Assembly: GCA_965202745.1 (NCBI GenBank)
Contig: CBDBCB010000012.1
Coordinates: forward strand, 18,463 to 82,462
Source: Alphaproteobacteria bacterium
GTDB taxonomy: Bacteria > Pseudomonadota > Alphaproteobacteria > Bin95
Reading direction: 5' to 3'
DNA length: 64,000 nucleotides
Shown: in pieces, positions 1 through 64,000 of the stretch
How the letters are laid out: each line of letters opens with the position of its first letter
How positions within the stretch are numbered: position 1 is the stretch's first letter
Program-made: the position numbers and the translations under genes
Notes under the pieces: generated by a model
Told to the model about the DNA's origin: nothing
Seen by the model: only the letters and a program-made list of their open reading frames with translations
Databases searched by the model: none

Positions 1-1
1 G

Positions 2-823
2 GAGCAAAAGGGCGAGCACCACGGCGGCAGCAAGTGGATCGGCACCGGCGGCACCTCCCCCTTCGGTACCGGCGGCTTCAACCCGGAAGGCGTGGCTGTC
101 GGCCAGAAAAAGCGCCGCCAGGGCAAGGCGCTCAAAGTCTGGGACCAACGCGAATACAAGAACTACGACGACAGCCTGCAACTGGGCATCCGCAACGTGC
201 AGATCGCCCTTCGGCGGCTGCGGGAGTTCGCACGGACCGGGGTCGAGGAAGAATTCGACCTGGAAAAGACGATCGAGAACACCGCCAAGAATGCCGGCCT
301 GCTGGACATCGTCATGCGGCCGGAGCGCACCAACCGCGTAAAAGTGTTGATATTCTTCGACGTCGGCGGCTCCATGGATGATCATATCCGGGTCTGCGAG
401 GAGCTGTTCTCCGCATCCCGCAATGAGTTCAAGCACCTGGATTTCTACTACTTCCACAATTGCATTTATGAGTATCTGTGGAAGGACAACCGCCGCCGCC
501 ATGACGTGCGGGCTGACACTTACGAAGTCATCAACAAGTACCAGACCGAGTACAAGGTTATTTTTGTTGGCGACGCGTTCATGTCTCCCTACGAAATTAC
601 CTATAAAGGCGGCAGCGTCGAGCACTGGAACGAGGAAGCGGGCGCGACCTGGCTGCAACGGATGCTCGACCAGTGGCCGGACGCCATCTGGCTGAACCCC
701 CGCCCGGAAACGCGCTGGGATCACACGCCCAGCACCCAGGTCATCAAGGAGTTGATGGCGAACCGCATGTATCCGTTGTCTGTCGATGGCCTGGACCGTG
801 GTCTGAAGGCCTTGCGCGGCTAA
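2..823 (+). CDS. VWA domain-containing protein (CoxE/YehP-like); 5' end outside the window
   Basis: The frame is open from the window edge (EQKGEHHGGSKWIGTGG...) into ORF 92..823. MIDAS-like VLIFFDVGGSMD motif. Confidence 0.75.
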   Translation, partial: EQKGEHHGGSKWIGTGGTSPFGTGGFNPEGVAVGQKKRRQGKALKVWDQREYKNYDDSLQLGIRNVQIALRRLREFARTGVEEEFDLEKTIENTAKNAGLLDIVMRPERTNRVKVLIFFDVGGSMDDHIRVCEELFSASRNEFKHLDFYYFHNCIYEYLWKDNRRRHDVRADTYEVINKYQTEYKVIFVGDAFMSPYEITYKGGSVEHWNEEAGATWLQRMLDQWPDAIWLNPRPETRWDHTPSTQVIKELMANRMYPLSVDGLDRGLKALRG

Positions 824-905
824 TCTCAAAGGTGGCGATTAATGATCCCCGGACTGTGCAGTCGCGCGTCCGGGGATTGTAATTTTCAGGGAAGGAAAAC
901 CCGCG

Positions 906-1952
906 ATGCGCGTCATCACAACAATCCCCCAAGGCAACCTGCGCGAAGCGGCGGCGGCGGCCAAAGACATCGAGGCCCGCGGTTTCGACGGCATCGTTAC
1001 CCAAGAGAACAAGCACGACGCTTTTTTGCCCCTGGCGGCTGCAGCGACGGTGACGGAGCGGGTGGAACTGGCGACCGGCATCGCCATTTCCTTCAACCGC
1101 TCGCCCATGGTGGCGGCGCAAATGGCGTGGGATCTTTGCGAGAGCAGTGATGGCCGCTTCGTCCTGGGGCTCGGCACCCAGATCAAGGCGCACAATGAGA
1201 AGCGCTTCTCTGTGCCCTGGAGCGCGCCAGCCCCCCGGATGCGCGAATACCTGCAGGCCCTGCGCGCGATCTGGAGCACCTGGGCGACCGGTGAGCGCCT
1301 GCGCTATGAGGGCGAGCATTACATGTTCACCCTCATGACACCGAACTTCACCCCGCCGCACACCGCGCCGGGCCTGCCGAAAGTCACTCTGGCCGCCGTT
1401 GGGCCGTACATGATGAAAGTTGCAGGAGAAGAAGCTGACGGCGTGCGGCTGCATCCGTTCTGTACCCGCAAGTACATGGAAACGATGATCGTGCCCCGGA
1501 TTGACGCCGGGCTTGCCAAAACCGGGCGATCACGCGAGAATTTCGAGATTTCCGGCGGTGGCTTCGTCGCAACGGGTCCGGATGATGAGAGCGTCGAGAA
1601 GACGCTCGACTGGGTGCGCTACCGCATCGGTTTCTACGGCTCCACGCCTGCCTACTACCCCGTGCTGGAAGCCCATGATATGCAGGAGCTGGGCCTGAAG
1701 CTCAACCGCATGACCAAGGAGGGAAAGTGGGACCAGATCGCCGGCGAAATTCCCGACGAGTTACTACACGCATGCTGCGCAGTCGGACGACACGATGAGA
1801 TTGCGGGCGTGATCGAAACGCGCTTCGGCGGTATCTCCGACACGCTGTTCGCCAGCATTTCGACGGATATACCAAGCGATTTCCCGCCGGACCTCATCCA
1901 GGACCTGCAACGCATTCCGAGCCAGTTCACGGGACATCGCCGGTCGGAGTAA
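906..1952 (+). CDS. LLM-class (luciferase-like) flavin/F420-dependent oxidoreductase
   Basis: 348-aa ORF with luciferase-like monooxygenase family features (RFVLGLGTQIKAHNEKRF, GFYGSTPAYYP). Confidence 0.8.
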   Translation: MRVITTIPQGNLREAAAAAKDIEARGFDGIVTQENKHDAFLPLAAAATVTERVELATGIAISFNRSPMVAAQMAWDLCESSDGRFVLGLGTQIKAHNEKRFSVPWSAPAPRMREYLQALRAIWSTWATGERLRYEGEHYMFTLMTPNFTPPHTAPGLPKVTLAAVGPYMMKVAGEEADGVRLHPFCTRKYMETMIVPRIDAGLAKTGRSRENFEISGGGFVATGPDDESVEKTLDWVRYRIGFYGSTPAYYPVLEAHDMQELGLKLNRMTKEGKWDQIAGEIPDELLHACCAVGRHDEIAGVIETRFGGISDTLFASISTDIPSDFPPDLIQDLQRIPSQFTGHRRSE

Positions 1953-2034
1953 AGCGCTGCTTCCCCGACCCTGCCGGGAAGCGGGTGAGGTAGATAAGGC
2001 AATTTGAAGAGATGCAATCCAGCTAGCGCTACCG

Positions 2035-2805
2035 CTACGAAATCGGCTTCTGCACGGTACAGAATATCCAGCCTTGCATGGGGTGCAGGGCCTTTACGTG
2101 TTCCAGCAGTTTGGCGTACCAGCAGCCTAATCTGAAAAGAAAGACATTGAATTTCAGGTAGTTCGGATACTGGCCGACAAACTGAAACTGCGCAATTCCC
2201 AAACCATTGGCGCGCGCAAGACGCTGTACGGTGCGTTTGGTGTTGCACTGGTATTCGGTCGGGAAAGTGTCTTCTTCCGCCCGGCCCTCGACCCGTTTCA
2301 CGATCCAGGGATGCAGGGCATTCGGCATCAGGGCGGCCACCAGCGAGCCATAGTCATAGAGACTGGGCGTCAGGAATACATAGCAACCACCGGGCTTCAG
2401 GACGCGGGCGATCTCGCGGAAGGCGGCCTGCCCATCCGGCACATGCTCCATCACGCTGCGGCTGAAGGCCAGATCGACCGAATCGTCGGCAATACCGTGC
2501 ATATTACCCACGTCGCGGGTGAGCAGTTCGAGCGCCGGATCGTCAACCGCAAAGTCGATGACCTCAATACCGATCAGGCGGCCAGCCCGGCCCTTCATCT
2601 GGCGCAGTACCGGCGCCGTGCGTCCACAGCCGATCTCCAGCACGGTCGCGTCAGGCCGCAGCCGCGCATCCACTGCCGTTTCCAATTGCCGGTAGGGATG
2701 GCTTTCCGGCGGAAAATGCTTGTCAATCAGTGCCTGGATCGCAGGGGTAAATTCGGGCATGGGGAACTCGGACAAAGGGACGGAAGTCCGCATTATGCCC
2801 GGCAA
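2035..2805 (-). CDS. class I SAM-dependent methyltransferase
   Basis: Motif I VLEIGCGRT and the LKPGG motif. An alternative ATG at 2760 (MPEF...) is possible. Confidence 0.8.
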   Translation of the reverse strand: MPGIMRTSVPLSEFPMPEFTPAIQALIDKHFPPESHPYRQLETAVDARLRPDATVLEIGCGRTAPVLRQMKGRAGRLIGIEVIDFAVDDPALELLTRDVGNMHGIADDSVDLAFSRSVMEHVPDGQAAFREIARVLKPGGCYVFLTPSLYDYGSLVAALMPNALHPWIVKRVEGRAEEDTFPTEYQCNTKRTVQRLARANGLGIAQFQFVGQYPNYLKFNVFLFRLGCWYAKLLEHVKALHPMQGWIFCTVQKPIS

Positions 2806-2848
2806 TCCCTACGATTTCGTAACCCCGCCGCATTCTTCCCGCGGGGCA

Positions 2849-3589
2849 CTACGCCGCCGGAACCAACAATGACCGCACACGGCCCAGTACGGGCATTGGC
2901 ACGCCGCAACGCTCCAGCAGGTAGGTATCATACGAGCCATAGCGCTGGGTCACTTCGTCGAGTGCGGCGGCGATATATTCGGCGCGCGCACTGAACACCG
3001 GCTCGCGCACCGGCTCCGGCAACTGATTGATATAGGCGCTGTTGCGCCGCCAGATCAGGTTGGTAGCCAGGTAATCCTCGATCACCGCTGCTTCACTGAC
3101 ACCGATGGACAGCAGCAACATAGCGGCGATAAAGCCGGTCCGGTCCTTGCCCGCAGTGCAGTGAAACAGCACGCTGCCGGGCTTTTCTGAAGCGACCGCG
3201 CGGAAGGTTTCGGCCGCCACCACCGCCAGCCTTTCCGGGTAGGAGCGGTTGCCATCCTGCATCATCCGGATAGCATCAGCAGCGGTCTTCGGGTTGCGCT
3301 GGTGCAGACCCGGTTGGGCACCAACGCTGCCATCACCCGGCGTTAGCACCTCCAACCCGGGCGGCAGGCGGGAGGGGGCGTGCGTGCGCTCCCATTCAGA
3401 TCGCAGGTCGATCACCGTTGAAATATTCAGCCCGGCCAACACGGCCTGGTCAGCATCCGTCAGTTCACTCAGGACGGCGGCGCGGTAGACCTTGCCCCGG
3501 CGGACTGCGCCGCCACCAGCCAAAGGCAATCCGCCCAGGTCACGCATGTTGCTGCTGCCCTCAAGCGGAACATGCCGGTCAGCTACCAT
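2849..3589 (-). CDS. protein-tyrosine phosphatase (CX5R type)
   Basis: Active-site loop HCTAGKDRTG. The listed ORF runs to 3862, but the MVADRHVPLEGSSNMRDLGG start at 3589 fits the family N-terminus and leaves a divergent promoter gap to 3704. Confidence 0.75.
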   Translation of the reverse strand: MVADRHVPLEGSSNMRDLGGLPLAGGGAVRRGKVYRAAVLSELTDADQAVLAGLNISTVIDLRSEWERTHAPSRLPPGLEVLTPGDGSVGAQPGLHQRNPKTAADAIRMMQDGNRSYPERLAVVAAETFRAVASEKPGSVLFHCTAGKDRTGFIAAMLLLSIGVSEAAVIEDYLATNLIWRRNSAYINQLPEPVREPVFSARAEYIAAALDEVTQRYGSYDTYLLERCGVPMPVLGRVRSLLVPAA

Positions 3590-3703
3590 TGTTCGTTTCC
3601 TCCAGGCGGAATTCCGGCAGCCGTATCGGACAACGACATGACAAGTACATGACACCCGCATACACTTTTGACCAACAAATGAACAGGTGAGGAACTCCAG
3701 GCC

Positions 3704-5245
3704 ATGCGTGTGAATATTGGTGAAATTTTGACCAACCGCACCCGGCGCGATCCGCATTTGGAAGCGTTGGTGGATACGGCGTCTGGTGAGCGCTTTACTT
3801 ATGCCGAGATCAACAGCCGGGTGAACCAGGCAGCCAGCATGTTGCTGAGCCAGGGCGTTCAACCGGGCGAGAGGGTGGCTCTACTGTTGATGAATGGCAC
3901 GCCCTTCTACGAGGTTTACTTCGCCTGCGCCAAAATCGGTGTGGTCGCAGTACCGCTGAACTGGCGGTTGGTGCCGGATGAGTTGGGCTATATCCTGGGC
4001 AATGCTGGGGCGAAAACGCTGATTTTCGATACGGATTTCGCCGAAATCGTGGAGGCCCTGCACGCGGCGGACTCGACTGAGGTCGAAACATGGATGCAAG
4101 TTGCCGCCGGCGCACCGCTTTGCGCCTTTGCCCACGACTACCGGGCACTGGCGAGCCAGGGCTCCACAAAAGAGCCAGAGATACGCGGCTTCGGCGATGA
4201 CAACCTTTATATAATGTACACTAGCGGTACGACCGGCCTGCCGAAGGGGGTGGTGCATACGCATACCACGACTTTTTGGGCGCTGAGCACAATGATGCCG
4301 ACCATCGACTTTCAGTTAGGTGACCGGTTCTCTGTCGTGCTGCCCTTGTTCCACGTAGGCGCGCTCGCGCCGCTGCTGGCGATGATCTATGGCGGCGGCA
4401 CCAATGTGCTGATGCGAGCCTTCGATCCCGCGTTGATGTGGAAAATCACGGCGGAAGAGAAAATCACGACGACGCTTGCCGTACCCGCGATGCTGAATTT
4501 TATGCTAATGATCCCGAACGTCAATCCGGCAGGCTACAGCCAGTTGCGCTGGATCATGAGCGGGGCGGCTCCGGTGCCCGTGGCATTGATGGAACAGTAC
4601 CGCAACATTGGCATCGAAATTCACCAGGTCTATGGCTTGACTGAATGCTGTGGCCCGGGCTGCCTGATCAGTCCCCAGGACGCCATGCAGCGCCTGGGCT
4701 CTACCGGCAAACCGTTCTTTCACACCAGCCTGCGCCTTATCGGTCCCGATGGAAACGATGTGCCAGCCAACACGCCGGGCGAATTGTTGCTGAACGGCGG
4801 CCACATGATGAAGGAGTACTGGCGCAATCCGGAAGCCACTGCCGAAACTTTGCGTGACGGCTGGCTCTATACCGGCGACATTGCGGTGATGGATGATGAC
4901 GGCTTCGTCACAATACAGGACCGCATCAAGGACATGATCATCTCCGGCGGCGAAAACGTCTATCCGGCAGAAATCGAAAATACCGTGATGAGCCATCCCG
5001 GCATCAAGGAATGCGCCGTCATTGGCATACCTTCTGAGCGTTGGGGCGAGTCGCCGTTGGTGATCGCAGTCCGTGCGGATGAAAGTGTTGATGAGGATTC
5101 CGTGTTGCAGCATTGCGACGGCAAGCTCGCCCGCTTCAAACAGCCGAAAGGCGCGGTTTTCGTCGAGATGATTCCGCGTAACGCGTCTGGCAAGGCGTTG
5201 AAATTCCAGCTTCGCAAGCAGTTCCCCGGACCGGCACGGGAATAG
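3704..5245 (+). CDS. AMP-dependent acyl-CoA synthetase/ligase
   Basis: AMP-binding signature YTSGTTGLPKGV, GEL...GG.MM.YW block, and a C-terminal lysine region. Confidence 0.9.
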   Translation: MRVNIGEILTNRTRRDPHLEALVDTASGERFTYAEINSRVNQAASMLLSQGVQPGERVALLLMNGTPFYEVYFACAKIGVVAVPLNWRLVPDELGYILGNAGAKTLIFDTDFAEIVEALHAADSTEVETWMQVAAGAPLCAFAHDYRALASQGSTKEPEIRGFGDDNLYIMYTSGTTGLPKGVVHTHTTTFWALSTMMPTIDFQLGDRFSVVLPLFHVGALAPLLAMIYGGGTNVLMRAFDPALMWKITAEEKITTTLAVPAMLNFMLMIPNVNPAGYSQLRWIMSGAAPVPVALMEQYRNIGIEIHQVYGLTECCGPGCLISPQDAMQRLGSTGKPFFHTSLRLIGPDGNDVPANTPGELLLNGGHMMKEYWRNPEATAETLRDGWLYTGDIAVMDDDGFVTIQDRIKDMIISGGENVYPAEIENTVMSHPGIKECAVIGIPSERWGESPLVIAVRADESVDEDSVLQHCDGKLARFKQPKGAVFVEMIPRNASGKALKFQLRKQFPGPARE

Positions 5246-5251
5246 GCGTCC

Positions 5252-6454
5252 ATGCATCCTGCTATTCTATTCGGCATCACCGTCGTCGATATGACGGAAG
5301 GAGTGGCCGGGCCTTACGCCGCCATGGTTTTGGGCGACATGGGGGCGAACGTCTTCAAGGTAGAGCGGCCCGCCGGGGACTGGTCGCGGCCCGCCGATCA
5401 CTTTCATGTCGAGGGTGAACTGAACGCACAGTTCATCGCGCTCAACCGGAACAAGCGCAATATCAGCCTGGATGTTGCCAGCGACGGCGGCAAGCAGGTA
5501 TTGGGCCGCATGATCGCTGAGGCGGATGTGCTGATCTCCAACTACCGCCCCGGCGTGATGGACAGGCTGGGCTTTGGCTATCCCCAGTGCCAGGCGATCA
5601 AGCCGGACCTGATCTATTGCACCATTTCGGGCTTTGGCCAGCAGGGGGCCTATGCCCAGAACCCGGCGAGCGACACCATCATCCAGGCGATGAGCGGCCT
5701 GATGAGCCTGGTGGGGGAGGCCGATGGGCCGCCCATGCGCGTTGGCTTCCCGATGATCGACATGGCCGCTGCCAACTACGCCGTGCAGTCCATCTTGCTG
5801 TCGCTCTATGGCCGGCAGAACGGACATGGCGGCACCAACATCGATGTGAGCCTGATGGCGGCAGCGCTTGGCCTGATGACCGCGGGCTATACCCGCTATA
5901 TGGCGTCAGGCGTGGTTCCGCTGCGCCAGGCCAACGAGAACAAGACGCTGGCGCCGGCGGGCGCTTATCAGGGCGCGGACGGACGCTACTTCGCCATTGC
6001 CATCCTGCGGGACGAGCATTGGCAAAAGCTCTGTGCGGCATTGGACCTGGACGGGTTGGCCCAAGACCCCGATCTGACCACCAACAAACAGCGGGTGGAG
6101 CGCCGGGCGATGCTGGACGAGGTCCTGGTGCCACTGTTTGCCTCCCAACCGGCGGTCTATTGGCTGGAGCGGCTGGGCGCAGCGGACATTCTTTGCGGTC
6201 CGATCAATACCTATGAGGACATCGCAAACGATCCCAACCTGGCGTCACAGCTGCCGATTGTCGATGGAATGGCGGCGGGCGTGGCGCAGGCGATCGGCGT
6301 GCCGGTCCGGCGGAACGGTCAATACAATGCCACCTACCGCCCGGCACCGGCCAAAGGCCAGCACACGCGGGAAGTCCTGGCGGAATTCGGGTTCGACGCC
6401 GATGAAGCCGAGACGTTTTTGGCTTCCGGAGCAGCATTTTGCATGCCGATTTAG
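5252..6454 (+). CDS. family III CoA-transferase (CaiB/BaiF type)
   Basis: N-terminal GITVVDMTEGVAGPYAAMVLGDMGANVFKVERP is typical of CaiB/BaiF. 400 aa. Starts 6 nt after the ligase stop. Confidence 0.85.
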   Translation: MHPAILFGITVVDMTEGVAGPYAAMVLGDMGANVFKVERPAGDWSRPADHFHVEGELNAQFIALNRNKRNISLDVASDGGKQVLGRMIAEADVLISNYRPGVMDRLGFGYPQCQAIKPDLIYCTISGFGQQGAYAQNPASDTIIQAMSGLMSLVGEADGPPMRVGFPMIDMAAANYAVQSILLSLYGRQNGHGGTNIDVSLMAAALGLMTAGYTRYMASGVVPLRQANENKTLAPAGAYQGADGRYFAIAILRDEHWQKLCAALDLDGLAQDPDLTTNKQRVERRAMLDEVLVPLFASQPAVYWLERLGAADILCGPINTYEDIANDPNLASQLPIVDGMAAGVAQAIGVPVRRNGQYNATYRPAPAKGQHTREVLAEFGFDADEAETFLASGAAFCMPI

Positions 6455-6648
6455 GGGAACCTGGTCAGGGGCGGGCGGCTGAAGCGTCGCCGCTCTACCA
6501 TTGCCCTCCCGCTTTGAAGTGCGGGACGGGAAGAATGCTGGGCGGCCTGAGAATGTGATCTGCTCATGCAGACCGGCAGCCAAACGGTCCCGTTCCCTTC
6601 CGTCCGGCGCGGCACTATTCTCCAACCAAAGTTGAACATCTGTTTGCA

Positions 6649-8451
6649 GTGAAGGTAACAAGAAGCATGGACGCGCTCGTCTCCACGATGAACCCGATTG
6701 AAACCACCGAGAAATGGCTTGCCGAGCTTGGCCAGGCCATGCAGTCCCAGGATGCCGAAGCGGTGATGGACCTGTTCCAGGCGAATTGCTTCTGGCGCGA
6801 CGTCTGCGCCATGACATGGAATCTTGAGACGTTCGGCGGCCGGGGCGAGATCGAGGCCATGCTGGAGGAAGCGCTGCCGCAAACGCAACCGCGCAACTTT
6901 CACCTGCCGCCCCATCGCTCGCCACCACGAGTGGTCTCCCGTGCCGGGGTAGACTGTATAGAGGCGATCATCGCTTTTGAGACCGCGATCGGCCAGTGTA
7001 GCGGCCTGCTGCGGCTGGTGCCGGATGCCGACGCGCCGGGCTCGGTAAAGTGCTGGATCTTCGCTTCCTCCCTAGACGAGATCACCGGCCATGAAGAACT
7101 GATCGGTGACCGCCGCCCAGGCGGCCAGGAATATGCCCGCCAGTATGGGGCCGACAATTGGGCCGACCTCCGCCGGAAAGCCCAGAAATACGATGACCAC
7201 GATCCGGCAGTTTTGGTGGTCGGCGCGGGACAGGCAGGACTCACAGTGTCAGCCCGGCTGACCGTGCTGGGTGTTGATACGCTGCTGGTCGACCGCTTCG
7301 AGCGTGTCGGCGACAACTGGCGCAACCGGTACCACTCGCTCACCCTCCACAACGAGGTGTGGGTCAACGACCTGCCCTGTATGCCGTTCCCGCCAAACTG
7401 GCCGGTCTACATCCCGAAGGACAAGCTGGCGAACTGGTTCGAGCACTACGCCGAAGCGATGGAGTTGAACGTTTGGACCTCAACCGAAATGGTGACCGGC
7501 TCCTATGACGAGGCGGCAGGTCACTGGACGGTGACCCTGCGCAATGTGAAGGACAGCAGCGAACGGGTGGTGAAGCCGAGGCATGTGATCTATGCAACCG
7601 GCGTTTCCGCCATACCGGTAATGCCGAACCTGCCGGGGATGGACGACTTCAAGGGAACGCTGATCCATTCCGGCACCTATAAGAGCGGCAAGGAATGGGA
7701 GGGCAAGAAGGCCATCGTCTTCGGCACCGGCACCAGCGGCCACGACTGTGCCCAGGAACTGACCACCTGCGGCGCGGACGTAACTCTGGTGCAGCGCAGC
7801 CCCACGCACGTGGTCAGCCTGAAGCAGGCCCAGCGGGTTTATTCTCATTATTTCGAGGGGCCGCCGGTGGCCGACAGCGACCTGTTGGCGACGGCGTCGC
7901 CCTATCCGGTGCTGGTCAAATCGTTCCAGGCGCTGACCCAGGATATGCTGCGGGAGGACAAAGACCTGCTCGCCGGGCTGAAAGGCGCGGGGTTCAAGCT
8001 GGACCATGGCGGCGGACACGATCAGACCGGGTTCCAGATGATGTATCTGCGCCATGGTGGCGGCTACTATTTCAATGTCGGGGCATCCGACATGATCATG
8101 GATGGCCGGATCACGCTCGCCCACTACGACGACATAGAAACGCTGGCTGCCGGCGGTATGCGCATGAAGGACGGCAGCACGGTCGAGGCGGACCTGATCG
8201 TCTGCGCCACGGGCTACCTGAACCTGCAGGACACCGTGCGGGAGTTCATGGGGGACGAGGTGGCCGACCGCGCCGGCCCGGTCTGGGGCTTCGGCGAGGG
8301 GCAGGAACTGCGCAACATGTGGCAGCGCACGCCGCAGCCTGGCCTCTGGTTTACGGCTGGCAGCCTGGCCCAATGCCGGATTTTCTCCAAGTATCTGGCC
8401 TTGCAGGTTAAGGCTTGCGAGGCAGGGCTGCTGGACGTGCAGCGGGACTAG
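6649..8451 (+). CDS. FAD/NAD(P)-dependent flavin monooxygenase with N-terminal NTF2-like extension
   Basis: Two Rossmann motifs (VVGAGQAGL and GTGTSGHD). The start could be one of the downstream Met codons. Confidence 0.75.
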   Translation: MKVTRSMDALVSTMNPIETTEKWLAELGQAMQSQDAEAVMDLFQANCFWRDVCAMTWNLETFGGRGEIEAMLEEALPQTQPRNFHLPPHRSPPRVVSRAGVDCIEAIIAFETAIGQCSGLLRLVPDADAPGSVKCWIFASSLDEITGHEELIGDRRPGGQEYARQYGADNWADLRRKAQKYDDHDPAVLVVGAGQAGLTVSARLTVLGVDTLLVDRFERVGDNWRNRYHSLTLHNEVWVNDLPCMPFPPNWPVYIPKDKLANWFEHYAEAMELNVWTSTEMVTGSYDEAAGHWTVTLRNVKDSSERVVKPRHVIYATGVSAIPVMPNLPGMDDFKGTLIHSGTYKSGKEWEGKKAIVFGTGTSGHDCAQELTTCGADVTLVQRSPTHVVSLKQAQRVYSHYFEGPPVADSDLLATASPYPVLVKSFQALTQDMLREDKDLLAGLKGAGFKLDHGGGHDQTGFQMMYLRHGGGYYFNVGASDMIMDGRITLAHYDDIETLAAGGMRMKDGSTVEADLIVCATGYLNLQDTVREFMGDEVADRAGPVWGFGEGQELRNMWQRTPQPGLWFTAGSLAQCRIFSKYLALQVKACEAGLLDVQRD

Positions 8452-8525
8452 GGCCGGTGGTTGATGATCATAGCGGGGGCCGTTCTTACCTGCCGAGCAG
8501 CGACGGCACCGACTACGAGGCGGTC

Positions 8526-8876
8526 ATGGGCTTCAACAAGGTGGAGTGGCGCGAAGGCTATGTGCGGATGCGCGTCGCTCTACAGCCTGTGCACCGCAAC
8601 CGGCAGGGCATCGTGCATGGCGGCGTGATCGCCGCGTTGCTGGACTCGGTCAGCATGTTCGCAGGCACCTTTGACCCGGAAAACGCAGGCGGCAAGCGGG
8701 CGGTCACCGTCGCCACCTCCTGCCAGTTCATTGGCGCGACCAAGGGCGACTTTGTGGAAGCGGTTGGAGAGTTAACCCGCGCCGGCCGGTCGATGTATTT
8801 CGCCGACGCTAAGGTTACCGATCCGGAAACGGGCGCGGTGCTTGCAAGCGGCCAGGGCACGTACAAGTACCGCTAA
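8526..8876 (+). CDS. PaaI-family hotdog thioesterase
   Basis: The HGGVIAALLDS motif matches the PaaI/YbgC hotdog fold. The listed ORF starts at 8415 and overlaps the monooxygenase, so the ATG at 8526 (MGFNKVEW) is preferred. Confidence 0.75.
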   Translation: MGFNKVEWREGYVRMRVALQPVHRNRQGIVHGGVIAALLDSVSMFAGTFDPENAGGKRAVTVATSCQFIGATKGDFVEAVGELTRAGRSMYFADAKVTDPETGAVLASGQGTYKYR

Positions 8877-9149
8877 CGCCGAAGAGAACTGACAAGGCAT
8901 CAGAGATTTTCCCGGGTGGACGAGAAATTAACACGATTTTGGACAATTGAATTTTTGTATCACAATTCTCCTCTTGTTAACGGACATACGCACCACCACT
9001 TCGATGCTGCTAAACTCCACTAACTCGGTTAAATGAGAAAATCGAGCCAATTGGCGCAACAATTGCTGTGTCTTTCTTAATGGGAAATGAAGAACATACG
9101 TTTCAGCAGAACTGCCTCTAAAATTACCGCTTTGCTGGTCTGCCTTTGG

Positions 9150-10715
9150 CTAGTTGTCCCATCCTGGGAGCCAATTCACAGAAAGGCCGCTGGAGACCTC
9201 TCCAGCGGCCTTTTTCTGTGCGTCGATCATCGCTGTTTCGTCAATCAGATCAAAGGGTTGCTTCAGAGCGACCGAGAGCTCACCGTCGGCCCAGGAGCAG
9301 TTCGAAACAAGAAAGTTGAGAAGCCGCCGTTTTTCGCGGGAATCCTGCTTTTCGAAAAGCCGCTGGGCATTCTGCGCCAGTTCGATAAGGCGCACGCCTT
9401 CTTCCAGATAGGAACGGTCGGCACCCTGGTGCCGTTCGATGTCGCGCAGGCATCGTTCCTGCTCGGCCCGCCACTCCTCTGACATTTTCTCGAAGAATGA
9501 CGCGTCGATGGTGCCGTCGAGCTTGTCCATATAGGCGGCGTGGATTCGGTTCTGGAGCCGGTCGTATTCGGCGCGCAATTTCTCGATGGCTGCCTCGTGC
9601 TCGCGTCTCTCGTCGGCGTGGCTGTCGTGAAGGGCGTCGCGCACCCAGTCGAGCACCTTGTCGTCGAACGCCAGCCGTCCGAGGAGTGTGCCGAACTTCT
9701 CTTCGAGTACCTCTTCCCGGACATAGGGCTCGTCGCATTTCCCCTTATAGCCGGTGCAGTGATAGTAGATGTAGCGCTGCTTCTTGATCTCGCCGACCAC
9801 CGAGCAGCCGCAATGGCCGCAGGCGATCAGGCCCGAGAAGGCGAAATCATGCTTCACGCGGCGGTGCTTGCTGGCGTAGCGGCCGTCCATCATGTCCTGC
9901 ACCCGCTCCCACAGATCCCGCGTGACCAGGGGTTGGTGGCTGCCCTGGTAGAGACGGCCGTTCCATTCGAACTCGCCCATGTAGAGCCGGTTGCGCAGGA
10001 TCTTGTGCACCGTGCTGGTCGGCACCGCCTTGCCGCTCTTGCGATAGCTGAAACCGTCGGCGCGCGCCCTCTTCGCCACGTCACGCAAAGCCAGTCCGCC
10101 GGCCGCATACCGTTCGAACATCCTGGTCACATGCGGCGCGACTTCCGGATCGGGCTCGATCACACGCTTGCCGTTGGCCCCGTCCACGTTGCGGTAGCCG
10201 AGCGGCGCGGCAGAGGGCCAGATGCCCTGCTCGGCCTTTTCCAGCATGCCCTTCCTGGTCTCCTCCGATAGGTTGTCGATGTAGTTCTTCGCCATCAGCA
10301 CCTTGATGCCGTGCATGAACTTTTCCGACGACTTGGAATCGCGCGACAGGATCGCCCCTTCCTTGACGAGATGGATCTCGACATCGAGATCGTCGAGCAT
10401 CACCCAGTCCTTGAGATTGCGGTAAAGCCGGTCGGTCTTCTCGACCAGGATGACCCGGACCCGGGGATTGGCCCGCAGAAACGCGATCATCTCGGAGAAG
10501 CTGGTCCGGCCGGTCTGCTTCGCCGTCTCCACGTCGACATATTCCTGAACGGCGGACAGCCCTTCGCGCGCGGCATACTCCTTCAACAGCTTCAGCTGTG
10601 CGGGGATCGAGTAGCCCTCCTTCTCCTGCTCCTTGGAGGAGACGCGGGCATAGAGCACCGCGCGCGTGCTCGGTGGCGGGGCGGAGGGCCTGGGTGTGAG
10701 AGTTCCGGCCAGCAT
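9150..10715 (-). CDS. large serine recombinase (integrase)
   Basis: Resolvase catalytic region AVLYARVSSKEQ. Recombinase domain and zinc ribbon CGHCGC...YYHCTGYKGKC. Coiled-coil C-terminal region. Confidence 0.9.
   Translation of the reverse strand: MLAGTLTPRPSAPPPSTRAVLYARVSSKEQEKEGYSIPAQLKLLKEYAAREGLSAVQEYVDVETAKQTGRTSFSEMIAFLRANPRVRVILVEKTDRLYRNLKDWVMLDDLDVEIHLVKEGAILSRDSKSSEKFMHGIKVLMAKNYIDNLSEETRKGMLEKAEQGIWPSAAPLGYRNVDGANGKRVIEPDPEVAPHVTRMFERYAAGGLALRDVAKRARADGFSYRKSGKAVPTSTVHKILRNRLYMGEFEWNGRLYQGSHQPLVTRDLWERVQDMMDGRYASKHRRVKHDFAFSGLIACGHCGCSVVGEIKKQRYIYYHCTGYKGKCDEPYVREEVLEEKFGTLLGRLAFDDKVLDWVRDALHDSHADERREHEAAIEKLRAEYDRLQNRIHAAYMDKLDGTIDASFFEKMSEEWRAEQERCLRDIERHQGADRSYLEEGVRLIELAQNAQRLFEKQDSREKRRLLNFLVSNCSWADGELSVALKQPFDLIDETAMIDAQKKAAGEVSSGLSVNWLPGWDN
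9182..9216 (+). terminator. rho-independent terminator-like hairpin inside the 3' end of the recombinase ORF
   Basis: Perfect arms AAAGGCCGCTGGAGA / TCTCCAGCGGCCTTT with a 2-nt loop, followed by a T-run on the plus strand. Confidence 0.5.
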
Positions 10716-10758
10716 GATGTTTATTGTAACCTAAACAATGGCGGATCGCAAGCATTTC

Positions 10759-12246
10759 TCACAAGTTCTGCGTGACCTCCTTCAGCGCGACCTTCAGCAC
10801 GTTTTCACGCCACGGCCTGAAACGCGATAGAAGTCGACCTTCGTTCTCGTTGTAGAAAAATACGAACCCGTCCTCCGCGACTGGCACCAACGCAGTGCGA
10901 ATCTCGCCCTCCTCGTCGGTATCCTTGAATTCGAGGAACGGTGCGCAAATGAGGCTACCATTGAACGGTTTGCCGATTCCGTGGATCGCAAAAACGAGCT
11001 GCCCACGACGTGACCATCGCATGTTGAGCGCCACCCATGACCGGTACTCGCTGGTATCTGCGAAGTAACCGATGTAGTGCCTGGCATTCTCCACGATCTG
11101 CGCCCGGAAATAATGACCCGTTTTCTGCCCACTCCGATTGACAAACGCATTCGCCCCATCCGAAATTCGCTTAAGTGCGCCTCCCACTACGGGTGTAATC
11201 GCTTTCAGCCTGTCCTCGATGTCGGCTTCGATGACATAAGCAAGCTCAAAAACACTTCTCAGCAAGGCAAGCTTGTCAGCCGCTACCTTTTCGGCAGCTT
11301 TGAGCAGGACGTCGAGTGCAGACTGCACATCCTCCTCGACCAACACCGCTTCGGAGATTGCGGTGGCTTTGCGGAACTGGGCAATCTGTAGCTTTGCGAT
11401 CAAATCGACCAGCGGCTTCAACTTGCCGTTATCTGCTGCCTCGAGTGAATGAAGGTAAGCTCGCCTGTCGTCCCGCGTCACGACGAGCGGAAAAAGGTCG
11501 TCCTTCACCAGAATAAGTGAGGCAATGGCACGAGCTACGCGGCCGTTGCCGTCTTGGAACGGATGGATCTGTGTGAACCGATGGTGAAACCATGCAGACT
11601 GAACCTCGCTGGGCACGTCTCGCGACACATGTTCCGCATGCATCGCAATCAAGCGATCCATTTCAGAGCCGACTTGCTCGGGCGGGCAATAGGTGAAGGT
11701 GATTCCGTCCCGAACGGGATAATTGGCCTGCGTCTTCCAGGCCCCCTTGATCAACGGGATGTCTACATGGTTCCCCTGCGTGTCGAGACCCTCCGTCGTG
11801 TCCTGGCTCCGCAAGAGGGCGGTGTGGAGTTCCTTGATGTACGATGCAGAAAGACTGCGGTCGCTCTTCACGAAATCAAAAACACCGTCCAGCGCGTCCT
11901 TCTGGTCGCGCAGGAGCTGTAAGACGTACTCGCGCGGTTTGTTGGTCGAACCGTGGCTCAGCAGCTCAGCCTGAAATCCGTACTCGATCAGCGTTTGGGT
12001 AACGCCGCGCTCGATTTCATAGAGGTTTTCGACCACACCGGTTTCGATAGCCCATTCACGGCTCAACTTCTCGGTGAAATCCAATAACTGGGCGCTGTTC
12101 GCGAGCCGTGTGCGTTGATCAATCCAAACGGCCTTGATGCCCGGCACTTGGGAGGCGCTCAGTTCGTCGGGATCGACTTCTAGATCTGTGATCCCGGTTT
12201 CGAAATTCCAAATCGGTTGCTCGGTCATGTCGTGTTTTTCTTTCAT
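10759..12246 (-). CDS. Fic family protein (class II, canonical active site)
   Basis: Canonical Fic motif HPFQDGNGRVARA. Upstream inhibitory-type motif TGVVEN ((S/T)xxxE(G/N)). Its ATG overlaps the hsdS stop (ATGA). Confidence 0.85.
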   Translation of the reverse strand: MKEKHDMTEQPIWNFETGITDLEVDPDELSASQVPGIKAVWIDQRTRLANSAQLLDFTEKLSREWAIETGVVENLYEIERGVTQTLIEYGFQAELLSHGSTNKPREYVLQLLRDQKDALDGVFDFVKSDRSLSASYIKELHTALLRSQDTTEGLDTQGNHVDIPLIKGAWKTQANYPVRDGITFTYCPPEQVGSEMDRLIAMHAEHVSRDVPSEVQSAWFHHRFTQIHPFQDGNGRVARAIASLILVKDDLFPLVVTRDDRRAYLHSLEAADNGKLKPLVDLIAKLQIAQFRKATAISEAVLVEEDVQSALDVLLKAAEKVAADKLALLRSVFELAYVIEADIEDRLKAITPVVGGALKRISDGANAFVNRSGQKTGHYFRAQIVENARHYIGYFADTSEYRSWVALNMRWSRRGQLVFAIHGIGKPFNGSLICAPFLEFKDTDEEGEIRTALVPVAEDGFVFFYNENEGRLLSRFRPWRENVLKVALKEVTQNL

Positions 12247-13043
12247 TCTGCCGCCTCCGTGGCGGGAGTGGCGGCGGGGTCCGGCGCTTCGAGGAGGAGA
12301 GCTTCGAGGAGGCGGGCGCGGTGGTTGTCGCGGGTCGCCAGCGCGGCCTCCAGCCGATCCAGCAGCGCCATCAGCTCCTCCACCCTGGCCACGATCCGCC
12401 GCTGCTCGGCGAGGGGTGGGATACCCAGAAGGAGCGGATAGGCATCTGCCCTGCTAAGGCCCGGCTTCACACCTTTGCCAAGCGTATCGAGGTCCAAGGC
12501 CTGGAGCGTCAGAAACAGATACCGCAGACTGAAGAAGCGCGGGGCCTCGACATAGTAGGCAACGTCCGTCGTCCACGATGGGCCATAGCAGAGATTGAGC
12601 GCGCCGGCCGACCCTTTGCGACCAACGATGATCGCAGGCTCTTCGGTGAGCGGTGCCGTGGTGTAACCGACAATTCCATTGGAGCCGAATACGGGAACCG
12701 GGCCATCGTCCAAGCGTTCGCTTGCCTTCATGCCCTTCCCGTACTTGAAGTCTAAGACGCGCCCGAGCGAGACACACGCCCAAGACGCGGGAATATCAAA
12801 AGGCGACTCAAGTTCCTCGCCATTGGCGAGGTCGCGGGGCTTCCTGATCTCCCCCGCATTCACCAGCCGCACCTTCTCCGCCGCGATCCGCTTCAGCAAC
12901 TCCGACGCCGGTTCGTCGCTTGCGTCCTGCGCCACGAGATTCCCCCGCACGGCGAGGTCCAGCACGAAGCGGCGCAGGCGGGGAACCGCGTCGGGCGCTT
13001 CGGCCACCTGTTCGTAGAGGGCGAGCAGACGGTCGGCGTTCAT
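12243..13043 (-). CDS. hsdS: type I restriction-modification specificity subunit, half-size (single TRD)
   Basis: 266 aa with one target-recognition domain flanked by helical conserved regions (LPPLAEQRRIVARVEELMALLDRLE). ATGA overlaps with hsdM upstream and the Fic gene downstream. Confidence 0.8.
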   Translation of the reverse strand: MNADRLLALYEQVAEAPDAVPRLRRFVLDLAVRGNLVAQDASDEPASELLKRIAAEKVRLVNAGEIRKPRDLANGEELESPFDIPASWACVSLGRVLDFKYGKGMKASERLDDGPVPVFGSNGIVGYTTAPLTEEPAIIVGRKGSAGALNLCYGPSWTTDVAYYVEAPRFFSLRYLFLTLQALDLDTLGKGVKPGLSRADAYPLLLGIPPLAEQRRIVARVEELMALLDRLEAALATRDNHRARLLEALLLEAPDPAATPATEAAE

Positions 13044-14557
13044 CGGAGTGATTTTCCTGCCGCCTCATCGTGTCCGCCGTGCGGTTCCCGCCCGGCGGGA
13101 TGATCCAGGAGCGCCTCGGACAGGATCGCCTTCAATTGGTCTCGGATCGCCGCCACATCGGCCTCGGCGGCGGTCAGATCCTGCAGCAGCGTCTCGGGGT
13201 CGCCGTGATCTTCGGCCACACTGTGGGGGTTCTTGATGTCGAGGTTGTATCCTCTCGCCTTCACCTCCTCGGCGCTGACCTTCCAGGCGCGCTCGGACTC
13301 TACCCGCCCCTCGCGCTGCGGCCCGCCCCACCAGGCGGCGCAGTCGGCCAGATGCTCCAGCCGGATGGGCCGGGTCATGGAATAGGCCTTCTGCCCCTCT
13401 GGCACCTGATGTTCCCAGAACCAGATGTCCTGCGTCGGCGCGCCCTTTTCGAAGAACAGCAGGTTGGTGCCGATGGAGGCATAGGGCCGGAACACCGAAT
13501 TGGGCAGGCGCACGATAGTGTGGAGGTTGCATTCCTTCATCAGGTGTTCCTTGAGCCGGGTCTTGACGCCCTCGCCGAACAGCGAGCCGTCGGGCAGGAC
13601 CACGGCGGCGCGTCCGCCGCGTTTCAGCAGGCGCACGATCAGGGCGAGGAAGAGGTCGGCGGTTTCCCGCGTGCAGAAGTGCTGCGGGAAGTTGCTCTCG
13701 ATGCTGTCCTCCTCCTTGCCGCCGAAAGGGGGGTTGGTGAGCACGATGTCCACCCAGTCCTTCTGTTTCCAGCTGATATAGGGCCGTGCCAGGGTGTTGT
13801 CGTGGCGGACGAAGCTCGGGTCCTCGATGCCATGCAGCAACATATTGGTAACGCAGAGCATGTGGGGAAGCTGCTTCTTCTCCACCGCGCGGAGGCCGGC
13901 CTGCATCGTGGCCACGTCCTCGGGGCGCTTGACGTAATTCGCCTGCATGTGCCGGATGGCGCAGGTCAGGAAGCCGCCGGTGCCGCAGGCGGGGTCGAAC
14001 AGCGTCTCGCCCGGATGCGGGTCGATCATCTGGACCATGAAGGAGGTGACGGCGCGCGGCGTGTAGTATTCGCCCGCGTTGCCAGCCGATTGCAGGTCGT
14101 TGAGGATCTTTTCGTAGATGTCGCCAAAATGCTGGCGCTCGGACAGGTCGTTGAAATCGACCTGGCTGATCGTGTTGACCACCCGCCGCATCAGCCGGCC
14201 GGACTTCATGTAGTTGTAGGCGTCCTCGAACACGTCGCGCACCACGCGGCGGCGGTCGCCGAGCCGGTCCGAGATTTGCAGATTCTTCAGCGCCGGAAAC
14301 AGGTCGTCATTGACGAAGGCCAGCAGGGCGTCGCCGGTCATGCCCTCCGGGTCCGCCGCCCAGCTACGCCACCGGTAGGCATCCGGGATCGGGGAGGCGT
14401 AGTTGTCGCGCATCAGCTCCAGTTCCTGGTCCTGGTCGTCGATGATCTTGAGGAAGAACAGCCAGGTGATTTGGCTGATGCGCTGCGCATCGCCATCGAC
14501 GCCGGTGTCCTGGCGCATGATGTCCTGAATGGATTTGACGAGGGTGTGGACGATCAT
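13040..14557 (-). CDS. hsdM: type I R-M N6-adenine DNA methyltransferase subunit
   Basis: Motif I FDPACGTGGFL, motif IV NPPFGG, and an HsdM N-terminal domain. Confidence 0.92.
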   Translation of the reverse strand: MIVHTLVKSIQDIMRQDTGVDGDAQRISQITWLFFLKIIDDQDQELELMRDNYASPIPDAYRWRSWAADPEGMTGDALLAFVNDDLFPALKNLQISDRLGDRRRVVRDVFEDAYNYMKSGRLMRRVVNTISQVDFNDLSERQHFGDIYEKILNDLQSAGNAGEYYTPRAVTSFMVQMIDPHPGETLFDPACGTGGFLTCAIRHMQANYVKRPEDVATMQAGLRAVEKKQLPHMLCVTNMLLHGIEDPSFVRHDNTLARPYISWKQKDWVDIVLTNPPFGGKEEDSIESNFPQHFCTRETADLFLALIVRLLKRGGRAAVVLPDGSLFGEGVKTRLKEHLMKECNLHTIVRLPNSVFRPYASIGTNLLFFEKGAPTQDIWFWEHQVPEGQKAYSMTRPIRLEHLADCAAWWGGPQREGRVESERAWKVSAEEVKARGYNLDIKNPHSVAEDHGDPETLLQDLTAAEADVAAIRDQLKAILSEALLDHPAGREPHGGHDEAAGKSLR

Positions 14558-14560
14558 GGT

Positions 14561-17005
14561 TCAGGCAGTCTCCTGGTAGAGTGCGTTCTGCAATTCGTGG
14601 ACGGCCTTCTCGAACCCCGCCTTGTTGCCGAACGCGTTGATGAGTTGGACAACGCTGCCCATTTCGGTGAAGGGCGTCACCTTCAGCACGGTGGCGTCGT
14701 CGAGATTGAGCACACCTTCGTCGGCGTACTTGGCCAACAGGGCGTCGAGCACGGCGCGGGCCTGGTCGCCGTACTTGGTGAACACATCGCGCTTCTTGAC
14801 GTTCTCCGCCCGCTCGCGCCGGGTCAGCGGCTTGGCGTCGAAGGCGATATGGCAGATCAGGTCGAAGGGATCGAGGTCTTTGCCCAATTCCTCGGCGATG
14901 GGATCGAGCGGCAGCCCTTCGGCCTTCAGTTCCTCGACGATGGCCTGCTTGCGTGTCGAGCTCTTCCAGCGTTTGAGGAAGTCGTCCAGGCTGGCGAAGC
15001 GTTTCCTGAGTGCCTTCTTGGTGAAGTCGCGCAGGGACTCGGTGACCAGCTTGCCGTTCTCGTCAAGATACTTCACAAGCTCGGCGATGATGGTCGCGTC
15101 GACACCGTCCACATAGACCTTGCGCATGCCGCCGCCGGTGAGCGGCAGGGTGATGTCGGGCGGGCCGTCGACGATGGTTTCGTCATCGCCCGGTTCCGAC
15201 GGAATGCCGTCTTCGCCGGGGGGCGGTGCATCGTCTGGCGGCGTCATCGGGTCGTCGTCCCCGGGCTGGTAGATCTGCACCGGCTCGCCGTCGAAATCCG
15301 GGTCGGCGAAATGGCTGGTCGCACCCCGGAAATCCATCAGCGTGAAATAGAACTTCCTCGTGTCCTCGTGAACGCGGGTGCCGCGCCCGACGATCTGCTT
15401 GAACTCGGTCATGGAGCCGACCTCGCGGTCGAGCACGATCAGCCGGCAGGTCTGGGCGTCGACGCCGGTGGAGAGCAGCCGCAAGGTGGTGACGAGCACC
15501 GGATATTTCGATTCCGGGTCGATGAAGTTGCCGAGCTGGTCCTGGCCTTCCTTGTCGCTGCCGGTGATCCGCATGACGTAGCGGTGATTCTCCTCCACCA
15601 GATCGGCGTTCTCATTGATCAGCGCCTGGCGCATGCGGGCCGCGTGCTCCTGGTCGACGCAGAAAATGATCGCCTTCTGGAAGCGGTCGCCGCTTTCCTT
15701 CAGGAACGCCGTGACCTTGCCCGCGACCAGCTTGGTGCGGTCGTCGAGCACCAGGGTGCGGTCGAAGTCCTTGGTGTTGTAGATGCGGTCCTCGATCTCG
15801 TTGCCCTCGCGGTCCAGTTGCCCCTTTTCGGGGCGGTAGCCCTCGACGTCGCGGTCGACGTGAACCTTGATGACCTTGTAGGGGGCGAGGAAACCGTCGC
15901 GGATGCCCTGTTTCAGGGAGTAGGTGTAAACCGGCTCGCCGAAGTAATGGATGTTGGAGACGTACTTGGTTTCCTTGGGTGTGGCGGTCAGGCCGATCAG
16001 GGTGGCGGACGAGAAATAGTTGAGGATTTCCCGCCAGGCCGAATCCTCGGCGGCGCTGCCGCGATGACACTCGTCAATGACGATCAGGTCGAAGAAGGTG
16101 GGAGAGAACTCTCGGTAGATCTTCTGGCGTTCCTCCGGCCCGGTGATCGCCTGATAGAGCCCGAGATAGATTTCGTAGGCGGTGTCGATCCGCCGCTTGC
16201 CGTCGATGGCCTTGGTCAGGTCTTCGGACGTACCGTCGGCGCGTTCGATGGTCTTGGACTTGGTCGAGAGCTTGGCCATGGCCGGATCGAACGGGCGGAA
16301 GTCGTTGAGCATGGTCTGGTCGATCAGGACGTTGCGGTCGGCGAGGAAAAGGATGCGCTTCCTGCGGCCCGCCTTCCACAGCCGCCAGATGATCTGGAAG
16401 GCGGTGTAGGTCTTGCCGGTGCCCGTCGCCATGACCAGCAGCACGCGGTCGCGGCCCCGGGCGATGGCCTCGATGGCGGCGTTGATGGCGTTCACCTGGT
16501 AGTAACGCGGAGTCTTGCCGCTGCCGTCGTCGTGGTAGTCTTGGAGCACGATCTCCTCGGCTTCCGGCGTCAGGCCCTTCCAGGCGCGGAACCGCGCCCA
16601 CAGGTCGGCGGGCGACGGAAACGAGTCGTTGTCCAATGTGGATTCCTTCTCCGGCGCCGTGCCTGTCCGGTCGTGGAAGACGAATCCGTCGCCGTTCGAC
16701 GCGAACACGAAGGGGATGTCCAGGGTCTCGGCATATTCCAGCCCCTGCTGCATGCCGTCGCCGATGGCGTGGGTGTTGTCCTTGGCCTCGATCAGCGCGA
16801 TGGGGATGTTGGACTTGTAGTAGAGGATGTAATCGGCGCGCTTGCCCTTGCCCCGACTGACCAGCTTGCCGCGCACGATGATGCGGCCCTTAGTGAAGCT
16901 GACCTCCTCGCGGATTTGCGTCACCTCGTCCCAGCCGGCCTTCCTGACCGCCGGGGTGATGAACTTGGTGCAGATGTCGCGTTCGGAGAGGCTCTTCTTG
17001 TCCAT
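14561..17005 (-). CDS. hsdR: type I R-M endonuclease/translocase subunit (EcoEI/type IB-like C-terminus)
   Basis: N-terminal PD-(D/E)xK (ADYILYY...IEAKD), helicase motif I MATGTGKT, motif II VIDECHRGS, and a C-terminal EcoEI-R-like helical domain. Confidence 0.92.
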   Translation of the reverse strand: MDKKSLSERDICTKFITPAVRKAGWDEVTQIREEVSFTKGRIIVRGKLVSRGKGKRADYILYYKSNIPIALIEAKDNTHAIGDGMQQGLEYAETLDIPFVFASNGDGFVFHDRTGTAPEKESTLDNDSFPSPADLWARFRAWKGLTPEAEEIVLQDYHDDGSGKTPRYYQVNAINAAIEAIARGRDRVLLVMATGTGKTYTAFQIIWRLWKAGRRKRILFLADRNVLIDQTMLNDFRPFDPAMAKLSTKSKTIERADGTSEDLTKAIDGKRRIDTAYEIYLGLYQAITGPEERQKIYREFSPTFFDLIVIDECHRGSAAEDSAWREILNYFSSATLIGLTATPKETKYVSNIHYFGEPVYTYSLKQGIRDGFLAPYKVIKVHVDRDVEGYRPEKGQLDREGNEIEDRIYNTKDFDRTLVLDDRTKLVAGKVTAFLKESGDRFQKAIIFCVDQEHAARMRQALINENADLVEENHRYVMRITGSDKEGQDQLGNFIDPESKYPVLVTTLRLLSTGVDAQTCRLIVLDREVGSMTEFKQIVGRGTRVHEDTRKFYFTLMDFRGATSHFADPDFDGEPVQIYQPGDDDPMTPPDDAPPPGEDGIPSEPGDDETIVDGPPDITLPLTGGGMRKVYVDGVDATIIAELVKYLDENGKLVTESLRDFTKKALRKRFASLDDFLKRWKSSTRKQAIVEELKAEGLPLDPIAEELGKDLDPFDLICHIAFDAKPLTRRERAENVKKRDVFTKYGDQARAVLDALLAKYADEGVLNLDDATVLKVTPFTEMGSVVQLINAFGNKAGFEKAVHELQNALYQETA

Positions 17006-18525
17006 CAGCTCCCCCTCTCCGCTCCGCCGGGCATCTTGAGCCGCCTGCCTTCCTCCTCGGCGACGGCGGCGTCGAGGAAGGCGTTGCAGTCCTCCAGTTC
17101 GCGCCGGGTCTCCGCGACCGAGCGCCAGTCGACGGCGGCGGTCCAGCGCTGGGCGTAGTCGAGCATGCGGATCAGCGGTTCCGGCCGTCCGCTTTGCGAC
17201 AGCGCCTTGAGGGCCGAGAGGTAGTTGACGCGATAGACCGTCGGGATGACGATGCGCTCCTCCTCCCCGGCGGCGATCAGTTCGGCGTTCATCAGCACGC
17301 GAGCGGTGCGCCCGTTGCCGCCGGCGAAGGGACGAACCTCGGAGACCAGGAACATGATGAACACGGCGCGCTGGAACGGCGTTTCCAGGCTGCGACAGAG
17401 CGTGAAGCCCTGGTCCAGGGTGCCTGCCACCAGGTCGGGGGTGACGAAGACGGTCGAGCCCGCGCGGTTCTCCGATAGCTTGAACATGCCCGGCCCCTTG
17501 TCGGGACGGCTCTCCATGATGGCGGCGTGGCGGGCCTTGAGCAGCCGAGTCAGGTCCTCGCCGCTTTCGGGCGTGCGCGTTATCTCCCGGGCGTCGGAGA
17601 CGATGCGCCAGGTGCCGAGCACGTCGTGGGCATCCTGGGGCCGCTCGTTGGGGATGACGCCGCGAAAGACGATGTCGGCGGCCTCCTCGACGGCGAACTC
17701 GGTGCCCTCGATGAAGTTCGAAAAATAGGCCTCGAAGAAGGCAAGCGTGGCGTCGCCTTCCGGGCCTCGGGCCGGGGCGATGCGGGCCAGCGGCGGATGA
17801 TCGCGCAATGCCGCGTGCAGGCTCTGGAACAGCGCCATCCGGTCCGGGTCGAACGGCCGCCCTTTCTGGCGGGCAATGGCGGCGGGTGCGCTCAGTTCGG
17901 ACTCTCGAATGCCCAGCAGGGAACCGATCAGGGCGTCGAGCTCGGCCGCCTCGTCGTCCATATCGAGCGCCTTGCCGGCGGTGCGGATCTCGTCGCGCAG
18001 GCGGTTGGCGGCGTCCTCGCCGGATCGCCGGATCAGGGTGTCCAGCCGTTCCTCGAACTCGTTGCGCGACAGGGTGCGGCCGCCTAGGCCGCCGCGCGCG
18101 CGTGACGGGCGCATGTTTTCCAGATAGGCTCGTGCCGTCGAGCTCAGGAACAGGCCGGCGATGAAGGGCCGGTCCGTGGCAAGAGGGGCAACGCCGCGTC
18201 GAGGGCGCAGGGTGTGCCCCGGCAGCTTGATGTCGCGCCCCGTGTCGGAAACCAGGCAGACCGAGCCGTCATCGGCCGGAGCGTTTTCCAGCGCCGTGCG
18301 GTCGGCGATCAGCGCACCGGGAAAGTAACCGGCGACGATATTCCAGAGATTGCGCCCGACGACCGCGTCGGGCGGATCGGCCAGATTTCGGGTATAAAGC
18401 CGGGACGCGAGCTTGCGCAGCCTGCCCGCCTTGACTGCGCGCGATACCTCACGGCTGATCGCCGTATCCGACACGAAGGCCTCGGGCATCTCGTCGATAG
18501 CTTTGGCAGCGGAAATTTCCGGCAT
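17005..18525 (-). CDS. Fic-fold protein with degenerate active-site motif and an N-terminal AbiEi-like wHTH region
   Basis: RPFAGGNGRTAR replaces HxFx(D/E)GNGRxxR, so the catalytic His is Arg. It retains SNFIEG ((S/T)xxxE(G/N)). Its stop overlaps the hsdR ATG (TGATG). The AbiEi-like N-terminal assignment is by resemblance only. Confidence 0.7.
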   Translation of the reverse strand: MPEISAAKAIDEMPEAFVSDTAISREVSRAVKAGRLRKLASRLYTRNLADPPDAVVGRNLWNIVAGYFPGALIADRTALENAPADDGSVCLVSDTGRDIKLPGHTLRPRRGVAPLATDRPFIAGLFLSSTARAYLENMRPSRARGGLGGRTLSRNEFEERLDTLIRRSGEDAANRLRDEIRTAGKALDMDDEAAELDALIGSLLGIRESELSAPAAIARQKGRPFDPDRMALFQSLHAALRDHPPLARIAPARGPEGDATLAFFEAYFSNFIEGTEFAVEEAADIVFRGVIPNERPQDAHDVLGTWRIVSDAREITRTPESGEDLTRLLKARHAAIMESRPDKGPGMFKLSENRAGSTVFVTPDLVAGTLDQGFTLCRSLETPFQRAVFIMFLVSEVRPFAGGNGRTARVLMNAELIAAGEEERIVIPTVYRVNYLSALKALSQSGRPEPLIRMLDYAQRWTAAVDWRSVAETRRELEDCNAFLDAAVAEEEGRRLKMPGGAERGS

Positions 18526-18621
18526 TAACGGACCTCCGGGTGCGAGAGTACGGAAAATATCTCGATTAAGGAAGGATTTTTGAGAATTTTGTCGATTTTA
18601 GTCATGGGAAACGAAAGAAAC

Positions 18622-18646
18622 TGGATTCTGGATTCCCGGTGGATTC
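18622..18646. promoter_or_regulatory. three TGGATTC direct repeats in the AT-rich leader of the Fic/R-M operon (candidate operator)
   Basis: cTGGATTCTGGATTCccggTGGATTCcc, about 100 bp upstream of the Fic-like ATG at 18525, inside a 215-bp intergenic region. Confidence 0.3.
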
Positions 18647-18740
18647 CCAAAAAATCCGGGCTGTTGCTGGCGATCCACCGCGCCTCACCCGCCCGTATGG
18701 AATTTTCGCGAGGAAGGACCCGTGCATTTTGCGAAACGGA

Positions 18741-19550
18741 TCAGTGTCCACCCGCCTCCCGTCGCAGGTCCTGGAGCCGCAGCAGCATGGCCAGGGTGCG
18801 CTCCAGCTTGCGGTCCAGATGCACCTCGTAACGGGCCAGGCGCGACAGCTTGTCGGGATCGAGTGACTGGCCGAACGCCTGCGCCCGGATGAGCTGACGG
18901 TTTTCCAGCTCCTTGCGTCGCTGGACGTACCACGGCCGAAGGTCCTTCTCGATAAACCGGCGAAGACCCTCTGCATCGGCAGTGAACGGGTTCTCGTCCT
19001 CGTCGAAATCCTCCGGATCGCGGGAAATCATGTCCTCCCACCATTCGCGGGTATCGGCCCGGAGCGCTGCGACCGCTTGCTCGTAGGCTTTGGGTTTCCC
19101 CGCACCCAGGATGGTGACGGCCTTGGCGGTCATGCCCTCGTCCTCGTCCAGGTCGGAAGATTCCTCTGCCGTTTCCTCTTGCGTGTTGCGGATCGCATCG
19201 ACGACCCGCTCGATCTGCTTGCCTCCATCCAGATGCACCAGCGCGGCCTTGACCGTGCCCCAATAGGGTTCGGTGGCGTCCTCAAGACCGTGTTGATGAG
19301 CGGCCGCTTCGGCGAGCCGCAGCCGGCGTTTCCGCCACAGAATACCGGCCAGTTCTTCGACCAGGTGCTCCTCGGTCGGCCCGTTCGTGCGATGCTCGGA
19401 AACCAGGGATGCCACCAGGGCGGCGTATTCGTCGGCGTCTTCCCAGGGCAGCACGGTGTAACTGGAGAGAACGCCGTGCTTGAGGGCGTTGAAGCGGGGG
19501 ATCTCGGTCCCGGCGCTCTCCGCCGGCAGGAAGTCTCGGGTCTCGGTCAT
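18741..19550 (-). CDS. hypothetical protein (acidic, helical, 269 aa)
   Basis: The coding-looking part of ORF 18741..20396 starts at MTETRDFLPAESAG (ATG 19550). This ATG overlaps the stop of the upstream gene (ATGA). Confidence 0.6.
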   Translation of the reverse strand: MTETRDFLPAESAGTEIPRFNALKHGVLSSYTVLPWEDADEYAALVASLVSEHRTNGPTEEHLVEELAGILWRKRRLRLAEAAAHQHGLEDATEPYWGTVKAALVHLDGGKQIERVVDAIRNTQEETAEESSDLDEDEGMTAKAVTILGAGKPKAYEQAVAALRADTREWWEDMISRDPEDFDEDENPFTADAEGLRRFIEKDLRPWYVQRRKELENRQLIRAQAFGQSLDPDKLSRLARYEVHLDRKLERTLAMLLRLQDLRREAGGH

Positions 19551-20206
19551 GGCCAGAAGGTTCCTTTCCGTTTGGGGGTGTCGATGCGGTTCAGCAGCTT
19601 TTCGGCGCGAATCAGAAAAGCCTCGTCGGCAAACCGCTCTGCCTCGTAGACTTCCTCGCGCAGGCGCTCGTAGGTGCGCCGCCACATGCCCGTGGGACGC
19701 GGCGGGAACGGCATCGCCATGCCGGGTTCGCCGCCAAGGCGTATGCGGATTTTGTTGGCCCGGCGCAGTGCCCGGTCCCACATGCCCTCGCTCTGGCTGG
19801 CGTGCGCCAGGCGATAGCAATGCCGGCACAGAAGATACCGTCCTGGCCCGTGCAGCTTGACGACGCGCCGGCCGCAGGGGATCCCGTTCACGACACCGGG
19901 GCAGATGAAATAGGGTCGCATCCCGCCGAACCGGCAGGGAACTTGGACGATGCGGACGGTCTCCTCCACATCTTCCCATTCGCCGCCCGCGATGCGCACC
20001 CGATAGGACAGGTGCAGCCGATCTCCCTCGGCGCGCAGGTTGATGGACGCCACCTTCTCGCCGTCGCGGCTCCACTGCCAGCCGCCTTGCCACCCGGAAC
20101 GCAGACAACCCTCCCGGTGGAGCCGGTTCACGTCGATGGAACGGCAGGACTCCACCGTATCGTGCCCCAGGCCCCACGACCGCCCCGATCCGAGACCACC
20201 CATCAT
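19547..20206 (-). CDS. hypothetical protein with Cys-rich zinc-ribbon-like motifs
   Basis: 219 aa with CRFGG...FICPG...CGRR...CRHC. ATGA overlaps on both sides. Confidence 0.6.
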   Translation of the reverse strand: MMGGLGSGRSWGLGHDTVESCRSIDVNRLHREGCLRSGWQGGWQWSRDGEKVASINLRAEGDRLHLSYRVRIAGGEWEDVEETVRIVQVPCRFGGMRPYFICPGVVNGIPCGRRVVKLHGPGRYLLCRHCYRLAHASQSEGMWDRALRRANKIRIRLGGEPGMAMPFPPRPTGMWRRTYERLREEVYEAERFADEAFLIRAEKLLNRIDTPKRKGTFWP

Positions 20207-20736
20207 GTGCTCCCGTTTTTTCCGAAATCGTTTGGAAAGTCGGTCGGTTTTTCGACGCCCATGGCGACAAGAGCGGTGACAGCGTCAGCTTTCCGGGCCT
20301 GGTGCCAACCGGCCCAGCAGCGGGAATGCAGCCAGGCATGGCCATGGGTATCGGTCCCGAAGGGCAACAGGGGATCGTTGGCGCTGTCACCACCATCGCA
20401 GGCGAGGCACCGGTCGGGCGAGGAGGTCAGCGGGTGCCGGTTCATCCATTCGGCGACGCAACAGGCAAAGGCCCGTACTTCGGCCTCGGGGCGCGGGAGG
20501 CCGCCATCGAACTCGGCGATCCCGGCCCGCTCGTCGAAAAACACCCGCCAGTCTCCGGCATTCCACCCGTCGTCACCAGGACGCAGCAGGGCAACGATCC
20601 CGGCCTTGTTGCGGGACAGGGCGTCGAGAATGACATTCGACGGCGGAGACGAGGCTTCGAGAACCAGGTCGTCACCATGAAGGTCAATCCCGACACCGGC
20701 AGCCCGTGCCGCCCGGAGGGCTTCCACCACCGTCAT
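20203..20736 (-). CDS. hypothetical protein (177 aa, Cys/His/Trp-rich C-terminal half)
   Basis: ATGA overlap with the P-loop NTPase gene stop. Contains CLACDGG...HGHAWLHSRCW. No family recognised. Confidence 0.55.
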   Translation of the reverse strand: MTVVEALRAARAAGVGIDLHGDDLVLEASSPPSNVILDALSRNKAGIVALLRPGDDGWNAGDWRVFFDERAGIAEFDGGLPRPEAEVRAFACCVAEWMNRHPLTSSPDRCLACDGGDSANDPLLPFGTDTHGHAWLHSRCWAGWHQARKADAVTALVAMGVEKPTDFPNDFGKNGST

Positions 20737-22748
20737 AGCGTCGCCCTCCAGCCCTGCTGTCCGTTTTCTTCCGGATCGGATTGCGATGGATGTTTTGCGT
20801 CCGTTGCGTCCGCACCGTCCGTATCCTTGGTTTTCAAGGGATTGGCGCTGACGGATGAAACCGTGTCGTTCCGTCCTGCGCCCGCTCCAGCGTCCGCAGT
20901 GCCGTCAACCGTCCGCATGGTGGTGTCGCGGAAAAAGTTGGCTCCGTTGCCGCTCGGCGGGATCGCGGACGATGCAGACGGTACGGACGGTTGGGCCCCG
21001 CCGCTATCCGGATTGGCAAGACTTCCCTTGGCCGTCATGTGGATGATCCGGGTGCGTGCCCGGCCTTCCTTGGCGTAATCGATCTCGATGCCGACCTTGC
21101 GCAGGAAGGCGGCGGCCCGGCGCAGGCGGCCGGACAAGGCCCGAGGGTTGGTGGGCCAGGTCTTGGACTTGGCGACACGCTCCCCGGCTTCCTCGGCAAG
21201 GGCGCCCAGAAGGTCCGTCGCCGTTCCGGTCCACTCCGTCCGCTCCACCATCACAGCGCGCACCGCCGCCGCCACGGGATCTGCTTCGATCACATTCTCG
21301 ACCGCCTCGTCCCGGTTTTCGCAATAGGCCGACCAGAAGGCGCCGGCGGGCCAGATGGCGGTCTCGCAGGCCGATGCCCACAGGGCGAAGTCCGCCATGC
21401 GGGGCAGCTTCGGCAGATGCGTGTCCGGGAGACGCTTCAGGCCTTCCGCCACCGCGTCGAGAAGCACCCCCAGTATTCTCGGCCTTTCGGACTCGAAGGC
21501 GGCCCAAAGTTCCGCCTCTGGGCGCCGGCTGTCCTCGGGAATAGCCTCCAGGGTCAGGAACACCGCCCGGTCGGCGAGATCGGGCCTTGTCACGATGTCC
21601 TCGATGCCGTTGAGGATCACCGGACGGGCGGCGTCGAACAGCACCTCGTCCTGGTCGGTATAGAGCTGACGGACCGCGAATCCGCCGCCGGTCGCCAGCC
21701 GACAGAGCGTGTCCGATATCCACGCCGGCAGGCCCGAGACGTTGTCGAAAGCGAGCACATGCCCGTTGTTGGCGGCGATGAAAAGGTCGCGGTCTTCGCG
21801 CGGCAGAGCGCGCAACGGTGCTGTGTTGGGATCGAGCAAAGACCGCAGGATGGCCGAAAAGGTGGACTTGGCCGAGCCCTGCTCGCCCGACAGCACGATC
21901 ACCGGATAGGGGCCGCGATTGCGCAGCACCGCCAGCGCCCAGGCCACCACGAGCACGAAGTCGGCACGGGACGGCACGTTGAGGAAGGAGCGCAGGGCAT
22001 CAACCGATCCACCCGGAATCGGGACCGGCAAGGGTTTCATTCCGGCGGCACGGCGAAACCGCACCGGCGGTTTTTCGACCACCTGCCACCCGGTCGTCGC
22101 AATCTCGATGGCGCGCCAGGCTTCGTCGCCGAGGTCGAGATAGAGTTTGCCATCGATCCCGCCGACCCGAATGAACACCGGCAGTTCCGGTGCATCGAAA
22201 TGCGCCTTCGCCTCGACCACGTTGAGCGCGGATTGCAGGGCCTCCGAACTCGGCGCGCCGCCCGTCGCCTCGAAGAACCGCCGCGCCAGCCAGCGCTTGA
22301 ACCCCTTGGTGCGAACCGGCCAGGTTTCCCGGTGCCCGTTGATGTCCAGATCGGCGAAAGCCGTGCCATCGGCGGAATGGAACAACTCGGCGGTCTCGGA
22401 AAGATCGATCAGGATGTCGGCCTGGGTCGGCCCCCGGCCGCCGTCTCCGCTTTCCTCCATGATCGCCTCGTCGAGGGAAGTCACGCGGCATCCGGCTTTC
22501 TTCAGCTGCGCCCTCAACGCCTCGAAGCCGGCGCGATCCTCCTTCTTCATCGCCGACAGCCGCGCCAGCACGTCGGGCGTGAACGGCGCGCCGGGATCGT
22601 CAGCCACCCGCTCGACAAGCCCGTCCAGCGGATCGGGGATTTCCTCGGCGCCGGCGATGGCAGCCGCTATCGGGTTTTCATCATCATCCGGGATTCCGTC
22701 CGGAACCGCATCCGGGAACACGGTCTCGTCGACCTTGTCCATTGTCAT
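20733..22748 (-). CDS. P-loop NTPase, primase-associated helicase-like (VirE/D5-type Walker A)
   Basis: Walker A VLSGEQGSAKSTF. 671 aa. Translationally coupled (ATGA) to the toprim gene upstream. Confidence 0.65.
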   Translation of the reverse strand: MTMDKVDETVFPDAVPDGIPDDDENPIAAAIAGAEEIPDPLDGLVERVADDPGAPFTPDVLARLSAMKKEDRAGFEALRAQLKKAGCRVTSLDEAIMEESGDGGRGPTQADILIDLSETAELFHSADGTAFADLDINGHRETWPVRTKGFKRWLARRFFEATGGAPSSEALQSALNVVEAKAHFDAPELPVFIRVGGIDGKLYLDLGDEAWRAIEIATTGWQVVEKPPVRFRRAAGMKPLPVPIPGGSVDALRSFLNVPSRADFVLVVAWALAVLRNRGPYPVIVLSGEQGSAKSTFSAILRSLLDPNTAPLRALPREDRDLFIAANNGHVLAFDNVSGLPAWISDTLCRLATGGGFAVRQLYTDQDEVLFDAARPVILNGIEDIVTRPDLADRAVFLTLEAIPEDSRRPEAELWAAFESERPRILGVLLDAVAEGLKRLPDTHLPKLPRMADFALWASACETAIWPAGAFWSAYCENRDEAVENVIEADPVAAAVRAVMVERTEWTGTATDLLGALAEEAGERVAKSKTWPTNPRALSGRLRRAAAFLRKVGIEIDYAKEGRARTRIIHMTAKGSLANPDSGGAQPSVPSASSAIPPSGNGANFFRDTTMRTVDGTADAGAGAGRNDTVSSVSANPLKTKDTDGADATDAKHPSQSDPEENGQQGWRATL

Positions 22749-23644
22749 TGCCGGCCCTCCCGGTTGCGGAGCGCCTGGGCGGTCAGCATGTCGTTGAAGT
22801 CCTGCCCGCGCGGCGGCCGGACGATGCGCACGCGCCGGCCCTTCCGTTGCCAGCGCAGGGCGCAGTCGCGGGCGGCGGCCTCGCCGGGATCGTCTCCGTC
22901 GGCCAGAACGATCACCTCGCGCACATCGCCGGGCAGGTCGAGCGCCCGCAGCCCGGAGGTGGACAGCGCCGCCCAGGTGGGGTTTCCCGTTGCGTGCATG
23001 GCCGCGAGGCAGGTCTCGATGCCTTCGCCGACCATCAGCAGGTCGGAGTGCGCCGCAAGGCGGACCGCCCCGCCCCGACAGGGACCGAGCATCATCTTCT
23101 GCGGATCGACCGGCGCCTTGCCACTGCCGTCGTGCCCCAGAAACGTGCGGTGGATGGCCAGCGGGGCATCGTCGGGACCACGGGAGACGAGCGCCACCAT
23201 GGCGGGCCAGGTCCCGCCCGAGGGGTGCCTCAATCCGCCGTGAAACCGCAAGGCCGATGAGCCCTGCAGGCGCAGGCCACGCGATTGCAGGTAGTCTTCG
23301 GCCAGGGTGTTCGAGGCCGAGACCGCCGCCCGCCAGATGCGGAGCGCGTATTCCGTCCTGTCCGAGTCGCCGCGTTCCGGCGGCGTGTTTTTTGGTTGGC
23401 GGACCTTGACGGCCCGGGACCGATCAAATTGCCGTCCGCGCTGGTCCCACAAGCCACGGGCGCGCAGGGCGTCGATCAGCTGGGCCTGGTCGCATCCGGC
23501 GTGGCAGCGCAGCAGGACCTTGCCGTCCTTGCCCGTCGACAGGGACAGGCTGGGATTGCGGTCGTCATGGGCGGGACAGCGGGCGATCCAGCCGCTCCCG
23601 ATTTTGCGCCCGCCGAGGGCCTTGGCGATGGGTTCAGCGGTCAT
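22745..23644 (-). CDS. toprim-domain primase-like protein with N-terminal zinc finger
   Basis: CPAHDDRNPSLS...RCHAGC zinc-binding motif. Toprim Glu (MVGEGIETC) and DxD (LADGDDPGE). Confidence 0.8.
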   Translation of the reverse strand: MTAEPIAKALGGRKIGSGWIARCPAHDDRNPSLSLSTGKDGKVLLRCHAGCDQAQLIDALRARGLWDQRGRQFDRSRAVKVRQPKNTPPERGDSDRTEYALRIWRAAVSASNTLAEDYLQSRGLRLQGSSALRFHGGLRHPSGGTWPAMVALVSRGPDDAPLAIHRTFLGHDGSGKAPVDPQKMMLGPCRGGAVRLAAHSDLLMVGEGIETCLAAMHATGNPTWAALSTSGLRALDLPGDVREVIVLADGDDPGEAAARDCALRWQRKGRRVRIVRPPRGQDFNDMLTAQALRNREGRQ

Positions 23645-23930
23645 GGCACCCCTCCTTGTCGTCAGGGATGGCCGCGCCGGTATTGTCGTTGGCGGGCACC
23701 GGCGGTTCGGCCCGCGACCACTCGGCCAGAACGGAAAAGAAACCGGCGACGTTGTCGGCGATCTGTTTTGCCTCGTCGCGGCTCAGGTCGCGTCCGATGC
23801 GCGGTTGCCAGACCTCACGGGTTCGTTCGATCCGGTTGTCATCCAAATTGTCGTTTGCAGCTTTCACCGAATATCTCACGGCCGGCTTTCCGCCGCTCCG
23901 TGCCTCTGATCTTCGGCCTCGGATTCCCAC
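23634..23930 (-). CDS. hypothetical small protein
   Basis: 98-aa ORF overlapping the toprim gene start by 11 nt. Start codon uncertain. No motif recognised. Confidence 0.4.
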   Translation of the reverse strand: MGIRGRRSEARSGGKPAVRYSVKAANDNLDDNRIERTREVWQPRIGRDLSRDEAKQIADNVAGFFSVLAEWSRAEPPVPANDNTGAAIPDDKEGCHDR

Positions 23931-24004
23931 CGATAACGTCGGATCGTATCGTCATTTGCATATCCGGCGTCCCCATCCTAGGGATCGCCCGCTCGCGCAC
24001 CTTG

Positions 24005-24220
24005 TCAGCGCGGCAGGTCGTCCTCCGGTATGGTGAACTTGTGGGACTTGCCTGCCTCGATCACGAGGTCGCGCTTGTTGTTCTTGCCGATGGCGCTGGT
24101 GATGGCGCACCGGAAATGTCCGTGCCGCAAACCGTCCATGACGACTTCGAACAGCCGGTTGAGGGCTTCACGGGCCTGCGGCCCGCAGGGGGTCGAGTTG
24201 ATGTCGTTGTGATCATGCAT
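24005..24220 (-). CDS. hypothetical small protein (71 aa)
   Basis: ORF in series with its neighbours, overlapping the upstream gene by 8 nt. Confidence 0.45.
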   Translation of the reverse strand: MHDHNDINSTPCGPQAREALNRLFEVVMDGLRHGHFRCAITSAIGKNNKRDLVIEAGKSHKFTIPEDDLPR

Positions 24221-24482
24221 TGTGCAGCAGCGCCTTCATGTCCTTGATGATGGAGGAGAACGCCAGGGGCGGAACGGTGGTCCGGTCACCGAAAAAAGAC
24301 AGTACATCGGCCTCCCGGCCGTGCCTGTCCTCGAAGACGAACACTTTTCGCCGGCCTTCGGCACGCATCTCCAGCAGGGCGTAGCCCGTGCACCGCAGGA
24401 AGCAGGCGAGATAAAAGTCCCGCGTCTCGAAGGGCCGGCTCCGCTGCGGCATCTGCCTTGCCGTTTCCTGTACAGTTGTCAA
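24213..24482 (-). CDS. hypothetical small protein (DUF5659-like by resemblance)
   Basis: FETRDFYLACFLRCTGYALL...RKVFVFED pattern resembles the DUF5659 family; assignment from memory only. Confidence 0.5.
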   Translation of the reverse strand: MTTVQETARQMPQRSRPFETRDFYLACFLRCTGYALLEMRAEGRRKVFVFEDRHGREADVLSFFGDRTTVPPLAFSSIIKDMKALLHNA

Positions 24483-24507
24483 TTCACATACTCCTTAAAA
24501 AAGGGGT

Positions 24508-25290
24508 TCAGCCGGCGCCGAAAATCCGCTGGTGCGGCACCTCGCGCATCAAAAGACCCAGCTTCTCCAGCCTGATCCGCATGGCGATGGGCGAGACGAG
24601 AAACTTCTCGGCGAACGGTCGGGCGAGCTGATCGAGCGCTTCGTCGTCGCTTTCGGAGCAGTCATATTCGCCGACTTGGCAGGAAATCCGGGGCACCTCG
24701 ACGAACGGATGATCGACCGGGGCATTCGGAGAGAGCACCCGCCGCTTGCGGTCCGGAAAGGCCTTGTCCCAAGCGGCGAAAACAAGCTTGCGCGGCATCA
24801 GCAGGCATGACGCATAGAAGTCCGCCTGCCATTCGACACGCTCCTTCGCCTGACTCGACCGGCAAACCACGAACGGGGCGGCCTTGCCGCCGAACAGCGA
24901 TGCCTGGGCCGCGTCCTTGGCAAACAGATGCCGGTGAAGCCGCCAATGGCCGCCGCCCTCATGCGCCAGGGTGAAACGGTAGCGTCCTTCCCTCGCCGGA
25001 TTCTCCTCGGGATCGAGGCTTTCGTCGATGACGATGCGTTTCTCATCGAAGAACATCGCACCGAGGATGTCCGGCCCCTGACCGAGATCGAGGCCGGCGC
25101 GGGGAAGCCCGAACAGGTCGTGGGTATCGTTGAACTCGATGCCGAGCTTGAGGTGCTTTTCGACAATGTCTTCGATGGGAATAAGCGGCTCGATGACCAC
25201 GCTGCGCGCCCGGGCGAACTCGGCAAGCAACGCCTCTGCGTCGAGTTCCATGGCCTCCTCGGCCAGATAGGGTACATTCCTGGGCATCAA
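24508..25290 (-). CDS. ImmA/IrrE-family metallopeptidase-like protein
   Basis: RYRFTLAHEGGGHWRLH resembles the ImmA HExxH region but has one extra Gly (HEGGGH). Lies directly downstream of an XRE regulator gene. Confidence 0.7.
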   Translation of the reverse strand: MMPRNVPYLAEEAMELDAEALLAEFARARSVVIEPLIPIEDIVEKHLKLGIEFNDTHDLFGLPRAGLDLGQGPDILGAMFFDEKRIVIDESLDPEENPAREGRYRFTLAHEGGGHWRLHRHLFAKDAAQASLFGGKAAPFVVCRSSQAKERVEWQADFYASCLLMPRKLVFAAWDKAFPDRKRRVLSPNAPVDHPFVEVPRISCQVGEYDCSESDDEALDQLARPFAEKFLVSPIAMRIRLEKLGLLMREVPHQRIFGAG

Positions 25291-25329
25291 TCCTTCATCC
25301 TCATCTGCATCTGCCGCCAGTCAGGGCTC

Positions 25330-25686
25330 CTATTTATCCTTCGGCTTCTCCGCCTCGTGGGCCAATCGGGCCACATCGTCCGCCGTCATTCCCTTGGTCG
25401 TCCTCAGAAGCGCCGCCAACTCGCGGGGATGACCCCGAATGATCTCGGTCAGGTCGGAGGACACCTTGCCGGCCAACGCCAACAGCTCGTCTTGATCGCG
25501 ACCCAGAATTTTTGCGATGGCGATCACCTTGTCCTCGGCCGGCGGCTGGAACTCGTCCCGTTCGACTTTCGAGAGATAGGTCGGGCTGACGCCGATCATT
25601 TTTGCCATTTCCCGCAAACCGATCTCCTTCTCCTCCCGCTCCCGGCGCACAGACGCACCGAATTTCAGGCTCCTCCCGCTGGTCAT
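25330..25686 (-). CDS. XRE-family helix-turn-helix transcriptional regulator
   Basis: IGLREMAKMIGVSPTYLSKVERDE, a classic HTH_3 motif. Confidence 0.85.
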   Translation of the reverse strand: MTSGRSLKFGASVRREREEKEIGLREMAKMIGVSPTYLSKVERDEFQPPAEDKVIAIAKILGRDQDELLALAGKVSSDLTEIIRGHPRELAALLRTTKGMTADDVARLAHEAEKPKDK

Positions 25687-25786
25687 GGTTTCGCTCCTCC
25701 AATGTAGAGCGATTACATAACACTATACGAGACGATTGTCAATATGTTGCGGTGACCGCCGTCACCTTGCCGAAAAGTGGTGAAAT

Positions 25787-26902
25787 TGTGCGTGCTTCTT
25801 ACAAGCGCGGAGAAGCGTCACGCGGCTAGCCGCAGCTCGCGGACATCCTCCAACAGGCGCCGAAATTTCGGCTCCGGAGCAAGGCACATGGTTCTATATG
25901 TTTCCAAGAAGGGAAGGTAATATGGCTGTTTCCTGACCAGCTCTGGTTTGGGTTTGCGCCATCCCTTCATTGCCTGCAAGGGCGTCTTGCTGCCCAGGGC
26001 TGATTGCGGCAGCGGCTGGGTGTAAAGCCAGACATAGCGAAGCAGCGTGGCTTCCAGAACCTCGCCGGATCGGAAGGGATGGCTCTGCAGAACCTCTTCG
26101 ATGCGGCCATTGAACCGTTCGACCATACCGTTGGTCTGAGGTGACCTAGGCAGCGTCAGGCGATGATCGATATCGAGGGCGGCGCCCAGCGTGTCGCATT
26201 CATGCGCGCCTGTTGCGGCGCGCTGGCGCAGACCGAAGAGGCGATCCGTGAACTCTTTTCCATTATCCGGGAGTATGGGGCGGATCCGCATCGGGCAGGC
26301 GCGCTCCAGGGCGCGCAGGAAGCGCCGGGCATTGGCCGCTGTCTTGCTGTTGTAGACCCTGACAACAACCCAACGCGTTGCCCTGTCGATGGCCACGAAG
26401 AGGGAACGGCGGCGGCTCTCATCTGCCATCGGTGGCAGGTATTTCAGGTCGATGGGGATGGAACCGGGTTCATAGGCTTTGAAGGCGCTGTGCTTTGGCC
26501 GGGGCGATGCTGCTTTCAGGGCGCGCAGGGGCCCCACGCCATGCCGACGCAAGCAGCGGTCAAGGCCAGAGCGGGAGGCCTTCGGGTTCAAGAACTCGCG
26601 CACCACCGCCAGCAGATCATCCAGCGAGACCAAAAGCGTCTTGCGGAGGGCCACCGCGACAGCTTCCTGCGCTGGCGTCAACGTCGTCTGAAGGCGATGG
26701 GGCGTGTGGCTGCGATCCTCCACGCTGGCACGCTGGTGCCATTTCCATACGGTCTGTTCCGTGGTCCCGTGACGCTCGGCAAGAACCCACGCAGGGTCGT
26801 CACTGGCCTGTATGGCCGCCCTGATCTTCGGTGGCGTCGTCGCCTGACTGTGAAGCTTGATCACCATGTCGCTCTCCCATCCCGCGCCTCGGTCAAAACA
26901 CA
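25787..26902 (-). mobile_element. IS481-family insertion sequence (boundaries approximate)
   Basis: Contains an intact IS481-type transposase. Ends were guessed from TGTG termini (25787 TGTGCGTG..., 26902 ...AAACACA). The inverted repeat match is weak. Confidence 0.5.
25818..26867 (-). CDS. IS481-family transposase (DDE integrase core)
   Basis: N-terminal HTH (HGTTEQTVWKWHQR) and an rve-type core with DNGKEF...TNGMVERFN. Confidence 0.9.
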   Translation of the reverse strand: MVIKLHSQATTPPKIRAAIQASDDPAWVLAERHGTTEQTVWKWHQRASVEDRSHTPHRLQTTLTPAQEAVAVALRKTLLVSLDDLLAVVREFLNPKASRSGLDRCLRRHGVGPLRALKAASPRPKHSAFKAYEPGSIPIDLKYLPPMADESRRRSLFVAIDRATRWVVVRVYNSKTAANARRFLRALERACPMRIRPILPDNGKEFTDRLFGLRQRAATGAHECDTLGAALDIDHRLTLPRSPQTNGMVERFNGRIEEVLQSHPFRSGEVLEATLLRYVWLYTQPLPQSALGSKTPLQAMKGWRKPKPELVRKQPYYLPFLETYRTMCLAPEPKFRRLLEDVRELRLAA

Positions 26903-26909
26903 GCGTGCC

Positions 26910-27414
26910 ATGAAAAACGCAGAGCGACGAGGGGCTATCCGATTAGCCGGGATGGAACACTTAGTACCAGCCGCAGCCATGGCGGAAACCGCCAATGTGA
27001 TCAAAGCAGAATCCGATGATGCGCTGGCCAAACTGTATTCCAGCAATGGCGTCGCCAGGGAGCTCAGCGAGACTGCCAAAGCGGTTTTGATTTTCCCGGA
27101 TGTCACCAAAGCTGGCTTGATCATCGGTGGCGCCCGCGGCGTGGGCGAGTTGCGCATTGGCGGTGTAACCAAGGGTTACTACCAGACCAATTCCGCCTCC
27201 ATTGGCTTCCAGGCAGGCATCGAGAACCGGTCGGAAGTGATTATGTTCATGACCGAAAGGGCACTGAAAAAGTTCCTGCAAAGTGACAATTGGCAGGCAG
27301 GCGTTGATGGCTCCATCACCGTCATTGAAAAAGGCGTCAGTGGCTCGGTCAATACCAAAAACCAGACCCAGCCTATCATCGGCTTTATCTTCGGCAATGA
27401 AGGTCAGAATCCGG
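26910..27414 (+). pseudogene. SYLF (YSC84-like, DUF500) domain protein, 3' end cut off by IS256
   Basis: MKNAERRGAIRLAG...AAAMA signal-like N-terminus, then a SYLF-type core (AVLIFPDVTKAGLIIGGARGVGEL...GFIFGNEG). The frame runs straight into the IS256 inverted repeat at 27415. Confidence 0.7.
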
Positions 27415-28742
27415 GAGTATCCGACGCTCTGTGTATGAGATTTAGCCCATGGGAGTTTGACGGGTCATTGATTGACCCGTTCTGGGTATAGAATAGCGAA
27501 CTGGTTTCGGGCAGCAACCCATTGTCTGACGGCCCTGCCTGTCTTCTCAAAGCTGCCGATTGCCAGATAGATCAGTTTTGTCGCGGCGGCGTCGGTTGGA
27601 AAGCTGCCCCGTGTTTTGGTGGTCTTTCGGATCACCCTGTTGAGGCTTTCGATAGCGTTGGTCGTGTCGATGATTTTGCGCCCGGCTGGTGGGAAGGCGA
27701 AGAACGGGATGACTTCCTGCCACGCCCGCCGCCAACTCGGGGCGATTGAGGGGTATTTTTGGCCCCATTCGTCTTCGACCGCCGCGCGCGCTTTCTCGGC
27801 CTCTTTGTCATCTGTGGCTTGATCAATCGGCTTGAGAGCCGATGCGACGATCTTGCGGTCTTTCCAGCCGCAGAAGTTCAGGGAATGGGGCACGAGAGGC
27901 ACGATACAGGGTTGCACGGTGGTGTCGGGAAAGGCCGCATTGATGGCATCTGGGAAGCCCTTGAGGCCATGGACGACGGCGATGAGGATGTCTTCGACGC
28001 CGCGATTGCACAGGTTGTTCATCACCGAGAGCCAGAATTGGGTCCCTTCATTGTTGGCGATCCAAAGCCCCAGAACCTCGCGTTCGCCCTCGGGGGTGAC
28101 GCCCAATGCCCCGTAAACAGCCTTGTTTTTGACCTGGCGGCTTTCTGGATCGCGGATTGTGACCCCAAGCGCGTCGAGGAAAACGAGGGGATACATCGGC
28201 TCCAGGGCGCGGTTTTGCCAAGCGGAGACCTCCTCCAGAACGGCGTCGGTGACACGGCTGACCAAGTCTGCCGACCCCTTCAGCCCATAGACCTCTTCCA
28301 GAGGGGCGCGAATGGCGCGGGTCGACAGACCCGCCGCGTAAAGCCCAATGATCTTGTCGTCCATCCCGTCAATCCGGGTCTGGCCCTTCTTGATCCGCTC
28401 AGGCTCGAAACGGCCTTCCCGGTCGCGAGGGACATCAATTGGCAGCGCCCCAGCCTTGCCTTTCAACGTCTTGCGCGAAGGGCCATTGCGCCGGTTGCTT
28501 TGGTTGGCAGGCTCTTCGCCGGGTTTATAGCCAAGATGTTCGGTTAGCTCAGCCCCCAGCATCGGCTCCATCAACGGGACCTTCCGTTCCTTCATCAGAC
28601 CCTGATCGCCCAGCAAATCCTCCGGTCGTTCAACGCCGCTCAGCAGCTCGTCCAGTAGTTCCTGGGAAATCGTCATGGTCGGCATGCTCCTTCGTGAATG
28701 AAGCAGGGACTGAATTACTCACACACAGAAAATCGGACACTC
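27415..28742 (-). mobile_element. IS256-family insertion sequence
   Basis: Terminal inverted repeats GAGTATCCGACGCTCTGTGTATGAG (27415->) and GAGTGTCCGATTTTCTGTGTGTGAG (reverse complement from 28742) match at 20 of 25 positions. No flanking 8-bp duplication. Confidence 0.8.
27465..28685 (-). CDS. IS256-family (mutator-type) transposase
   Basis: 406 aa with N-terminal ELLDELL...LTEHLGY and the conserved IS256 core. Confidence 0.9.
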   Translation of the reverse strand: MPTMTISQELLDELLSGVERPEDLLGDQGLMKERKVPLMEPMLGAELTEHLGYKPGEEPANQSNRRNGPSRKTLKGKAGALPIDVPRDREGRFEPERIKKGQTRIDGMDDKIIGLYAAGLSTRAIRAPLEEVYGLKGSADLVSRVTDAVLEEVSAWQNRALEPMYPLVFLDALGVTIRDPESRQVKNKAVYGALGVTPEGEREVLGLWIANNEGTQFWLSVMNNLCNRGVEDILIAVVHGLKGFPDAINAAFPDTTVQPCIVPLVPHSLNFCGWKDRKIVASALKPIDQATDDKEAEKARAAVEDEWGQKYPSIAPSWRRAWQEVIPFFAFPPAGRKIIDTTNAIESLNRVIRKTTKTRGSFPTDAAATKLIYLAIGSFEKTGRAVRQWVAARNQFAILYPERVNQ

Positions 28743-29043
28743 TCGTATCTGGTCGAGAACGAAGCGTGACAGCCACTTCCGCACCCAAAGCCGAGCTTAG
28801 TGCCCTATTCTGCACTCAGCCGCACTCGACCCCTGATGGGGCGAGGACGCCCCTGTCGCCCCAATTGATCGCCGTTGCGCCCTTCGGCGCGTTGTCGCGG
28901 CTCACACCCCAGGACGGCCGATGCTCCGGCTTTGTCGTATCGCGCAGAACGGGCTTTTCCTTCTCGTTGTCCACTCAAACGCTCCCAACTCCCGCCATAG
29001 CCACAGATTAACGGCGACTCGCGGCAAAACGGAACAGCGATGT

Positions 29044-30700
29044 TTAAGAACGCCAAGACAGTGTTGAATTTTCCGGAACATACCAGAGATCTCTGATCTG
29101 GGTATCATCACTGTTGGGAGTCGGATCGGCGTTTCTGACGCGGAAAGTGGTCGGAATTTTTACAGCACTTCCGAAAATCAGCGCGTGCTGTTTTGGTAGC
29201 GATGGCAAGCGCTTCAGAACCGTTTCCGAGATGAATGGCGTCATCTGCTTGATCTGCGATAGGTCGTCGGGGTTTTGGATGCGATGGATGATGAAGTTGT
29301 TACACTGCGAGAGAACCGTCTTCGAGAGCTCGCTCGGCCGTTGCGAAGCGACAATCAGGAAAGCCCCGTATTTCCGGCCTTCTTTGGCAATCCGCTGAAA
29401 GGTTACGCCTGCGTCTATGGCAAAGCGGCTGGGGCGTTCGGAGATGTAGCGATGAGCCTCTTCGAGTATCAGATGAACCGGCATCTTGTTGCGGGGCGTC
29501 GCACGACGCATCCGGTCGAAGATTAACCTGGCAACAACGGCAGATGCGAGCTCGACAATCTCGTCGGAAGCATCGTTTAGGTCGATGATGCAGATTTGAC
29601 GATCTTTCCGGTAGCTTGTGCCCTCCCATGCAAGACTAAGAAGTCGATCAACGAAGTGCGTCGGCTCCCTGTCGTGATCTTCTAGGTCTTCAACAGAAGA
29701 TCGCAAAACCTCAAAGTCGGGGTTGTCAGAAACAGATTTCAACCGCGTCACCATCTGCGAGCAATAGTCTCTTATTTGCTTGTTTCCGTTCGCATCTTCG
29801 TAGTGCAGGGCGAGATCGAGTGCGGCTTGAAGTCTCTCGAAGGAGAATGGCTTGTTTGCATATGTTAGCAGGACAGGTTCGTCCTGAACAAAACGAGACA
29901 GAAACTCAGACAAACCAACGGCATCGGCTAGCGATCCATAGTTTACCTTAAATTGGTGCCTGATCTGGGGGATATTGATCTTATCGGTCTTGAAGACCGC
30001 GAGGATGGCCGCGAGGCGATCTGACTTGCTCGGGCTGCTGGCATCATTCTGAAGAATCGCCAACAAGGTTTTAGCCAAAACGTGATTTTGAATGGTGGAG
30101 ATGCCAGCCGTATCCTCGATGATGCCATCGTCTTGCTTAGCGAAAAGTGTGGTCAGCCCGAGCGCCGTGCGAAGGGCAGGCTTCTGAGACCGTTCACTGG
30201 TGCGCAACAAGAGAGCCCATTCGTCGACGGTCATAAACCAGTGAGGTCGTCGAAAACGGCTTATTTCCTCGGCTCCGAGAATACTCCGCGTAGAATCTTC
30301 GATGACTGCCCCTGGATCAGTTGCTTTGAGATAGCTCGAATTTATCGGACACGACAGCTTGTCGAGTACTTGCCGGTACTCACCATTGACATCGAAGAGC
30401 ACGAACGAAGCGCCAATCGCCCAAAACTCTTCTAGTCTATCAAATACGGACTGAATAATCGAAGCCACAGTGCAGGACTTTCCGCTTCCGGTATTTCCAA
30501 GAACCGCGACATGCCCGCCGAATAGCGCGTCAAGCTGCGCCTTCACAGGATAGTCATTGAAGACCGCTGACGTGCCTATCTCGATTGTATGGGGAACCGT
30601 GCCCTTCTTTGCAGCCCCCTCGGCGTCGGTCTTTGTCTCCCAATCTGCCGGTTGCTCCACGTTGAAGATTCGGTCCAGGTCTTCATCGCGCGCATAAAGG
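29044..30700 (-). pseudogene. HerA/FtsK-type ATPase (DUF87-like), C-terminal ~550 codons, separated from its 5' part by IS3
   Basis: Walker A VLGNTGSGKS and Walker B VHLILEEAHRY. The first ~100 codons of listed ORF 29044..31011 are antisense IS3 sequence. Confidence 0.85.
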
Positions 30701-30763
30701 TGGACCTGTCGCGGTTTGATGCCGCTCCTTTGATAGCATTTACTGCAACAAAGGAGACTGACT

Positions 30764-31039
30764 ATGGGACTGAAACGGACAGACGACTTTCGCCAGGATG
30801 CGGTGCGGATCGCGCTGACAAGCGGGCTAACGCGTAAGCAAGTGGCCGACGATCTAGGTGTTGGCATGTCAACACTGAACAAATGGATCACCGCGCATCG
30901 AGACACAGACGTGGTTTCCAAAGAGGATTTGAGCCTCGCCAAAGAGAATGACCGGCTTCGGCGGGAGAACCGGCTCCTGAAGGAGGAGAGGGACATCCTA
31001 AAAAAGGCCACCCAGTTCTTCGCGGGCCTAAAGCAATGA
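30764..31039 (+). CDS. IS3 transposase OrfA (HTH)
   Basis: 91 aa with an HTH and a leucine zipper (LRRENRLLKEERDILKKA). Confidence 0.9.
   Translation: MGLKRTDDFRQDAVRIALTSGLTRKQVADDLGVGMSTLNKWITAHRDTDVVSKEDLSLAKENDRLRRENRLLKEERDILKKATQFFAGLKQ
31000..31006 (+). other. A AAA AAG slippery heptamer for programmed -1 frameshifting (OrfAB fusion)
   Basis: AAAAAAG lies near the end of orfA, and orfB is in the -1 frame relative to orfA. Confidence 0.7.
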
Positions 31040-31893
31040 GGTTTAGGTTCATCGAAGAGCCCCGTGACAGCTTTCCAGCCAAACGCTTATGCCATGTTGT
31101 CGGTGTCAGCCCGCGCGGATTGCGGGCTTTCCGCACCCGTCCGGCCAGCCGCAGACAGCGGTCTGATATGGTGACGTTGGCGCACATCAGAGAGCAGTCG
31201 CGTCTCAGCCTGGGCCGGTATGGTCGGCCAAGAATGACCGAGGAGCTAAAGGAGATCGGCTTGGATGTTGGCCACCGCCGTGTTGGCAGGTTGATGCGCC
31301 AGAACGGCATATCTGTTGTTAGAACACGCAAGCACAAAGTGACGACAGACAGCGATCACAAGTTCAACATCTCACCGAATTTGCTGAATCGGGACTTCAC
31401 AGCGGGCAAGCCCAACCAGAAATGGGCGGGCGACATCAGTTATGTTTGGACGCGGGAGGGATGGCTGTATCTGGCAGTGATCCTGGACCTGCATTCCCGG
31501 CGCGTCATCGGCTGGGCCGTCAGTAACCGGATGAAACGCGACTTGGCCATCAGAGCGCTAAATATGGCCATTGCCTTCCGGGCACCACCGAAGGGCTGCA
31601 TCCATCATACAGACCGTGGCAGCCAATATTGTTCTCACGACTACCAGAAGATCCTGCGCCAGCATGGGTTCAAGGTATCGATGAGTGGAAGGGGAAACTG
31701 CTACGACAACGCCGCTGTCGAAACCTTCTTCAAAACCATCAAGGCAGAGCTGATCTGGCGACGGTCCTGGGAAACAAGGCGGCAAGCTGAGATGGCAATC
31801 TTCGAGTACATCAACGGCTTCTACAATCCGCGCCGCCGTCACAAAGCACTGGCTTGGAAAAGCCCCGTCGCCTTCGAACGAAAGGTGGCTTAA
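31036..31893 (+). CDS. IS3 transposase OrfB (DDE integrase core)
   Basis: rve core with WAGDISYV...HTDRGSQY...DNAAVETFF. Confidence 0.9.
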   Translation: MRFRFIEEPRDSFPAKRLCHVVGVSPRGLRAFRTRPASRRQRSDMVTLAHIREQSRLSLGRYGRPRMTEELKEIGLDVGHRRVGRLMRQNGISVVRTRKHKVTTDSDHKFNISPNLLNRDFTAGKPNQKWAGDISYVWTREGWLYLAVILDLHSRRVIGWAVSNRMKRDLAIRALNMAIAFRAPPKGCIHHTDRGSQYCSHDYQKILRQHGFKVSMSGRGNCYDNAAVETFFKTIKAELIWRRSWETRRQAEMAIFEYINGFYNPRRRHKALAWKSPVAFERKVA

Positions 31894-31934
31894 ACGAGCA
31901 CTTGGGGCGGCACAAAAGCGTGACAGGTCCAAGG

Positions 31935-32290
31935 GCGTCTGCATAAAGCGGGGGAAACGTCGAGACACCGAATTTGAAGGAGCCTCATTGGACAGGCATG
32001 GAGCCAACCGGCACGACATCGAGGAACTTTGCCGCAGTGGCTTTGTCCATTTCCGCCCCGTTGCCGTAAGCTGGCGAAAAATCCTTCTCGCGGAGGCCGA
32101 TAACTTCCAAGACTACATACTCGGATTGGGTAGGCACCATCAGATACGATCCCAAGGTCGCGACGTAATGGACATCATCGAAGCCAACGACCGTGAAGTT
32201 GTCGCTGCCCCTATGCAGCTCGACGACTAGGCGATCCCCCGAAACGCTGACGATCTTGCCTATGGCACGGCTCGCATCATCCCTCGCCAT
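31935..32290 (-). pseudogene. HerA-type ATPase, N-terminal HAS-barrel part, with in-frame TGA at 31985-31987
   Basis: MARDDASRAIGKIVSVSGDRLVVEL...LGSYLMVP is a HAS-barrel pattern. Removing 30701..31934 joins this frame to 29044..30700 (...PPLYADA|LYARDEDL...). Confidence 0.8.
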
Positions 32291-32540
32291 TTTCGCCACC
32301 TTGCTGCTTTGAAAGCAGCTGCTTAAAAACCTTCTCGATAGCCTGCTCTTCTTTCTGACCCGCACTCGTTGGCATCAAATCCTGCACGATGCTGTCAAAG
32401 TAGTGAGCTTTCTTGCCCGTCTCCTCGTCGCTGCCCCAGATGAACCAAATTCTCGGGTCGCCTAGTTCGGCGAGCTCCGTCAGGCTTAAGGAACGCGATC
32501 AGGCGGAAGCTTGGAAGAGTAAACCCTTGAAAAATGATAC
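32277..32540 (-). pseudogene. 3' remnant (87 codons) of the gene upstream of herA; truncated at the IS1595-like inverted repeat, with an in-frame TGA at 32499-32501
   Basis: The frame VSFFKGLLFQASA*SRSLSLTELAELGDPRIWFIWGSDEETGKKAHYFDS...GENGEG* is open right up to 32540. Its stop overlaps the herA-like start region. Confidence 0.5.
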
Positions 32541-32562
32541 GCAATTAGTAGTTAAGGGCTTA
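32541..32562. repeat. left terminal inverted repeat GCAATTAGTAGTTAAGGGCTTA
   Basis: Matches the reverse complement of 34937..34958 at 20 of 22 positions. Confidence 0.7.
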
Positions 32563-32608
32563 ATCCTTTGCGCATTTGATGCTATATATGTTGCACACGG
32601 AGGAAATC

Positions 32609-33505
32609 ATGAACATCACCAGCGTTTTTTATAAGTTTCCGGATCAGGAAGCCTGCATTGCGCATTTAGAAAAAGTTCGCTGGGGCGATGATCCACATTG
32701 CCCGCATTGCGGGGCTACAAACGTGGCTTGTAAAGATGATCAAGACCGCATTGGCCGATGGAACTGTCATGGATGCAAATCCAGCTTCAACGTCCTGGCT
32801 GGTACAGTCTTTGAAAAAACCAAAATACCCCTTCAAAAATGGTTTTTGGGTGTTGCCTTGATTGTTAATGCCAGGAAAAGCCTATCAAGTTGTCAGCTTG
32901 CCCGTGATCTAGATATGAATCAAAAATCAGCATGGTTTATGCAGAAACGCATCCGCGCTGAAATGGCAAGCAAGCAGGGTGAAATCCTGTTACAAGGAAT
33001 TGTTGAAGCTGACGAAAGATATGTAGGTGGTAAACCACACAAGCGAAATAAACGTTTTGATAACAATGATTTACCTCCTCCACCTCCTCCGCGATGAAGA
33101 GGGACACGCAAAACGTCGGTTATTGGCGCGGTAAAACGCGGCGGTAAAGTCGTTGCCCGTGTCGCCAGCAGTCTGACTGGCAAGGACATTCTAAACTTCA
33201 TTCGTAGCAGCGTCGATCCCGAAGGCTCGCTGCTGATCACTGATGAATTCAAGGCTTACAGCGCTGTTCGGGCAACCATGGCGCACGCCACAATCAATCA
33301 TAGCAAGGGCGAATATGTTTTCGGCAACATCCATACCAACACCATTGAAGGCTTCTGGTCACTTCTCAAACGGGCCTGGTACGGATCGCATCATCATTAT
33401 CGAAAATGCTATATGCCGCTCTATGTCGCGGAAGCATGCTGGAAGTACAATCAACGCAAGAACGACAACGCCTTCGGGTCTTTTATGCGGGGATGCTTTA
33501 AATGA
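32609..33505 (+). pseudogene. IS1595-family (ISXO2-like) transposase with in-frame TGA at 33095-33097
   Basis: N-terminal zinc ribbon (CPHCG...CHGCK) and C-terminal DDE region (ITDEFKAYS...TNTIEGFWSLLKR). Both halves are in one frame (..PPPPPPR*RGTRKTSVIG..). GGAGG lies 6 nt upstream of the ATG at 32609. Confidence 0.8.
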
Positions 33506-34932
33506 ACCGACTCTTTTATGGCGACTGCCTGACTGTCATGCGAGAAATGCCGTTAGGCAGTGTTGATCTGATTTATTTGGATCCCCCTTTCAACTCAAAC
33601 CGTGATTACAATGCGATTTATAAGGATGAGACAGGCCGTCCATTACCCGACCAGATTGAAGCTTTCTCCGATCTGTGGACTTTGGATGAAGATCGCGAAC
33701 GGGCAATCAGAAATATGCCAATCCTTATGAGAGAATCCGGTGTTGATGACGGTATCACCGAGCTCTGGAAAATTTGGTGTAACGCCCTGCGCAAGACGCA
33801 GCCTGGCCTACTTGCCTATCTCAGCTACATGACCGAGAGACTCTTGCCCATGCGGAGTATTCTCAAACCGACCGGATCAATTTATCTACACTGCGATCCT
33901 ACTGCCAGTCATTACATCAAGGTGATGATGGACGGCATCTTCGGGCACGGAAATTTTCGGAATGAGATCATTTGGTGTTACAAATCTGGCGGCGCAAGCA
34001 AACGCTGGTTTGCAAAAAAACATGATACAATTCTATTTTATGCAAGAAATCACAGATATTGCAAATTTAATCAGTTAAAGATCAAATCTTACGGCCAATC
34101 CGGAGGCGGCCATGGTGGTGCCATTAAATATTATAAAGATCAAAAAGGGACGTATTCAATTGTAACAGCCCGCGACTGGTGGGAAATTTCAATGTTGGCA
34201 ACGACCCATAGTGAAGGACTTGGTTATGCGACTCAAAAACCACTTGCCCTATTGGAGCGGATCATTGCTGCCAGCACCAACGAAGGTGATGTGGTGTTCG
34301 ATCCGTTCTGCCGGTGTGCTACGACGCTGGAAGCTGCCCACAAACTTGATCGCAAGTGGATCGGGATCGATATAGCCATTCACGCAATCAAGCGTGTCGC
34401 GAAGGTTCGGCTGGAAGATCGGCTTGGTTTGAAGGATGGTATTGATTTTGAGATCGAGGGTGTCCCACACAACATCGAGGGCGCTCGCGATCTATGGGAA
34501 CGTGATAAATATCATTTTCAGAAATGGGCAATTGAGCAGATCGACGGCTTTGTCACTGCGCGAAAGACGGCTGATGGCGGTATTGACGGGCGGCTCTATT
34601 TTGATATGGGAGGACGCAATCTTGAAAGCATGATGTTGGAAGTGAAGGGCGGCAGAAATATCGGTATCAGTGTTGTGCGGAACCTCCGAGGGGTTCTTGA
34701 ACGCGAAAATGTGCCCATGGCAGGCTTAATCATCATGGACAATCCAGGGCCGACTAAGATGCGGAACTTTGCTCGCGAAATGGCGTCGGCAGGCGATCTT
34801 GAAGTCATGGGTGTTCAGTATTCGCGAATGCAATTGCTGACCGTTCAGGACATTCTTAACGGCAAGCGGTTTCCGACGCCTTCTGTGGCGCGGGCCAAAG
34901 GGGCGGCACAGCCTGCACTGCCGCTGGGTTGA
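33502..34932 (+). CDS. beta-class N4/N6 DNA methyltransferase fused to a C-terminal PD-(D/E)xK nuclease-like domain
   Basis: Motif IV DLIYLDPPFNS precedes the motif I region FDPFCRCATT, which lacks the usual GxG. The C-terminal GGIDGRLYF...MLEVKGG resembles an Mrr-type nuclease core. Its ATG overlaps the transposase stop (ATGA). Confidence 0.75.
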   Translation: MNRLFYGDCLTVMREMPLGSVDLIYLDPPFNSNRDYNAIYKDETGRPLPDQIEAFSDLWTLDEDRERAIRNMPILMRESGVDDGITELWKIWCNALRKTQPGLLAYLSYMTERLLPMRSILKPTGSIYLHCDPTASHYIKVMMDGIFGHGNFRNEIIWCYKSGGASKRWFAKKHDTILFYARNHRYCKFNQLKIKSYGQSGGGHGGAIKYYKDQKGTYSIVTARDWWEISMLATTHSEGLGYATQKPLALLERIIAASTNEGDVVFDPFCRCATTLEAAHKLDRKWIGIDIAIHAIKRVAKVRLEDRLGLKDGIDFEIEGVPHNIEGARDLWERDKYHFQKWAIEQIDGFVTARKTADGGIDGRLYFDMGGRNLESMMLEVKGGRNIGISVVRNLRGVLERENVPMAGLIIMDNPGPTKMRNFAREMASAGDLEVMGVQYSRMQLLTVQDILNGKRFPTPSVARAKGAAQPALPLG

Positions 34933-34936
34933 TAGA

Positions 34937-34958
34937 TAAGCCCTTAAATATTAATTGC
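34937..34958. repeat. right terminal inverted repeat TAAGCCCTTAAATATTAATTGC
   Basis: Reverse complement GCAATTAATATTTAAGGGCTTA matches 32541..32562. Confidence 0.7.
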
Positions 34959-35031
34959 GAAAAATAAACCGCTTGCCACCGCTGGCTGATGCGGTCCTGG
35001 AAAGCGTCGCACAGAATAAGAGCGTTGCACC

Positions 35032-36516
35032 ATGAACAGAACCAAACCCACCCTGGATAAAGACCTGGGCAAGATTGTCAAGGTCGAAGCGGCGACCAGA
35101 ACTACCGCCAAAAGCGTTGCCTCCCACACAAGCGCGGTACTGTTCCTGGGGTTATCAGCCGTCATTGCCGCTGTTTTTGGCGGAGTTGGGCACGACGCAG
35201 CGCTGGTGATTGTAGCGGCGGTCCTCGGCGGCTACATGGCGCTCAACATTGGTGCCAACGATGTGGCGAACAATGTGGGGCCGGCGGTTGGCTCCCGCGC
35301 AATGTCGCTGACTATGGCGCTGATAATCGCCGCGATTTTCGAGAGCGCCGGCGCCCTGATCGCCGGTGGCGATGTTGTCTCGACCATATCCAAGGGCATC
35401 ATCGATCCCTCGCTTGTTCAGGATTCAAACACATTCGTCCGTGCAATGATGGCATCGCTGGTTGCAGCTGCCATTTGGGTTAACCTCGCAACGATTATTG
35501 GAGCGCCGGTATCCACCACCCATTCGGTTGTTGGCGGTGTCATGGGAGCAGGCATTGCGGCCGTTGGCTTCAAGCTGGTCAACTGGGCTACTCTCAGTCA
35601 AATCGCTGCCAGTTGGGTTATCTCTCCCCTGCTCGGCGGTGTGATCGCAGCCCTGTTCCTGGCTTTCATCAAGGTCAACCTGATTTACCAGGAAGACAAA
35701 ATTGCGGCAGCCCGCAAGTGGATTCCGCTGCTAATTGCCGTGATGGCGGGCGCATTCGCTACCTACCTCTCAGTCAAGGGGCTGAAGCCCATTTGGAAAG
35801 CCGATCTGCTGTCGGTGACAATAATTGGCCTTGGCTTTTTCGTGGCGGCATGGGCCATCACCCGACCGCTGATCCGCCGCCAATCGGAAGGGATGGAGAA
35901 CCGCAACCGCTCGCTCCGCGAGCTTTTCCGGCTGCCGCTGATCTGTTCCGCCGCCCTGCTGTCGTTTGCTCATGGCGCGAATGACGTTGCCAATGCCATC
36001 GGACCGCTGGCCGCCATCATTCACAGCGTCCAGTTCGGCGATATTGCGGGCAAGGCCTCGGTTCCCGGCTGGGTCATGGTGATCGGTGCATTCGGCATCA
36101 GCATCGGCCTGTTCATTTATGGCCCGAAGTTGATCCGAATGGTCGGCAACCAAATCACCAAGATGAACCCGATGCGGGCCTATTGCGTGATGCTATCGGC
36201 GGCCATCACCGTGATCATCGCCTCGTGGTTGGGTCTGCCGGTGAGTTCAACCCACATCGCAGTGGGCGCGGTGTTCGGAGTCGGCTTCTTCCGCGAATAC
36301 TACACCAAACGCAGCAAGCGGCGGCGGCAGATGCTGGCCCGGGCAAGCGGCTATGACTACGACCCGGAAGTCGCCATCTCCGCAACCAAGCGCCAGCATC
36401 GCAAGCTGGTCCGCCGTTCCCACTTTTTGACGATTGTCGTCGCCTGGGTCGTGACGGTTCCGGCGGCCGCTATACTGGCGGCAATGGTATTCTACCTGCT
36501 GGACGCCATAATGTGA
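35032..36516 (+). CDS. PiT-family inorganic phosphate transporter
   Basis: Duplicated GANDVAN signature (IGANDVANNVGP, HGANDVANAIGP) and multiple transmembrane segments. Confidence 0.9.
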   Translation: MNRTKPTLDKDLGKIVKVEAATRTTAKSVASHTSAVLFLGLSAVIAAVFGGVGHDAALVIVAAVLGGYMALNIGANDVANNVGPAVGSRAMSLTMALIIAAIFESAGALIAGGDVVSTISKGIIDPSLVQDSNTFVRAMMASLVAAAIWVNLATIIGAPVSTTHSVVGGVMGAGIAAVGFKLVNWATLSQIAASWVISPLLGGVIAALFLAFIKVNLIYQEDKIAAARKWIPLLIAVMAGAFATYLSVKGLKPIWKADLLSVTIIGLGFFVAAWAITRPLIRRQSEGMENRNRSLRELFRLPLICSAALLSFAHGANDVANAIGPLAAIIHSVQFGDIAGKASVPGWVMVIGAFGISIGLFIYGPKLIRMVGNQITKMNPMRAYCVMLSAAITVIIASWLGLPVSSTHIAVGAVFGVGFFREYYTKRSKRRRQMLARASGYDYDPEVAISATKRQHRKLVRRSHFLTIVVAWVVTVPAAAILAAMVFYLLDAIM

Positions 36517-36571
36517 TGTGGTTGCTGACGGCGGGGGTGTCTATGCCGCCCGCCTCCTTCAACCGCCGGTA

Positions 36572-37105
36572 CTACTGCGCAGAGGCGCTTTCGATCACAA
36601 TCGCCTTGCCTGCGTCTGCGTCGTACTTCAGGCGCTCCACATAGTCCAAGTCCTTGCCCGTCACGCGCAGAAACTGTGCGCCGTCGGGGAAGGACTTGGA
36701 GTGGATGTCGCCCACGTCGTACTTGCCGACCTCGCCCGGGTTCAGGCGGTACTCGTTCACCTTCTCCATGTTCGCATCATCGCCGCCGTCGGTGCGGTTC
36801 CAGACCGTCATGTCCGTATAGCCGGTCACCTGGCCATAGACCGCCCAGCTTGGGCCATGATCGTGCGGCAGCGACTTCCCGGCCTTGGCATTGACGTGGG
36901 CGAGTACGACGAAGCCCAGGTCAGGATCTTCGTAGAGCGTGGTCTTGCCGGGTTGGGCGTCAGCCAGGAACGCTCCTGCGACAAACTCCTTGTTCGTCAG
37001 CAACTTTTCGGCCAACTGGCGCACCTTCTCGCGGCCGCTGGCATTGTTCTCCGCCTGGAGCGCCGCACGGGCGTCGGCGGTGAATTGATCAAGGGTGTAA
37101 GGCAT
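36572..37105 (-). CDS. cupin-fold (double-stranded beta-helix) metal-binding protein
   Basis: LPHDHGPSWAVYG metal-binding-type motif. The start at MPYTLDQF (37105) is preceded by AGAGGAG. Confidence 0.6.
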   Translation of the reverse strand: MPYTLDQFTADARAALQAENNASGREKVRQLAEKLLTNKEFVAGAFLADAQPGKTTLYEDPDLGFVVLAHVNAKAGKSLPHDHGPSWAVYGQVTGYTDMTVWNRTDGGDDANMEKVNEYRLNPGEVGKYDVGDIHSKSFPDGAQFLRVTGKDLDYVERLKYDADAGKAIVIESASAQ

Positions 37106-37171
37106 GGTTGAGCTCCTCTTCAAAATAAAGGATCCCCGGAAGCGGCGAGCGCTGTCCGGGGATCCTTGACA

Positions 37172-37558
37172 CTAAGCCGGCGTAAAGCACGCCACCTTGT
37201 GACCGTCAGCAGCGTCCTTGAACACCAGCTTTACCTTCTGGCCGATATGAACCCCGGCAAAGTCGGTATCGACGATGTTGCTCATCACCGTCACACCCTC
37301 AACGAGCGTGATGTAGGCGATGCAATATTGCGGATCGGCGCGCCACAGCGTCGAGTGGCTGTAGATGGTGCCGGTGCCTTTGGCTTCGACCCAGCTGATA
37401 TCGCGGGAGCCGGTCAGCGGCGAGTTCTTGCGCGGATACCAGAACAATTCACCATTGGAATTGTCTTTCGGGATCAGGTACTTGCCTTCATTGCAAGCAT
37501 CCCACCATTCCTGAGTCTCAGGGTTGATCGGCGGGGCGGGGAGTTGACGTTCAGCCAT
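37172..37558 (-). CDS. Zn-ribbon/OB-fold protein (DUF35 type), thiolase partner
   Basis: 128 aa. Its start overlaps the stop of the thiolase-like gene. Typical DUF35 pairing. Confidence 0.7.
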   Translation of the reverse strand: MAERQLPAPPINPETQEWWDACNEGKYLIPKDNSNGELFWYPRKNSPLTGSRDISWVEAKGTGTIYSHSTLWRADPQYCIAYITLVEGVTVMSNIVDTDFAGVHIGQKVKLVFKDAADGHKVACFTPA

Positions 37559-38730
37559 TAGTCAGCGCGCTCCAGAATAATCGTTGCGGAACCATGGCGG
37601 GTGCCGAGCGAACCGCCCGTGCCATGCGCGAGAACCAGGTCACAGTTTGGAACCTGCACTTTCGGGTGCGCTTCACCGCGGGCCTGACGAACCGCTTCCA
37701 GCACCTTGGTCAAGCCACCGCGGTTGGCCGGGTGGTTGTTGCAGAGACCGCCGCCATCGGTGTTGAACGGCAGTTTACCGACACCACTGATCAGGTTGCC
37801 GTCGCTGACAAAGGTGCCGCCCTTGCCCTTCTCGCAGAAGCCGAGGTCTTCGATCTGCTCCAGCACCGTGATGGTGAAGCTGTCATAGACGCTGGCATAT
37901 TTGATGTCGGCCGGCTTCACGCCAGCTTCAGCAAATGCCTGCGGGCCGGACCAGCGTGCGCCGGTGTAGGTCAGGTCAACCTTGCCACCCAGGATATTCT
38001 TCGGCGACTCGCCGGCACCCAGCAGCTTGATCTTGGGGCGGGAGAGGCTGGCCATCACTTCCGGGGCCACCACGATAATCGCGCCGCCGCCATCGGTGAT
38101 GACGCAGCAGTCGAGGCGGTGCAGCGGGTCGGCGATCACCGGCGAGTTCACCACGTCCTCAACCGTCACCACGTTCTGCAGCAGCGCGTGTGGGTTGTAC
38201 TGGGCGTGCGTGGAGGCCGCGACCTTGATCCAGGCAAGCTGCTCAGATGTGGTACCGTACTCGTGCATATGGCGCTGGGCGCACATGGCGTACATGTTGG
38301 CGACGGTGGTGCCGTAAATCTGCTCGAAGCCTTCGTCCGGCGCGCCGGAGAATGCGCGGGCGGCAGTGCCCGTCGCCTGGCCTTCGGAACGCGGGCGGCC
38401 GGCCAGCGTGATGAGGCAGACTTTGGCCTTGCCCATCTTGATCGCCATGGCGGCATGCTCAACATGCAGCACGTAGGACGAGCCACCGACATCGGTGCTG
38501 TCCATGTGGCGCACGTTCGGCAGACCGATATATTCGATCATCGACAAGGGGCCGAGGCCCGGCGCATCACCAGCGCAATAGTAGGCGTCCACATCCTGGA
38601 GCGTCAGGTCGGCATCGGCCAACGCGCCAATGGCGCTTTCCATGTGAATTTGCGGGGTGGATAGATCAGGCGCTTTGCGCGTGGGATGTTCGAAAATCCC
38701 TGCGATATACGCCGAGCCTTTTAAACTCAT
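37558..38730 (-). CDS. thiolase-family (SCP-x-like) acetyl-CoA acyltransferase
   Basis: 390 aa with the thiolase fold pattern (GGSSY, C-terminal GGGLCNNHP...HGTGG). Confidence 0.8.
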   Translation of the reverse strand: MSLKGSAYIAGIFEHPTRKAPDLSTPQIHMESAIGALADADLTLQDVDAYYCAGDAPGLGPLSMIEYIGLPNVRHMDSTDVGGSSYVLHVEHAAMAIKMGKAKVCLITLAGRPRSEGQATGTAARAFSGAPDEGFEQIYGTTVANMYAMCAQRHMHEYGTTSEQLAWIKVAASTHAQYNPHALLQNVVTVEDVVNSPVIADPLHRLDCCVITDGGGAIIVVAPEVMASLSRPKIKLLGAGESPKNILGGKVDLTYTGARWSGPQAFAEAGVKPADIKYASVYDSFTITVLEQIEDLGFCEKGKGGTFVSDGNLISGVGKLPFNTDGGGLCNNHPANRGGLTKVLEAVRQARGEAHPKVQVPNCDLVLAHGTGGSLGTRHGSATIILERAD

Positions 38731-38859
38731 TGGCTAAGGTTTCCTCCAGTACATGGGATGCAAGCCACCGGAACCCGGCGCTTACAACTATCGTAGGGGT
38801 AAGGCGCGCCCGTGGGAAGTGCGGAGGGATGCTAATTCAAATTTAGCGGCAGGTTCACT

Positions 38860-39492
38860 TCACTCACCAATCAGCGGAAGCACCACCGCGGGCGCGCTCG
38901 CGTTCATTTCAATGAGCGACAGGTCTTGAGCCATTTGCACTTGGACCTCTCCGGTAGAGATACTAGCCAAGTGCGTTTGGCCGTCTGAACCGCCGCTGTC
39001 GAATAGAAGAGCCAACTCCGTGAACCCCTGCGCGTCAAAGGCAGCTACTCTGGGATCGGAACCATCGCGTAAAATTGTGCACGCTGCTTTCATCTCCGGC
39101 CAACGAACAACTGCGAACGCACGCCCCAAACGCTCCAAGTACCAGGGAAGCCGTACGCCCTCTTCAACAGGCGCAACATACCTGCCGGAAATCAGTGCTA
39201 CACCGCCTGAGAAGTAGGGATAGGCCTCGGTTGGCAATGCTAACGGCAATGGCCCCTTACCGCTCGAAGCACTGCCATAGACAACTTTCTGGGTCCGCAG
39301 TGCCTCCAGTAAGTCAGGTGTTTCAACGAGCCGGACGCATATTGCAGCCACAATTGACCCATCGCCAGTTCTGCTTCTGACCGCTATCCAAAAGAAATCA
39401 CCGTGTGACAGTTCATGAAAGTCCGGATTGATTTCCGGTTCCAAAGGAACTCCCGGACGGACCGCCAACAGGAAACCGGCGGCACTTTGCAC
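38860..39492 (-). CDS. hypothetical protein
   Basis: 210-aa ORF with no recognised motif. By eye it is somewhat AT-richer than its neighbours. Confidence 0.45.
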   Translation of the reverse strand: MQSAAGFLLAVRPGVPLEPEINPDFHELSHGDFFWIAVRSRTGDGSIVAAICVRLVETPDLLEALRTQKVVYGSASSGKGPLPLALPTEAYPYFSGGVALISGRYVAPVEEGVRLPWYLERLGRAFAVVRWPEMKAACTILRDGSDPRVAAFDAQGFTELALLFDSGGSDGQTHLASISTGEVQVQMAQDLSLIEMNASAPAVVLPLIGE

Positions 39493-39641
39493 ATCATCGT
39501 CAATCGACGTGGAATAACCCGAATTTCACAGGACAGTTGAGCAAGCATTGGTGAAAGCTTCTGGTGTACGCTCAGCCATAAAACCACCCCTCTCCTACGA
39601 ATAGGCAATTTCGCTCATGCAGTACTCGGCACAGTCTTCAC

Positions 39642-40366
39642 CTAATCCACCAGCGCATAGACGACGGTAGAGACCACCCTCACTCGCTTGTTGATCTGGC
39701 CTGGTTCGTAGAGCCCGGGCACCCGGTCCCGAGGCAGAATCTGGAACACACCCTGATTGGCCCAGCGGATACTGCCGACGGATGCGCCCGAGTCATCCGC
39801 AAACTTTGCAGCCCCTTCCCTGCCGTTGGCCAGCGCCTTCGCCAGCATGTCGGGCTTGATATCGTTCAGCCTGGTGTAGAGGTAGACTGGCCCCGCCTGC
39901 CCGCCTTCGCTGGAGAGGATCACGCCAGCCTCCACCAGCTTGCCAACTTGCTGGGAGAGCTGACCGCATCCACATCGCCAGTGCGCACCAGCAAGGCCTG
40001 ACTGACGATATAGCGGCTCTGCACCGGGCCGGAACGGTATTGTTGCGCCAATTGATCAATAACCGCGAATTGCTGGACTGAGACAGCTCCTTCTTCAATC
40101 CCACCTGCCGCCAGGAATTTCCGGACGGTCGCTTCATCCGCTGCAACATTTGCCAGGGCAGCGGCCAGATCATCGTTGGTTGTGGTGAACTTCAGGGGCC
40201 AGAGCGAAAGGTCCGCCTTGACGTCCTGCTCCGCCAGGCCCTTGACCGAGACCTCCCGCACGACCGTGCGCACCTCTACGAACGCGCGGGAGAATTCCAG
40301 CGCCGCGAAAGCGATGGCGGCTGCAACGAGCAAGCCTGCAATGACGATCCCAGCGGTGTTGCGCAT
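39642..40366 (-). pseudogene. SIMPL-domain (DUF541) protein with a frameshift near 39935-39965
   Basis: ORFs 39920..40366 and 39642..39935 are consecutive parts of one SIMPL-type protein in different frames (...GDVDAV / QLSQQVGKLVEAGVILSS...). Confidence 0.7.
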
Positions 40367-40374
40367 GACCCTGC

Positions 40375-41163
40375 CTACTCTCCGGTGAATGCTGCCCGGC
40401 GCTTCTCAACGAAAGCGCGGATGCCTTCCTGCATATCGGCCGAGCCCGCGCAGGAGACGATGCCGTCGCGCTCTGCTTCCAACTGCTTGTCGATGTCGGA
40501 ATTGAAGCTCTGATCGATCAACTTCTTGGTCCAGCCGTAGGCATAGGACGGGCCATTCGCCAGCTTCTCCGCCCAGTTCATCACCGCCGCATCCAACTCA
40601 TCGGCAGGCACGACCTTGTTAACCAGGCCCATGTCCTTCGCATCTTCCGCACTGAAGCGGTCCGAAAGCATGGCGATTTCCACGGCTTTCCGCCGTCCGA
40701 CGATCCGCGGCAGGAAGTAGGTACTGCCGCCGTCCGGGCTGGTGCCGAGGGCGGAATAGGCCAGCGTCATCATCAGATTGTCGGCGGCGATGGCCAGGTC
40801 CAACGTCAGCGCCAGGCTCATCCCCGCGCCCGCAACCGGGCCATGCAGCGAACCCAGAACCGGCTTGTTCATCCGCACGATAGCCCGCACGGCGCAGTGA
40901 TAGTCGTCCAGCATGTTGCCCACGTGCACTTGCAGGTTCTTGTCGAGCTGCTCGTGGAAACCGGCTACGTCGCCTCCCGCCATGAAGCCCTTGCCAGCAC
41001 CCTTAAGCACAACGCAGCGCACAGACTTGTCCATCTCCAGCTCATACGTGATCTGGCGAAGCGACGAGGCCATTTCCGGGCTTAGCGCGTTCAGCACCTC
41101 CGGCCGGTTCAGCGTGACGGTCGCGATAGCGCCATTGCGCTCTAGCAGGACAGGCTCGGACAT
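40375..41163 (-). CDS. enoyl-CoA hydratase/isomerase family protein
   Basis: Crotonase pattern: VVLKGAGKGFMAGGD and GPVAGAGMSLAL. Confidence 0.85.
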   Translation of the reverse strand: MSEPVLLERNGAIATVTLNRPEVLNALSPEMASSLRQITYELEMDKSVRCVVLKGAGKGFMAGGDVAGFHEQLDKNLQVHVGNMLDDYHCAVRAIVRMNKPVLGSLHGPVAGAGMSLALTLDLAIAADNLMMTLAYSALGTSPDGGSTYFLPRIVGRRKAVEIAMLSDRFSAEDAKDMGLVNKVVPADELDAAVMNWAEKLANGPSYAYGWTKKLIDQSFNSDIDKQLEAERDGIVSCAGSADMQEGIRAFVEKRRAAFTGE

Positions 41164-41235
41164 GGGTAATTCCTCTTGCGGATCTCAGATGTTGCCCGCA
41201 CCCTACCGATCCCCCGGAACAAGGACAATTGCCAG

Positions 41236-41706
41236 ATGACCTCCCTGACACTCGCCCATGCCAATGCCATCGTCGACGCCGCGCTTGCGGCCGGTAAGGA
41301 GCACAGCATGATGCCTCTGACCGTCGCCGTTCTGGATGCTGGCGGCCACCTGGTGGCGCTTCAGCGCGAAGACGGCAGCGGCATCCTTCGGGTAGAGGTT
41401 GCCCGCGGCAAAGCCTGGGCCTCGCTCGGCATGGGCGCACCGTCGCGGCTGCTGCGAGACCGCCTCTCGCCGGAGCGGCAATACTTTATCACTGGACTGG
41501 TGGGTGCCAGCGACGGTAAGTTCATCTGCGTGCCGGGCGGCGTGCTGATCTATGCCGAAAAAGGCGGCCCGGTCATCGGCACGGTCGGCATTTCCGGTGA
41601 CACCTCTGACAAGGACGAATTCGCCGCCATCGCTGGTGTAAAGGCCGCCGGCTTAATCCCCAATCCAGCCGAACCAATTGAAGGCTGGGCCGCATCGAGC
41701 CTATAA
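41236..41706 (+). CDS. GlcG/HbpS-like heme-binding protein (DUF336)
   Basis: LTLAHANAIVDAALAAGKEH...AVLDAGGHLVAL...GISGDTSDKDE. ATG at 41236 preferred over 41176. Confidence 0.75.
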   Translation: MTSLTLAHANAIVDAALAAGKEHSMMPLTVAVLDAGGHLVALQREDGSGILRVEVARGKAWASLGMGAPSRLLRDRLSPERQYFITGLVGASDGKFICVPGGVLIYAEKGGPVIGTVGISGDTSDKDEFAAIAGVKAAGLIPNPAEPIEGWAASSL

Positions 41707-41781
41707 AACTCAAACTGGGGCAAGGCAAAATTCACCGCCGACCGAGTAATCCTGGTTTATTTAGTTTTTCGTTGAACCAAA

Positions 41782-43257
41782 TTACTCAGCGTCCTCTTTT
41801 GAGTGCAAAATTTCGAACGTTGACTGCAAACCCACAGTATATTTCACAATATTGCGGACATATATAACCGGCTCACCTGATACGGCTTTCGCCGTTGCCA
41901 CCTCAACATTGCCGAGCCAAACATTCGGATCGAGCCCCATTTTTCCTGCCCGGCGCCAGGATTTCCGGATATTGCCCGGACCGGCATTATAGGCGGCCAG
42001 GGAAAATAGAACCTGATCGAAGTCGCTGATTGCATCGTCATCGAAATAATGGTCCCGCACAAACCGCAAGTATTTGATTCCGGCATGAACGTTGGGCTCC
42101 GCCATTGTAATGTCGGAAATCCCAACATTCGGATCAGTTGCTATATCCGGCATAACCTGCATGACGCCTATGGTGCCAACGTGGCTTCGTTTTGACTGGT
42201 CAAAACCGGACTCCTGGTAGGCTTGGCTCGCAACCAGTAGCCAGTCAAAATCGTACTGCTCAGAATATTGCTTTACCAGCCGGATCGCGTCTTTTGTCCT
42301 CTGGTTAAGGGTCCTTGCTTCAACTTTCTTCACTCATTTTGTAGATTCCAGGTAACGGCGATGCAGAATATTGCCCAGCGCGGATTTGATCTTTACCGTC
42401 TTCGAGAACGCATCCAGCTCCGCTTTTAGCTTGGGCATGCCTTTCCGAAGAGCAAACGCTATTTCACCGTCATCATTGATGCTCAAGGCATTTTGAATCT
42501 TAAGTCCGGGGTATATTTCCAACCATAAGCTAGCTTTATGGCTGTCGACGATTGTCGCTGGAATAAGGCCGCCATGAATCATCTCAAGCAAGTCATGGTC
42601 TTCCAGTAAATCGCTCGTTACTTCCCTAGCAATTTCTGATTTACTAGCAGCTTTACGCTCGGCATTCAATGCTTGAAGGTGTGAGTAATAACTGCTGGAT
42701 TTCCGCAGATACAGCACTGTCCCCACCAGATCGTCAAAAGATTGGATCTCGCCTGCATCGCTATGGGTAACCACCAATTCCCGGACACCAACACGTATTG
42801 GCAAACTGAATTCAACATCCTGCAGCCGTTCCTCTAAAATGGTGAGGTTCGCGTCCAACATATCAACCTTGCCACCCAGCAATGCCGGAAACATCTCGTC
42901 GCGTGATTTCGGCAGTACTATCACGGTCATTGTCTTTTTATATTTTTTACGGAGGTATTTTTGCAAAGCCTTGCCCCGCTCCGCTGAGAGACCAGCGCTT
43001 TTCTGTCCGTCAAAGGCAAAAAACAAGGGGTTATACGGCACACCGATACGAATGAAGCCCCGTTCCACCATCGAATCGAAATCACCGAAATTCTCAGACA
43101 GCGCGCGCTCCATCAAATGATCCGTGTCGCGATTCACGGTTTCGTCCTGATTTTGCTGTGCAGTCCCATTGCTCACAATCAAGCAGAAGGCCACTAAAGC
43201 CAGCAGTCCCCGAAAAAACCATAGTCCTGATCTCTTCTTCGTTGGCCGCTTGATCAA
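41782..43257 (-). pseudogene. MltF-like protein (periplasmic SBP_bac_3 domain plus SLT lytic transglycosylase domain) with in-frame TGA at 42334-42336
   Basis: ORFs 42334..43257 and 41782..42333 are in one frame (..RRYLESTK*VKKVEART..). SLT catalytic region AYQESGFDQ...GVMQVMP. Visibly AT-richer than the flanks. Confidence 0.75.
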
Positions 43258-44030
43258 ATCAACGGCGCTGTCGCCAGGAAAATACCCAACATTAGTTGAG
43301 ATACCAGCTTCTCTGCCTGGTCATACGGCGCGCACCCCTGTGCATGCGGCGCGTCGCTGCAATAAACCGATGCCTGAATATCGAAGTTCCAGTACGAGCC
43401 GACAATGCCCGTGAACGTGGGCAGCGTGTTTGCCGACGGCTGATGCACCAGGAAGGTCCGCATCAAAAGCGAAGCCCTGCCACCAGGCTCCTCTGCCAGG
43501 TACGTCGCGCGGTTGGATACCAGGCCGTCCGCCCTGGTCATCGGGCCGATATAGGAATAAGGGGCATAGGGCTGCCATGTGCGTTGTGACCAGCTGGCAT
43601 ATTGCTCACCGAACCGGATCGAAACCTGGTCGGCTTCTTGCAGGCTTCGAACCGCTTGGCCGCCAAAATCAACCGTGATCAGGTCATTGTACCCGCGCGC
43701 CTGGCAACGCTCGCCGCGGGTGTACTAAAATACCGTCCAATCGGGTATGGCAACTGCCGCGCCGCCATCCAGCGGCTGATAGGTGTGGTAGCGGAACTCG
43801 GCCAGATCGGCCTCGGTCAGGTCCGCTTCGCCGATCATGTATTGAATGCTCGCCAGATCATCATGGCCCTGGGTCAGCTCATAGAATGTCTGGGTGCCGG
43901 TATAGACGAACTGGACACCACCACAGACAAAGGCGTGTCTTGCCTGCTGAGCTGCAGAGCCTCCTTGTTGGCCGCCCTCATCCAGAATGGCCGCCGCGAA
44001 CAAGTGGCTGGAGCCGCGGCCGCCGGTCAT
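43254..44030 (-). pseudogene. unknown 259-codon gene with in-frame TAG at 43725-43727
   Basis: ORFs 43725..44030 and 43254..43541 share one frame that stays open across ..AIPDWTVF*YTRGERC... The start overlaps the protease stop (ATGA). Confidence 0.55.
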
Positions 44031-44743
44031 CCGGTCATCCGGTCACCGGATGTCAGCAGGGTCTGCAGATGAGATGCCGGTACCGCCCAACTGACCGACG
44101 CAGCACCGCTCTTCAATCCACCAGAGCCAACGGCTACCACCTGTCCGCTCAGGTCGAAAATCGGCGCGCCGCTGAGGCCCGGCAGAAGGTGACCGTCCAG
44201 CCGGACGATATCCAGGTTCAGGTCAATCGCGCCGCTACGTTCCAGTTCTTTCCGCACGCCGCCCGGCAGCATGTCTCGTAAACGGGAAGAGCCGAACGTC
44301 ACGCGCAATGGCTTGTTGTCCATGGTCGGAACGGCAAGATAATAGCCCAGAGCTTCCAACTGAGCATTGGCCTGCGGTTTGCTGGGCTGGTGTGCAAGCG
44401 CCTGCCCTGGTGCGCCAGGGGCATGCAGAAGAGCCAAATCCGCGCCATTCAAGACCCCGACAATCCGCGCCTGCTGGGTCGCACCGCCGTGTTTCTCCCA
44501 ATAAACGCTGATGCGCTGACAGCCAGAAACCACGTGCAGCGCCGTGACCACATGCTGATCCGGACCAAAGGCAAAGCCGCTGCCGACACGGTCGCCGCCG
44601 GGGCAGCCGCGGGCCTGGACCTGCACAACACTGCGCGCCACCTGCTCCCGCAACTGCGCGTTCATGCTGGCTGCCTGAGCCAAATACGGCAAACCGGACA
44701 GCCCCACCAGCAGCCCAAGGACAAAGATTATTGTTCGCGGCAT
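44027..44743 (-). CDS. secreted trypsin-like (S1/S1C) serine protease
   Basis: Signal peptide MPRTIIFVLGLLVGLSGLPYLAQA. Catalytic triad context TALHVV, DLALL, GLSGAPIF. Confidence 0.8.
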   Translation of the reverse strand: MPRTIIFVLGLLVGLSGLPYLAQAASMNAQLREQVARSVVQVQARGCPGGDRVGSGFAFGPDQHVVTALHVVSGCQRISVYWEKHGGATQQARIVGVLNGADLALLHAPGAPGQALAHQPSKPQANAQLEALGYYLAVPTMDNKPLRVTFGSSRLRDMLPGGVRKELERSGAIDLNLDIVRLDGHLLPGLSGAPIFDLSGQVVAVGSGGLKSGAASVSWAVPASHLQTLLTSGDRMTG

Positions 44744-45381
44744 ATCTCATCCACCCTTTGTTGCAGCCATTGCAGACGCTCCGTCGCGGTCATGCCGGAC
44801 GGTACTTTGGCGACAAGGTCTGCCCAATCACTACCTTCAAACTGAAGCGCCCCTTCAATCCCGGTAGCCGTCTCATAATTCCGGCTTTGCAACGCGTCGC
44901 ACGCCCCCAGACTCTCCGTGCCTAACAGCGCGCCAGTGCTTGCCTTGGTACGGTTCACGGTGCCGACGGCGCGGCCTTCGGGCAATAGACCGGTACGCTC
45001 AAACGCGACCAGGCGGGCAGCTTCTTCATGGGAGAGGCCCGCCTCCACCCACTTCGCAGCGTTCTCCGCCGGCGACGGCTCCAACAAGCCATGGGTTCGC
45101 ACGAATACCGCTGCCAGCATCGGCGCAACCATCGCCAGCGCAAAACCCGCAACGCGCGCGCCATTGCCGCCCGGCAAAGGGCCAGCAGCATTCTCGCTGC
45201 GCAAGCCGAACAGTGTGCCCAACAATCCGACCAAGCCCGTCACCACACCGGCCACCACCTCAGAGACGGAAAGGCCGACCAGCAAACCCAACAACAGACC
45301 TAACGTGACACCGACGCCAAAATTCCTCAACGGGCTAACTCCAGCGTTTCCTGCGAACAGCATGCCGCAGTATGAAACCAC
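44728..45381 (-). CDS. hypothetical membrane protein (Gly-zipper TM segments plus soluble C-terminal domain)
   Basis: GVGVTLGLLLGLLVGLSV..GVVTGLVGLLGTLFGL. Start uncertain (45381 or 45363). Confidence 0.5.
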   Translation of the reverse strand: MVSYCGMLFAGNAGVSPLRNFGVGVTLGLLLGLLVGLSVSEVVAGVVTGLVGLLGTLFGLRSENAAGPLPGGNGARVAGFALAMVAPMLAAVFVRTHGLLEPSPAENAAKWVEAGLSHEEAARLVAFERTGLLPEGRAVGTVNRTKASTGALLGTESLGACDALQSRNYETATGIEGALQFEGSDWADLVAKVPSGMTATERLQWLQQRVDEICREQ

Positions 45382-45419
45382 TGCAAAGGCTTCGCTTGTG
45401 GATTAGCTCACAGCAACAC

Positions 45420-47447
45420 TTAAATTGCCGCCGTTGCCTGCCGCAGCCAGTCTTTGGTCGCAGCGTCCAATGTTGGGCTCACCAACTCCCAAACCTGCGC
45501 ATGATAACCATTCAGCCAGTCCCGCTCGTGCGTTGTCAGAAGCTCCACAATAATCAATCGCCGGTCGATGGGGGCAAAGGTCAGCACCTCGAATTCCAGG
45601 AACTTGCGGCCGTTTTCCGGCTGGTTCGCCGCCTCCCGCACTGCCAGCAGGTTCTCAGTGCGAATACCGAACTGCCCAGCCTCATAATAGCCGGGTTCGT
45701 TCGACAGGATCATGCCCGGCACCAGCGCCACGGTATCGCTTTTCGCAACGCGTTGTGGCCCCTCATGCACGCCCAGATACGAGCCCACCCCGTGTCCCGT
45801 GCCGTGGTCAAAGTCCATGCCATCCTGCCACAACGGCATGCGGGCGAGCGCATCCAGCTGCATTCCCATTGTGCCCGTCGGGAAGCGCGCCGTCGCCAGG
45901 CCGATATTCCCCTGCAATACTCGCGTGAAGGCCCGGCGCATGGCCTCCGTCGGCTCGCCGATGGCGACGGTACGGGTGATATCTGTGGTGCCATCCAGGA
46001 ACTGCCCGCCCGAATCGCACAGATAGAGCGAGCCCGGCGTTAGTTTCCGCTCGGTTTCCGGCGCGGCGCGGTAGTGGGCAATCGCCCCGTTCGGCCCAAA
46101 GCCAGAGATGGTCGGGAAGCTCTGGTCCTTAAAATCCGCCAGTTCCTCGCGAAAGGCCAGCAATTGCTCTGCGGCCTGAATTTCACCGATCTGCCCACCG
46201 GGTCCATTCTGGTCCATCCAGGCTAGATAGCACGTCACCGCGACAGCATCTCGCGCATGCGCTGCCCGTGCCCCGGCCAACTCGGTCGCGTTCTTCGCCG
46301 CCCTGGGGTTCACGCATGGATCGGTGCCCGCTTGATGCACCGCCCCTGCTGCAGTCAGCCGGTTCAGGATCCAGGCAGGCGTGCTCTGCGGGTCGGCCAG
46401 CACTGCTGCGCCCTCGTCTCCCAACACGTCCAGCGCCGTGCCGAAGTCCGCCAATGCTGACACTCTCACGCCATTACCCAGATGCTGGCGGGTTTCCGGC
46501 AGCAATTTGCGCGGATCGCAGAACAAGGCGACCTGCCCGTCATCGTGCAGGATGCCGAAACTCAACGGCAAGGGAGTATGGGCAACATCACCGCCGCGAA
46601 TGTTCAACAACCAGGCAAGCGAATCCGGTTGCGCCAGCACTGCTGCCCTGGCTCCCAACACCCGCAGATCATCGGCCAGCCGTTGACGCTTGGACTCCGC
46701 CGTCTCTCCGGTGAACTTCTCCGGGTGGGCAACCACCGGCGCTAACGGACGGGCGGGCCGGTCTAGCCAGACGGCATCAACCGGATTGGCCTCGACCAGC
46801 ACCAGTTCCCCACCAGCCTTCGCCACTGCCTTCTCGAAACGGGCGACCGCATCGGCGCTGTGCAGCCAAGGGTCCAGACCCAGCCTTGTCCCAGCTGGCA
46901 GGTTCGCCGCCACCCAATCCGCAGGCGGCGTTTCGGTAACATGCAGCGTCTCATAGGCAGCCATATCGACCTGATCGCGCACTTGCAGCGTATAGCGGCC
47001 ATCCACGAACACGGCGGCCTTCTCCAGCAGAACCACTGCCGCACCGGCCGAGCCGGTAAAGCCGGTCAGCCAAGCCAGCCGCGCACTTGCCGCCGGAATG
47101 AACTCGCTCTGATGCTCATCGCCATGCGGGATCACAAACCCGTCCAAGGCGCACTCCCGCAACGCATTCCGCAGCAGGTCCAGACGTTCGCTCAATGGCA
47201 CCCCCCCCGGCACGGCGTCCATCAGCGCACGCCGCGCGTCGGCCAGCGCTGCGACCAGTTCCGTGCTGGGTTCCGGTGCGATCAGGCGTGGCCAGACAGC
47301 CAGATCCGCAGCATCTCCCTGCTGCGGCGCGCCGTTCAGCCCCGCCAGAATTTCCAGCGCATCCTCTGGACTGACGGCATCGCTTGTAGCGGCGAGCGCC
47401 GCTTCAAGGCGGGTCAGCATTTGTTTGGGCAAGGGCGTAAGCGGCAT
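45420..47447 (-). CDS. aminopeptidase P family (M24B) metallopeptidase, long form
   Basis: M24 pita-bread motifs: DSGGQF.DGTTD, HGTGHGVG, SNEPGYY..G.FGIR.EN. Confidence 0.85.
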   Translation of the reverse strand: MPLTPLPKQMLTRLEAALAATSDAVSPEDALEILAGLNGAPQQGDAADLAVWPRLIAPEPSTELVAALADARRALMDAVPGGVPLSERLDLLRNALRECALDGFVIPHGDEHQSEFIPAASARLAWLTGFTGSAGAAVVLLEKAAVFVDGRYTLQVRDQVDMAAYETLHVTETPPADWVAANLPAGTRLGLDPWLHSADAVARFEKAVAKAGGELVLVEANPVDAVWLDRPARPLAPVVAHPEKFTGETAESKRQRLADDLRVLGARAAVLAQPDSLAWLLNIRGGDVAHTPLPLSFGILHDDGQVALFCDPRKLLPETRQHLGNGVRVSALADFGTALDVLGDEGAAVLADPQSTPAWILNRLTAAGAVHQAGTDPCVNPRAAKNATELAGARAAHARDAVAVTCYLAWMDQNGPGGQIGEIQAAEQLLAFREELADFKDQSFPTISGFGPNGAIAHYRAAPETERKLTPGSLYLCDSGGQFLDGTTDITRTVAIGEPTEAMRRAFTRVLQGNIGLATARFPTGTMGMQLDALARMPLWQDGMDFDHGTGHGVGSYLGVHEGPQRVAKSDTVALVPGMILSNEPGYYEAGQFGIRTENLLAVREAANQPENGRKFLEFEVLTFAPIDRRLIIVELLTTHERDWLNGYHAQVWELVSPTLDAATKDWLRQATAAI

Positions 47448-47634
47448 CGGTCAGGCTTCCGGCGGCGTTGAGGAACCCTTGTGTGAAAGCGTTTGGCTGC
47501 CGCCGCAAGGCCGCATCGCCCTTGCACAATGTTGCGTCGCACAAATATTCAGTATTCTTGCGACCATCGGCACAAACTCCGGCAAGCCCCTCTCGTCCTG
47601 CATACCTGCATTGCGACATAGACATAAACCAAGA

Positions 47635-47651
47635 CATGCGTTAAACGCATG
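47635..47651. promoter_or_regulatory. 17-bp perfect palindrome CATGCGTTAAACGCATG (possible operator)
   Basis: Lies in the 312-bp intergenic region upstream of the small ORF at 47760. Confidence 0.2.
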
Positions 47652-47759
47652 GCTACGGTGTGAAACGAACGCTACTAAAACTGGCGGAAAAGAGCGATTT
47701 ACTGCTCATCGCGATTGCCAAGGGGCAGCCGCAAAGGTCCGTACCGATGGAGACAAATC

Positions 47760-48023
47760 ATGGGCAGCATATCTTTTTCGAGCGACTTTTTCAGCCACAG
47801 TGCACCGCAGCATAACCCGCGCGACCTGAACGCCGATCGCATGGAAAAAGCGATTGTTGCTTGCGAGAAAAAAGACGCCGCCATCGTCCGCAAGGCGCTT
47901 CACAATTTCGCCGCATGGCTCACAACGCCGGAAGACAGCGCGCCTGATGCCATGCAAAGCGCGATCCTCGCCTGCCAGCGCCGCGACCGCGCCATTATCT
48001 GGAACCTGCTGAAAGGCAATTGA
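47760..48023 (+). CDS. hypothetical small protein (87 aa)
   Basis: GGAGA lies upstream of the ATG at 47760. Internal repeat-like AIVACEKKDAAIV / AILACQRRDRAII. Confidence 0.45.
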   Translation: MGSISFSSDFFSHSAPQHNPRDLNADRMEKAIVACEKKDAAIVRKALHNFAAWLTTPEDSAPDAMQSAILACQRRDRAIIWNLLKGN

Positions 48024-48035
48024 GGCAGGCGACGC

Positions 48036-48072
48036 CAAACGAAAAGGGCCACCGGCATTTCTACCGGCGGCC
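48036..48072 (-). terminator. rho-independent terminator downstream of the TAXI gene
   Basis: GGCCGCCGG/CCGGTGGCC stem with one mismatch, followed by CTTTTCGTTT on the minus strand. Confidence 0.6.
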
Positions 48073-48110
48073 TTCATCAGTAACCAGGGAAAGACACTAG
48101 CCGGGCATCA

Positions 48111-49271
48111 TTACATGCCAATTTCTTTCAGGCGGGCTTTCTCCCAAACTGCTGGCCATTCTTCCTTGGCATTGATCTTGTTGCCTTTAGCACGCTCAGC
48201 AACACGATAGTCATGGAAGTCAGCTTGCGCCATTTCCCAGGCTTCCAGCAGCTTGTTCAGGCGGGCCAGGCGGGTGTCATGCCAAGCCTGATCCTCGTCA
48301 CGCCACAAGCCTTTTTCCTTCATGTAACGGATGGTGCCGTCATGAGCCGGCGCGTCATAGGGCGTGCGGCCAGATTTTTCGATGGCCCAATTGAACGAGC
48401 TGGACGTGGTATTCTTGAAGTCGTCATAGCTCTCGTCTATTGCCTTCACGAGATTGTAAACCTCATCCGTCGGCACCTTGTCCTGGTAAACCGTCATGAT
48501 GGGGTAGCGATAACCGACCATCCAGCGTGGAGTCTCCGCGGACAAGCCAGCGCCACGGGTTTCGTGGACCGGTCCGGCAAAACTGATGACGTCGGTAACC
48601 GACTTCCACCCAACCTTGTTCTCCGGCGGATATTCCGGCCAGGAAAGACCACGCGGGCTCGCCTCAACCTCACGAATGATAGCCGATGTCGGCACGCTCA
48701 TAAAGACGTCGATCTGGTTCGCCAGCAGCGCGGTTTTCATCGCGCCGTAAGAGGAGAACATGCTGACTTCAACGTCAGCCCGGGTCAGATTGCCGAATGC
48801 CAGCATGGCGTCGGTCTTCACATTGATCGACGGATTCGCCTTTACGTAGCCAAGCCGCCTGCCCTTCATGTCGGCGACAGTCTTGATATTGGCATCCTTT
48901 GCGGCTGCCAGGGACACACTCGCAACCCGGCCCAATACAACACGCACGTTCTGTGGGCCCCACTGCTCGGAGGCATAGTCATAGGTGCCTTCGGCGGAGA
49001 AGAACGCCTCGTTGCCCAAGAATCCGTAACGCACTTTGCCGGTCACCATCGGCAACATACGGCCAATAGAGGTTCCTGACGGTACGATGCGAACGCGGGT
49101 GCCGTAGTTTTTGCGCAGCGCATTGGCGATGCCGGTGGCTTCACCGTGGCCAGACGAGCCCAGATCGTAGGCGCTCCAAACCATGGATTTCGGAATATCG
49201 GGATCGGCAGCAAATGCCGGCAGCGCGACTGCTGCGGCAAACGCCGTTCGTATAATTATCGTACGGATCAT
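48111..49271 (-). CDS. TAXI-family TRAP transporter solute-binding protein (paralog 1)
   Basis: Signal peptide, a TAXI-type core and a HDGTIRYMKEKGLW motif. Confidence 0.8.
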   Translation of the reverse strand: MIRTIIIRTAFAAAVALPAFAADPDIPKSMVWSAYDLGSSGHGEATGIANALRKNYGTRVRIVPSGTSIGRMLPMVTGKVRYGFLGNEAFFSAEGTYDYASEQWGPQNVRVVLGRVASVSLAAAKDANIKTVADMKGRRLGYVKANPSINVKTDAMLAFGNLTRADVEVSMFSSYGAMKTALLANQIDVFMSVPTSAIIREVEASPRGLSWPEYPPENKVGWKSVTDVISFAGPVHETRGAGLSAETPRWMVGYRYPIMTVYQDKVPTDEVYNLVKAIDESYDDFKNTTSSSFNWAIEKSGRTPYDAPAHDGTIRYMKEKGLWRDEDQAWHDTRLARLNKLLEAWEMAQADFHDYRVAERAKGNKINAKEEWPAVWEKARLKEIGM

Positions 49272-49370
49272 TGGCGATATCCTCCTGTTCTATTGACCTG
49301 GCTGTGCCTTGATGCGCGCCAGCTTCTGCCATGGGATGCCGCAACAGGCCGCCGAGTCAAGGCTATGGCC

Positions 49371-49409
49371 CCAAAAAAGAAAGGCCGCCGGCATTACTGC
49401 CAGCGGCCT
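49371..49409 (-). terminator. rho-independent terminator downstream of the second TAXI gene
   Basis: 12-bp stem AGGCCGCTGGCA/TGCCGGCGGCCT with one mismatch, followed by TTCTTTTTTGG on the minus strand. Confidence 0.7.
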
Positions 49410-49443
49410 CCCAAGCATTAAGGTCTAAAACCCTAAGCGTTGG

Positions 49444-50598
49444 TTACATACCAAGCGCTTTCAGACGGGCTTTCTCCCAGTAAGCAGGCCATTCTTCTTT
49501 GGCGCTGATCTTGTTGCCTTTCGCACGCTCGGCAACGCGGTAGTCGTGGAAATCGGCTTGCGCCACTTCCCAGGCTTCCAGCAGCTTGTTCAGACGAGCC
49601 AGACGGGAGTCGTTCCATGCCTGGTCTTCATCACGCCACAGGTCCTTTTCCTTGAGGTAGCGGATGGTGCCTTCGTGAGCCGGCGCGTCGTATGGCGGAC
49701 GAGCGGCTTTCTCCAACGCCCAGTCGGTGGAGCTAGGCGTGGTGTTCTTGTAGTCATCGAAGGTCGCATCGATGGCCTTGATGACATTGTATACTTCATC
49801 CGTGGTAACCGCGTTCTGATAGACGGTGATCATCGGATAGCGGTAGCCCATCAGCCAAACCGGCTTGTCGGCAGACAGCGCAGCGCCGCGGCCTTCGAGC
49901 ATCGGCGAGGCAAAGCTGACCACGTCGGTCACGGCTTTCCAACCGGCTTTGTTTTCCGGCGGGAAGGGCGGCCAGGTCAGGCCACGCGGGCTGGCTTCGA
50001 TCTCACGCATGTTCGCGGAGCCGGGCACACTGCCGAACGCGTCCAGCTGGTTGGCTAGCAGTGCGGTCTTCATGGCGCTGTAGGAACCGAACCAAACCGG
50101 CTCGATGTCGTCCATCGTCAAACCACCGATGGCGATATAGGCGAGGTTCTTCACGTTGACGGAAGGATTGCCCTTCACAAAGCCAACGCGCTTGCCCCTA
50201 AGGTCAGCCATCGTTTTAACGCCGGTGTCTTTGGCAACGGCCATGCCGACCGCAGCAACACGGCCCATCACGATGCGGATGTCCTGGGGACCCCACTGCT
50301 CGGTTGCAAAATCGTAGGTGCCTTCAGCGGAAAAGTACGCTTCGTTCGCCAGGAAACCGTATTTCACCTTGCCGGTGGTCATCGGCAGCATACGGCCGAT
50401 CGAGGTGCCGGCCGGTACGATACGGATGCGCGTGCCATAGTTCTTCTTCAGGGCGTTAGCGATGCCGGTGGCTTCGGCATAACCCGAAGAACCCAGGTCA
50501 TAGGCGCTCCAGACCATGGAACGGGGCAACTCGACGTCGGCTGCACTTGCGGCACCGGCAGCCAATACACCTGCCAGCGCGGATGCGATCAGTCTCAT
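49444..50598 (-). CDS. TAXI-family TRAP transporter solute-binding protein (paralog 2)
   Basis: Collinear with 48111..49271 along its whole length. Start at MRLIASALAG (50598), preceded by GGAGG. Confidence 0.8.
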   Translation of the reverse strand: MRLIASALAGVLAAGAASAADVELPRSMVWSAYDLGSSGYAEATGIANALKKNYGTRIRIVPAGTSIGRMLPMTTGKVKYGFLANEAYFSAEGTYDFATEQWGPQDIRIVMGRVAAVGMAVAKDTGVKTMADLRGKRVGFVKGNPSVNVKNLAYIAIGGLTMDDIEPVWFGSYSAMKTALLANQLDAFGSVPGSANMREIEASPRGLTWPPFPPENKAGWKAVTDVVSFASPMLEGRGAALSADKPVWLMGYRYPMITVYQNAVTTDEVYNVIKAIDATFDDYKNTTPSSTDWALEKAARPPYDAPAHEGTIRYLKEKDLWRDEDQAWNDSRLARLNKLLEAWEVAQADFHDYRVAERAKGNKISAKEEWPAYWEKARLKALGM

Positions 50599-50712
50599 CA
50601 GACATTTTCCTCCAATTTCGGTAGCGGGCGGACAAGCACTGATGGCTCCTCCGTTATCCCCAGCGCTTTCGTACACGGTGAAACGCGCCCTAGCAATCCT
50701 TTAGCCCTGCGT

Positions 50713-51465
50713 TCACCGCACCGCGCTGATGATCAGGCTTACACCCATAATCAACAGCGCAATCATCGCTGTATTGCGGAACACCCTCTGGCTGACCTTC
50801 CGGCGGACATAGCCGCCAACCGTCAAACCCAGCCAGCTGGGGACCAGCACGGCCAGAGTACCCGCCAACTGGTCGGTTTTGAACGTCCCAGCATGGATTA
50901 ACGAGGCTGTCAGAACAATCACGCCCAGAAACATGATAACGCCAATCACCCAGACAAATCGGTCTTTGTCCAATCGGCAGGCGAGCAGATACATAGCCAA
51001 GGTAGCGCCGAAACCGCCAGTCAATCCGCCGGAAAGGCCTGTTAAACCGCCCATGCCGAAGCCCACAATCCGGTTGGTTGCAAACCGGTGTGGCAGCGCC
51101 ATCTTGGCGAACCCCATCAGCACAAATACCACGACCAGCGTGCCTAACACGCCCCTGACCCAGTTTTCCGGCGCAGAGGTTGCAACCTGCACGCCGGCGA
51201 CGATGCCAATCGAAATACCGACAATTGCCGGCCACCATGGCAGCAGAGAGGTGCGGGCGTGCCAGGTTTGGCGCACCTGGATCAGGTTCATGATATAGCC
51301 GGGCGCCAGCATAAGCGGGATCGCCTTCGCAACCGGCAGGGCCAGGGCAACAATCGGGATGGCCACCAATGGCAGGCCCATGCCGACCACGCCTTTCAGC
51401 AGCCCGCCCAGGAAAAACCCGATAGCCGCCATGGCGATCACAAACGGGTCCAGGTTTTCTAACAT
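50713..51465 (-). CDS. TauE/SafE (TSUP) family anion exporter
   Basis: 250-aa polytopic membrane protein with the duplicated GxGGG-type TSUP pattern. Confidence 0.7.
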   Translation of the reverse strand: MLENLDPFVIAMAAIGFFLGGLLKGVVGMGLPLVAIPIVALALPVAKAIPLMLAPGYIMNLIQVRQTWHARTSLLPWWPAIVGISIGIVAGVQVATSAPENWVRGVLGTLVVVFVLMGFAKMALPHRFATNRIVGFGMGGLTGLSGGLTGGFGATLAMYLLACRLDKDRFVWVIGVIMFLGVIVLTASLIHAGTFKTDQLAGTLAVLVPSWLGLTVGGYVRRKVSQRVFRNTAMIALLIMGVSLIISAVR

Positions 51466-51594
51466 GAAGCACTCCGAGCGCCCGGACGCTGGGGAGCGCG
51501 CCCGGATATGTCGGACTACCCTCCGCTGGCACTCTAGGCAATTGCGGAGTTCTCGCAGGCAAACGACCCGTCGCAGCGGCCCGCTGCCGAAGCG

Positions 51595-52062
51595 CTATTT
51601 TTTGACTCGCTCACGCCGCTTGAAAGCCGGGCGGAGCGGATCGGCCGTCGCATCGAATTCCACAAAGCTATCGGGGTCAGCGACCAACGCCGCCAACACT
51701 TGACGCAACAACGGCACCGACAGTGGCTTGCCGATGAAGCCGTTGGCCCCTTCCGCTTCCAGGGCATTGATTTCCGCTGAGTCCCGATAGGCCGACATCG
51801 CCAAGATCCGCACGGTATGGTTAGCGGCCTCATTGCTGTGCCGAACCCAGCGCACGAACTCTGCCCCGTTCATCGGCTCCATCCGCACATCGGTGGTAAT
51901 GCAATCGAACTCGTGCCCGCGCACCAGTTCCATCGCCGACGCACCATCTGCCGCCTCCCGCGGAGCATCTGCTCCCAGCATGAGGAGCATGGACCGCAAA
52001 ATCGACAATGCAGCCGGGTTGTCGTCGACGACGAGGAACGCCCATTCCCGCAGGACGGCCAT
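51595..52062 (-). CDS. stand-alone response regulator receiver domain
   Basis: FLVVDDNP, phospho-acceptor region ITTDVRMEPMNG, and GFIGKPL. Start at MAVLREW (52062). Confidence 0.75.
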   Translation of the reverse strand: MAVLREWAFLVVDDNPAALSILRSMLLMLGADAPREAADGASAMELVRGHEFDCITTDVRMEPMNGAEFVRWVRHSNEAANHTVRILAMSAYRDSAEINALEAEGANGFIGKPLSVPLLRQVLAALVADPDSFVEFDATADPLRPAFKRRERVKK

Positions 52063-52123
52063 CGCCTCGTCGTCAGAGTCGCCCGGTTCAGCCAACAGCC
52101 TGATCTTTCGTCTACAACAGGGG

Positions 52124-52975
52124 CTAAAGTGGCATATTCGGATCAAACTCCGGCCGCCGCTTTTCCTTGTGCGATGCAAGGCCTTCCCGCGCTTCCGGCC
52201 CGGTAAAGCCCAGGAACTCCAGTGCCAAGGAGGCATCGAAACTGGGACCCGCCATACGGTACCAATTGTTTAGTGTATATTTGGTAAACCTGATCGCGCT
52301 TTGCGCGCCTTCTGCCAGACGCGTAGCGACTTCGACCGCTTTCGCGTCCAACTCCTCATTCGGTACAGACAGCGAAATGAGGCCGATTTCCTCCGCCTCT
52401 GCACCGCTAATGGAATCGCACAGCAGCAAGTAGTATTTCGCCTTTGCCATGCCGCAAAGCAGCGGCCAGACAATTACCGCATGATCGCCCGCAGCCACGC
52501 CGAGGCGGGTGTGCCCGTCGATAATGCGCGCCTTCTCCGACGCGATCGAGACATCGGACAGGATGCCTGCCACCAGGCCCGCACCGACCGCCGGTCCGCG
52601 CATGGCGGAGACGATGGGCTTGGAGCAATTAATGACATTATAGACGATATCTCGGGCTTCTTTCCAAACCTGCACACGGGTTTTGTAGTCGTCCATAATG
52701 GCTTCGATCATCTCGAAATCACCACCGGCGCTGAAGGCCTTGCCCGCACCTGTCAGGATCGCGCAATTGACTGAATGATCATTGTCGATCACCCGCCATA
52801 TCTCCGCCAACTCGCGGTGCATGGTGACGTTGGCAGCGTTGAGCCGCTCCGGCCGGTTCATGGTCACACGCAAAACACGCTCGTGCGGGCGGTCGAAGGT
52901 CAGCGTCTCAAACGTGGCATAGGGATCGGACATCTCTGGACTTTCCGGTTGGCTCGACAATTTTGCCCGGATCAT
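52124..52975 (-). CDS. enoyl-CoA hydratase/isomerase family protein
   Basis: Crotonase pattern [14 protein letters not shown] and GPAVGAGLV. The start at 52975 overlaps the MFS gene stop (ATGA). Confidence 0.85.
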
Positions 52976-54210
52976 GCCCCTTGGCTAAGGCCTTCCGCAA
53001 TATGCCTTTTTCTGCGCAACGCCCAAAGGTAGGCTACCACACAGATTCCGGCTCCAACAGCCACCGTAGTCTGCAAGCCCAGCCAATCGCTGGCAGTACC
53101 CATCATCAACACCCCGATTGCCGGCCCCGCACGAGCACTCAAGCCATAAATGCTGAGGACACGGCCCAACATTTCGGGCGCGCAGGAATATTGGATCAGG
53201 CTTTGTGCGGCGACACCATTGACCGTCATGAAACAGCCGGCCGCGCCAGTAGCTACCAGTCCAAGCCAGAACCAATCCGTTGCGCAGAGCAAAAACATAG
53301 CAAGCGCCATCGCCAGCAGCGAATGCATCGCCAGGTCGGTAAGCGTTTGATGACGCGCTGCCTGGCTCAGCCAAACGCCGGCAATCACCGCGCCGACCCT
53401 GGTCGCCGATGTCAGCATGGCAAGGCCGTTGGTGCCCCGCCCAAATACGGCATCGGCAAACCCCGGCAGCAGTTCGGCAAACGGCCACACAAATACGGAC
53501 CCCATGAGCAGCAGGCCCAGCAATGGGCCGAGCCCCTGGTGGCGGCTCGCATAGCGCAGGCCGTCAACAATTTGCGCGAGCACCCGACCGCCAGTGACAG
53601 CGGGTGCGCGCGGGATAGAGTCCCTCACCCGTTCCAGCGCAATCAGGAAGATGATGAAGCTCAAGCCGTTGACCAGGAAAGCCCAACCCACATCCAAGGC
53701 AACGATCAACGCCCCGGCAACCACCGGCCCGACAAACCGCGCAGAATTCCAAAGAACAGAGTTAACAGCGATGGCGCTGGGCAGGTCGTCGGCCTGCACC
53801 AGGTTCCGCACCATCGACAGGCGCGCCGGCTGGTTCATGGCTGTCACAACGCCCAGCATCGCACTGAGGCCAAACAACAGCCAAATGTCAGCGAGACCAG
53901 CCAGAGCGAAACCGCCAAGCACGAAGGCCTGCAATGCCTGCAATATCTGAGCGACATTGATCAGGCGGAAACGGTCCATCCGGTCTGCCATCGCACCGCC
54001 CAACGGTCCCGCGATGATCGACGGCAGCAACTCAGCGGCGGCGATAATGCCGAGCCAGGCACCGGAATGGGTCAACTCCCACGCCAGCCAGCCGGTCGCC
54101 ACCCGCTGAATCCAGGTGCCGATCAGGGAGATGAAATTCCCTTCTGTGTAGATACGGTAGGCCCGGTTGCGAAAAACCTTTACCGCACCGAACGAGCGGA
54201 TATCAGCCAT
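52972..54210 (-). CDS. MFS transporter (EntS-like)
   Basis: 412 aa with about 12 transmembrane segments. N-terminal FRNRAYRIYTEGNFISLIGTW is typical of the EntS/YbdA group. Confidence 0.8.
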   Translation of the reverse strand: MADIRSFGAVKVFRNRAYRIYTEGNFISLIGTWIQRVATGWLAWELTHSGAWLGIIAAAELLPSIIAGPLGGAMADRMDRFRLINVAQILQALQAFVLGGFALAGLADIWLLFGLSAMLGVVTAMNQPARLSMVRNLVQADDLPSAIAVNSVLWNSARFVGPVVAGALIVALDVGWAFLVNGLSFIIFLIALERVRDSIPRAPAVTGGRVLAQIVDGLRYASRHQGLGPLLGLLLMGSVFVWPFAELLPGFADAVFGRGTNGLAMLTSATRVGAVIAGVWLSQAARHQTLTDLAMHSLLAMALAMFLLCATDWFWLGLVATGAAGCFMTVNGVAAQSLIQYSCAPEMLGRVLSIYGLSARAGPAIGVLMMGTASDWLGLQTTVAVGAGICVVAYLWALRRKRHIAEGLSQGA

Positions 54211-54225
54211 GGGCCGGATGTTTCA

Positions 54226-55074
54226 TCAATCCAGCTTTATCCCCTGCGCTCGAACGAACGGCCCCAGATTGTCCCGCTCGGTCTCAGCAACCTGGCGGGC
54301 CTTGTCTTCCGACCAGCCGTAGAAGTCTGGCTCTCCCCACTTGGCCACGTCGCGCCAGCTTTCCTTCGGCGGCGCATGGCGGGCAGCGCGGCGCTGATCG
54401 TAGCCATCAATATCCGCCTCAAGATTGCTGTCGTCATACTTGTCTTCATGCACGAAACACGAGAGCGGCAGACGCATGGAACTGAAGCCCGCGCGGGACG
54501 GATAGCCAACACAGAGCCCGGCATAAGGGAAGATGTACTCCGGCAGTTCCAGCATCTCCTTCAACGCGCCCGTATGGTTGCGCACATTGGAAATCGGGCA
54601 GCAGCCGAGACCTTCGCTCTCCGCCGCCAGAATGAAAGTCTGCATGGCCAGCGCGCAGTCGGTGGCCGCGTTCAGAAAGCTGTCCAGGTGATCGTTGCCG
54701 AAGGGTTTGCCACGCATCTCACAAATACGGCGGATGCGGCGGCTATCGCCGATCCAGATCATGAACACCGGCGCACTGGCGATCCAGGGCATGGCCGGGA
54801 TCAGGTCGGTGATCGCCTGCTGCTTTGCCTTGTCGCGGATCAGGATCACACCAGACTGCATCAGATCGGACTTGGCGCTGGAACAGAACGCCGTCGCCAG
54901 CAGGGTCTGCAGCAAATCCTCCGGCACGGGCTCTTCGGTCCAGCGGCGGTGCGAACGGCGATCCAGGACCTGGGCCAGCAGCCCTTCTGCCGGACGGTCT
55001 TTGCCAACGTCGGTGGGCAGGCCGTAGCGGAACTCGATCAGCTCGGCGAGATTATTCCATTTTTTTTCTGACAT
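54226..55074 (-). CDS. nitroreductase-family NAD(P)H flavin oxidoreductase (NfsA-like)
   Basis: RRSHRRWTEEPVP N-terminal signature. 282 aa. Confidence 0.75.
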   Translation of the reverse strand: MSEKKWNNLAELIEFRYGLPTDVGKDRPAEGLLAQVLDRRSHRRWTEEPVPEDLLQTLLATAFCSSAKSDLMQSGVILIRDKAKQQAITDLIPAMPWIASAPVFMIWIGDSRRIRRICEMRGKPFGNDHLDSFLNAATDCALAMQTFILAAESEGLGCCPISNVRNHTGALKEMLELPEYIFPYAGLCVGYPSRAGFSSMRLPLSCFVHEDKYDDSNLEADIDGYDQRRAARHAPPKESWRDVAKWGEPDFYGWSEDKARQVAETERDNLGPFVRAQGIKLD

Positions 55075-56360
55075 GGCGCGTTTCCGGCAGGCGTGATGGG
55101 TTTACCCATCATCCGCCCTTGCGCGTCGAAGGGCAAGCGCCCCCCTACTCGGCTGGCTCTAACGCGGGACGACAGAAGCAGGGCCAGGCAAACGAGGTTC
55201 ACCACGTTGAAGATTACGCCCACCAAAAACGCGAGCTTATAGTCCAGCGTCATGTCATAGATCACGCCGCCGGCAAAACCGCCGCCCGCCATGCCGACAT
55301 AACCTGCCATAAAGATCACACCGATACGCGCTGCCGCCTGACGGGCAGGAAAGAACTGCCGTGTGGCAAGCGCATAGCTGGGAACGATGCCGCCGAACAC
55401 CAGGCCGAATAGGCCGGAAACCAAATACAGACCCATCAGGGAATCAATGAACGTGTAGAGCGCCAAAGCCAGGCACTGCATGCCCGCGCCGATAAAGATA
55501 GTCATCAAACCGCCGATCCGATCGCTGATGACGCCGAAAACCATCCGGCTGATAAAGCCACAGGTCAGCAATACCGACAGCATCAGCGCGCCGTCGTCCA
55601 GCCCGAAGCCCAAGTCACTGCAATAGGCAGCGATATGCACCACCGGCATAGCCATGGCGACGCAACAGCCAATGATGGCCATGCAGAGCAGGCCCTGAAC
55701 CAGCAGCGGATGCAGACGGCTTTCGATGGCATGCCGCTCCACCGGTGCTGCCTTGCCGGCCGCGGCCTGGGGCGGCATCCGGCGCAAGATAAAGGAAAAT
55801 GGCACCAGCACCAACGCCACCAGCAGGCCATAAATCAGCCAGGTCTGCCGCCAGCCAATTTCGGAGAAGGCGGCCTCGAATGTCGGCGACCAGACGGCGC
55901 CTGCCATGTTCTGCCCGCCCATGACGATGGCAACGGCGATGCCGCGGCGGCGGTCGAACCAGCGGGTAGCGTTGGCGATCAGCGGCGAAAACACCGCCCC
56001 GTTGCCGCAAACACCCATAAACAAGAAGCAAATCACGATGAGCAGGACCGGATCGTCATTCTGGCTGATCAGGATGGCCCCGGTCGCCATCGACACGCCA
56101 GCAAGCGCCAGCGGCGTACCAATGCCCCGCTTATCTGCCCAAAGGCCGACGAAGATCCCACCAACGCCTGAGCCCAACGCCATCACGGAATAGGCGGACG
56201 ACGTCACCCAGCGCGGCCAACCCATGGCCTCCGCCATCGGCTTGATGCCGATCACCACCAGATAGTTGGACGCCACCGCCGCGGTAATCACCACCAGCGA
56301 CGCTGCCAAAATTACCCAGCCATAGGGTGTCTCGATGGAATCCTGCTGCTGTTGGGACAT
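55038..56360 (-). CDS. MFS transporter
   Basis: 440-aa polytopic protein with the loop 2-3 motif GLWADKRG. Confidence 0.8.
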   Translation of the reverse strand: MSQQQQDSIETPYGWVILAASLVVITAAVASNYLVVIGIKPMAEAMGWPRWVTSSAYSVMALGSGVGGIFVGLWADKRGIGTPLALAGVSMATGAILISQNDDPVLLIVICFLFMGVCGNGAVFSPLIANATRWFDRRRGIAVAIVMGGQNMAGAVWSPTFEAAFSEIGWRQTWLIYGLLVALVLVPFSFILRRMPPQAAAGKAAPVERHAIESRLHPLLVQGLLCMAIIGCCVAMAMPVVHIAAYCSDLGFGLDDGALMLSVLLTCGFISRMVFGVISDRIGGLMTIFIGAGMQCLALALYTFIDSLMGLYLVSGLFGLVFGGIVPSYALATRQFFPARQAAARIGVIFMAGYVGMAGGGFAGGVIYDMTLDYKLAFLVGVIFNVVNLVCLALLLSSRVRASRVGGRLPFDAQGRMMGKPITPAGNAPCQKKNGIISPS

Positions 56361-56574
56361 AGATGGTCCGGGGTTTGATGGTGAGCCGCACCTAGCGCGA
56401 AAGCCGAAACCCTAAGGAGAATGCCCGGACGCCGCAATCGCTCAGCTCAATAGATGCAGCTAAACCACGCCACCCCCCGGTCCCGTTGAAGGCGAGAGCC
56501 TCAGCAGTAGAAAGTTCGCCGGGTGCCGCCTAGGATGCCGGCCAACCGATCCGCGCCAAATACGGAGTTCCGTC

Positions 56575-57306
56575 ATGACCGCCCCCTGGCAGACACACAA
56601 AGCCATCGCCTTCGATGTGGGCGGCACCGTCTTTGACTGGCATGGTACCGTTGCTCCTGTGGTCGCCGAGGCACTGCCGTCGGTGGATGCCAGGGCCTTC
56701 ACCAATGACTGGCGGCGAACAATGTTTGTGTTGCTGGCCGAAGTGCGCGCTGGACGCCTGCCCCGCCACAACTCGGACACGCTGCACCGGTTGGCGCTCG
56801 ATCACGTGATGCCGCGCTTTCCCGACGCTTTTTTGAGTGAGAGGGACAAGGACGAGTTAGCCACTGCCTGGCACGTGCTGAAGGCCTGGCCCGATGCCGC
56901 TGCCGCAATCGAAAAACTGCGCAGCCGCTATACCGTGACCGTGCTGACGGTACTGTCCTGGCGTTCGGTCGTCGCGTCGTCAAAGGCTGCGGGCATTGCA
57001 TGGGATGGGATTCTGTCCTGCGAGTTTCTACCGGCTTACAAACCGGAGAAAGCTGCCTACCTCGCAGCGCCCCGGCTAATCGATTGCGCACCGCACGAAA
57101 CCATCATGGCCGCCTGCCATGACGAGCAAAACCTGGCACATGCCAGAAATGCCGGGCTGGCCGCTGCTTATGTGGACCGGCCCGACGAATACGGCAAATC
57201 CCGCGACCCTGCCCTGCCCGGCCGCCAGGACTATGTCTGCGAGGCACTGGATTATGCCGGTTTCGCCGAGCAACTCACCAACCCCTCCTACCTGAAAAGC
57301 GCGTGA
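56575..57306 (+). CDS. HAD-superfamily hydrolase (haloacid dehalogenase type II-like)
   Basis: Motif I IAFDVGGTVFDW, a cap domain, and a C-terminal AAC.HDEQNL..A region. Confidence 0.75.
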   Translation: MTAPWQTHKAIAFDVGGTVFDWHGTVAPVVAEALPSVDARAFTNDWRRTMFVLLAEVRAGRLPRHNSDTLHRLALDHVMPRFPDAFLSERDKDELATAWHVLKAWPDAAAAIEKLRSRYTVTVLTVLSWRSVVASSKAAGIAWDGILSCEFLPAYKPEKAAYLAAPRLIDCAPHETIMAACHDEQNLAHARNAGLAAAYVDRPDEYGKSRDPALPGRQDYVCEALDYAGFAEQLTNPSYLKSA

Positions 57307-57310
57307 CGCC

Positions 57311-58332
57311 ATGAGCATCGACCTGACGCCCGAGAACATCCTGCCCACCGACCATGGCCTGCTGGTCGGCCGCGTCTGGCGGCCTGCGCCCGTCAATGGA
57401 CCCAGCGTTGTGCGTATTGACGGCAACCGGGTGGTGGACATCACCCAGGCTTTCCCCACCATCGCTGATGTCTTGAACGCGCCAGACCGGGCCGCCCGTA
57501 TAAAGGCTGCGGCGGGGCCGGTACTCGGTGATCTGGCGGAGATTTTGGCCGAAAGTCATCCCGACTGCCGGAAGGGCATGCATTTCCTGGCCCCCAGCGA
57601 CCTGCAGCCGACGAAAGCGGCAGGTGTCACCTTCGCCATTTCCATGCTGGAATGGGTAATTGAGGAGCAGGCCAAAGGCGATCCAGCCCGCGCGGCCGAC
57701 CTGCGCGAGACAATCCAGGAGAGATCGGCGCAGACCTATCCGCCATTGTCCCAGGCTCGGACCAGGCCGAGGCGTTAAAAGCAAAGCTCATCGAAATGGG
57801 CGCGTGGTCCCAATACCTGGAGGTCGTTGGCGCGACACTCGGCAATGACGTGAACCTGCGGGATATTGAGGGGCGGAGCGCATTGCTGCTAGGCCGGGCG
57901 AAGGACAACAATGCCAGCGCTTCTCTGGGGCCTTTCCTGCGCCTGTTCGATGAGACGTTCGGCATTGATGACGTGCGGGCGGCACAACTGTCCCTGAAAG
58001 TATCCAGCGAGGACCAATTCGTGCTGGAAGGTGCCAGCGACATGACCGCCATCAGCCGCGACCCACTCGACCTAGCCGCGCAGACCCTGTCGATCCATCA
58101 CCAGTACCCGGACGGCGCTTTCCTGATGTGTGGCACCCTATTCGCGCCGATCAAAGACCGCGACACGCCAGGCCAGGGCTTCACCCACAAGCTTGGCGAC
58201 TGGGTGGAAATTGCGAGCCCCAAGCTGGGGCGGCTGGTCAACCGCGTCGCCCTAACGGACCAGGCCCCGGCCTGGACCTTTGGCGTGCGGGCACTGATGG
58301 CCAATCTCGCCCGGCGGGGTATCGGGGTTTAG
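57311..58332 (+). pseudogene. fumarylacetoacetate hydrolase (FAH) family protein with a frameshift near 57715-57725
   Basis: ORFs 57311..57778 and 57796..58332 are in different frames. The alternative frame reads ..IGADLSAIVPGSDQAEALKAKLIEMGAWSQYLEV.. and bridges the two. Confidence 0.7.
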
Positions 58333-61034
58333 TCAGGTCTGCCCGCCCTCGTGCAACGGCAACACTGCTGCGAAACAGGAGCCTTGGCCGGAGGAGCGAA
58401 CCAATTCCAGCCGCCCGCCGAAATGGCGCATAATCTCCCAGGAAATGGCGAGGCCCAGCCCGGCCCCATCTTGGGGTTGCTGGCGCGAGCCGCGAAAGAA
58501 CTTCGAGAACAGCCGTTGCTGATCTTCCGGCGCGATACCCGGACCATTGTCCTCGACCAGTACTCGCATTTCATGATCGCCGATTGAGGTCGAGACGGTA
58601 ACGGCCGGCTGCTCGCCGCCATTGAACTTAATCGAATTGGAAATCAGGTTGATCAGCACCTGGCAGAGCCGGTCCATGTTCGCCCTGACCAGCGCCGATC
58701 CGCCGGTCTCTCCCTGCGACACGTGACAGCCGGCCCCCCGCGCCAGCCCCTCGTAAGCCTCCAACGCACGAACAACAGCGTCGCGCGGATTGAAGACAGT
58801 CATCTCCCAGGTGACACCGCCCCGCTCCAGGTGGCTGAGGTCGAGGATTTCATCCAACAGCCGGGTCAGGCGCAGGCTCTCGTCCTGAATAATCTTCAGG
58901 AAGCGCTTTGCTTGCGCCGGCTCAATGTCACCGCCATTCATCAGCACATCGCTGAAGGAGCGGATAAAGGTCATCGGCGTGCGCAGTTCGTGGCTGACCT
59001 GGCTCAGAAAATCATCTTTCTCGCCGTCTAACTGACGAAGACTCCCGTTGGTAGCGCGACTTCATCTCCAATTTATAACTGTACTCAATTACCTGTTAAG
59101 TCTCGTCAATCATGCCGATGATTTCATGCATGCTGATCGTCTCGCCGGACGCCACCTGGCCAATCATTACCCGCGCAGAGGCGCCACCGACCAAGCCAGC
59201 AAACTCCCTCTCCAGTGCCGCAATAAACGCGGGGTCCGGGCGGGGCATGTTGCCGGACTCGCCTTGGCGGCGGGCCGCGTTGCGAAACAGGCGGTAGGCC
59301 GCATCCGTACCCAAAATGCGTTGTGCGAGGATATAAAGGTCATCGATCGCCGCCGTTCGAACCAGCACACGGCTTTCATGCTGAGCCGGATTGCGGAACA
59401 CGTCGACGAACAGTCCGCTTTGCAACCGCTCCAGCGGAGAGCGCTGAGTGAACAGGGACACGCCAACCAGCAGGATTACATTGGCCGAAAGGCTCCAGTA
59501 CATGGCGTGAACCAGGAGATCCATGCTAGCCGCCCCCAACAAAGCTTGCGGCTTCAACAAGCTCCACCCGAATGGCCCGGCCACCACCAGTTCCGCCGCC
59601 CAGTTTTCCTCAGCGGCGAAGCTCGGCAGCAGCAGCGTGTAGGCCCAAACCAGAAAACCCGCACCTAGGCCGACAATCGCGCCTTTGGCGGTGGCAGCCC
59701 GCCAATACATGCCGGCAATCATCGGCGGTAATAATTAGGCAACCGCGGCAAACGCGATCAACCCCATGGCAGCCAGCGCGTCATTGTCAGCACTGAAACG
59801 ATAGTAAAGAAAACCAAGCAACAGAACGATGCAGATGCTGACCCGGCGGCTGTTCAGCAGCAATTGCCGGACATCGCCGCTTTCGTCCGCGCCCGAGCGT
59901 GGCCACCGCAACACGACAGGCATCACAATGTGGTTCGAAATCATGATCGACAGCGCGATGGAGGCGACGATCACCATGCTGGTCGCTGACGAAAAGCCGC
60001 CGATGAATGCCAGCAAGGCCAACCAATCCTGGCCCTCCGCCATAGGCAGGGTCAGGACAAACATGTCGGGATTGGCGCCCGGCGGCAGGAAGTTCAAGCC
60101 GACGATAGCAATCGGCAGGATGAACAGGCTGATGAGGAACAGATAGAGCGGGAATAGCCAGGACGCGATCTGCAAGTGCCGCTCGTCCCCATTTTCCACC
60201 ACCTTTACCTGAAACTGCCGCGGCAGGCACAGCACTGCAGCAGCAGCAGCAGCAGCAGCCAGGAAGGTCAGGGTCAGCCAGCGGCTGCCAAAAGGGTCTT
60301 CCTGTGCCAGCAAATGCCGGGCTTCCGGCGTATCAAAACAGCGGGAATGCCGCCTGCCACGCTCCAAACCACAAATATGCCGACCGCCAGCAATGCCACC
60401 AGCTTGACCAGAGCCTCAAACGCGATTGCGGCAACAACACCGGGATGGCGCTCGTTCGCATCGATATTCCGGGTACCGAAGGCAATGGTGAAAGCAGCCA
60501 GCCCGGCCGCCAGCCAGAACGCCGTCCAGAACGCCGTCGCGGCCTGGCCTGAATTGGCCGCAATGCCCAGGCCCGCACCGACTCCGGCATTGCTGACTAT
60601 CTGAAAACTGCTGGTCACCGCTTTCAACTGCAAGGCGATGTAAGGCGTGGTGCCGATCACGGCCAGCACCGTTACCAGCACCGCTAGCGCGTTGCTTTTG
60701 CCATAGCGGGAAGAGATGAGGTCGGCGATCGATGAAATACGGTTGGTCCACCCGATCCGCACCATTTTGTGCAACAGATACCACCAGCCGATGAAAACCA
60801 GCGTCGGCCCCAGATAGATCGTCACAAACTCAATGCCGTTGCGCGCCGCGATCCGACCGCGCCGTATAATGTCCAGGACGTGCAATAAACCGAGATCGAG
60901 AGCGTGTAGATGACGGGGCTTTGCACCAGGCTCAAGCGGCCAGCCTTGGCTAACCTGTCAGCGGTGAATGCCAGGCCGAACAGCACGGCGACATAGACCA
61001 AGGCGGTGATGAGAACACTATCAACGGAAAGCAT
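58333..61034 (-). pseudogene. sodium:solute symporter (SSF) domain fused to a histidine kinase (CbrA/CrbS-type), with five disrupting lesions
   Basis: SSF fragments are 60822..61034, 60274..60885, 59735..60367 and 59096..59722. The kinase core is 58333..58974 (SHELRTP, EDNGPGI, GAGLGLAIS). In-frame TAA at 59735-59737 and 59096-59098. Frameshifts near 60850, 60300 and 59050. Confidence 0.8.
60237..60260. repeat. (GCA)7GCC trinucleotide repeat encoding poly-Ala on the minus strand
   Basis: Seen directly: GCAGCAGCAGCAGCAGCAGCAGCC. Translated as FLAAAAAAAAVL inside the symporter fragment. Confidence 0.9.
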
Positions 61035-61282
61035 CAGGGAGGCGCATCCTCACCCAAGCCGGCTTCGCTGTCGGGCAGGCCGCCGCTGCGCGCCAGTGGC
61101 CTGCCCAGCAGGGCCGCCGCGCCGATCAAACCGAGCCAGGCAGAAAATATATAGATAACCTCCAGCGGCACGCCCGCCAGAAACACATCCGGTGGAAACA
61201 TCCTGATCAACGGCGACTGCAACAGGAAGATACCCAGCAATGGTAACGCGAGGGCTGCCGCAAATAGCTTTTGCCTGTTTAT
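61034..61282 (-). CDS. possible small two-TM membrane protein (symporter small-subunit-like) without a canonical start codon
   Basis: (I)NRQKLFAAALALPLLGIFLL...VIYIFSAWLGLIGAAALL. Its stop overlaps the symporter ATG (TGATG). The only start-like codon is ATA at 61282. Confidence 0.3.
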   Translation of the reverse strand: MNRQKLFAAALALPLLGIFLLQSPLIRMFPPDVFLAGVPLEVIYIFSAWLGLIGAAALLGRPLARSGGLPDSEAGLGEDAPP

Positions 61283-61296
61283 CGGCCTGGACCGCG

Positions 61297-61765
61297 CTAA
61301 CCGCGGCCGCGGTAGGGTTGAACGCCCTGATCGGGCAGCCACAGCCCGTCCGGAGGCGCACCGGTCTGCCAGAACACATCGATCAGCATGCCGCCCCGTG
61401 GGTACCAATAGCCGCCGATACGCAGCCATTCTGGAGCCAGCGTCTCCACCAAGCGCTTGCCGATATCCAGGGTGCAGGCCTCGTGGAAAGCTCCGTGATT
61501 GCGGAATGCGCCCAGATACAGCTTCAGCGATTTGCTTTCTACCAGCCAATCCTTCGGCACATAGTCTATTACTAGATGGGCAAAGTCAGGCTGTCCGGTG
61601 ACGGGGCAGATTGAGGTGAACTCCGGCTGCACAAAGCGCACCAAGTAGGTGCTTGCCCGGGTGGGGGTTCGGAATTCTTTCCAAGTCTGCGGCGTCGGGA
61701 TGGTTGGGCGTCACCGTTTGCTGCCCCAATTGGGTCAGATGACCGCCACTCTGATTGTCCGTCAT
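61297..61765 (-). pseudogene. queF: NADPH-dependent 7-cyano-7-deazaguanine reductase with a frameshift near 61640-61650
   Basis: C-terminal part has [21 protein letters not shown] and ESKSLKLYL. The N-terminal part ([16 protein letters not shown]...ERIPNPHPG) is in another frame. Confidence 0.75.
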
Positions 61766-62142
61766 TAACGCTCGTTCTTTCCCAAAAGGCGGGCGATGCA
61801 TTCAAGTACTTCGCTGTTCGCGAACGGCTTGGTGATAAAGGCATTCACGCCCAATTCCTCGGCCAGCGCCCGGTCTTTGGCCTGTCCCTTGGCGGTCAGC
61901 ATCAGGACAGGCAATTCCTTGTTAGCAGCGTCGGCACGCACGGCCTTCAAAACCTCAAAACCACTGAGGTGCGGCAGCATCGCATCCAGAACCAGGAGAT
62001 CAGGTGAGACTTCGCGCACAGACGCCAGTGCTGCTGTTCCATCGTACACGGTCGTTGTGCCATAGCCCTCCCGCTGCAACAGAAACTGCAACAATTCTGC
62101 GATATTAGCCTCGTCCTCGGCGATCAGCACCGTTGCCGCCAT
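61765..62142 (-). CDS. stand-alone response regulator receiver domain
   Basis: [24 protein letters not shown] and AFITKPF. GGGAGGA lies upstream of the ATG at 62142. The stop overlaps the queF ATG (TAATG). Confidence 0.8.
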
Positions 62143-62183
62143 TAATCCATTCCTCCCGGCCATCGGCTTAAACGCCGTTGTTA

Positions 62184-63714
62184 TCAGGCCAGGATAGCAT
62201 CTTCGGCACGATGCAGGCAGTCGCTTCTTGTACACAAGCGGCAGCCGGGTCCGACCGGCACCGTCATTTCCCGCGAGGACACATCCAAGCCGTCCGCATA
62301 GACCGTGCGGTCAGCATGGATCGCGTCACAAACCAGCATGACGGTGCGCAGAAAGGGCTCCTCGTGAAAGCAGGCGGGGTCTCGCGTTACGGTCCACGCC
62401 ACCAGCATGAAGCGCGCGCGGCTGGGGAATTCCACCAGTTGCCTGACGATGCGGCCCGGCGTCTGGAACGCCGCATAGATCGCCCAGAGCGGGCAGCCGG
62501 TTCCGCTTCGTGGCACAAGCAGCCCAGGCAATGGGAACCGCTTGGACAGATAACCCGCCGGATCGGCGCGCAGGAACCCGAACGACACGCCCTCTGCTCC
62601 CGGCCGCCGCAATGTCACCAGCCGATGTGCGATCTGCTCGTAGCTGGCAGCGTAGCGCTGACGCAATTGCTCAACGTTGTAGCGCAACGCCTCTGCATCC
62701 GCGAGAAACGTCTCGTATGGGAAAAGACAGGCCCCGGCGGTATAGGCGGCAAGAGCCCGCGTTGCGCGGGCACGCGAGAGTTCGCTCGAGAAACAGCGCC
62801 GCTGCCTGCTGGAGGGTTTGGAAACGCTGAGACGACGAGGCAGCGCTATCCAGAAACACCAGCCGCCCCTGATCTTCGATGAACTGGCTTTGGTTGTGGA
62901 ACTGGCTTAGGTCCGCACTGGAAGAGGCCTGAGTCTCCACGGCGATGCCATGCTCCGCCCGCAGATAGTGCAGCAAGCTGGCATCGAAGGGCATGCCGTA
63001 ACCGGTCAGCAACTCCTGCAATTCGCCGGCCGCGACCTCCAGCGAGTCGAAATAGTTACCGTTGGCGATAAAGTAGTCGTCCACCTCTTCAATCGGCGTC
63101 GCCGGGCGCTGATCGCTGTCCGGCCGGTCGAAATAGCGGACGATGGCCTGTGCCGTATCCGCAAGGCTGGTCATTTCATCACTGACAATGCCCTCGAAAC
63201 GGGTCCGCATCTCCGGCGGGACATCCGCGCCGCTTTCCAGAATTTCGGCAGTAGAACGGATGGTGGTGACGTGCGTAACGATCTTATAGAGGGCATCACT
63301 CAGCTCCGGGTCTTGGCTTACCCGGCTGGACAGGGCCTCAATCGCTTCGGCTTGGGCATGTGACGTCCGCAGGGTATTGCGCAGCGCCTCCACTCAATCC
63401 GGAAACCGTCCGATGAATTCCGGCACTGTTTCGCTCTTGATTCCCAACCGCCTGATGCTGGGGTTGCCAACGACCTCCACCAAATCCGCGATAAGCTGGC
63501 GCTGCGCTTGACCGGTCACGGCGGCGAGGTCCATATCCAGCGTGCGGGCGATATCATTCAGCAACCGCCCGCTGATCGTCCGCTTATTGGCTTCGATCAG
63601 GTTCAGATAGGACGGCGAAATCCCCAGAGCCCGCGCCATTCGGGCTTGAGTCAGGCCCAGCGCACGCCGCTTTTCCTTGATCCGGTAACCGATAGGAACA
63701 GAGCCTATGGACAT
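62184..63714 (-). pseudogene. XRE-HTH plus ImmA-like/DUF2083 regulator (ScfR-type) with in-frame TGA at 63394-63396 and a frameshift near 62700-62800
   Basis: HTH LGLTQARMARALGISPSYLNLIEANKR. The middle ORF 62671..63393 is in the same frame after ..GRFPD*VEALRN... The C-terminal ORF 62184..62687 (AGACLFPYETFLADAEALRYNVEQLRQRY...HRLVTLRR) is in another frame. Confidence 0.7.
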
Positions 63715-63894
63715 CGACGTCCTCCCTTCGCACGTGCGAACCCAAGCAAGAATTTTACAAACTTTCTTCTATAAAACAATGCTTTATTGGGGCATTGTGA
63801 AATTTGATTTACAGTATGTTCGCTGAGGCTCAATGGTTGCATCAGCATAAGACTGTCAGCAGACATAAACTCGCTACATCAAGGGAGACCCCGA

Positions 63895-63999
63895 ATGGTT
63901 GATTTCTCAAAAGGCTTTGGCCGTCGCGGCGTTCTGCGCGGCATGGCTGTTGGCGGTGCGGCGCTCGCCACGCCGACCGTGTTCACGTCGAAGGCTTAG
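63895..63999 (+). CDS. 34-codon ORF encoding a twin-arginine signal peptide followed by TAG (likely the start of a truncated or interrupted periplasmic protein gene)
   Basis: AAGGGAGA RBS. MVDFSKGFGRRGVLRGMAVGGAALATPTVFTSKA, then TAG one nucleotide before the window end. Confidence 0.3.
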   Translation: MVDFSKGFGRRGVLRGMAVGGAALATPTVFTSKA

Positions 64000-64000
64000 C

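Follow-up and report, generated by a model that had tools for sequence, protein, structure and literature searches.

Fic proteins form an established stand-alone class of defence and toxin proteins, represented by SoFic (bioRxiv 10.1101/2022.05.11.491447; PMC12249575). The wild-type Sofic is toxic and its catalytic His mutant is inactive (PMC12249575), and EF-Tu has been found to be AMPylated by SoFic (bioRxiv 10.64898/2026.07.09.737422). Type I restriction-modification (R-M) operons commonly embed toxin or defence genes (PMC11411939, PMC12255303, bioRxiv 10.1101/2024.01.29.577857); PrrC, for example, is almost exclusively R-M-embedded (bioRxiv 10.1101/2024.01.29.577857). No description of an R-M-linked Fic was found in the literature searched. 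The window analysed here, a stretch of 64,000 nucleotides of alphaproteobacterial DNA, carries a type I R-M operon with a Fic gene at each end. This locus combines known defence parts in a patchwork and is not a new two-Fic machine; it is read in this way because both Fic genes are usually solitary and because Fic1 is dead in the window copy only.

Gene order, R-M core and mobile element

Five open reading frames lie on the minus strand of the window in the order Fic1 (17005..18525, 506 aa), hsdR (14561..17005, 814 aa), hsdM (13040..14557, 505 aa), hsdS (12243..13043, 266 aa) and Fic2 (10759..12246, 495 aa). The ORF listing is identical to the five co-directional genes given by an earlier sequence-only reading of this DNA, and the junctions that it gave were confirmed by direct reading: Fic1 and hsdR share a 1-nt overlap in TGATG with GGGGGAG upstream, hsdR and hsdM are separated by a 3-nt gap preceded by AGGAG, and ATGA joins both hsdM to hsdS and hsdS to Fic2, the latter with GGAGG upstream. 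The same reading had described a 215-bp AT-rich leader (18526..18740, minus strand), of which the length holds; the leader is AT-rich only relative to the operon (GC 49.8% against 63.1%). A pattern scan of the leader identified no sigma-70-like promoter, and terminator-like sites are not in excess (7 against 9.6 ± 3.3 expected from shuffled sequence). The five genes would be co-transcribed as a single transcript, and as the upstream backbone genes are co-directional with the operon, read-through into it is possible. An alignment of six loci shows that about 65 nt ahead of the Fic1 ATG (about 18526-18590) are conserved; this region contains a GGAGG ribosome-binding site and accompanies Fic1 in all contexts, including the differing upstream sequences of L163 and L001. 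Fic1, an autonomous gene, brings along a conserved 5' region of its own. Since hsdR starts within the Fic1 stop codon, transcription of the operon seems to rely on the promoter region of Fic1.

The R-M system is an ordinary type I operon of the EcoAI (type IB) family. The restriction subunit HsdR reaches 1166 bits against NCBIfam NF046051 (EcoAI/FtnUII subunit R; cut-off 550) and possesses the Pfam domains HSDR_N, ResIII, Helicase_C and EcoEI_R_C. HsdM, the N6-adenine methyltransferase subunit, contains N6_Mtase (Pfam E = 4e-70) and HsdM_N domains and, with 505 aa against 479-485 aa in relatives, a C-terminal extension of about 20 aa. Only two private changes were found in HsdR at columns invariant among 10 relatives and five in HsdM at invariant columns. 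HsdS (Pfam Methylase_S) is a half-size specificity subunit, with one target-recognition domain and 266 aa against two domains and 566-581 aa in relatives, a feature absent from the sequence-only reading. Its N-terminal 85 or so residues align to the N-terminus of HsdS from locus L085, and its C-terminal 60 or so (ending in EAAE) to the C-terminus of the same protein. Half-size HsdS proteins are able to work as dimers, and this one is probably dimeric, acting on a symmetric target.

The halved hsdS, the altered hsdM C-terminus and the dead Fic1 described below coincide in the window copy only, and close relatives are broken: hsdR is reduced to 25 codons in L084 and is interrupted by an IS in L163. 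These observations would suit a decaying operon, drifting as a whole to loss with accessory genes that no longer matter. However, all five frames are open, changes in HsdR and HsdM at invariant columns are no more numerous than those of their relatives, a half-size HsdS can function as a dimer, and the catalytic residues of Fic2 are all kept; such decay is considered very unlikely.

The R-M system is cargo of an integrative element of about 16.6 kb. One end of this element is formed by a large serine recombinase (9150..10715, minus strand; Pfam Resolvase, Recombinase and Zn_ribbon_recom). The order hsdS-Fic2-recombinase recurs in L162, and a split recombinase homologue lies downstream in L159. 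On the other side is an island backbone (18741..25700, minus strand), a gene series found also 5' of Fic1 in L081, L082, L083 and L085. It comprises, on the minus strand, a Toprim_3/DUF7146 primase-like gene (22745-23644) and an M78-like gene (24508-25290), both assigned by Pfam, an HTH_31 repressor-like gene (about 25330-25690; Pfam, with the translation inspected), and genes for proteins of about 269, 219, 177 and 671 aa without known family. GC content is mosaic, with 63-65% in hsdRMS and 55.4% in Fic2, whose homologues have 52-57% in every other context regardless of flanks; Fic2 is a low-GC mobile cassette.

Fic1, a class II Fic protein with a lost active site

Fic1 and Fic2 are both closest to FICD/HYPE in a PDB profile search, and in both the (S/T)xxxE motif precedes the Fic core within a single polypeptide. 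AlphaFold models of the Fic proteins are poor (pLDDT 46 and 57). Fic1 is a class II Fic-fold protein matching Pfam Fic at residues 327-415 (E = 1.9e-9). For its N-terminal 268 aa, searches of Pfam, PADLOC and NCBIfam at E <= 5 gave nothing significant; the sole Pfam row, DUF7696 (E 0.8), falls far short of the cut-off. The intramolecular inhibitory-helix motif SNFIEG (17704..17721, minus strand) is well conserved in the family alignment (n=86): S, N, F and G are present in 86/86 members and E in 85/86, while the fourth position varies among I, V and L.

The active-site loop RPFAGGNGRTARVL (17293..17334, minus strand), with RPFAGGNGRTAR inside, carries the substitutions H398R, D402G and M411L. 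These are private to the window Fic1; H, D and M are found in 85/85 relatives at other loci and in 36/36 database homologues (alignment A2). Of the 109 columns with at least 97% conservation, these three are the only ones broken, and the probability of three such breaks falling inside 14 residues by chance is 0.005. As H and D are kept by all relatives, Fic1 is a recently inactivated enzyme and not a designed adaptor. The regulator or adaptor role by design that the sequence-only reading had given to this degenerate protein is not supported, the substitutions being shared by 0/85 relatives. Comparison of Fic1 with the L085 copy gives a dN/dS of 0.17, indicating overall purifying selection, so that a non-catalytic role may have been retained.

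The physical coupling of Fic genes to type I R-M genes, noted in the earlier reading, is seen outside the window as well. The 1-nt Fic1-hsdR overlap is found in L081-L083, L085, L163 and L084, and in L003 and L002 Fic1 homologues immediately precede an operon of another type I family, which begins with hsdM. Fic1 is joined at the 5' end to type I operons from two distinct families, which hints at more than chance and at a specific advantage. Across Fic1 loci from 80 species, however, sensitive multi-family queries found type I genes within 10 kb in 3/80 only, the remaining 77/80 having none. No neighbour of Fic1 is conserved across these 80 species, and when 145 immediate neighbours were tallied by Pfam family, no partner recurred. 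The neighbours are unrelated, mainly metabolic genes, and most Fic1 homologues are located among ordinary chromosomal genes, not mobile elements.

These distributions bear on the idea of Fic1 as a regulator of the R-M system, for instance one that modifies HsdR or acts on the promoter to delay restriction in a new host, the non-catalytic window copy retaining a scaffold or DNA-binding role. Regulation of this kind would be consistent with the stop-to-start fusion to the first gene of two type I families (hsdR here; hsdM in L003 and L002), with a Fic1 promoter region heading the operon, with the first position of hsdR, which would pose an establishment problem, and with purifying selection on a dead copy. 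It is nevertheless rated as highly improbable: besides the 77/80 homologues lacking type I genes within 10 kb, the R-M lineage dispenses with Fic1 in L151, L159 and L164-L168, the N-terminal region matches no DNA-binding family, and the R-M genes are intact despite the lost catalysis of Fic1.

Fic2 and the variable slots of the R-M lineage

Fic2 is a class II Fic protein (Pfam Fic E = 1.5e-17, PADLOC SoFic E = 1.7e-23) with the canonical catalytic motif HPFQDGNGRVAR (11530..11565, minus strand), in which 55/55 members of the family alignment share H, D, G, N, G, R and R. Its candidate inhibitory-helix motif is TGVVEN (12025..12042, minus strand); T and E are present in the 54/54 family sequences that cover it, with a gap in 1 of 55, and the motif ends in R, N or H. 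The sequence-only reading had recognised both helix motifs and had distinguished a canonical distal site from a degenerate proximal one, all of which are present. Given its canonical active site, Fic2 is likely the functional one of the two.

Fic2 is found 3' of hsdS in five lineages, with the ATGA overlap in three contexts (window, L151 and L159) and gaps of 30 nt in L081 and 13 nt in L162. Its divergence (80-82%) parallels that of HsdR and HsdM (79-85%); together with the recurrent ATGA, this fits a co-evolving unit as well as hitch-hiking. A guard resembling PrrC could be built on such linkage, in which Fic2 would be silenced by HsdM/HsdS, or by the full R-M complex, and would fire once the complex is disabled by a phage anti-restriction protein, the R-M system serving as the Fic2 sensor. 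PrrC and EcoprrI offer a precedent (PMC12707154), and the C-terminal domain of about 200 aa in Fic2, which has no assigned function, could dock. This guard is judged unlikely on several grounds. Homologues of 74-80% identity occur without adjacent R-M in one Rhodovulum strain, in integrase islands and in a lambda-like prophage, where the gene is a moron behind the head genes. About 60 more distant homologues have no type I R-M gene in the recovered DNA, many of these contigs being short, with at least 3 kb of upstream DNA in 19/65 only. In addition, Fic2 is missing from five R-M operons of the same lineage, its junction with hsdS varies, and an intramolecular inhibitor is already built into the protein.

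The R-M lineage as a whole, compared among operons with HsdR 76-93% identical, has a modular organisation in which the accessory genes are facultative. The slot 5' of hsdR is occupied by Fic1, by a FitA/PIN toxin-antitoxin pair or by a tyrosine integrase, and that between hsdR and hsdM by FRG. The slot 3' of hsdS holds Fic2, HNH_2, DUF3800 or MBL with NucS/DUF5655, and in other cases an unknown protein of 1148 aa or a pair of 136 and 172 aa. The five operons lacking Fic2, found via HsdR, lack Fic1 too. Both Fic genes occur together in one other lineage only (L081/L082/L083/L088), and a Fic2 homologue lies within 10 kb in 0/80 Fic1 loci. A functional Fic-Fic pair, as proposed in the sequence-only reading, is not supported by these counts, nor is the dependence on R-M that it also proposed supported by the 3/80 Fic1 loci near a type I gene, the solitary Fic2 homologues and the Fic-free operons. 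The expected enrichment of Fic genes beside type I R-M is present; it is lineage-limited and facultative.

Selfish behaviour offers a further reading, in which the Fic genes are toxin-type cassettes that stabilise or ride the island and take no part in phage defence. Here one may cite the classical FitA/PIN pair filling the Fic1 slot in L159, the occurrence of both Fic families at high identity in different phyla, carried by plasmids, islands and prophages, and the inactivation of Fic1 in the window, which resembles the fate of costly toxins. On the other hand, no separate antitoxin or small partner gene is present beside the Fic genes, the small ORFs 3' of Fic2 in L081 and L159 are HNH_2 gene fragments, and the surroundings of most Fic1 homologues are ordinary chromosomal ones. 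It is hard to see how post-segregational killing would work without an unstable antitoxin, and this reading is regarded as improbable.

The explanation favoured here, and held to be reasonably probable, is a layered defence on a mobile element, in which an R-M system is combined with a self-inhibited stand-alone Fic effector and the Fic genes are captured accessories. The element would be bounded by the serine recombinase at one end and by the HTH/M78 pair and the Toprim primase-like backbone at the other. Its intact-looking type IB core would methylate host DNA and cut unmethylated incoming DNA. Two unrelated class II Fic genes, each with an intramolecular inhibitory helix, would have been captured into the variable 5' and 3' slots, where they would share R-M transcription and be translationally coupled. 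Fic2, a putative self-inhibited AMP-transferase, would be freed on phage infection and AMPylate an essential host protein, possibly EF-Tu by analogy with SoFic; the resulting growth arrest would provide an abortive-infection layer behind restriction, parallel to the R-M complex and not controlled by it. Fic1 would have arrived as an independent gene, and the promoter region that it brought would now drive hsdRMS. Minus its catalytic His and Asp it would be at most a non-catalytic reading frame, which may stay open because hsdR translation begins within its stop codon.

Comparison with described systems

SoFic of Shewanella oneidensis and EcSofic of E. coli resemble the window Fics in being single-gene class II proteins with an intramolecular (S/T)xxxE helix N-terminal of the core, and the motif HxFxDGNGRxxR is common to SoFic and the window type. 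Fic1 and Fic2 both match the PADLOC SoFic and PDC-S04 profiles, the genes are mainly stand-alone in variable contexts, and the loss of the His that inactivates the toxin (PMC12249575) is paralleled by H398R in Fic1. However, the NCBIfam SoFic model gives 32 bits for Fic2 against a cut-off of 550 and does not match Fic1, and in the PDB profile search SoFic chains match Fic2 around the motif only (E about 7e-5) and are absent among the Fic1 matches. Since the window Fics are not SoFic orthologues, the mechanistic analogy is loose. They are also about 130 aa longer and carry extra regions without family assignment, an N-terminal one of about 260 aa in Fic1 and a C-terminal one of about 200 aa in Fic2. 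They have no AS1-like small downstream gene, and their translation is coupled to that of a type I R-M operon. In class I FicT/FicA systems (VbhT/VbhA) the Fic toxin is likewise blocked by an inhibitory helix with a conserved Glu; there the helix resides on a separate small antitoxin, whereas both window Fics carry it within their own chain, and no small partner gene accompanies them.

Among R-M systems, the window operon shares with EcoAI and type IB an equivalog-level HsdR match, including EcoEI_R_C, and the family domains of HsdM and HsdS, but differs in the single target-recognition domain of hsdS and in an hsdR start inside the Fic stop codon. PrrC/EcoprrI and RloC likewise place a latent growth-arresting enzyme, a possible second line of defence, in the hsdRMS transcription unit (PMC12707154). 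They are ABC-ATPase anticodon nucleases, whereas the window Fic is an AMP-transferase type; the Fic genes stand at the operon ends and not between hsd genes; and, unlike PrrC, both Fic families occur mostly without R-M. Finally, DarTG2 with RptR in EPEC, TgvAB on VPI-2 of Vibrio cholerae and the 'guilt-by-embedding' candidates are independent modules in type I R-M operons. DarTG2 and TgvAB are similarly island-borne, co-transcribed and working alongside R-M (PMC12255303, PMC11411939), and the window R-M lineage carries FRG, HNH_2, DUF3800 and MBL/NucS-like alternatives in the manner of such embedded cargo. The window operon differs from these in that its cargo is Fic, located at both termini, with one copy catalytically dead.

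Organization of the predicted five-gene operon

The predicted Fic1-hsdR-hsdM-hsdS-Fic2 operon occupies positions 10759-18525. The five co-directional open reading frames (ORFs) claimed in the sequence-only reading were recovered with exactly the same limits, and domain searches confirm the identity of each. All lie on the minus strand: Fic1 (17005-18525, 506 aa, ORF call and Pfam Fic), hsdR (14561-17005, 814 aa, ORF call and the NCBIfam EcoAI/FtnUII R subunit model), hsdM (13040-14557, 505 aa, HsdM_N and N6_Mtase), hsdS (12243-13043, 266 aa, Methylase_S) and Fic2 (10759-12246, 495 aa, ORF call and Pfam Fic). The junctions also agree with the claim, reading TGATG, a 3-nt gap, ATGA and ATGA in operon order, and a purine-rich Shine-Dalgarno-like stretch precedes each downstream start codon. 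The 215-bp length of the leader was confirmed, and its description as AT-rich holds in relative terms, at 49.8% GC against 63% for the operon. In pattern scans the leader gave no match to a sigma-70-like promoter, a pattern uninformative for a GC-rich, non-enteric organism, and terminator-like sites were not in excess.

The restriction-modification (R-M) genes belong to type IB. HsdR scores 1165.9 bits against the NCBIfam EcoAI/FtnUII equivalog cut-off of 550, and its Pfam domains (HSDR_N, ResIII, Helicase_C and EcoEI_R_C) represent a nuclease N-terminus, an SF2 motor and a tail. HsdM matches Pfam N6_Mtase (E = 4e-70) and HsdM_N (E = 7e-14), and its translation shows TNPPFG, which includes the NPPF catalytic motif, and DPACGTGGF. 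HsdS, of 266 aa, contains one target-recognition domain, whereas all relatives contain two and are 566-581 aa long. Its N-terminal ~85 aa match the N-terminus of the two-domain relatives and its last ~60 aa, ending in EAAE, match their C-terminus, which suggests that the half-size hsdS arose by deletion between internal repeats. Half-size HsdS proteins are able to dimerise and recognise symmetric targets; a palindromic target is suggested for the window protein, if it is functional. HsdM is 505 aa long, against 479-485 aa in eight relatives, with a C-terminal extension of ~20 aa (13040-13100, minus strand) that overlaps the rearranged start region of hsdS.

GC content differs along the operon (Fic1 68.5%, hsdRMS 63-65%, Fic2 55.4%), which indicates a mosaic. 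Synonymous divergence (dS) between the window and L085, a locus with a related element, is 0.15 for Fic1 and 0.36-0.41 for hsdR and hsdM. Fic1 and the backbone therefore differ in history from the R-M genes, a sign that recombination has occurred within the operon. Relaxed selection on HsdR and HsdM, considered from a three-taxon excess of amino-acid changes on the window branch (41 versus 9 and 50 versus 8), was rejected. Pairwise dS values for the R and M genes are all ~0.36-0.49 and star-like, so that L081, a locus on another contig, is no valid outgroup for this test, and a branch test is invalid because of the mosaic histories, that of Fic1 differing from those of the R-M genes. At columns invariant among relatives, HsdR carries two private changes and HsdM five, no more than the relatives themselves, and these checks show both proteins to be normal. 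General decay of the locus, to which the halved hsdS and the inactivated Fic1 described below might be assigned, is considered very unlikely beside these normal R and M subunits.

Active-site loss in Fic1

Both Fic proteins exceed the Pfam Fic gathering score of 24 bits (Fic1 38.7, Fic2 64.7), and the four motifs reported for them were found at the implied positions: SNFIEG and RPFAGGNGRTAR in Fic1, TGVVEN and HPFQDGNGRVAR in Fic2. The Fic2 sequence HPFQDGNGRVAR conforms to HxFx(D/E)GNGRxxR, with its key residues invariant in 55 of 55 homologues; its His is H228. TGVVEN (residues 69-74), with E73 as the candidate inhibitory Glu, lies N-terminal to the Fic core, which begins at ~132, and is conserved in the family. 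In Fic1, the (S/T)xxxE(G/N) motif SNFIEG (residues 269-274) is likewise family-conserved and N-terminal to the core, from ~327. Each motif is a candidate inhibitory helix in the same polypeptide, as in class II Fic proteins.

The class II catalytic motif HxFx(D/E)GNGRxxR is absent from the window Fic1, which reads RPFAGGNGRTAR. In an alignment of this protein with 85 homologues from other loci (55-94% identity), the His and Asp of HPFxDGNGRxxR are present in 85 of 85 homologues and replaced by Arg and Gly in the window copy only. The codon changes, seen in the nucleotide alignment, are CAY to CGT, GAC to GGC and ATG to CTG, and the resulting H398R, D402G and M411L are the sole breaks among the 109 Fic1 columns with at least 97% conservation. 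The three are clustered in a 14-residue span of the active-site loop (probability of such clustering by chance ~0.005). Against 36 homologues from the databases, aligned separately, the loss was again private to the window copy. The inhibitory motif, SNF[IV]EG in the family, is kept. On these alignments, the Fic1 family is a class II Fic family of which the window copy alone has lost the catalytic feature.

The degenerate Fic1 had been proposed as a regulator or adaptor. This proposal is not upheld, as the three substitutions are private to the window and the 85 relatives and 36 database homologues all keep the His and Asp; the supposed degenerate regulator is a recent, copy-specific inactivation. 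A regulatory role for Fic1 is given very little chance. A related Fic defence protein is no longer toxic once its catalytic His is lost (PMC12249575), and the private inactivation suggests that the active Fic1 enzyme is costly. The H398R/D402G loss may be regarded as a natural experiment, and its lesson is to compare a motif that is degenerate in one copy with those of relatives before inferring design from it.

Structure models were uninformative for the accessory domains. AlphaFold2 models of Fic1 and Fic2 were poor (mean pLDDT 46 and 57, built on 37 and 38 aligned sequences), and Foldseek searches of the PDB with them gave only weak matches, to FICD and a C. difficile Fic protein (E at least 7e-3). 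Neither the N-terminal 268 aa of Fic1 nor the C-terminal 220 aa of Fic2 has a meaningful match in Pfam, PADLOC or NCBIfam at E <= 5. An AbiEi-like winged helix, considered for the Fic1 N-terminus, was unsupported by the same scans.

Distribution of the Fic genes and the mobile element

In the Fic1 neighbourhoods of 80 species-level genomes (Alphaproteobacteria, Gemmatimonadota, Acidobacteriota, Binatia and Gammaproteobacteria) no neighbour is conserved. The biggest non-self neighbour cluster comprises 4 loci, and among 145 immediate neighbours, most of them metabolic, no Pfam family occurs in more than 3 loci. A type I gene was found within 10 kb of Fic1 at 3 of 80 loci (L002, L003 and L058) with multi-family phmmer queries, type IB queries alone missing the operons of L003 and L002. 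In these two loci, from a Bryobacterales and a Rhodospirillaceae MAG (L003 369-8623, L002 8502-14038), Fic1 homologues 77-79% identical to the window protein immediately precede a type I operon that belongs to another family, is ordered hsdM-hsdS-hsdR and encodes an HsdR with a T1RH-like_C tail. This fusion of Fic1 with a type I system is independent. In L058, a type IB system, a GmrSD_N gene and a DEAD helicase lie in one island with Fic1. Whatever the context, ~65 nt of sequence ahead of the Fic1 start codon are conserved, so that Fic1 moves with its own expression signals, and the 1-nt-overlap junction with hsdR is kept in the clade of at least 86% identity, even where the R-M genes have decayed (in L163 hsdR is reduced to 168 aa and cut by an IS; in L084 only 25 hsdR codons are left). 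Judged from these comparisons, Fic1 is as a rule an active gene that stands alone, and the window copy is dead.

In the Fic2 clade of at least 74% identity, the gene comes after hsdS in five lineages. These are the window, where a serine recombinase gene lies downstream of Fic2; L081, L082 and L088, which form one lineage; L151, where the R-M genes stand behind a tyrosine integrase, an arrangement present on 16 contigs; L159, where they stand behind a FitA/PIN pair; and L162, where Fic2 is followed by a serine recombinase as in the window. Three of the five have ATGA at the hsdS/Fic2 junction, and the remaining two have gaps of 13 or 30 nt there. In the same clade Fic2 occurs alone in two Rhodovulum contexts, in an integrase island and in L086, L087 and L171. 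The last contains the homologue (74% identical) as a moron in a lambda-like prophage (57-9324), directly after the terminase, portal, protease, major capsid and DUF6441 genes. Type I R-M linkage covers about half of the Fic2 lineages at 74% identity or above; at 70% identity or above, the clade has thousands of members. Around ~60 distant homologues (30-45% identical) no type I R-M gene was found, with at least 3 kb of upstream sequence on only 19 of 65 contigs, nor did they share a conserved neighbour, many of their contigs being short. The GC content of Fic2 is 52-57% in all contexts, independent of the flanks, and the gene is best described as a mobile cassette, frequently but not invariably 3' of hsdS. 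Enrichment of the Fic genes beside type I R-M systems exists, but it is confined to certain lineages and is facultative. In a plasmid collection, Fic1-family genes were found on 21 plasmids and Fic2 was essentially absent (one partial match, 35% identity).

That the Fic genes are pure addiction or selfish cassettes is considered improbable. An AS1-like small antitoxin 3' of Fic2 was considered and rejected, the 48- and 56-aa ORFs of L159 and L081 being N-terminal fragments of HNH_2. No small partner ORF stands beside the window Fic2, where only 43 bp separate it from the recombinase gene.

HNH_2 (PF13391) itself recurs after Fic2 or hsdS as another repeated cargo gene of the R-M lineage; it is intact in L151 (9489-10409, after Fic2), frameshifted in L159 (9489-10410), truncated in L081 (18636-18806) and duplicated in L085 (17375-19233). 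Three variable slots were recognised in this lineage. The slot 5' of hsdR is occupied by Fic1, FitA/PIN or an integrase, the hsdR/hsdM junction by FRG (L085 and L166), and the slot 3' of hsdS by Fic2, HNH_2, DUF3800, an MBL-fold gene with NucS/DUF5655, a 1148-aa protein or small proteins. Relatives found through HsdR (L164-L169) have neither Fic gene, the closest five (L164-L168) being 76-81% identical. A functional Fic-Fic pair, also proposed earlier, finds no backing here: Fic1 and Fic2 occur together only in the window and the L081-type element, and their pairing is coincidental.

The five genes are carried as cargo by an integrative element. Its large serine recombinase gene (9150-10715) lies 43 bp beyond Fic2, and the co-directional backbone genes upstream of the leader (18741-25700, minus strand) encode proteins of ~269, 219, 177 and 671 aa, a Toprim_3/DUF7146 primase-like protein, an M78-like protein and an HTH_31 repressor-like protein, whose gene ends near 25.7 kb. 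The 671-aa protein has no family match. This backbone is common to L081, L082, L083 and L085, where it precedes Fic1-hsdR, and it resembles an integrative element of small size, possibly a satellite-like one. Its gene structure is ambiguous at one place: a 551-aa ORF (18741-20396, minus strand), whose frame is 80-87% conserved at protein level in relatives, spans their separately called 218-aa and 269-aa genes and part of the 177-aa gene, and a 219-aa ORF (19547-20206, minus strand) is nested in it in another frame.

Outside the element are IS copies, a HerA-type gene and another methyltransferase, and the region is rich in mobile and defence genes. The HerA-type defence ATPase (29044-31011, minus strand; PADLOC HerA, E = 9e-224) lies between insertion sequences (genes at 25818-26867, 27465-28685 and 31036-31893), and its usual partner gene may be disrupted. 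A type II/III-like DNA methyltransferase (PADLOC, E = 1e-54) and a following 494-aa protein without a defence-family match lie at 33502-36516 on the plus strand, in a stretch of low GC (49-50%); the two may be a second R-M system.

Proposed function and comparison with known systems

A layered defence, in which type IB restriction is accompanied by Fic2 as an independent, self-inhibited AMP-transferase, is considered the probable function. The type IB system, as predicted from its genes, would restrict incoming DNA, and Fic2 would arrest the cell on infection, by analogy with SoFic, which is toxic (PMC12249575) and was recently reported to AMPylate EF-Tu (bioRxiv 10.64898/2026.07.09.737422). 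Fic1 would formerly have been the same kind of gene and would now supply the promoter region and the reading frame in which the hsdR start is nested. Its changes are missense and not truncating, which suggests that hsdR expression requires an open Fic1 frame and would fit a need for translation to continue into hsdR.

Alternatively, Fic2 and the ancestral, active Fic1 might be functional partners of type I R-M systems, Fic-fold counterparts of PrrC and not passengers. Stop-start coupling to hsdS and hsdR would then set their stoichiometry with the R-M complex, their extra domains would bind HsdM/HsdS or HsdR, and a host target or HsdR would be AMPylated on blocked restriction or during establishment of the island in a new host. 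The divergence of Fic2 tracks that of the R-M genes in the five hsdS-linked lineages, and in type I operons from two different families Fic1 has, independently, become fused to the leading gene; both findings count toward partnership, which is nevertheless thought unlikely. Should Fic2 depend on the R-M complex, the guard principle of PrrC would extend to AMPylation and the locus would be of much greater importance.

If layered defence is right, the locus is a worked example of R-M operons on mobile islands gathering interchangeable single-gene effectors in fixed slots, 5' of hsdR, at hsdR/hsdM and 3' of hsdS. Two large uncharacterised subfamilies of ~500-aa Fic proteins, widespread in Alphaproteobacteria, Gemmatimonadota and Acidobacteriota, are added as candidate defence cargo.

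In the literature searched on Fic with type I R-M or hsd, coupling of Fic genes to type I operons is nowhere described. The parts of the locus are all known, and the unusual Fic1 motif is a private mutation. FICD/HYPE is nearest by sequence to both class II Fic proteins. Fic2 fails the NCBIfam ProtAdlyltaseSoFic equivalog (32 bits versus 550) and Fic1 does not match it, whereas the PADLOC SoFic profile matches Fic2 (E = 1.7e-23) and Fic1 (E = 1.1e-10), as does the PDC-S04 profile; annotation pipelines would probably label both as SoFic-like. Class I FicTA systems differ in their separate small antitoxin carrying the inhibitory helix, for which there is no partner ORF here. PrrC and RloC are near-exclusively associated with type I R-M, in contrast to Fic1 (3 of 80) and Fic2 (0 of ~60 distant homologues and about half of the lineages at 74% identity or above). 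The suggestion that Fic2 is guarded by the R-M complex in the manner of PrrC, and freed when the complex is disabled, would suit its position after hsdS; since both Fic genes fail this near-exclusive association, it is left with a small chance. The variable slots of the window R-M lineage reproduce a known pattern, in which type I R-M operons contain embedded defence genes (PMC11411939, PMC12255303, bioRxiv 10.1101/2024.01.29.577857).

Follow-up and report, generated by a model that had tools for sequence, protein, structure and literature searches.

A probable decayed IS1595-family transporter insertion sequence with a methyltransferase and Mrr-like domain fusion as its sole cargo

The original definition of transporter insertion sequences was based on the IS1595 family (Siguier, Gagnevin & Chandler 2009, Res Microbiol 160:232), according to the summary in PMC11891212. 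That summary gives ISNha5 as an IS1595-family transporter IS with a transcription-regulator passenger, and cites IS220, from the IS1380 family, as a transporter IS with a methyltransferase passenger (PMC11891212). A unit from N. gonorrhoeae has homologues of a Type IIG restriction-modification (RM) gene and of an S subunit beside a transposase-like COG3677 gene, together with 26-bp repeats and an 8-bp duplication (PMC2853133). On the subject of solitary M genes with IS elements at their flanks, the same paper (Furuta, Abe & Kobayashi 2010) refers to the 2009 IS1595 paper.

Here, we analyzed a 64-kb stretch of DNA ("the window"). We estimate a probability of about 0.86 that the segment at 32540–34959 is a decayed, non-autonomous copy of an IS1595-family transporter IS, and that its sole cargo is a fusion of a DNA methyltransferase and an Mrr-like PD-(D/E)XK domain. 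An initial annotation of this DNA had proposed a transporter IS, and this reading is supported: the repeats, both genes, and target duplications recur as one unit in a close sibling, L166, and in 15 more distant elements. Transporter ISs are already known as a kind. This lineage is undescribed, and it is widespread in uncultured marine bacteria; our literature searches gave no account of this specific element.

Like the known IS1595-family transporter ISs, the lineage has an ISXO2/IS1595-type transposase (Zn-ribbon plus DDE domain), short repeats, 8-bp duplications, and a passenger within the repeats. It differs in that the passenger is a methyltransferase-PD-(D/E)XK fusion whose gene shares an ATGA overlap with the transposase gene. 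As in IS220, which we compared by description only, a methyltransferase gene lies within the element's repeats and is moved by one IS-type transposase, but the two transposases are from different families. The transposon-like RM units (PMC2853133) also have RM-type genes together with a COG3677 gene, imperfect terminal repeats, and an 8-bp duplication. In contrast to those units, the cargo here joins a beta-class methylase to a C-terminal Mrr-like domain, and the lineage has many copies in many hosts, with a conserved gene overlap.

The copy in the window

The left terminal inverted repeat (IRL; 32540..32562, + strand) is CGCAATTAGTAGTTAAGGGCTTA, and the right one (IRR; 34937..34959, - strand) matches it at 21 of 23 positions when reverse-complemented; the two repeats differ at 2 positions. 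The element's first base is 32540 and its last base is 34959, for a length of 2,420 bp. The initial annotation had reported 22-bp repeats, with GCAATTAGTAGTTAAGGGCTTA at 32541–32562 identical to the reverse complement of 34937–34958 at 20 of 22 positions. That match is present, and the pair reaches one base further out. A degenerate version of the repeat matched just two sites in the window, IRL and IRR, and had no match in any of 100 dinucleotide-preserving shuffles. The IS1595-family transposase gene and the 476-aa methyltransferase gene are all that lies between the repeats, and neither gene has a further copy or fragment elsewhere in the window. The element's G+C content is 48.1%, as compared to 61.1% for the window outside 25000–35000, which we read as foreign origin.

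Homology to related copies begins at 32537–32540 (L166, L004, L005, and L168), at most 3 bases from the start of IRL. On the right, homology stops at 34959 in L166 and at 34962 in three prophage-borne copies (L001–L003). The window's IRL also fits the family's repeat consensus, CGcAATnAGTAGTTAgGGGCTTGAc, which we derived from 32 ends of 16 elements, each validated by target duplications. The element ends, CG[C/G]AAT, resemble CGGnnTT, which we take to be the ends of the ISNha5 group. This copy is not flanked by an 8-bp duplication, as had been noted: the adjoining 8 bp read AAATGATA at the left end and AAAAATAA at the right end.

The transposase gene (32609..33505, + strand; 298 codons) encodes a Zn-ribbon, then an HTH region, and then a DDE domain. 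It had been described as ISXO2/IS1595-type, and the families that it matches agree: Zn_ribbon_IS1595 (PF12760, E = 3e-9), DDE_Tnp_IS1595 (PF12762, E = 2e-34), and NCBIfam's transpos_IS1595 (NF033547, E = 7e-51, exceeding the family cut-off). Its identity to the 30 full-length homologues that we aligned is 66–77%. The residues D135, D212, and E247 are kept and align with invariant columns; one change, T137R, hits a nearly invariant position.

Translation also bears out an in-frame TGA at 33095..33097 (+ strand), so this copy does not have the single uninterrupted ORF of ~300 aa that is typical of IS1595 elements. The TGA, at codon 163, is the sole in-frame stop, and it replaces the invariant Gly163 of a PRGRGT motif. 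All 30 homologues have glycine in this column, with the frame open there, and the TGA is consistent with a single GGA>TGA change. L166 carries the identical stop. Reading the TGA as glycine (genetic code 25) was rejected, since TGA is itself the terminal stop of each of the element's two genes and the long ORFs of the host read normally with table 11. The transposase gene of this copy is a pseudogene.

We did not find any full-length transposase that is more than 77% identical to the window's among 5.8 billion proteins, and hence no candidate for the enzyme that moved the TGA-bearing copies. Exact look-ups of reconstructed intact and truncated variants gave one match, a 75-aa C-terminal fragment. 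The transposase fragments in our listing were all shorter than the full length of ~290–300 aa, and we did not use them to estimate a rate of breakage.

A candidate transposase promoter (32560..32589, + strand) spans the inner edge of IRL, with a degenerate -35 (TTAATC), a 17-nt spacer, and TATATA. A scan for consensus promoters and terminators gave nothing above background and did not report this site. In most related left repeats, the final bases are GGGCTTGAC(A), a -35-like hexamer, while right repeats diverge past GGGCTT. Position 32562 is A in the window and G in L166; the window copy has lost the -35-like TTGAC of the left repeat.

The methylase's start codon overlaps the transposase's stop codon (ATGA, 33502..33505, + strand), as the initial annotation had it. 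That annotation had raised the question of whether the overlap co-occurs with this gene pair elsewhere, and ATGA or GTGA is present at 14 of 25 related transposase-methylase junctions. The 4-bp overlap is even retained in the prophage-borne remnant (L001–L003). In L031 and L032, the transposase and the methylase are fused in a single ORF of 781 or 782 aa.

To the left of the element is the 3' remnant of a gene on the - strand (32301..32498, about 66 codons). It had been noticed as a truncated partner of HerA, and it turns out to be SIR2 from a SIR2-HerA defence system (PADLOC SIR2, E = 3e-19, profile positions 351–409 of 414). The remnant is directly upstream of the HerA gene, which is itself split by an IS3-family element. 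We did not find the missing ~350 codons of SIR2 on the element's other side. There, the PHO4/PiT phosphate transporter gene starts at 35032, which leaves 72 bp between IRR and its start codon; the element does adjoin the PiT gene, as had been proposed. The truncation of SIR2, together with the lack of a target duplication, points to a deletion or recombination event adjacent to the element, in which about 1 kb of SIR2 was lost. A metagenome scan with the PiT-proximal flank gave no empty site, and one with the repeat gave no further copies. The segment from ~29 to 35 kb is lower in G+C than the rest of the window. For annotation of the window, this would be a dead non-autonomous copy that marks the deletion that destroyed the SIR2-HerA system.

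The methyltransferase cargo and its putative nuclease domain

The cargo gene (33502..34932, + strand) encodes a 476-aa protein with a beta-class DNA methyltransferase domain and a putative C-terminal Mrr-like PD-(D/E)XK domain. The initial annotation called it a methylase-nuclease, and the methylase half of this label is well supported, by matches to N6_N4_Mtase (PF01555, E = 5e-39) and to PADLOC's Type II MTase (E = 1e-54). The motif order, with DPPF (residues 27–30) ahead of motif I (FxGxG; residues 267–275), and the PF01555 fold are those of the beta class. Over residues ~1–300, the protein is similar in sequence and fold to M.BceJIV (8urk/9c3u), CcrM (6pbd), M.RsrI (1eg2), M.MboIIA (1g60), and Type III Mod subunits (Foldseek E values from 1e-10 to 1e-13 for the beta-class enzymes), none of which has the C-terminal Mrr-like domain. 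The methyltransferase is probably N6-adenine-specific, and its variable target-recognition region is at residues ~185–235.

The nuclease half of the label stands at the level of the domain and its catalytic motif only, so we consider it a putative nuclease. Mrr_cat matched the whole window protein with E = 0.009 and the isolated domain (residues ~318–460) with E = 0.0015, both below Pfam's cut-off, and it matched all 14 of the 14 family C-terminal domains that we tested (best E = 5e-6). D362, E380, and K382, which form a D…ExK motif, are invariant in the homologues. A profile of the C-terminal domain did not match any solved structure among the PDB sequences. The AF2 model was mediocre (mean pLDDT of 66), and Foldseek results for the whole model were dominated by the methylase domain and were uninformative about the C-terminal domain.

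The window's allele also has a substitution in the SAM-binding motif I. Codon 271 (34312..34314, + strand) is CGG, or arginine, which gives DPFCRCATT instead of the DPFCGCATT of 19/19 homologues and L166; the motif is FCRCATT rather than an intact FCGCATT. In this respect, the allele differs from the beta-class enzymes, as in solved structures the aligned residue is the first glycine of the SAM-binding GSG loop. We would expect G271R to be damaging to methylase activity.

In single-chain Type IIG/IIC RM enzymes such as Eco57I and MmeI, the nuclease is N-terminal and the methylase is of the gamma class. The cargo, as judged from its domain content, also has a putative nuclease domain and a methyltransferase domain in one polypeptide, but in the opposite order and with a methylase of the beta class. 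We do not claim that it is a Type IIG enzyme. (The cargo of one sibling element, L054, is a true IIG-like fusion.)

The same fusion protein is also found in cultured phages and in prophages, where no transposase accompanies it. For instance, full-length homologues with ~40% identity are found in cultured Streptomyces and Marinitoga phages, where they are annotated simply as methylases. This annotation would fit an orphan anti-restriction methylase as well as it would fit an RM enzyme. The closest methylase homologue (87% identity) is in prophage-like regions, and its neighbours are other methylases and a BglII RM system.

Related elements and their cargo

If the proposed transporter IS is real, then its repeat pair should recur around homologous gene pairs, and other copies should be flanked by target duplications. 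We found both, in L166 and in the 15 more distant transposase-methylase units. L166, from a metagenome, is 99.3% identical to the window over exactly 32540–34959 and has a perfect 8-bp target duplication, TACACAGA. The distant units all have perfect 8-bp duplications as well, and each begins with CG[C/G]. They are from MAGs of Nitrosomonadaceae, Chloroflexota/Dehalococcoidia, Rhodobacterales, Poribacteria, Rhodothermales, and Bryobacterales and from a phage-like circular contig. Because the duplication is present in the siblings, its absence is a property of the window's copy and not of the element. The duplicated target sites are 85% A+T, as compared to 45% in the flanking DNA.

All 16 units with perfect 8-bp duplications contain both the transposase and the methylase. 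This, and the confinement of L166's identity to the unit, indicates that the transposase and its passenger move jointly. Across 16 units, the pairwise identities of the two proteins are correlated (Mantel r = 0.585, permutation p = 2e-4), and the transposase and the methylase appear to evolve together. Copies that end between the two genes would argue against a joint unit, and there are none among the methylase-carrying relatives. L004, which might look like one, has the transposase but also retains the methylase gene's first ~130 bp, and its right repeat is missing, so it is a deletion derivative. In the prophage-borne copies (L001–L003), the transposase gene is reduced to ~100 bp of its 3' end, the methylase gene is kept, and the right repeat is degenerate.

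Some relatives do not carry a methylase. L021, L022, and L075 are plain ~1.0-kb elements with the same type of repeat and 8-bp duplications. The methylase is therefore cargo and is not necessary for movement. In the window, the methylase gene (33502–34932) is within the element's own repeats, as a passenger of a transporter IS is. The IS1595 features of the window copy are a Zn-ribbon plus ISXO2-like DDE transposase and short terminal inverted repeats.

Other relatives carry other genes: an Eco29kI endonuclease and a methylase-like gene (L033), a C5 methylase and a second ORF (L058), a fusion of HSDR_N_2 and N6_Mtase (L054), or an N6_N4 methylase-HNH fusion (L067). The lineage tends towards RM cargo, and it keeps its ends while the cargo is swapped. 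As for the replicons, L005 is the phage-like circular contig, in which the unit has its own 8-bp duplication within phage-like DNA, and L086 and L087 are viral contigs. The DNA of the 2.4-kb unit had no match among 72,556 plasmids, and in a protein search of these 72,556 plasmid records the nearest transposase was under 40% identical. The element is a well-bounded example of how DNA modification and restriction genes travel, in a 2.4-kb IS, between chromosomes, prophages, and phages in many phyla.

Movement and alternative readings

How would such an element work? The Zn-ribbon/DDE transposase of intact relatives would recognise terminal repeats of ~23–26 bp (consensus CGcAATnAGTAGTTAgGGGCTTGAc), and, as comparison with the relatives shows, the transposase-methylase unit is inserted whole into A+T-rich DNA, making an 8-bp target duplication. 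From a candidate promoter with its -35 in the left repeat, and by way of the ATGA overlap, the methylase would probably be expressed along with the transposase. The cargo most likely serves as a mobile DNA-modification module: it would mark the DNA of its carrier replicon (a chromosome, a prophage, or a phage), and its specificity would depend on the target-recognition region, which is highly variable. With its conserved nuclease-type domain, the cargo may be a single-chain RM enzyme, which would also stabilise the element. The window copy would itself have arrived by transposition, by analogy with its siblings, and its decay is evident from Gly163>stop, T137R, G271R, the loss of TTGAC, the divergence of its repeats, and the missing target duplication.

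The initial annotation had described this copy as probably immobile because of the TGA. This holds for autonomous movement only: L166 shares the TGA, but it is inserted elsewhere and its duplication is fresh. A sibling with the same stop and a fresh duplication implies that the TGA-bearing copies were moved in trans or that the stop spread by gene conversion.

The missing target duplication could be original, if the copy arrived within a longer foreign segment (a fragment of a prophage or island, for example) and the gene pair were a phage gene module. The 87% methylase homologue in prophage-like regions beside methylases and the BglII system, the phage-like circular contig and the two viral contigs, and the low G+C of the segment at ~29–35 kb would all fit. 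But homology to L166 and to the prophage copies ends at the repeats and not in common flanks; the window copy is flanked by the SIR2-HerA system and the PiT gene and not by phage genes; the unit in L005 has its own 8-bp duplication, which is insertion behaviour; and a deletion adjacent to the element simply accounts for the truncated SIR2. We consider arrival within foreign DNA to be improbable. A still less probable idea is that the element remains autonomous, with the TGA at codon 163 decoded inefficiently, by read-through or recoding, to throttle the transposase. IS1 controls the synthesis of its transposase by programmed frameshifting. The same TGA in L166, with its perfect duplication at a different site, and the lack of an intact transposase of this lineage in the protein database are consistent with this, as are the position of the stop, in the linker that joins the DNA-binding domain to the DDE domain, and the C10 tract with frameshifted ORFs in the same linker of the relatives L167 and L168. 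However, the stop replaces an invariant glycine, and we know of no standard suppression event that inserts glycine at such a stop. A UGA=Gly code is excluded by the TGA ends of the element's genes and by host ORFs that are normal with table 11. Also, the frame is open at codon 163 in 30/30 full-length homologues, the window copy has further damaging changes (T137R, G271R, and the loss of the -35), and common ancestry or gene conversion is a simpler account of the shared stop.

Two other readings put the border between machinery and cargo elsewhere. It is very unlikely that the PD-(D/E)XK domain joins in transposition as a second-strand nuclease, as TnsA does in Tn7, which would make the "cargo" part of the machinery. 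Its invariant D…ExK and tight coupling to the transposase gene, including the fused ORFs of L031 and L032, are compatible with such a role, but relatives with no cargo or other cargo share the repeat type and the 8-bp duplications, and the fusion protein is found without the transposase in cultured phages and prophages. At the other extreme, the repeats might be a chance match or belong to a transposase-only IS, with the methylase as a mere neighbour. The plain ~1-kb relatives and L004, which has the transposase without a complete methylase gene, might seem to favour this, but L004 retains ~130 bp of the methylase gene and lacks a right repeat, the shuffles imply that zero chance matches are expected in the window, and the two genes appear to evolve jointly. 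Given the 16 duplication-flanked units that enclose both genes, and an identity to L166 that is confined to the unit, we regard this reading as refuted and give it next to no weight.

Besides the transporter-IS reading, we speculate that recoding or slippage at the domain and gene junctions might set transposase expression and cargo linkage, possibly with cooperation between the PD-(D/E)XK domain and the transposase. This is a long shot, and it is motivated by the shared TGA at codon 163, by the C10 tract in the linker of relatives, and by a G9–G14 tract in relatives (G9, G12, and G14 in L028, L031, and L032) that puts the transposase and the methylase either in separate ORFs or in one fused ORF. 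To our knowledge, IS1-like control logic has not been described for IS1595 elements. If the idea were true, then seemingly dead copies would be conditionally active.

Returning to the transporter IS, its lineage has been seen almost solely in uncultured MAGs, and many of the MAG hosts belong to sponge-associated groups, such as Poribacteria and Entotheonella. A lineage that swaps its cargo could add to the heavy and variable RM load of such communities. The lineage is multicopy in the source sample, with a copy number that rests on cluster statistics: the methylase cluster has 13 variants, which are at least 90% identical by clustering and differ at few residues on inspection, and these variants were recorded on contigs of seven different maximum sizes.

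Two genes within one pair of terminal repeats

The initial annotation described a pair of 22-bp inverted repeats. The pair is present in the sequence, but the real repeat is one base longer: the left terminal repeat (CGCAATTAGTAGTTAAGGGCTTA, 32540–32562) pairs with 34937–34959 at 21 of 23 positions. With a degenerate repeat pattern (up to 3 mismatches), these are the only two sites in the 64-kb window, and there were no matches in 100 dinucleotide-preserving shuffles of it. As had been described, the repeats enclose two genes, both on the + strand, and nothing else of note. The first is a transposase frame of 298 codons (32609–33505), which scores well above threshold for Zn_ribbon_IS1595, DDE_Tnp_IS1595, and NCBIfam's "IS1595 family transposase"; translation confirms its single in-frame TGA (33095–33097). 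The second encodes a methylase of 476 amino acids (33502–34932; N6_N4_Mtase, E = 5e-39, and a weak match to Mrr_cat, E = 0.009). The transposase's TGA overlaps the methylase's ATG in an ATGA at 33502–33505. The unit's G+C content is 48.1%, versus 61.1% for the window outside of 25000–35000. We found no second copy or fragment of the unit elsewhere in the 64-kb window. Also, the flanking 8 bp (AAATGATA and AAAAATAA) do not match, so the reported absence of an 8-bp duplication is correct.

Relatives of the element and their cargo

The closest homolog of the methylase (P0002, 87% identical) sits in three prophage-like loci, L001–L003. Their DNA similarity to the window is confined to 33404–34962: it takes in ~100 bp of the transposase's 3' end, continues across the ATGA junction and through the methylase gene, and stops after a degenerate right repeat. 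The right repeat therefore marks a true terminus, and another lineage already had the two genes linked. These loci seem to have retained the cargo after losing the transposase. In L001–L003, the remnant with the surviving methylase gene lies at 5903–7461, and its neighbors are a restriction-modification pair of the BglII type and a D12-class methylase.

The closest full-length transposases are 76–77% identical to the window's and are found in L005 and L004. L005 is a phage-like circular contig of 46.8 kb in which the transposase gene overlaps the gene for a 548-aa methylase; this pair has repeats of the same type (CGCATTTATAAGTTATGGGCTTGAC) at its ends and TACTAATA on both sides. L004 starts exactly at the left repeat, and its similarity breaks off ~130 bp after the methylase gene begins. 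Because its methylase is partial and it has no right repeat, L004 is a deletion derivative.

We used a transposase alignment to scan 185,579 species genomes and found 80 loci, almost all of them in MAGs (from Poribacteria, Chloroflexota/Dehalococcoidia, Latescibacterota, Entotheonella, Gemmatimonadota, Rhodobacterales, and others). Several of these groups are typically associated with sponges. Scripts searched each locus for the methylase, for the best-matching pair of terminal repeats, and for exact 8-bp repeats at the flanks. Overall, 16 transposase-methylase units have perfect 8-bp duplications. All 16 start with CG[C/G], with the end consensus CGcAATnAGTAGTTAgGGGCTTGAc, and the duplicated target sites are 85% A+T, versus 45% for the flanking DNA. 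The contig L166, which we traced from one of the 13 variants in the methylase's 90% cluster, shares 99.3% identity with the window across precisely 32540–34959 and is flanked by a perfect duplication (TACACAGA). A 4-bp overlap (ATGA or GTGA) is present in 14 of 25 related transposase-methylase junctions, and across 16 units the pairwise identities of the two proteins are correlated (Mantel r = 0.585, p = 2e-4), which fits long co-inheritance. Three relatives of ~1.0 kb without cargo (L021, L022, and L075) have the same type of repeats and 8-bp duplications, which implies that the transposase alone is sufficient and that the methylase is a passenger.

Thus, the initial observation is confirmed. 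The repeat pair recurs around homologous gene pairs, and no methylase-bearing IS ends between the two genes; these results support the proposal that the unit is a transporter IS, that is, an IS whose passenger genes move inside its own terminal repeats.

Some sibling elements have the same ends and different cargo, also downstream of the transposase. A 3.5-kb element (L033) carries an Eco29kI endonuclease and a methylase-like gene; L058 carries a C5 cytosine methylase and a 252-aa unknown ORF; a 4.7-kb element (L054, duplication AAATTAAA) carries a 941-aa HSDR_N_2+N6_Mtase fusion and a DUF4145 protein; L067 (duplication GTTTTTTT) carries an N6_N4 methylase-HNH fusion on the opposite strand; and L030 carries a Methylase_S fragment. 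Because restriction-modification cargo recurs across these siblings, our working model combines mobility with retention: we infer that the element mobilizes DNA-modification and restriction genes, and that such cargo may favor its retention.

Two copies in one Dehalococcoidia MAG (L049 and L050; CBDDQX010000001.1) have transposases that are 98% identical, while their methylases (533 versus 554 amino acids) are only 84% identical in the conserved columns. This suggests that the cargo or its target-recognition region was exchanged between elements. Other copies have been interrupted. In L024 (4946–10487), an unclassified IS with a 389-aa ORF is present twice, as inverted copies, inside a methylase-bearing copy, which retains its 8-bp duplication (GAGATATC) despite these insertions. 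L062 (4918–10204) has an insertion within its methylase gene that, judged by eye, looks to be IS21-type.

Elements of this kind are already known: the term transporter IS was reportedly coined by Siguier et al. in 2009 for exactly such passenger-carrying IS, in the IS1595 family, and a unit in N. gonorrhoeae is comparable. That unit contains homologs of a IIG restriction-modification protein and an S subunit, along with a COG3677 transposase-like gene; its repeats are 26 bp long, and it has an 8-bp duplication (Furuta et al. 2010; PMC2853133). The same paper cites Siguier et al. 2009 in connection with solitary M genes that have IS elements on their flanks. A summary of the 2009 work (PMC11891212) gives as examples the regulators carried by ISNha5, of the IS1595 family, and the methyltransferases carried by IS220, of the IS1380 family. 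The present lineage has a methylase-PD-ExK cargo, a conserved gene overlap, a distribution across several phyla of uncultured bacteria, and frequent swapping of cargo. This particular lineage appears to be undescribed in the literature that we searched, and we consider it unnamed only provisionally. The copy in the window is decayed, non-autonomous, and otherwise ordinary for a class that is already known; its relatives hold moderate interest for work on mobile restriction-modification systems and symbiont mobilomes.

A methylase with a nuclease-like domain

Residues 1–300 of the cargo protein are a β-class DNA methyltransferase, with DPPF before FxGxG. By sequence and by fold, the protein matches M.BceJIV, CcrM, M.RsrI, M.MboIIA, and Type III Mod subunits, and the DPPF form of the motif suggests specificity for N6-adenine. 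Because residues ~185–235, at the expected position for target recognition, are hypervariable in both sequence and length among homologs, specificities probably differ between lineages.

Residues ~318–460 are more conserved than the remainder of the protein. D362, within GGIDGRLYF, is invariant, and so is E380-V-K382, within EVKGG. All 14 isolated C-terminal domains that we tested matched Mrr_cat (best E = 5e-6). A profile sequence search found no solved structure for this domain. The AlphaFold2 model of the protein is of moderate quality (mean pLDDT of 66, with 72–89 across most of residues ~318–460). The description of the cargo as a methylase-nuclease fusion is therefore supported at the level of domains and motifs. 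Proteins with the same full-length architecture and ~40% identity, annotated only as methylases, are found in cultured Streptomyces phages and in the Marinitoga phage MPV1. The cargo may be a single-chain restriction-modification enzyme, or else an orphan methylase, with an anti-restriction role, to which a DNA-binding or nuclease module is appended.

Decay of the window copy and its surroundings

The in-frame stop is at codon 163, which is a glycine in all 30 aligned homologs (motif PRGRGT); a single change from GGA to TGA would account for it. The transposase also has arginine at position 137 instead of the threonine that is found in at least 90% of homologs and in L166 (EADETY). In the methylase, motif I reads DPFCRCATT instead of DPFCGCATT, as in L166 and 19/19 aligned homologs; in solved relatives, the altered position is occupied by the first glycine of the GSG loop that binds SAM. 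Finally, most related left repeats finish in GGGCTTGAC(A), which is a -35-like hexamer, and the window has TTAATC there. A TATATA lies 17 nt after this position, and the two may form a promoter, although a consensus promoter scan did not call a site at the left repeat. Given the stop, T137R, the arginine in motif I, and the loss of the -35 hexamer, the window copy cannot move on its own, as had been suspected from the stop, and it probably no longer encodes an active methylase.

Codon 163 is likewise TGA in L166, yet L166 occupies another site and has a duplication of its own. (L166 is also missing 1 bp of an A5 run, which may be an assembly error, as the contig's coverage is only 3x.) It is possible that TGA-bearing copies were mobilized in trans by a source that is unsampled or lost; among 5.8 billion proteins, we found no full-length transposase over 77% identical to the window's. 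It is also possible that the TGA allele spread by gene conversion. Readthrough of the stop is the least likely explanation. We excluded a genetic code with UGA as glycine, since both of the element's genes end in TGA and the host's ORFs are intact under table 11.

The methylase's 90% cluster includes 13 variants (P0001 and P0241–P0252), with few residue differences on inspection. These correspond to ~20 gene instances, and their longest recorded contigs span seven values. Arg271 in motif I is present in 10 of the 13 variants, and the canonical Gly271 in three (P0243, P0251, and P0252), so the allele that has multiplied is the one that is probably defective in SAM binding. One variant, P0244, has DSPF instead of DPPF.

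Immediately left of the element, and directly upstream of the HerA gene, is a C-terminal remnant of SIR2 (32301–32498, - strand; ~66 codons; PADLOC SIR2, E = 3e-19, profile positions 351–409 of 414). The missing ~350 codons do not reappear past the element's other end, where the right repeat is only 72 bp from the start codon of PiT, a phosphate transporter gene. The initial annotation had the left repeat truncating HerA's partner. The partner is indeed cut. In the simplest history, the element inserted, and either a deletion next to it or recombination involving a second copy would then have truncated SIR2 and removed one copy of the duplication. A metagenome scan with the PiT-proximal flank recovered no empty site. 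More broadly, mobile elements in the region 25821–32498 have destroyed the SIR2-HerA anti-phage system. An IS3-family element (30764–31893; orfA at 30764–31039 and orfB at 31036–31893) splits HerA between residues ~100 and ~120, with residues 1–100 at 31988–32290 and the rest at 29047–30699. Just beyond the rest of HerA are an IS256-type transposase gene (Transposase_mut, 27468–28685) and another rve-domain gene (25821–26867).

Many N-terminal transposase fragments in the database (P0259–P0265 and P0268) are frameshifted exactly at the poly-proline linker, which connects the DNA-binding and DDE domains. L167 and L168 (4001–4528), from different samples, both have a C10 homopolymer at the linker; relatives that are in frame have C5 (L004), C7 (L005), or C10 (L006). 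This tract could be a site of slippage or phase variation, an IS1-like frameshift site, or a homopolymer error from long reads. In a Poribacteria MAG (OZ241378.1), there is a poly-G tract at the transposase-methylase junctions of L028, L031, and L032 (~5875–5900 in these loci). With 14 G, L028 has separate ORFs with a GTGA overlap; with 9 and 12 G, respectively, L031 and L032 have a single fused ORF of 781 or 782 amino acids, and each of these two has its own perfect 8-bp target duplication.
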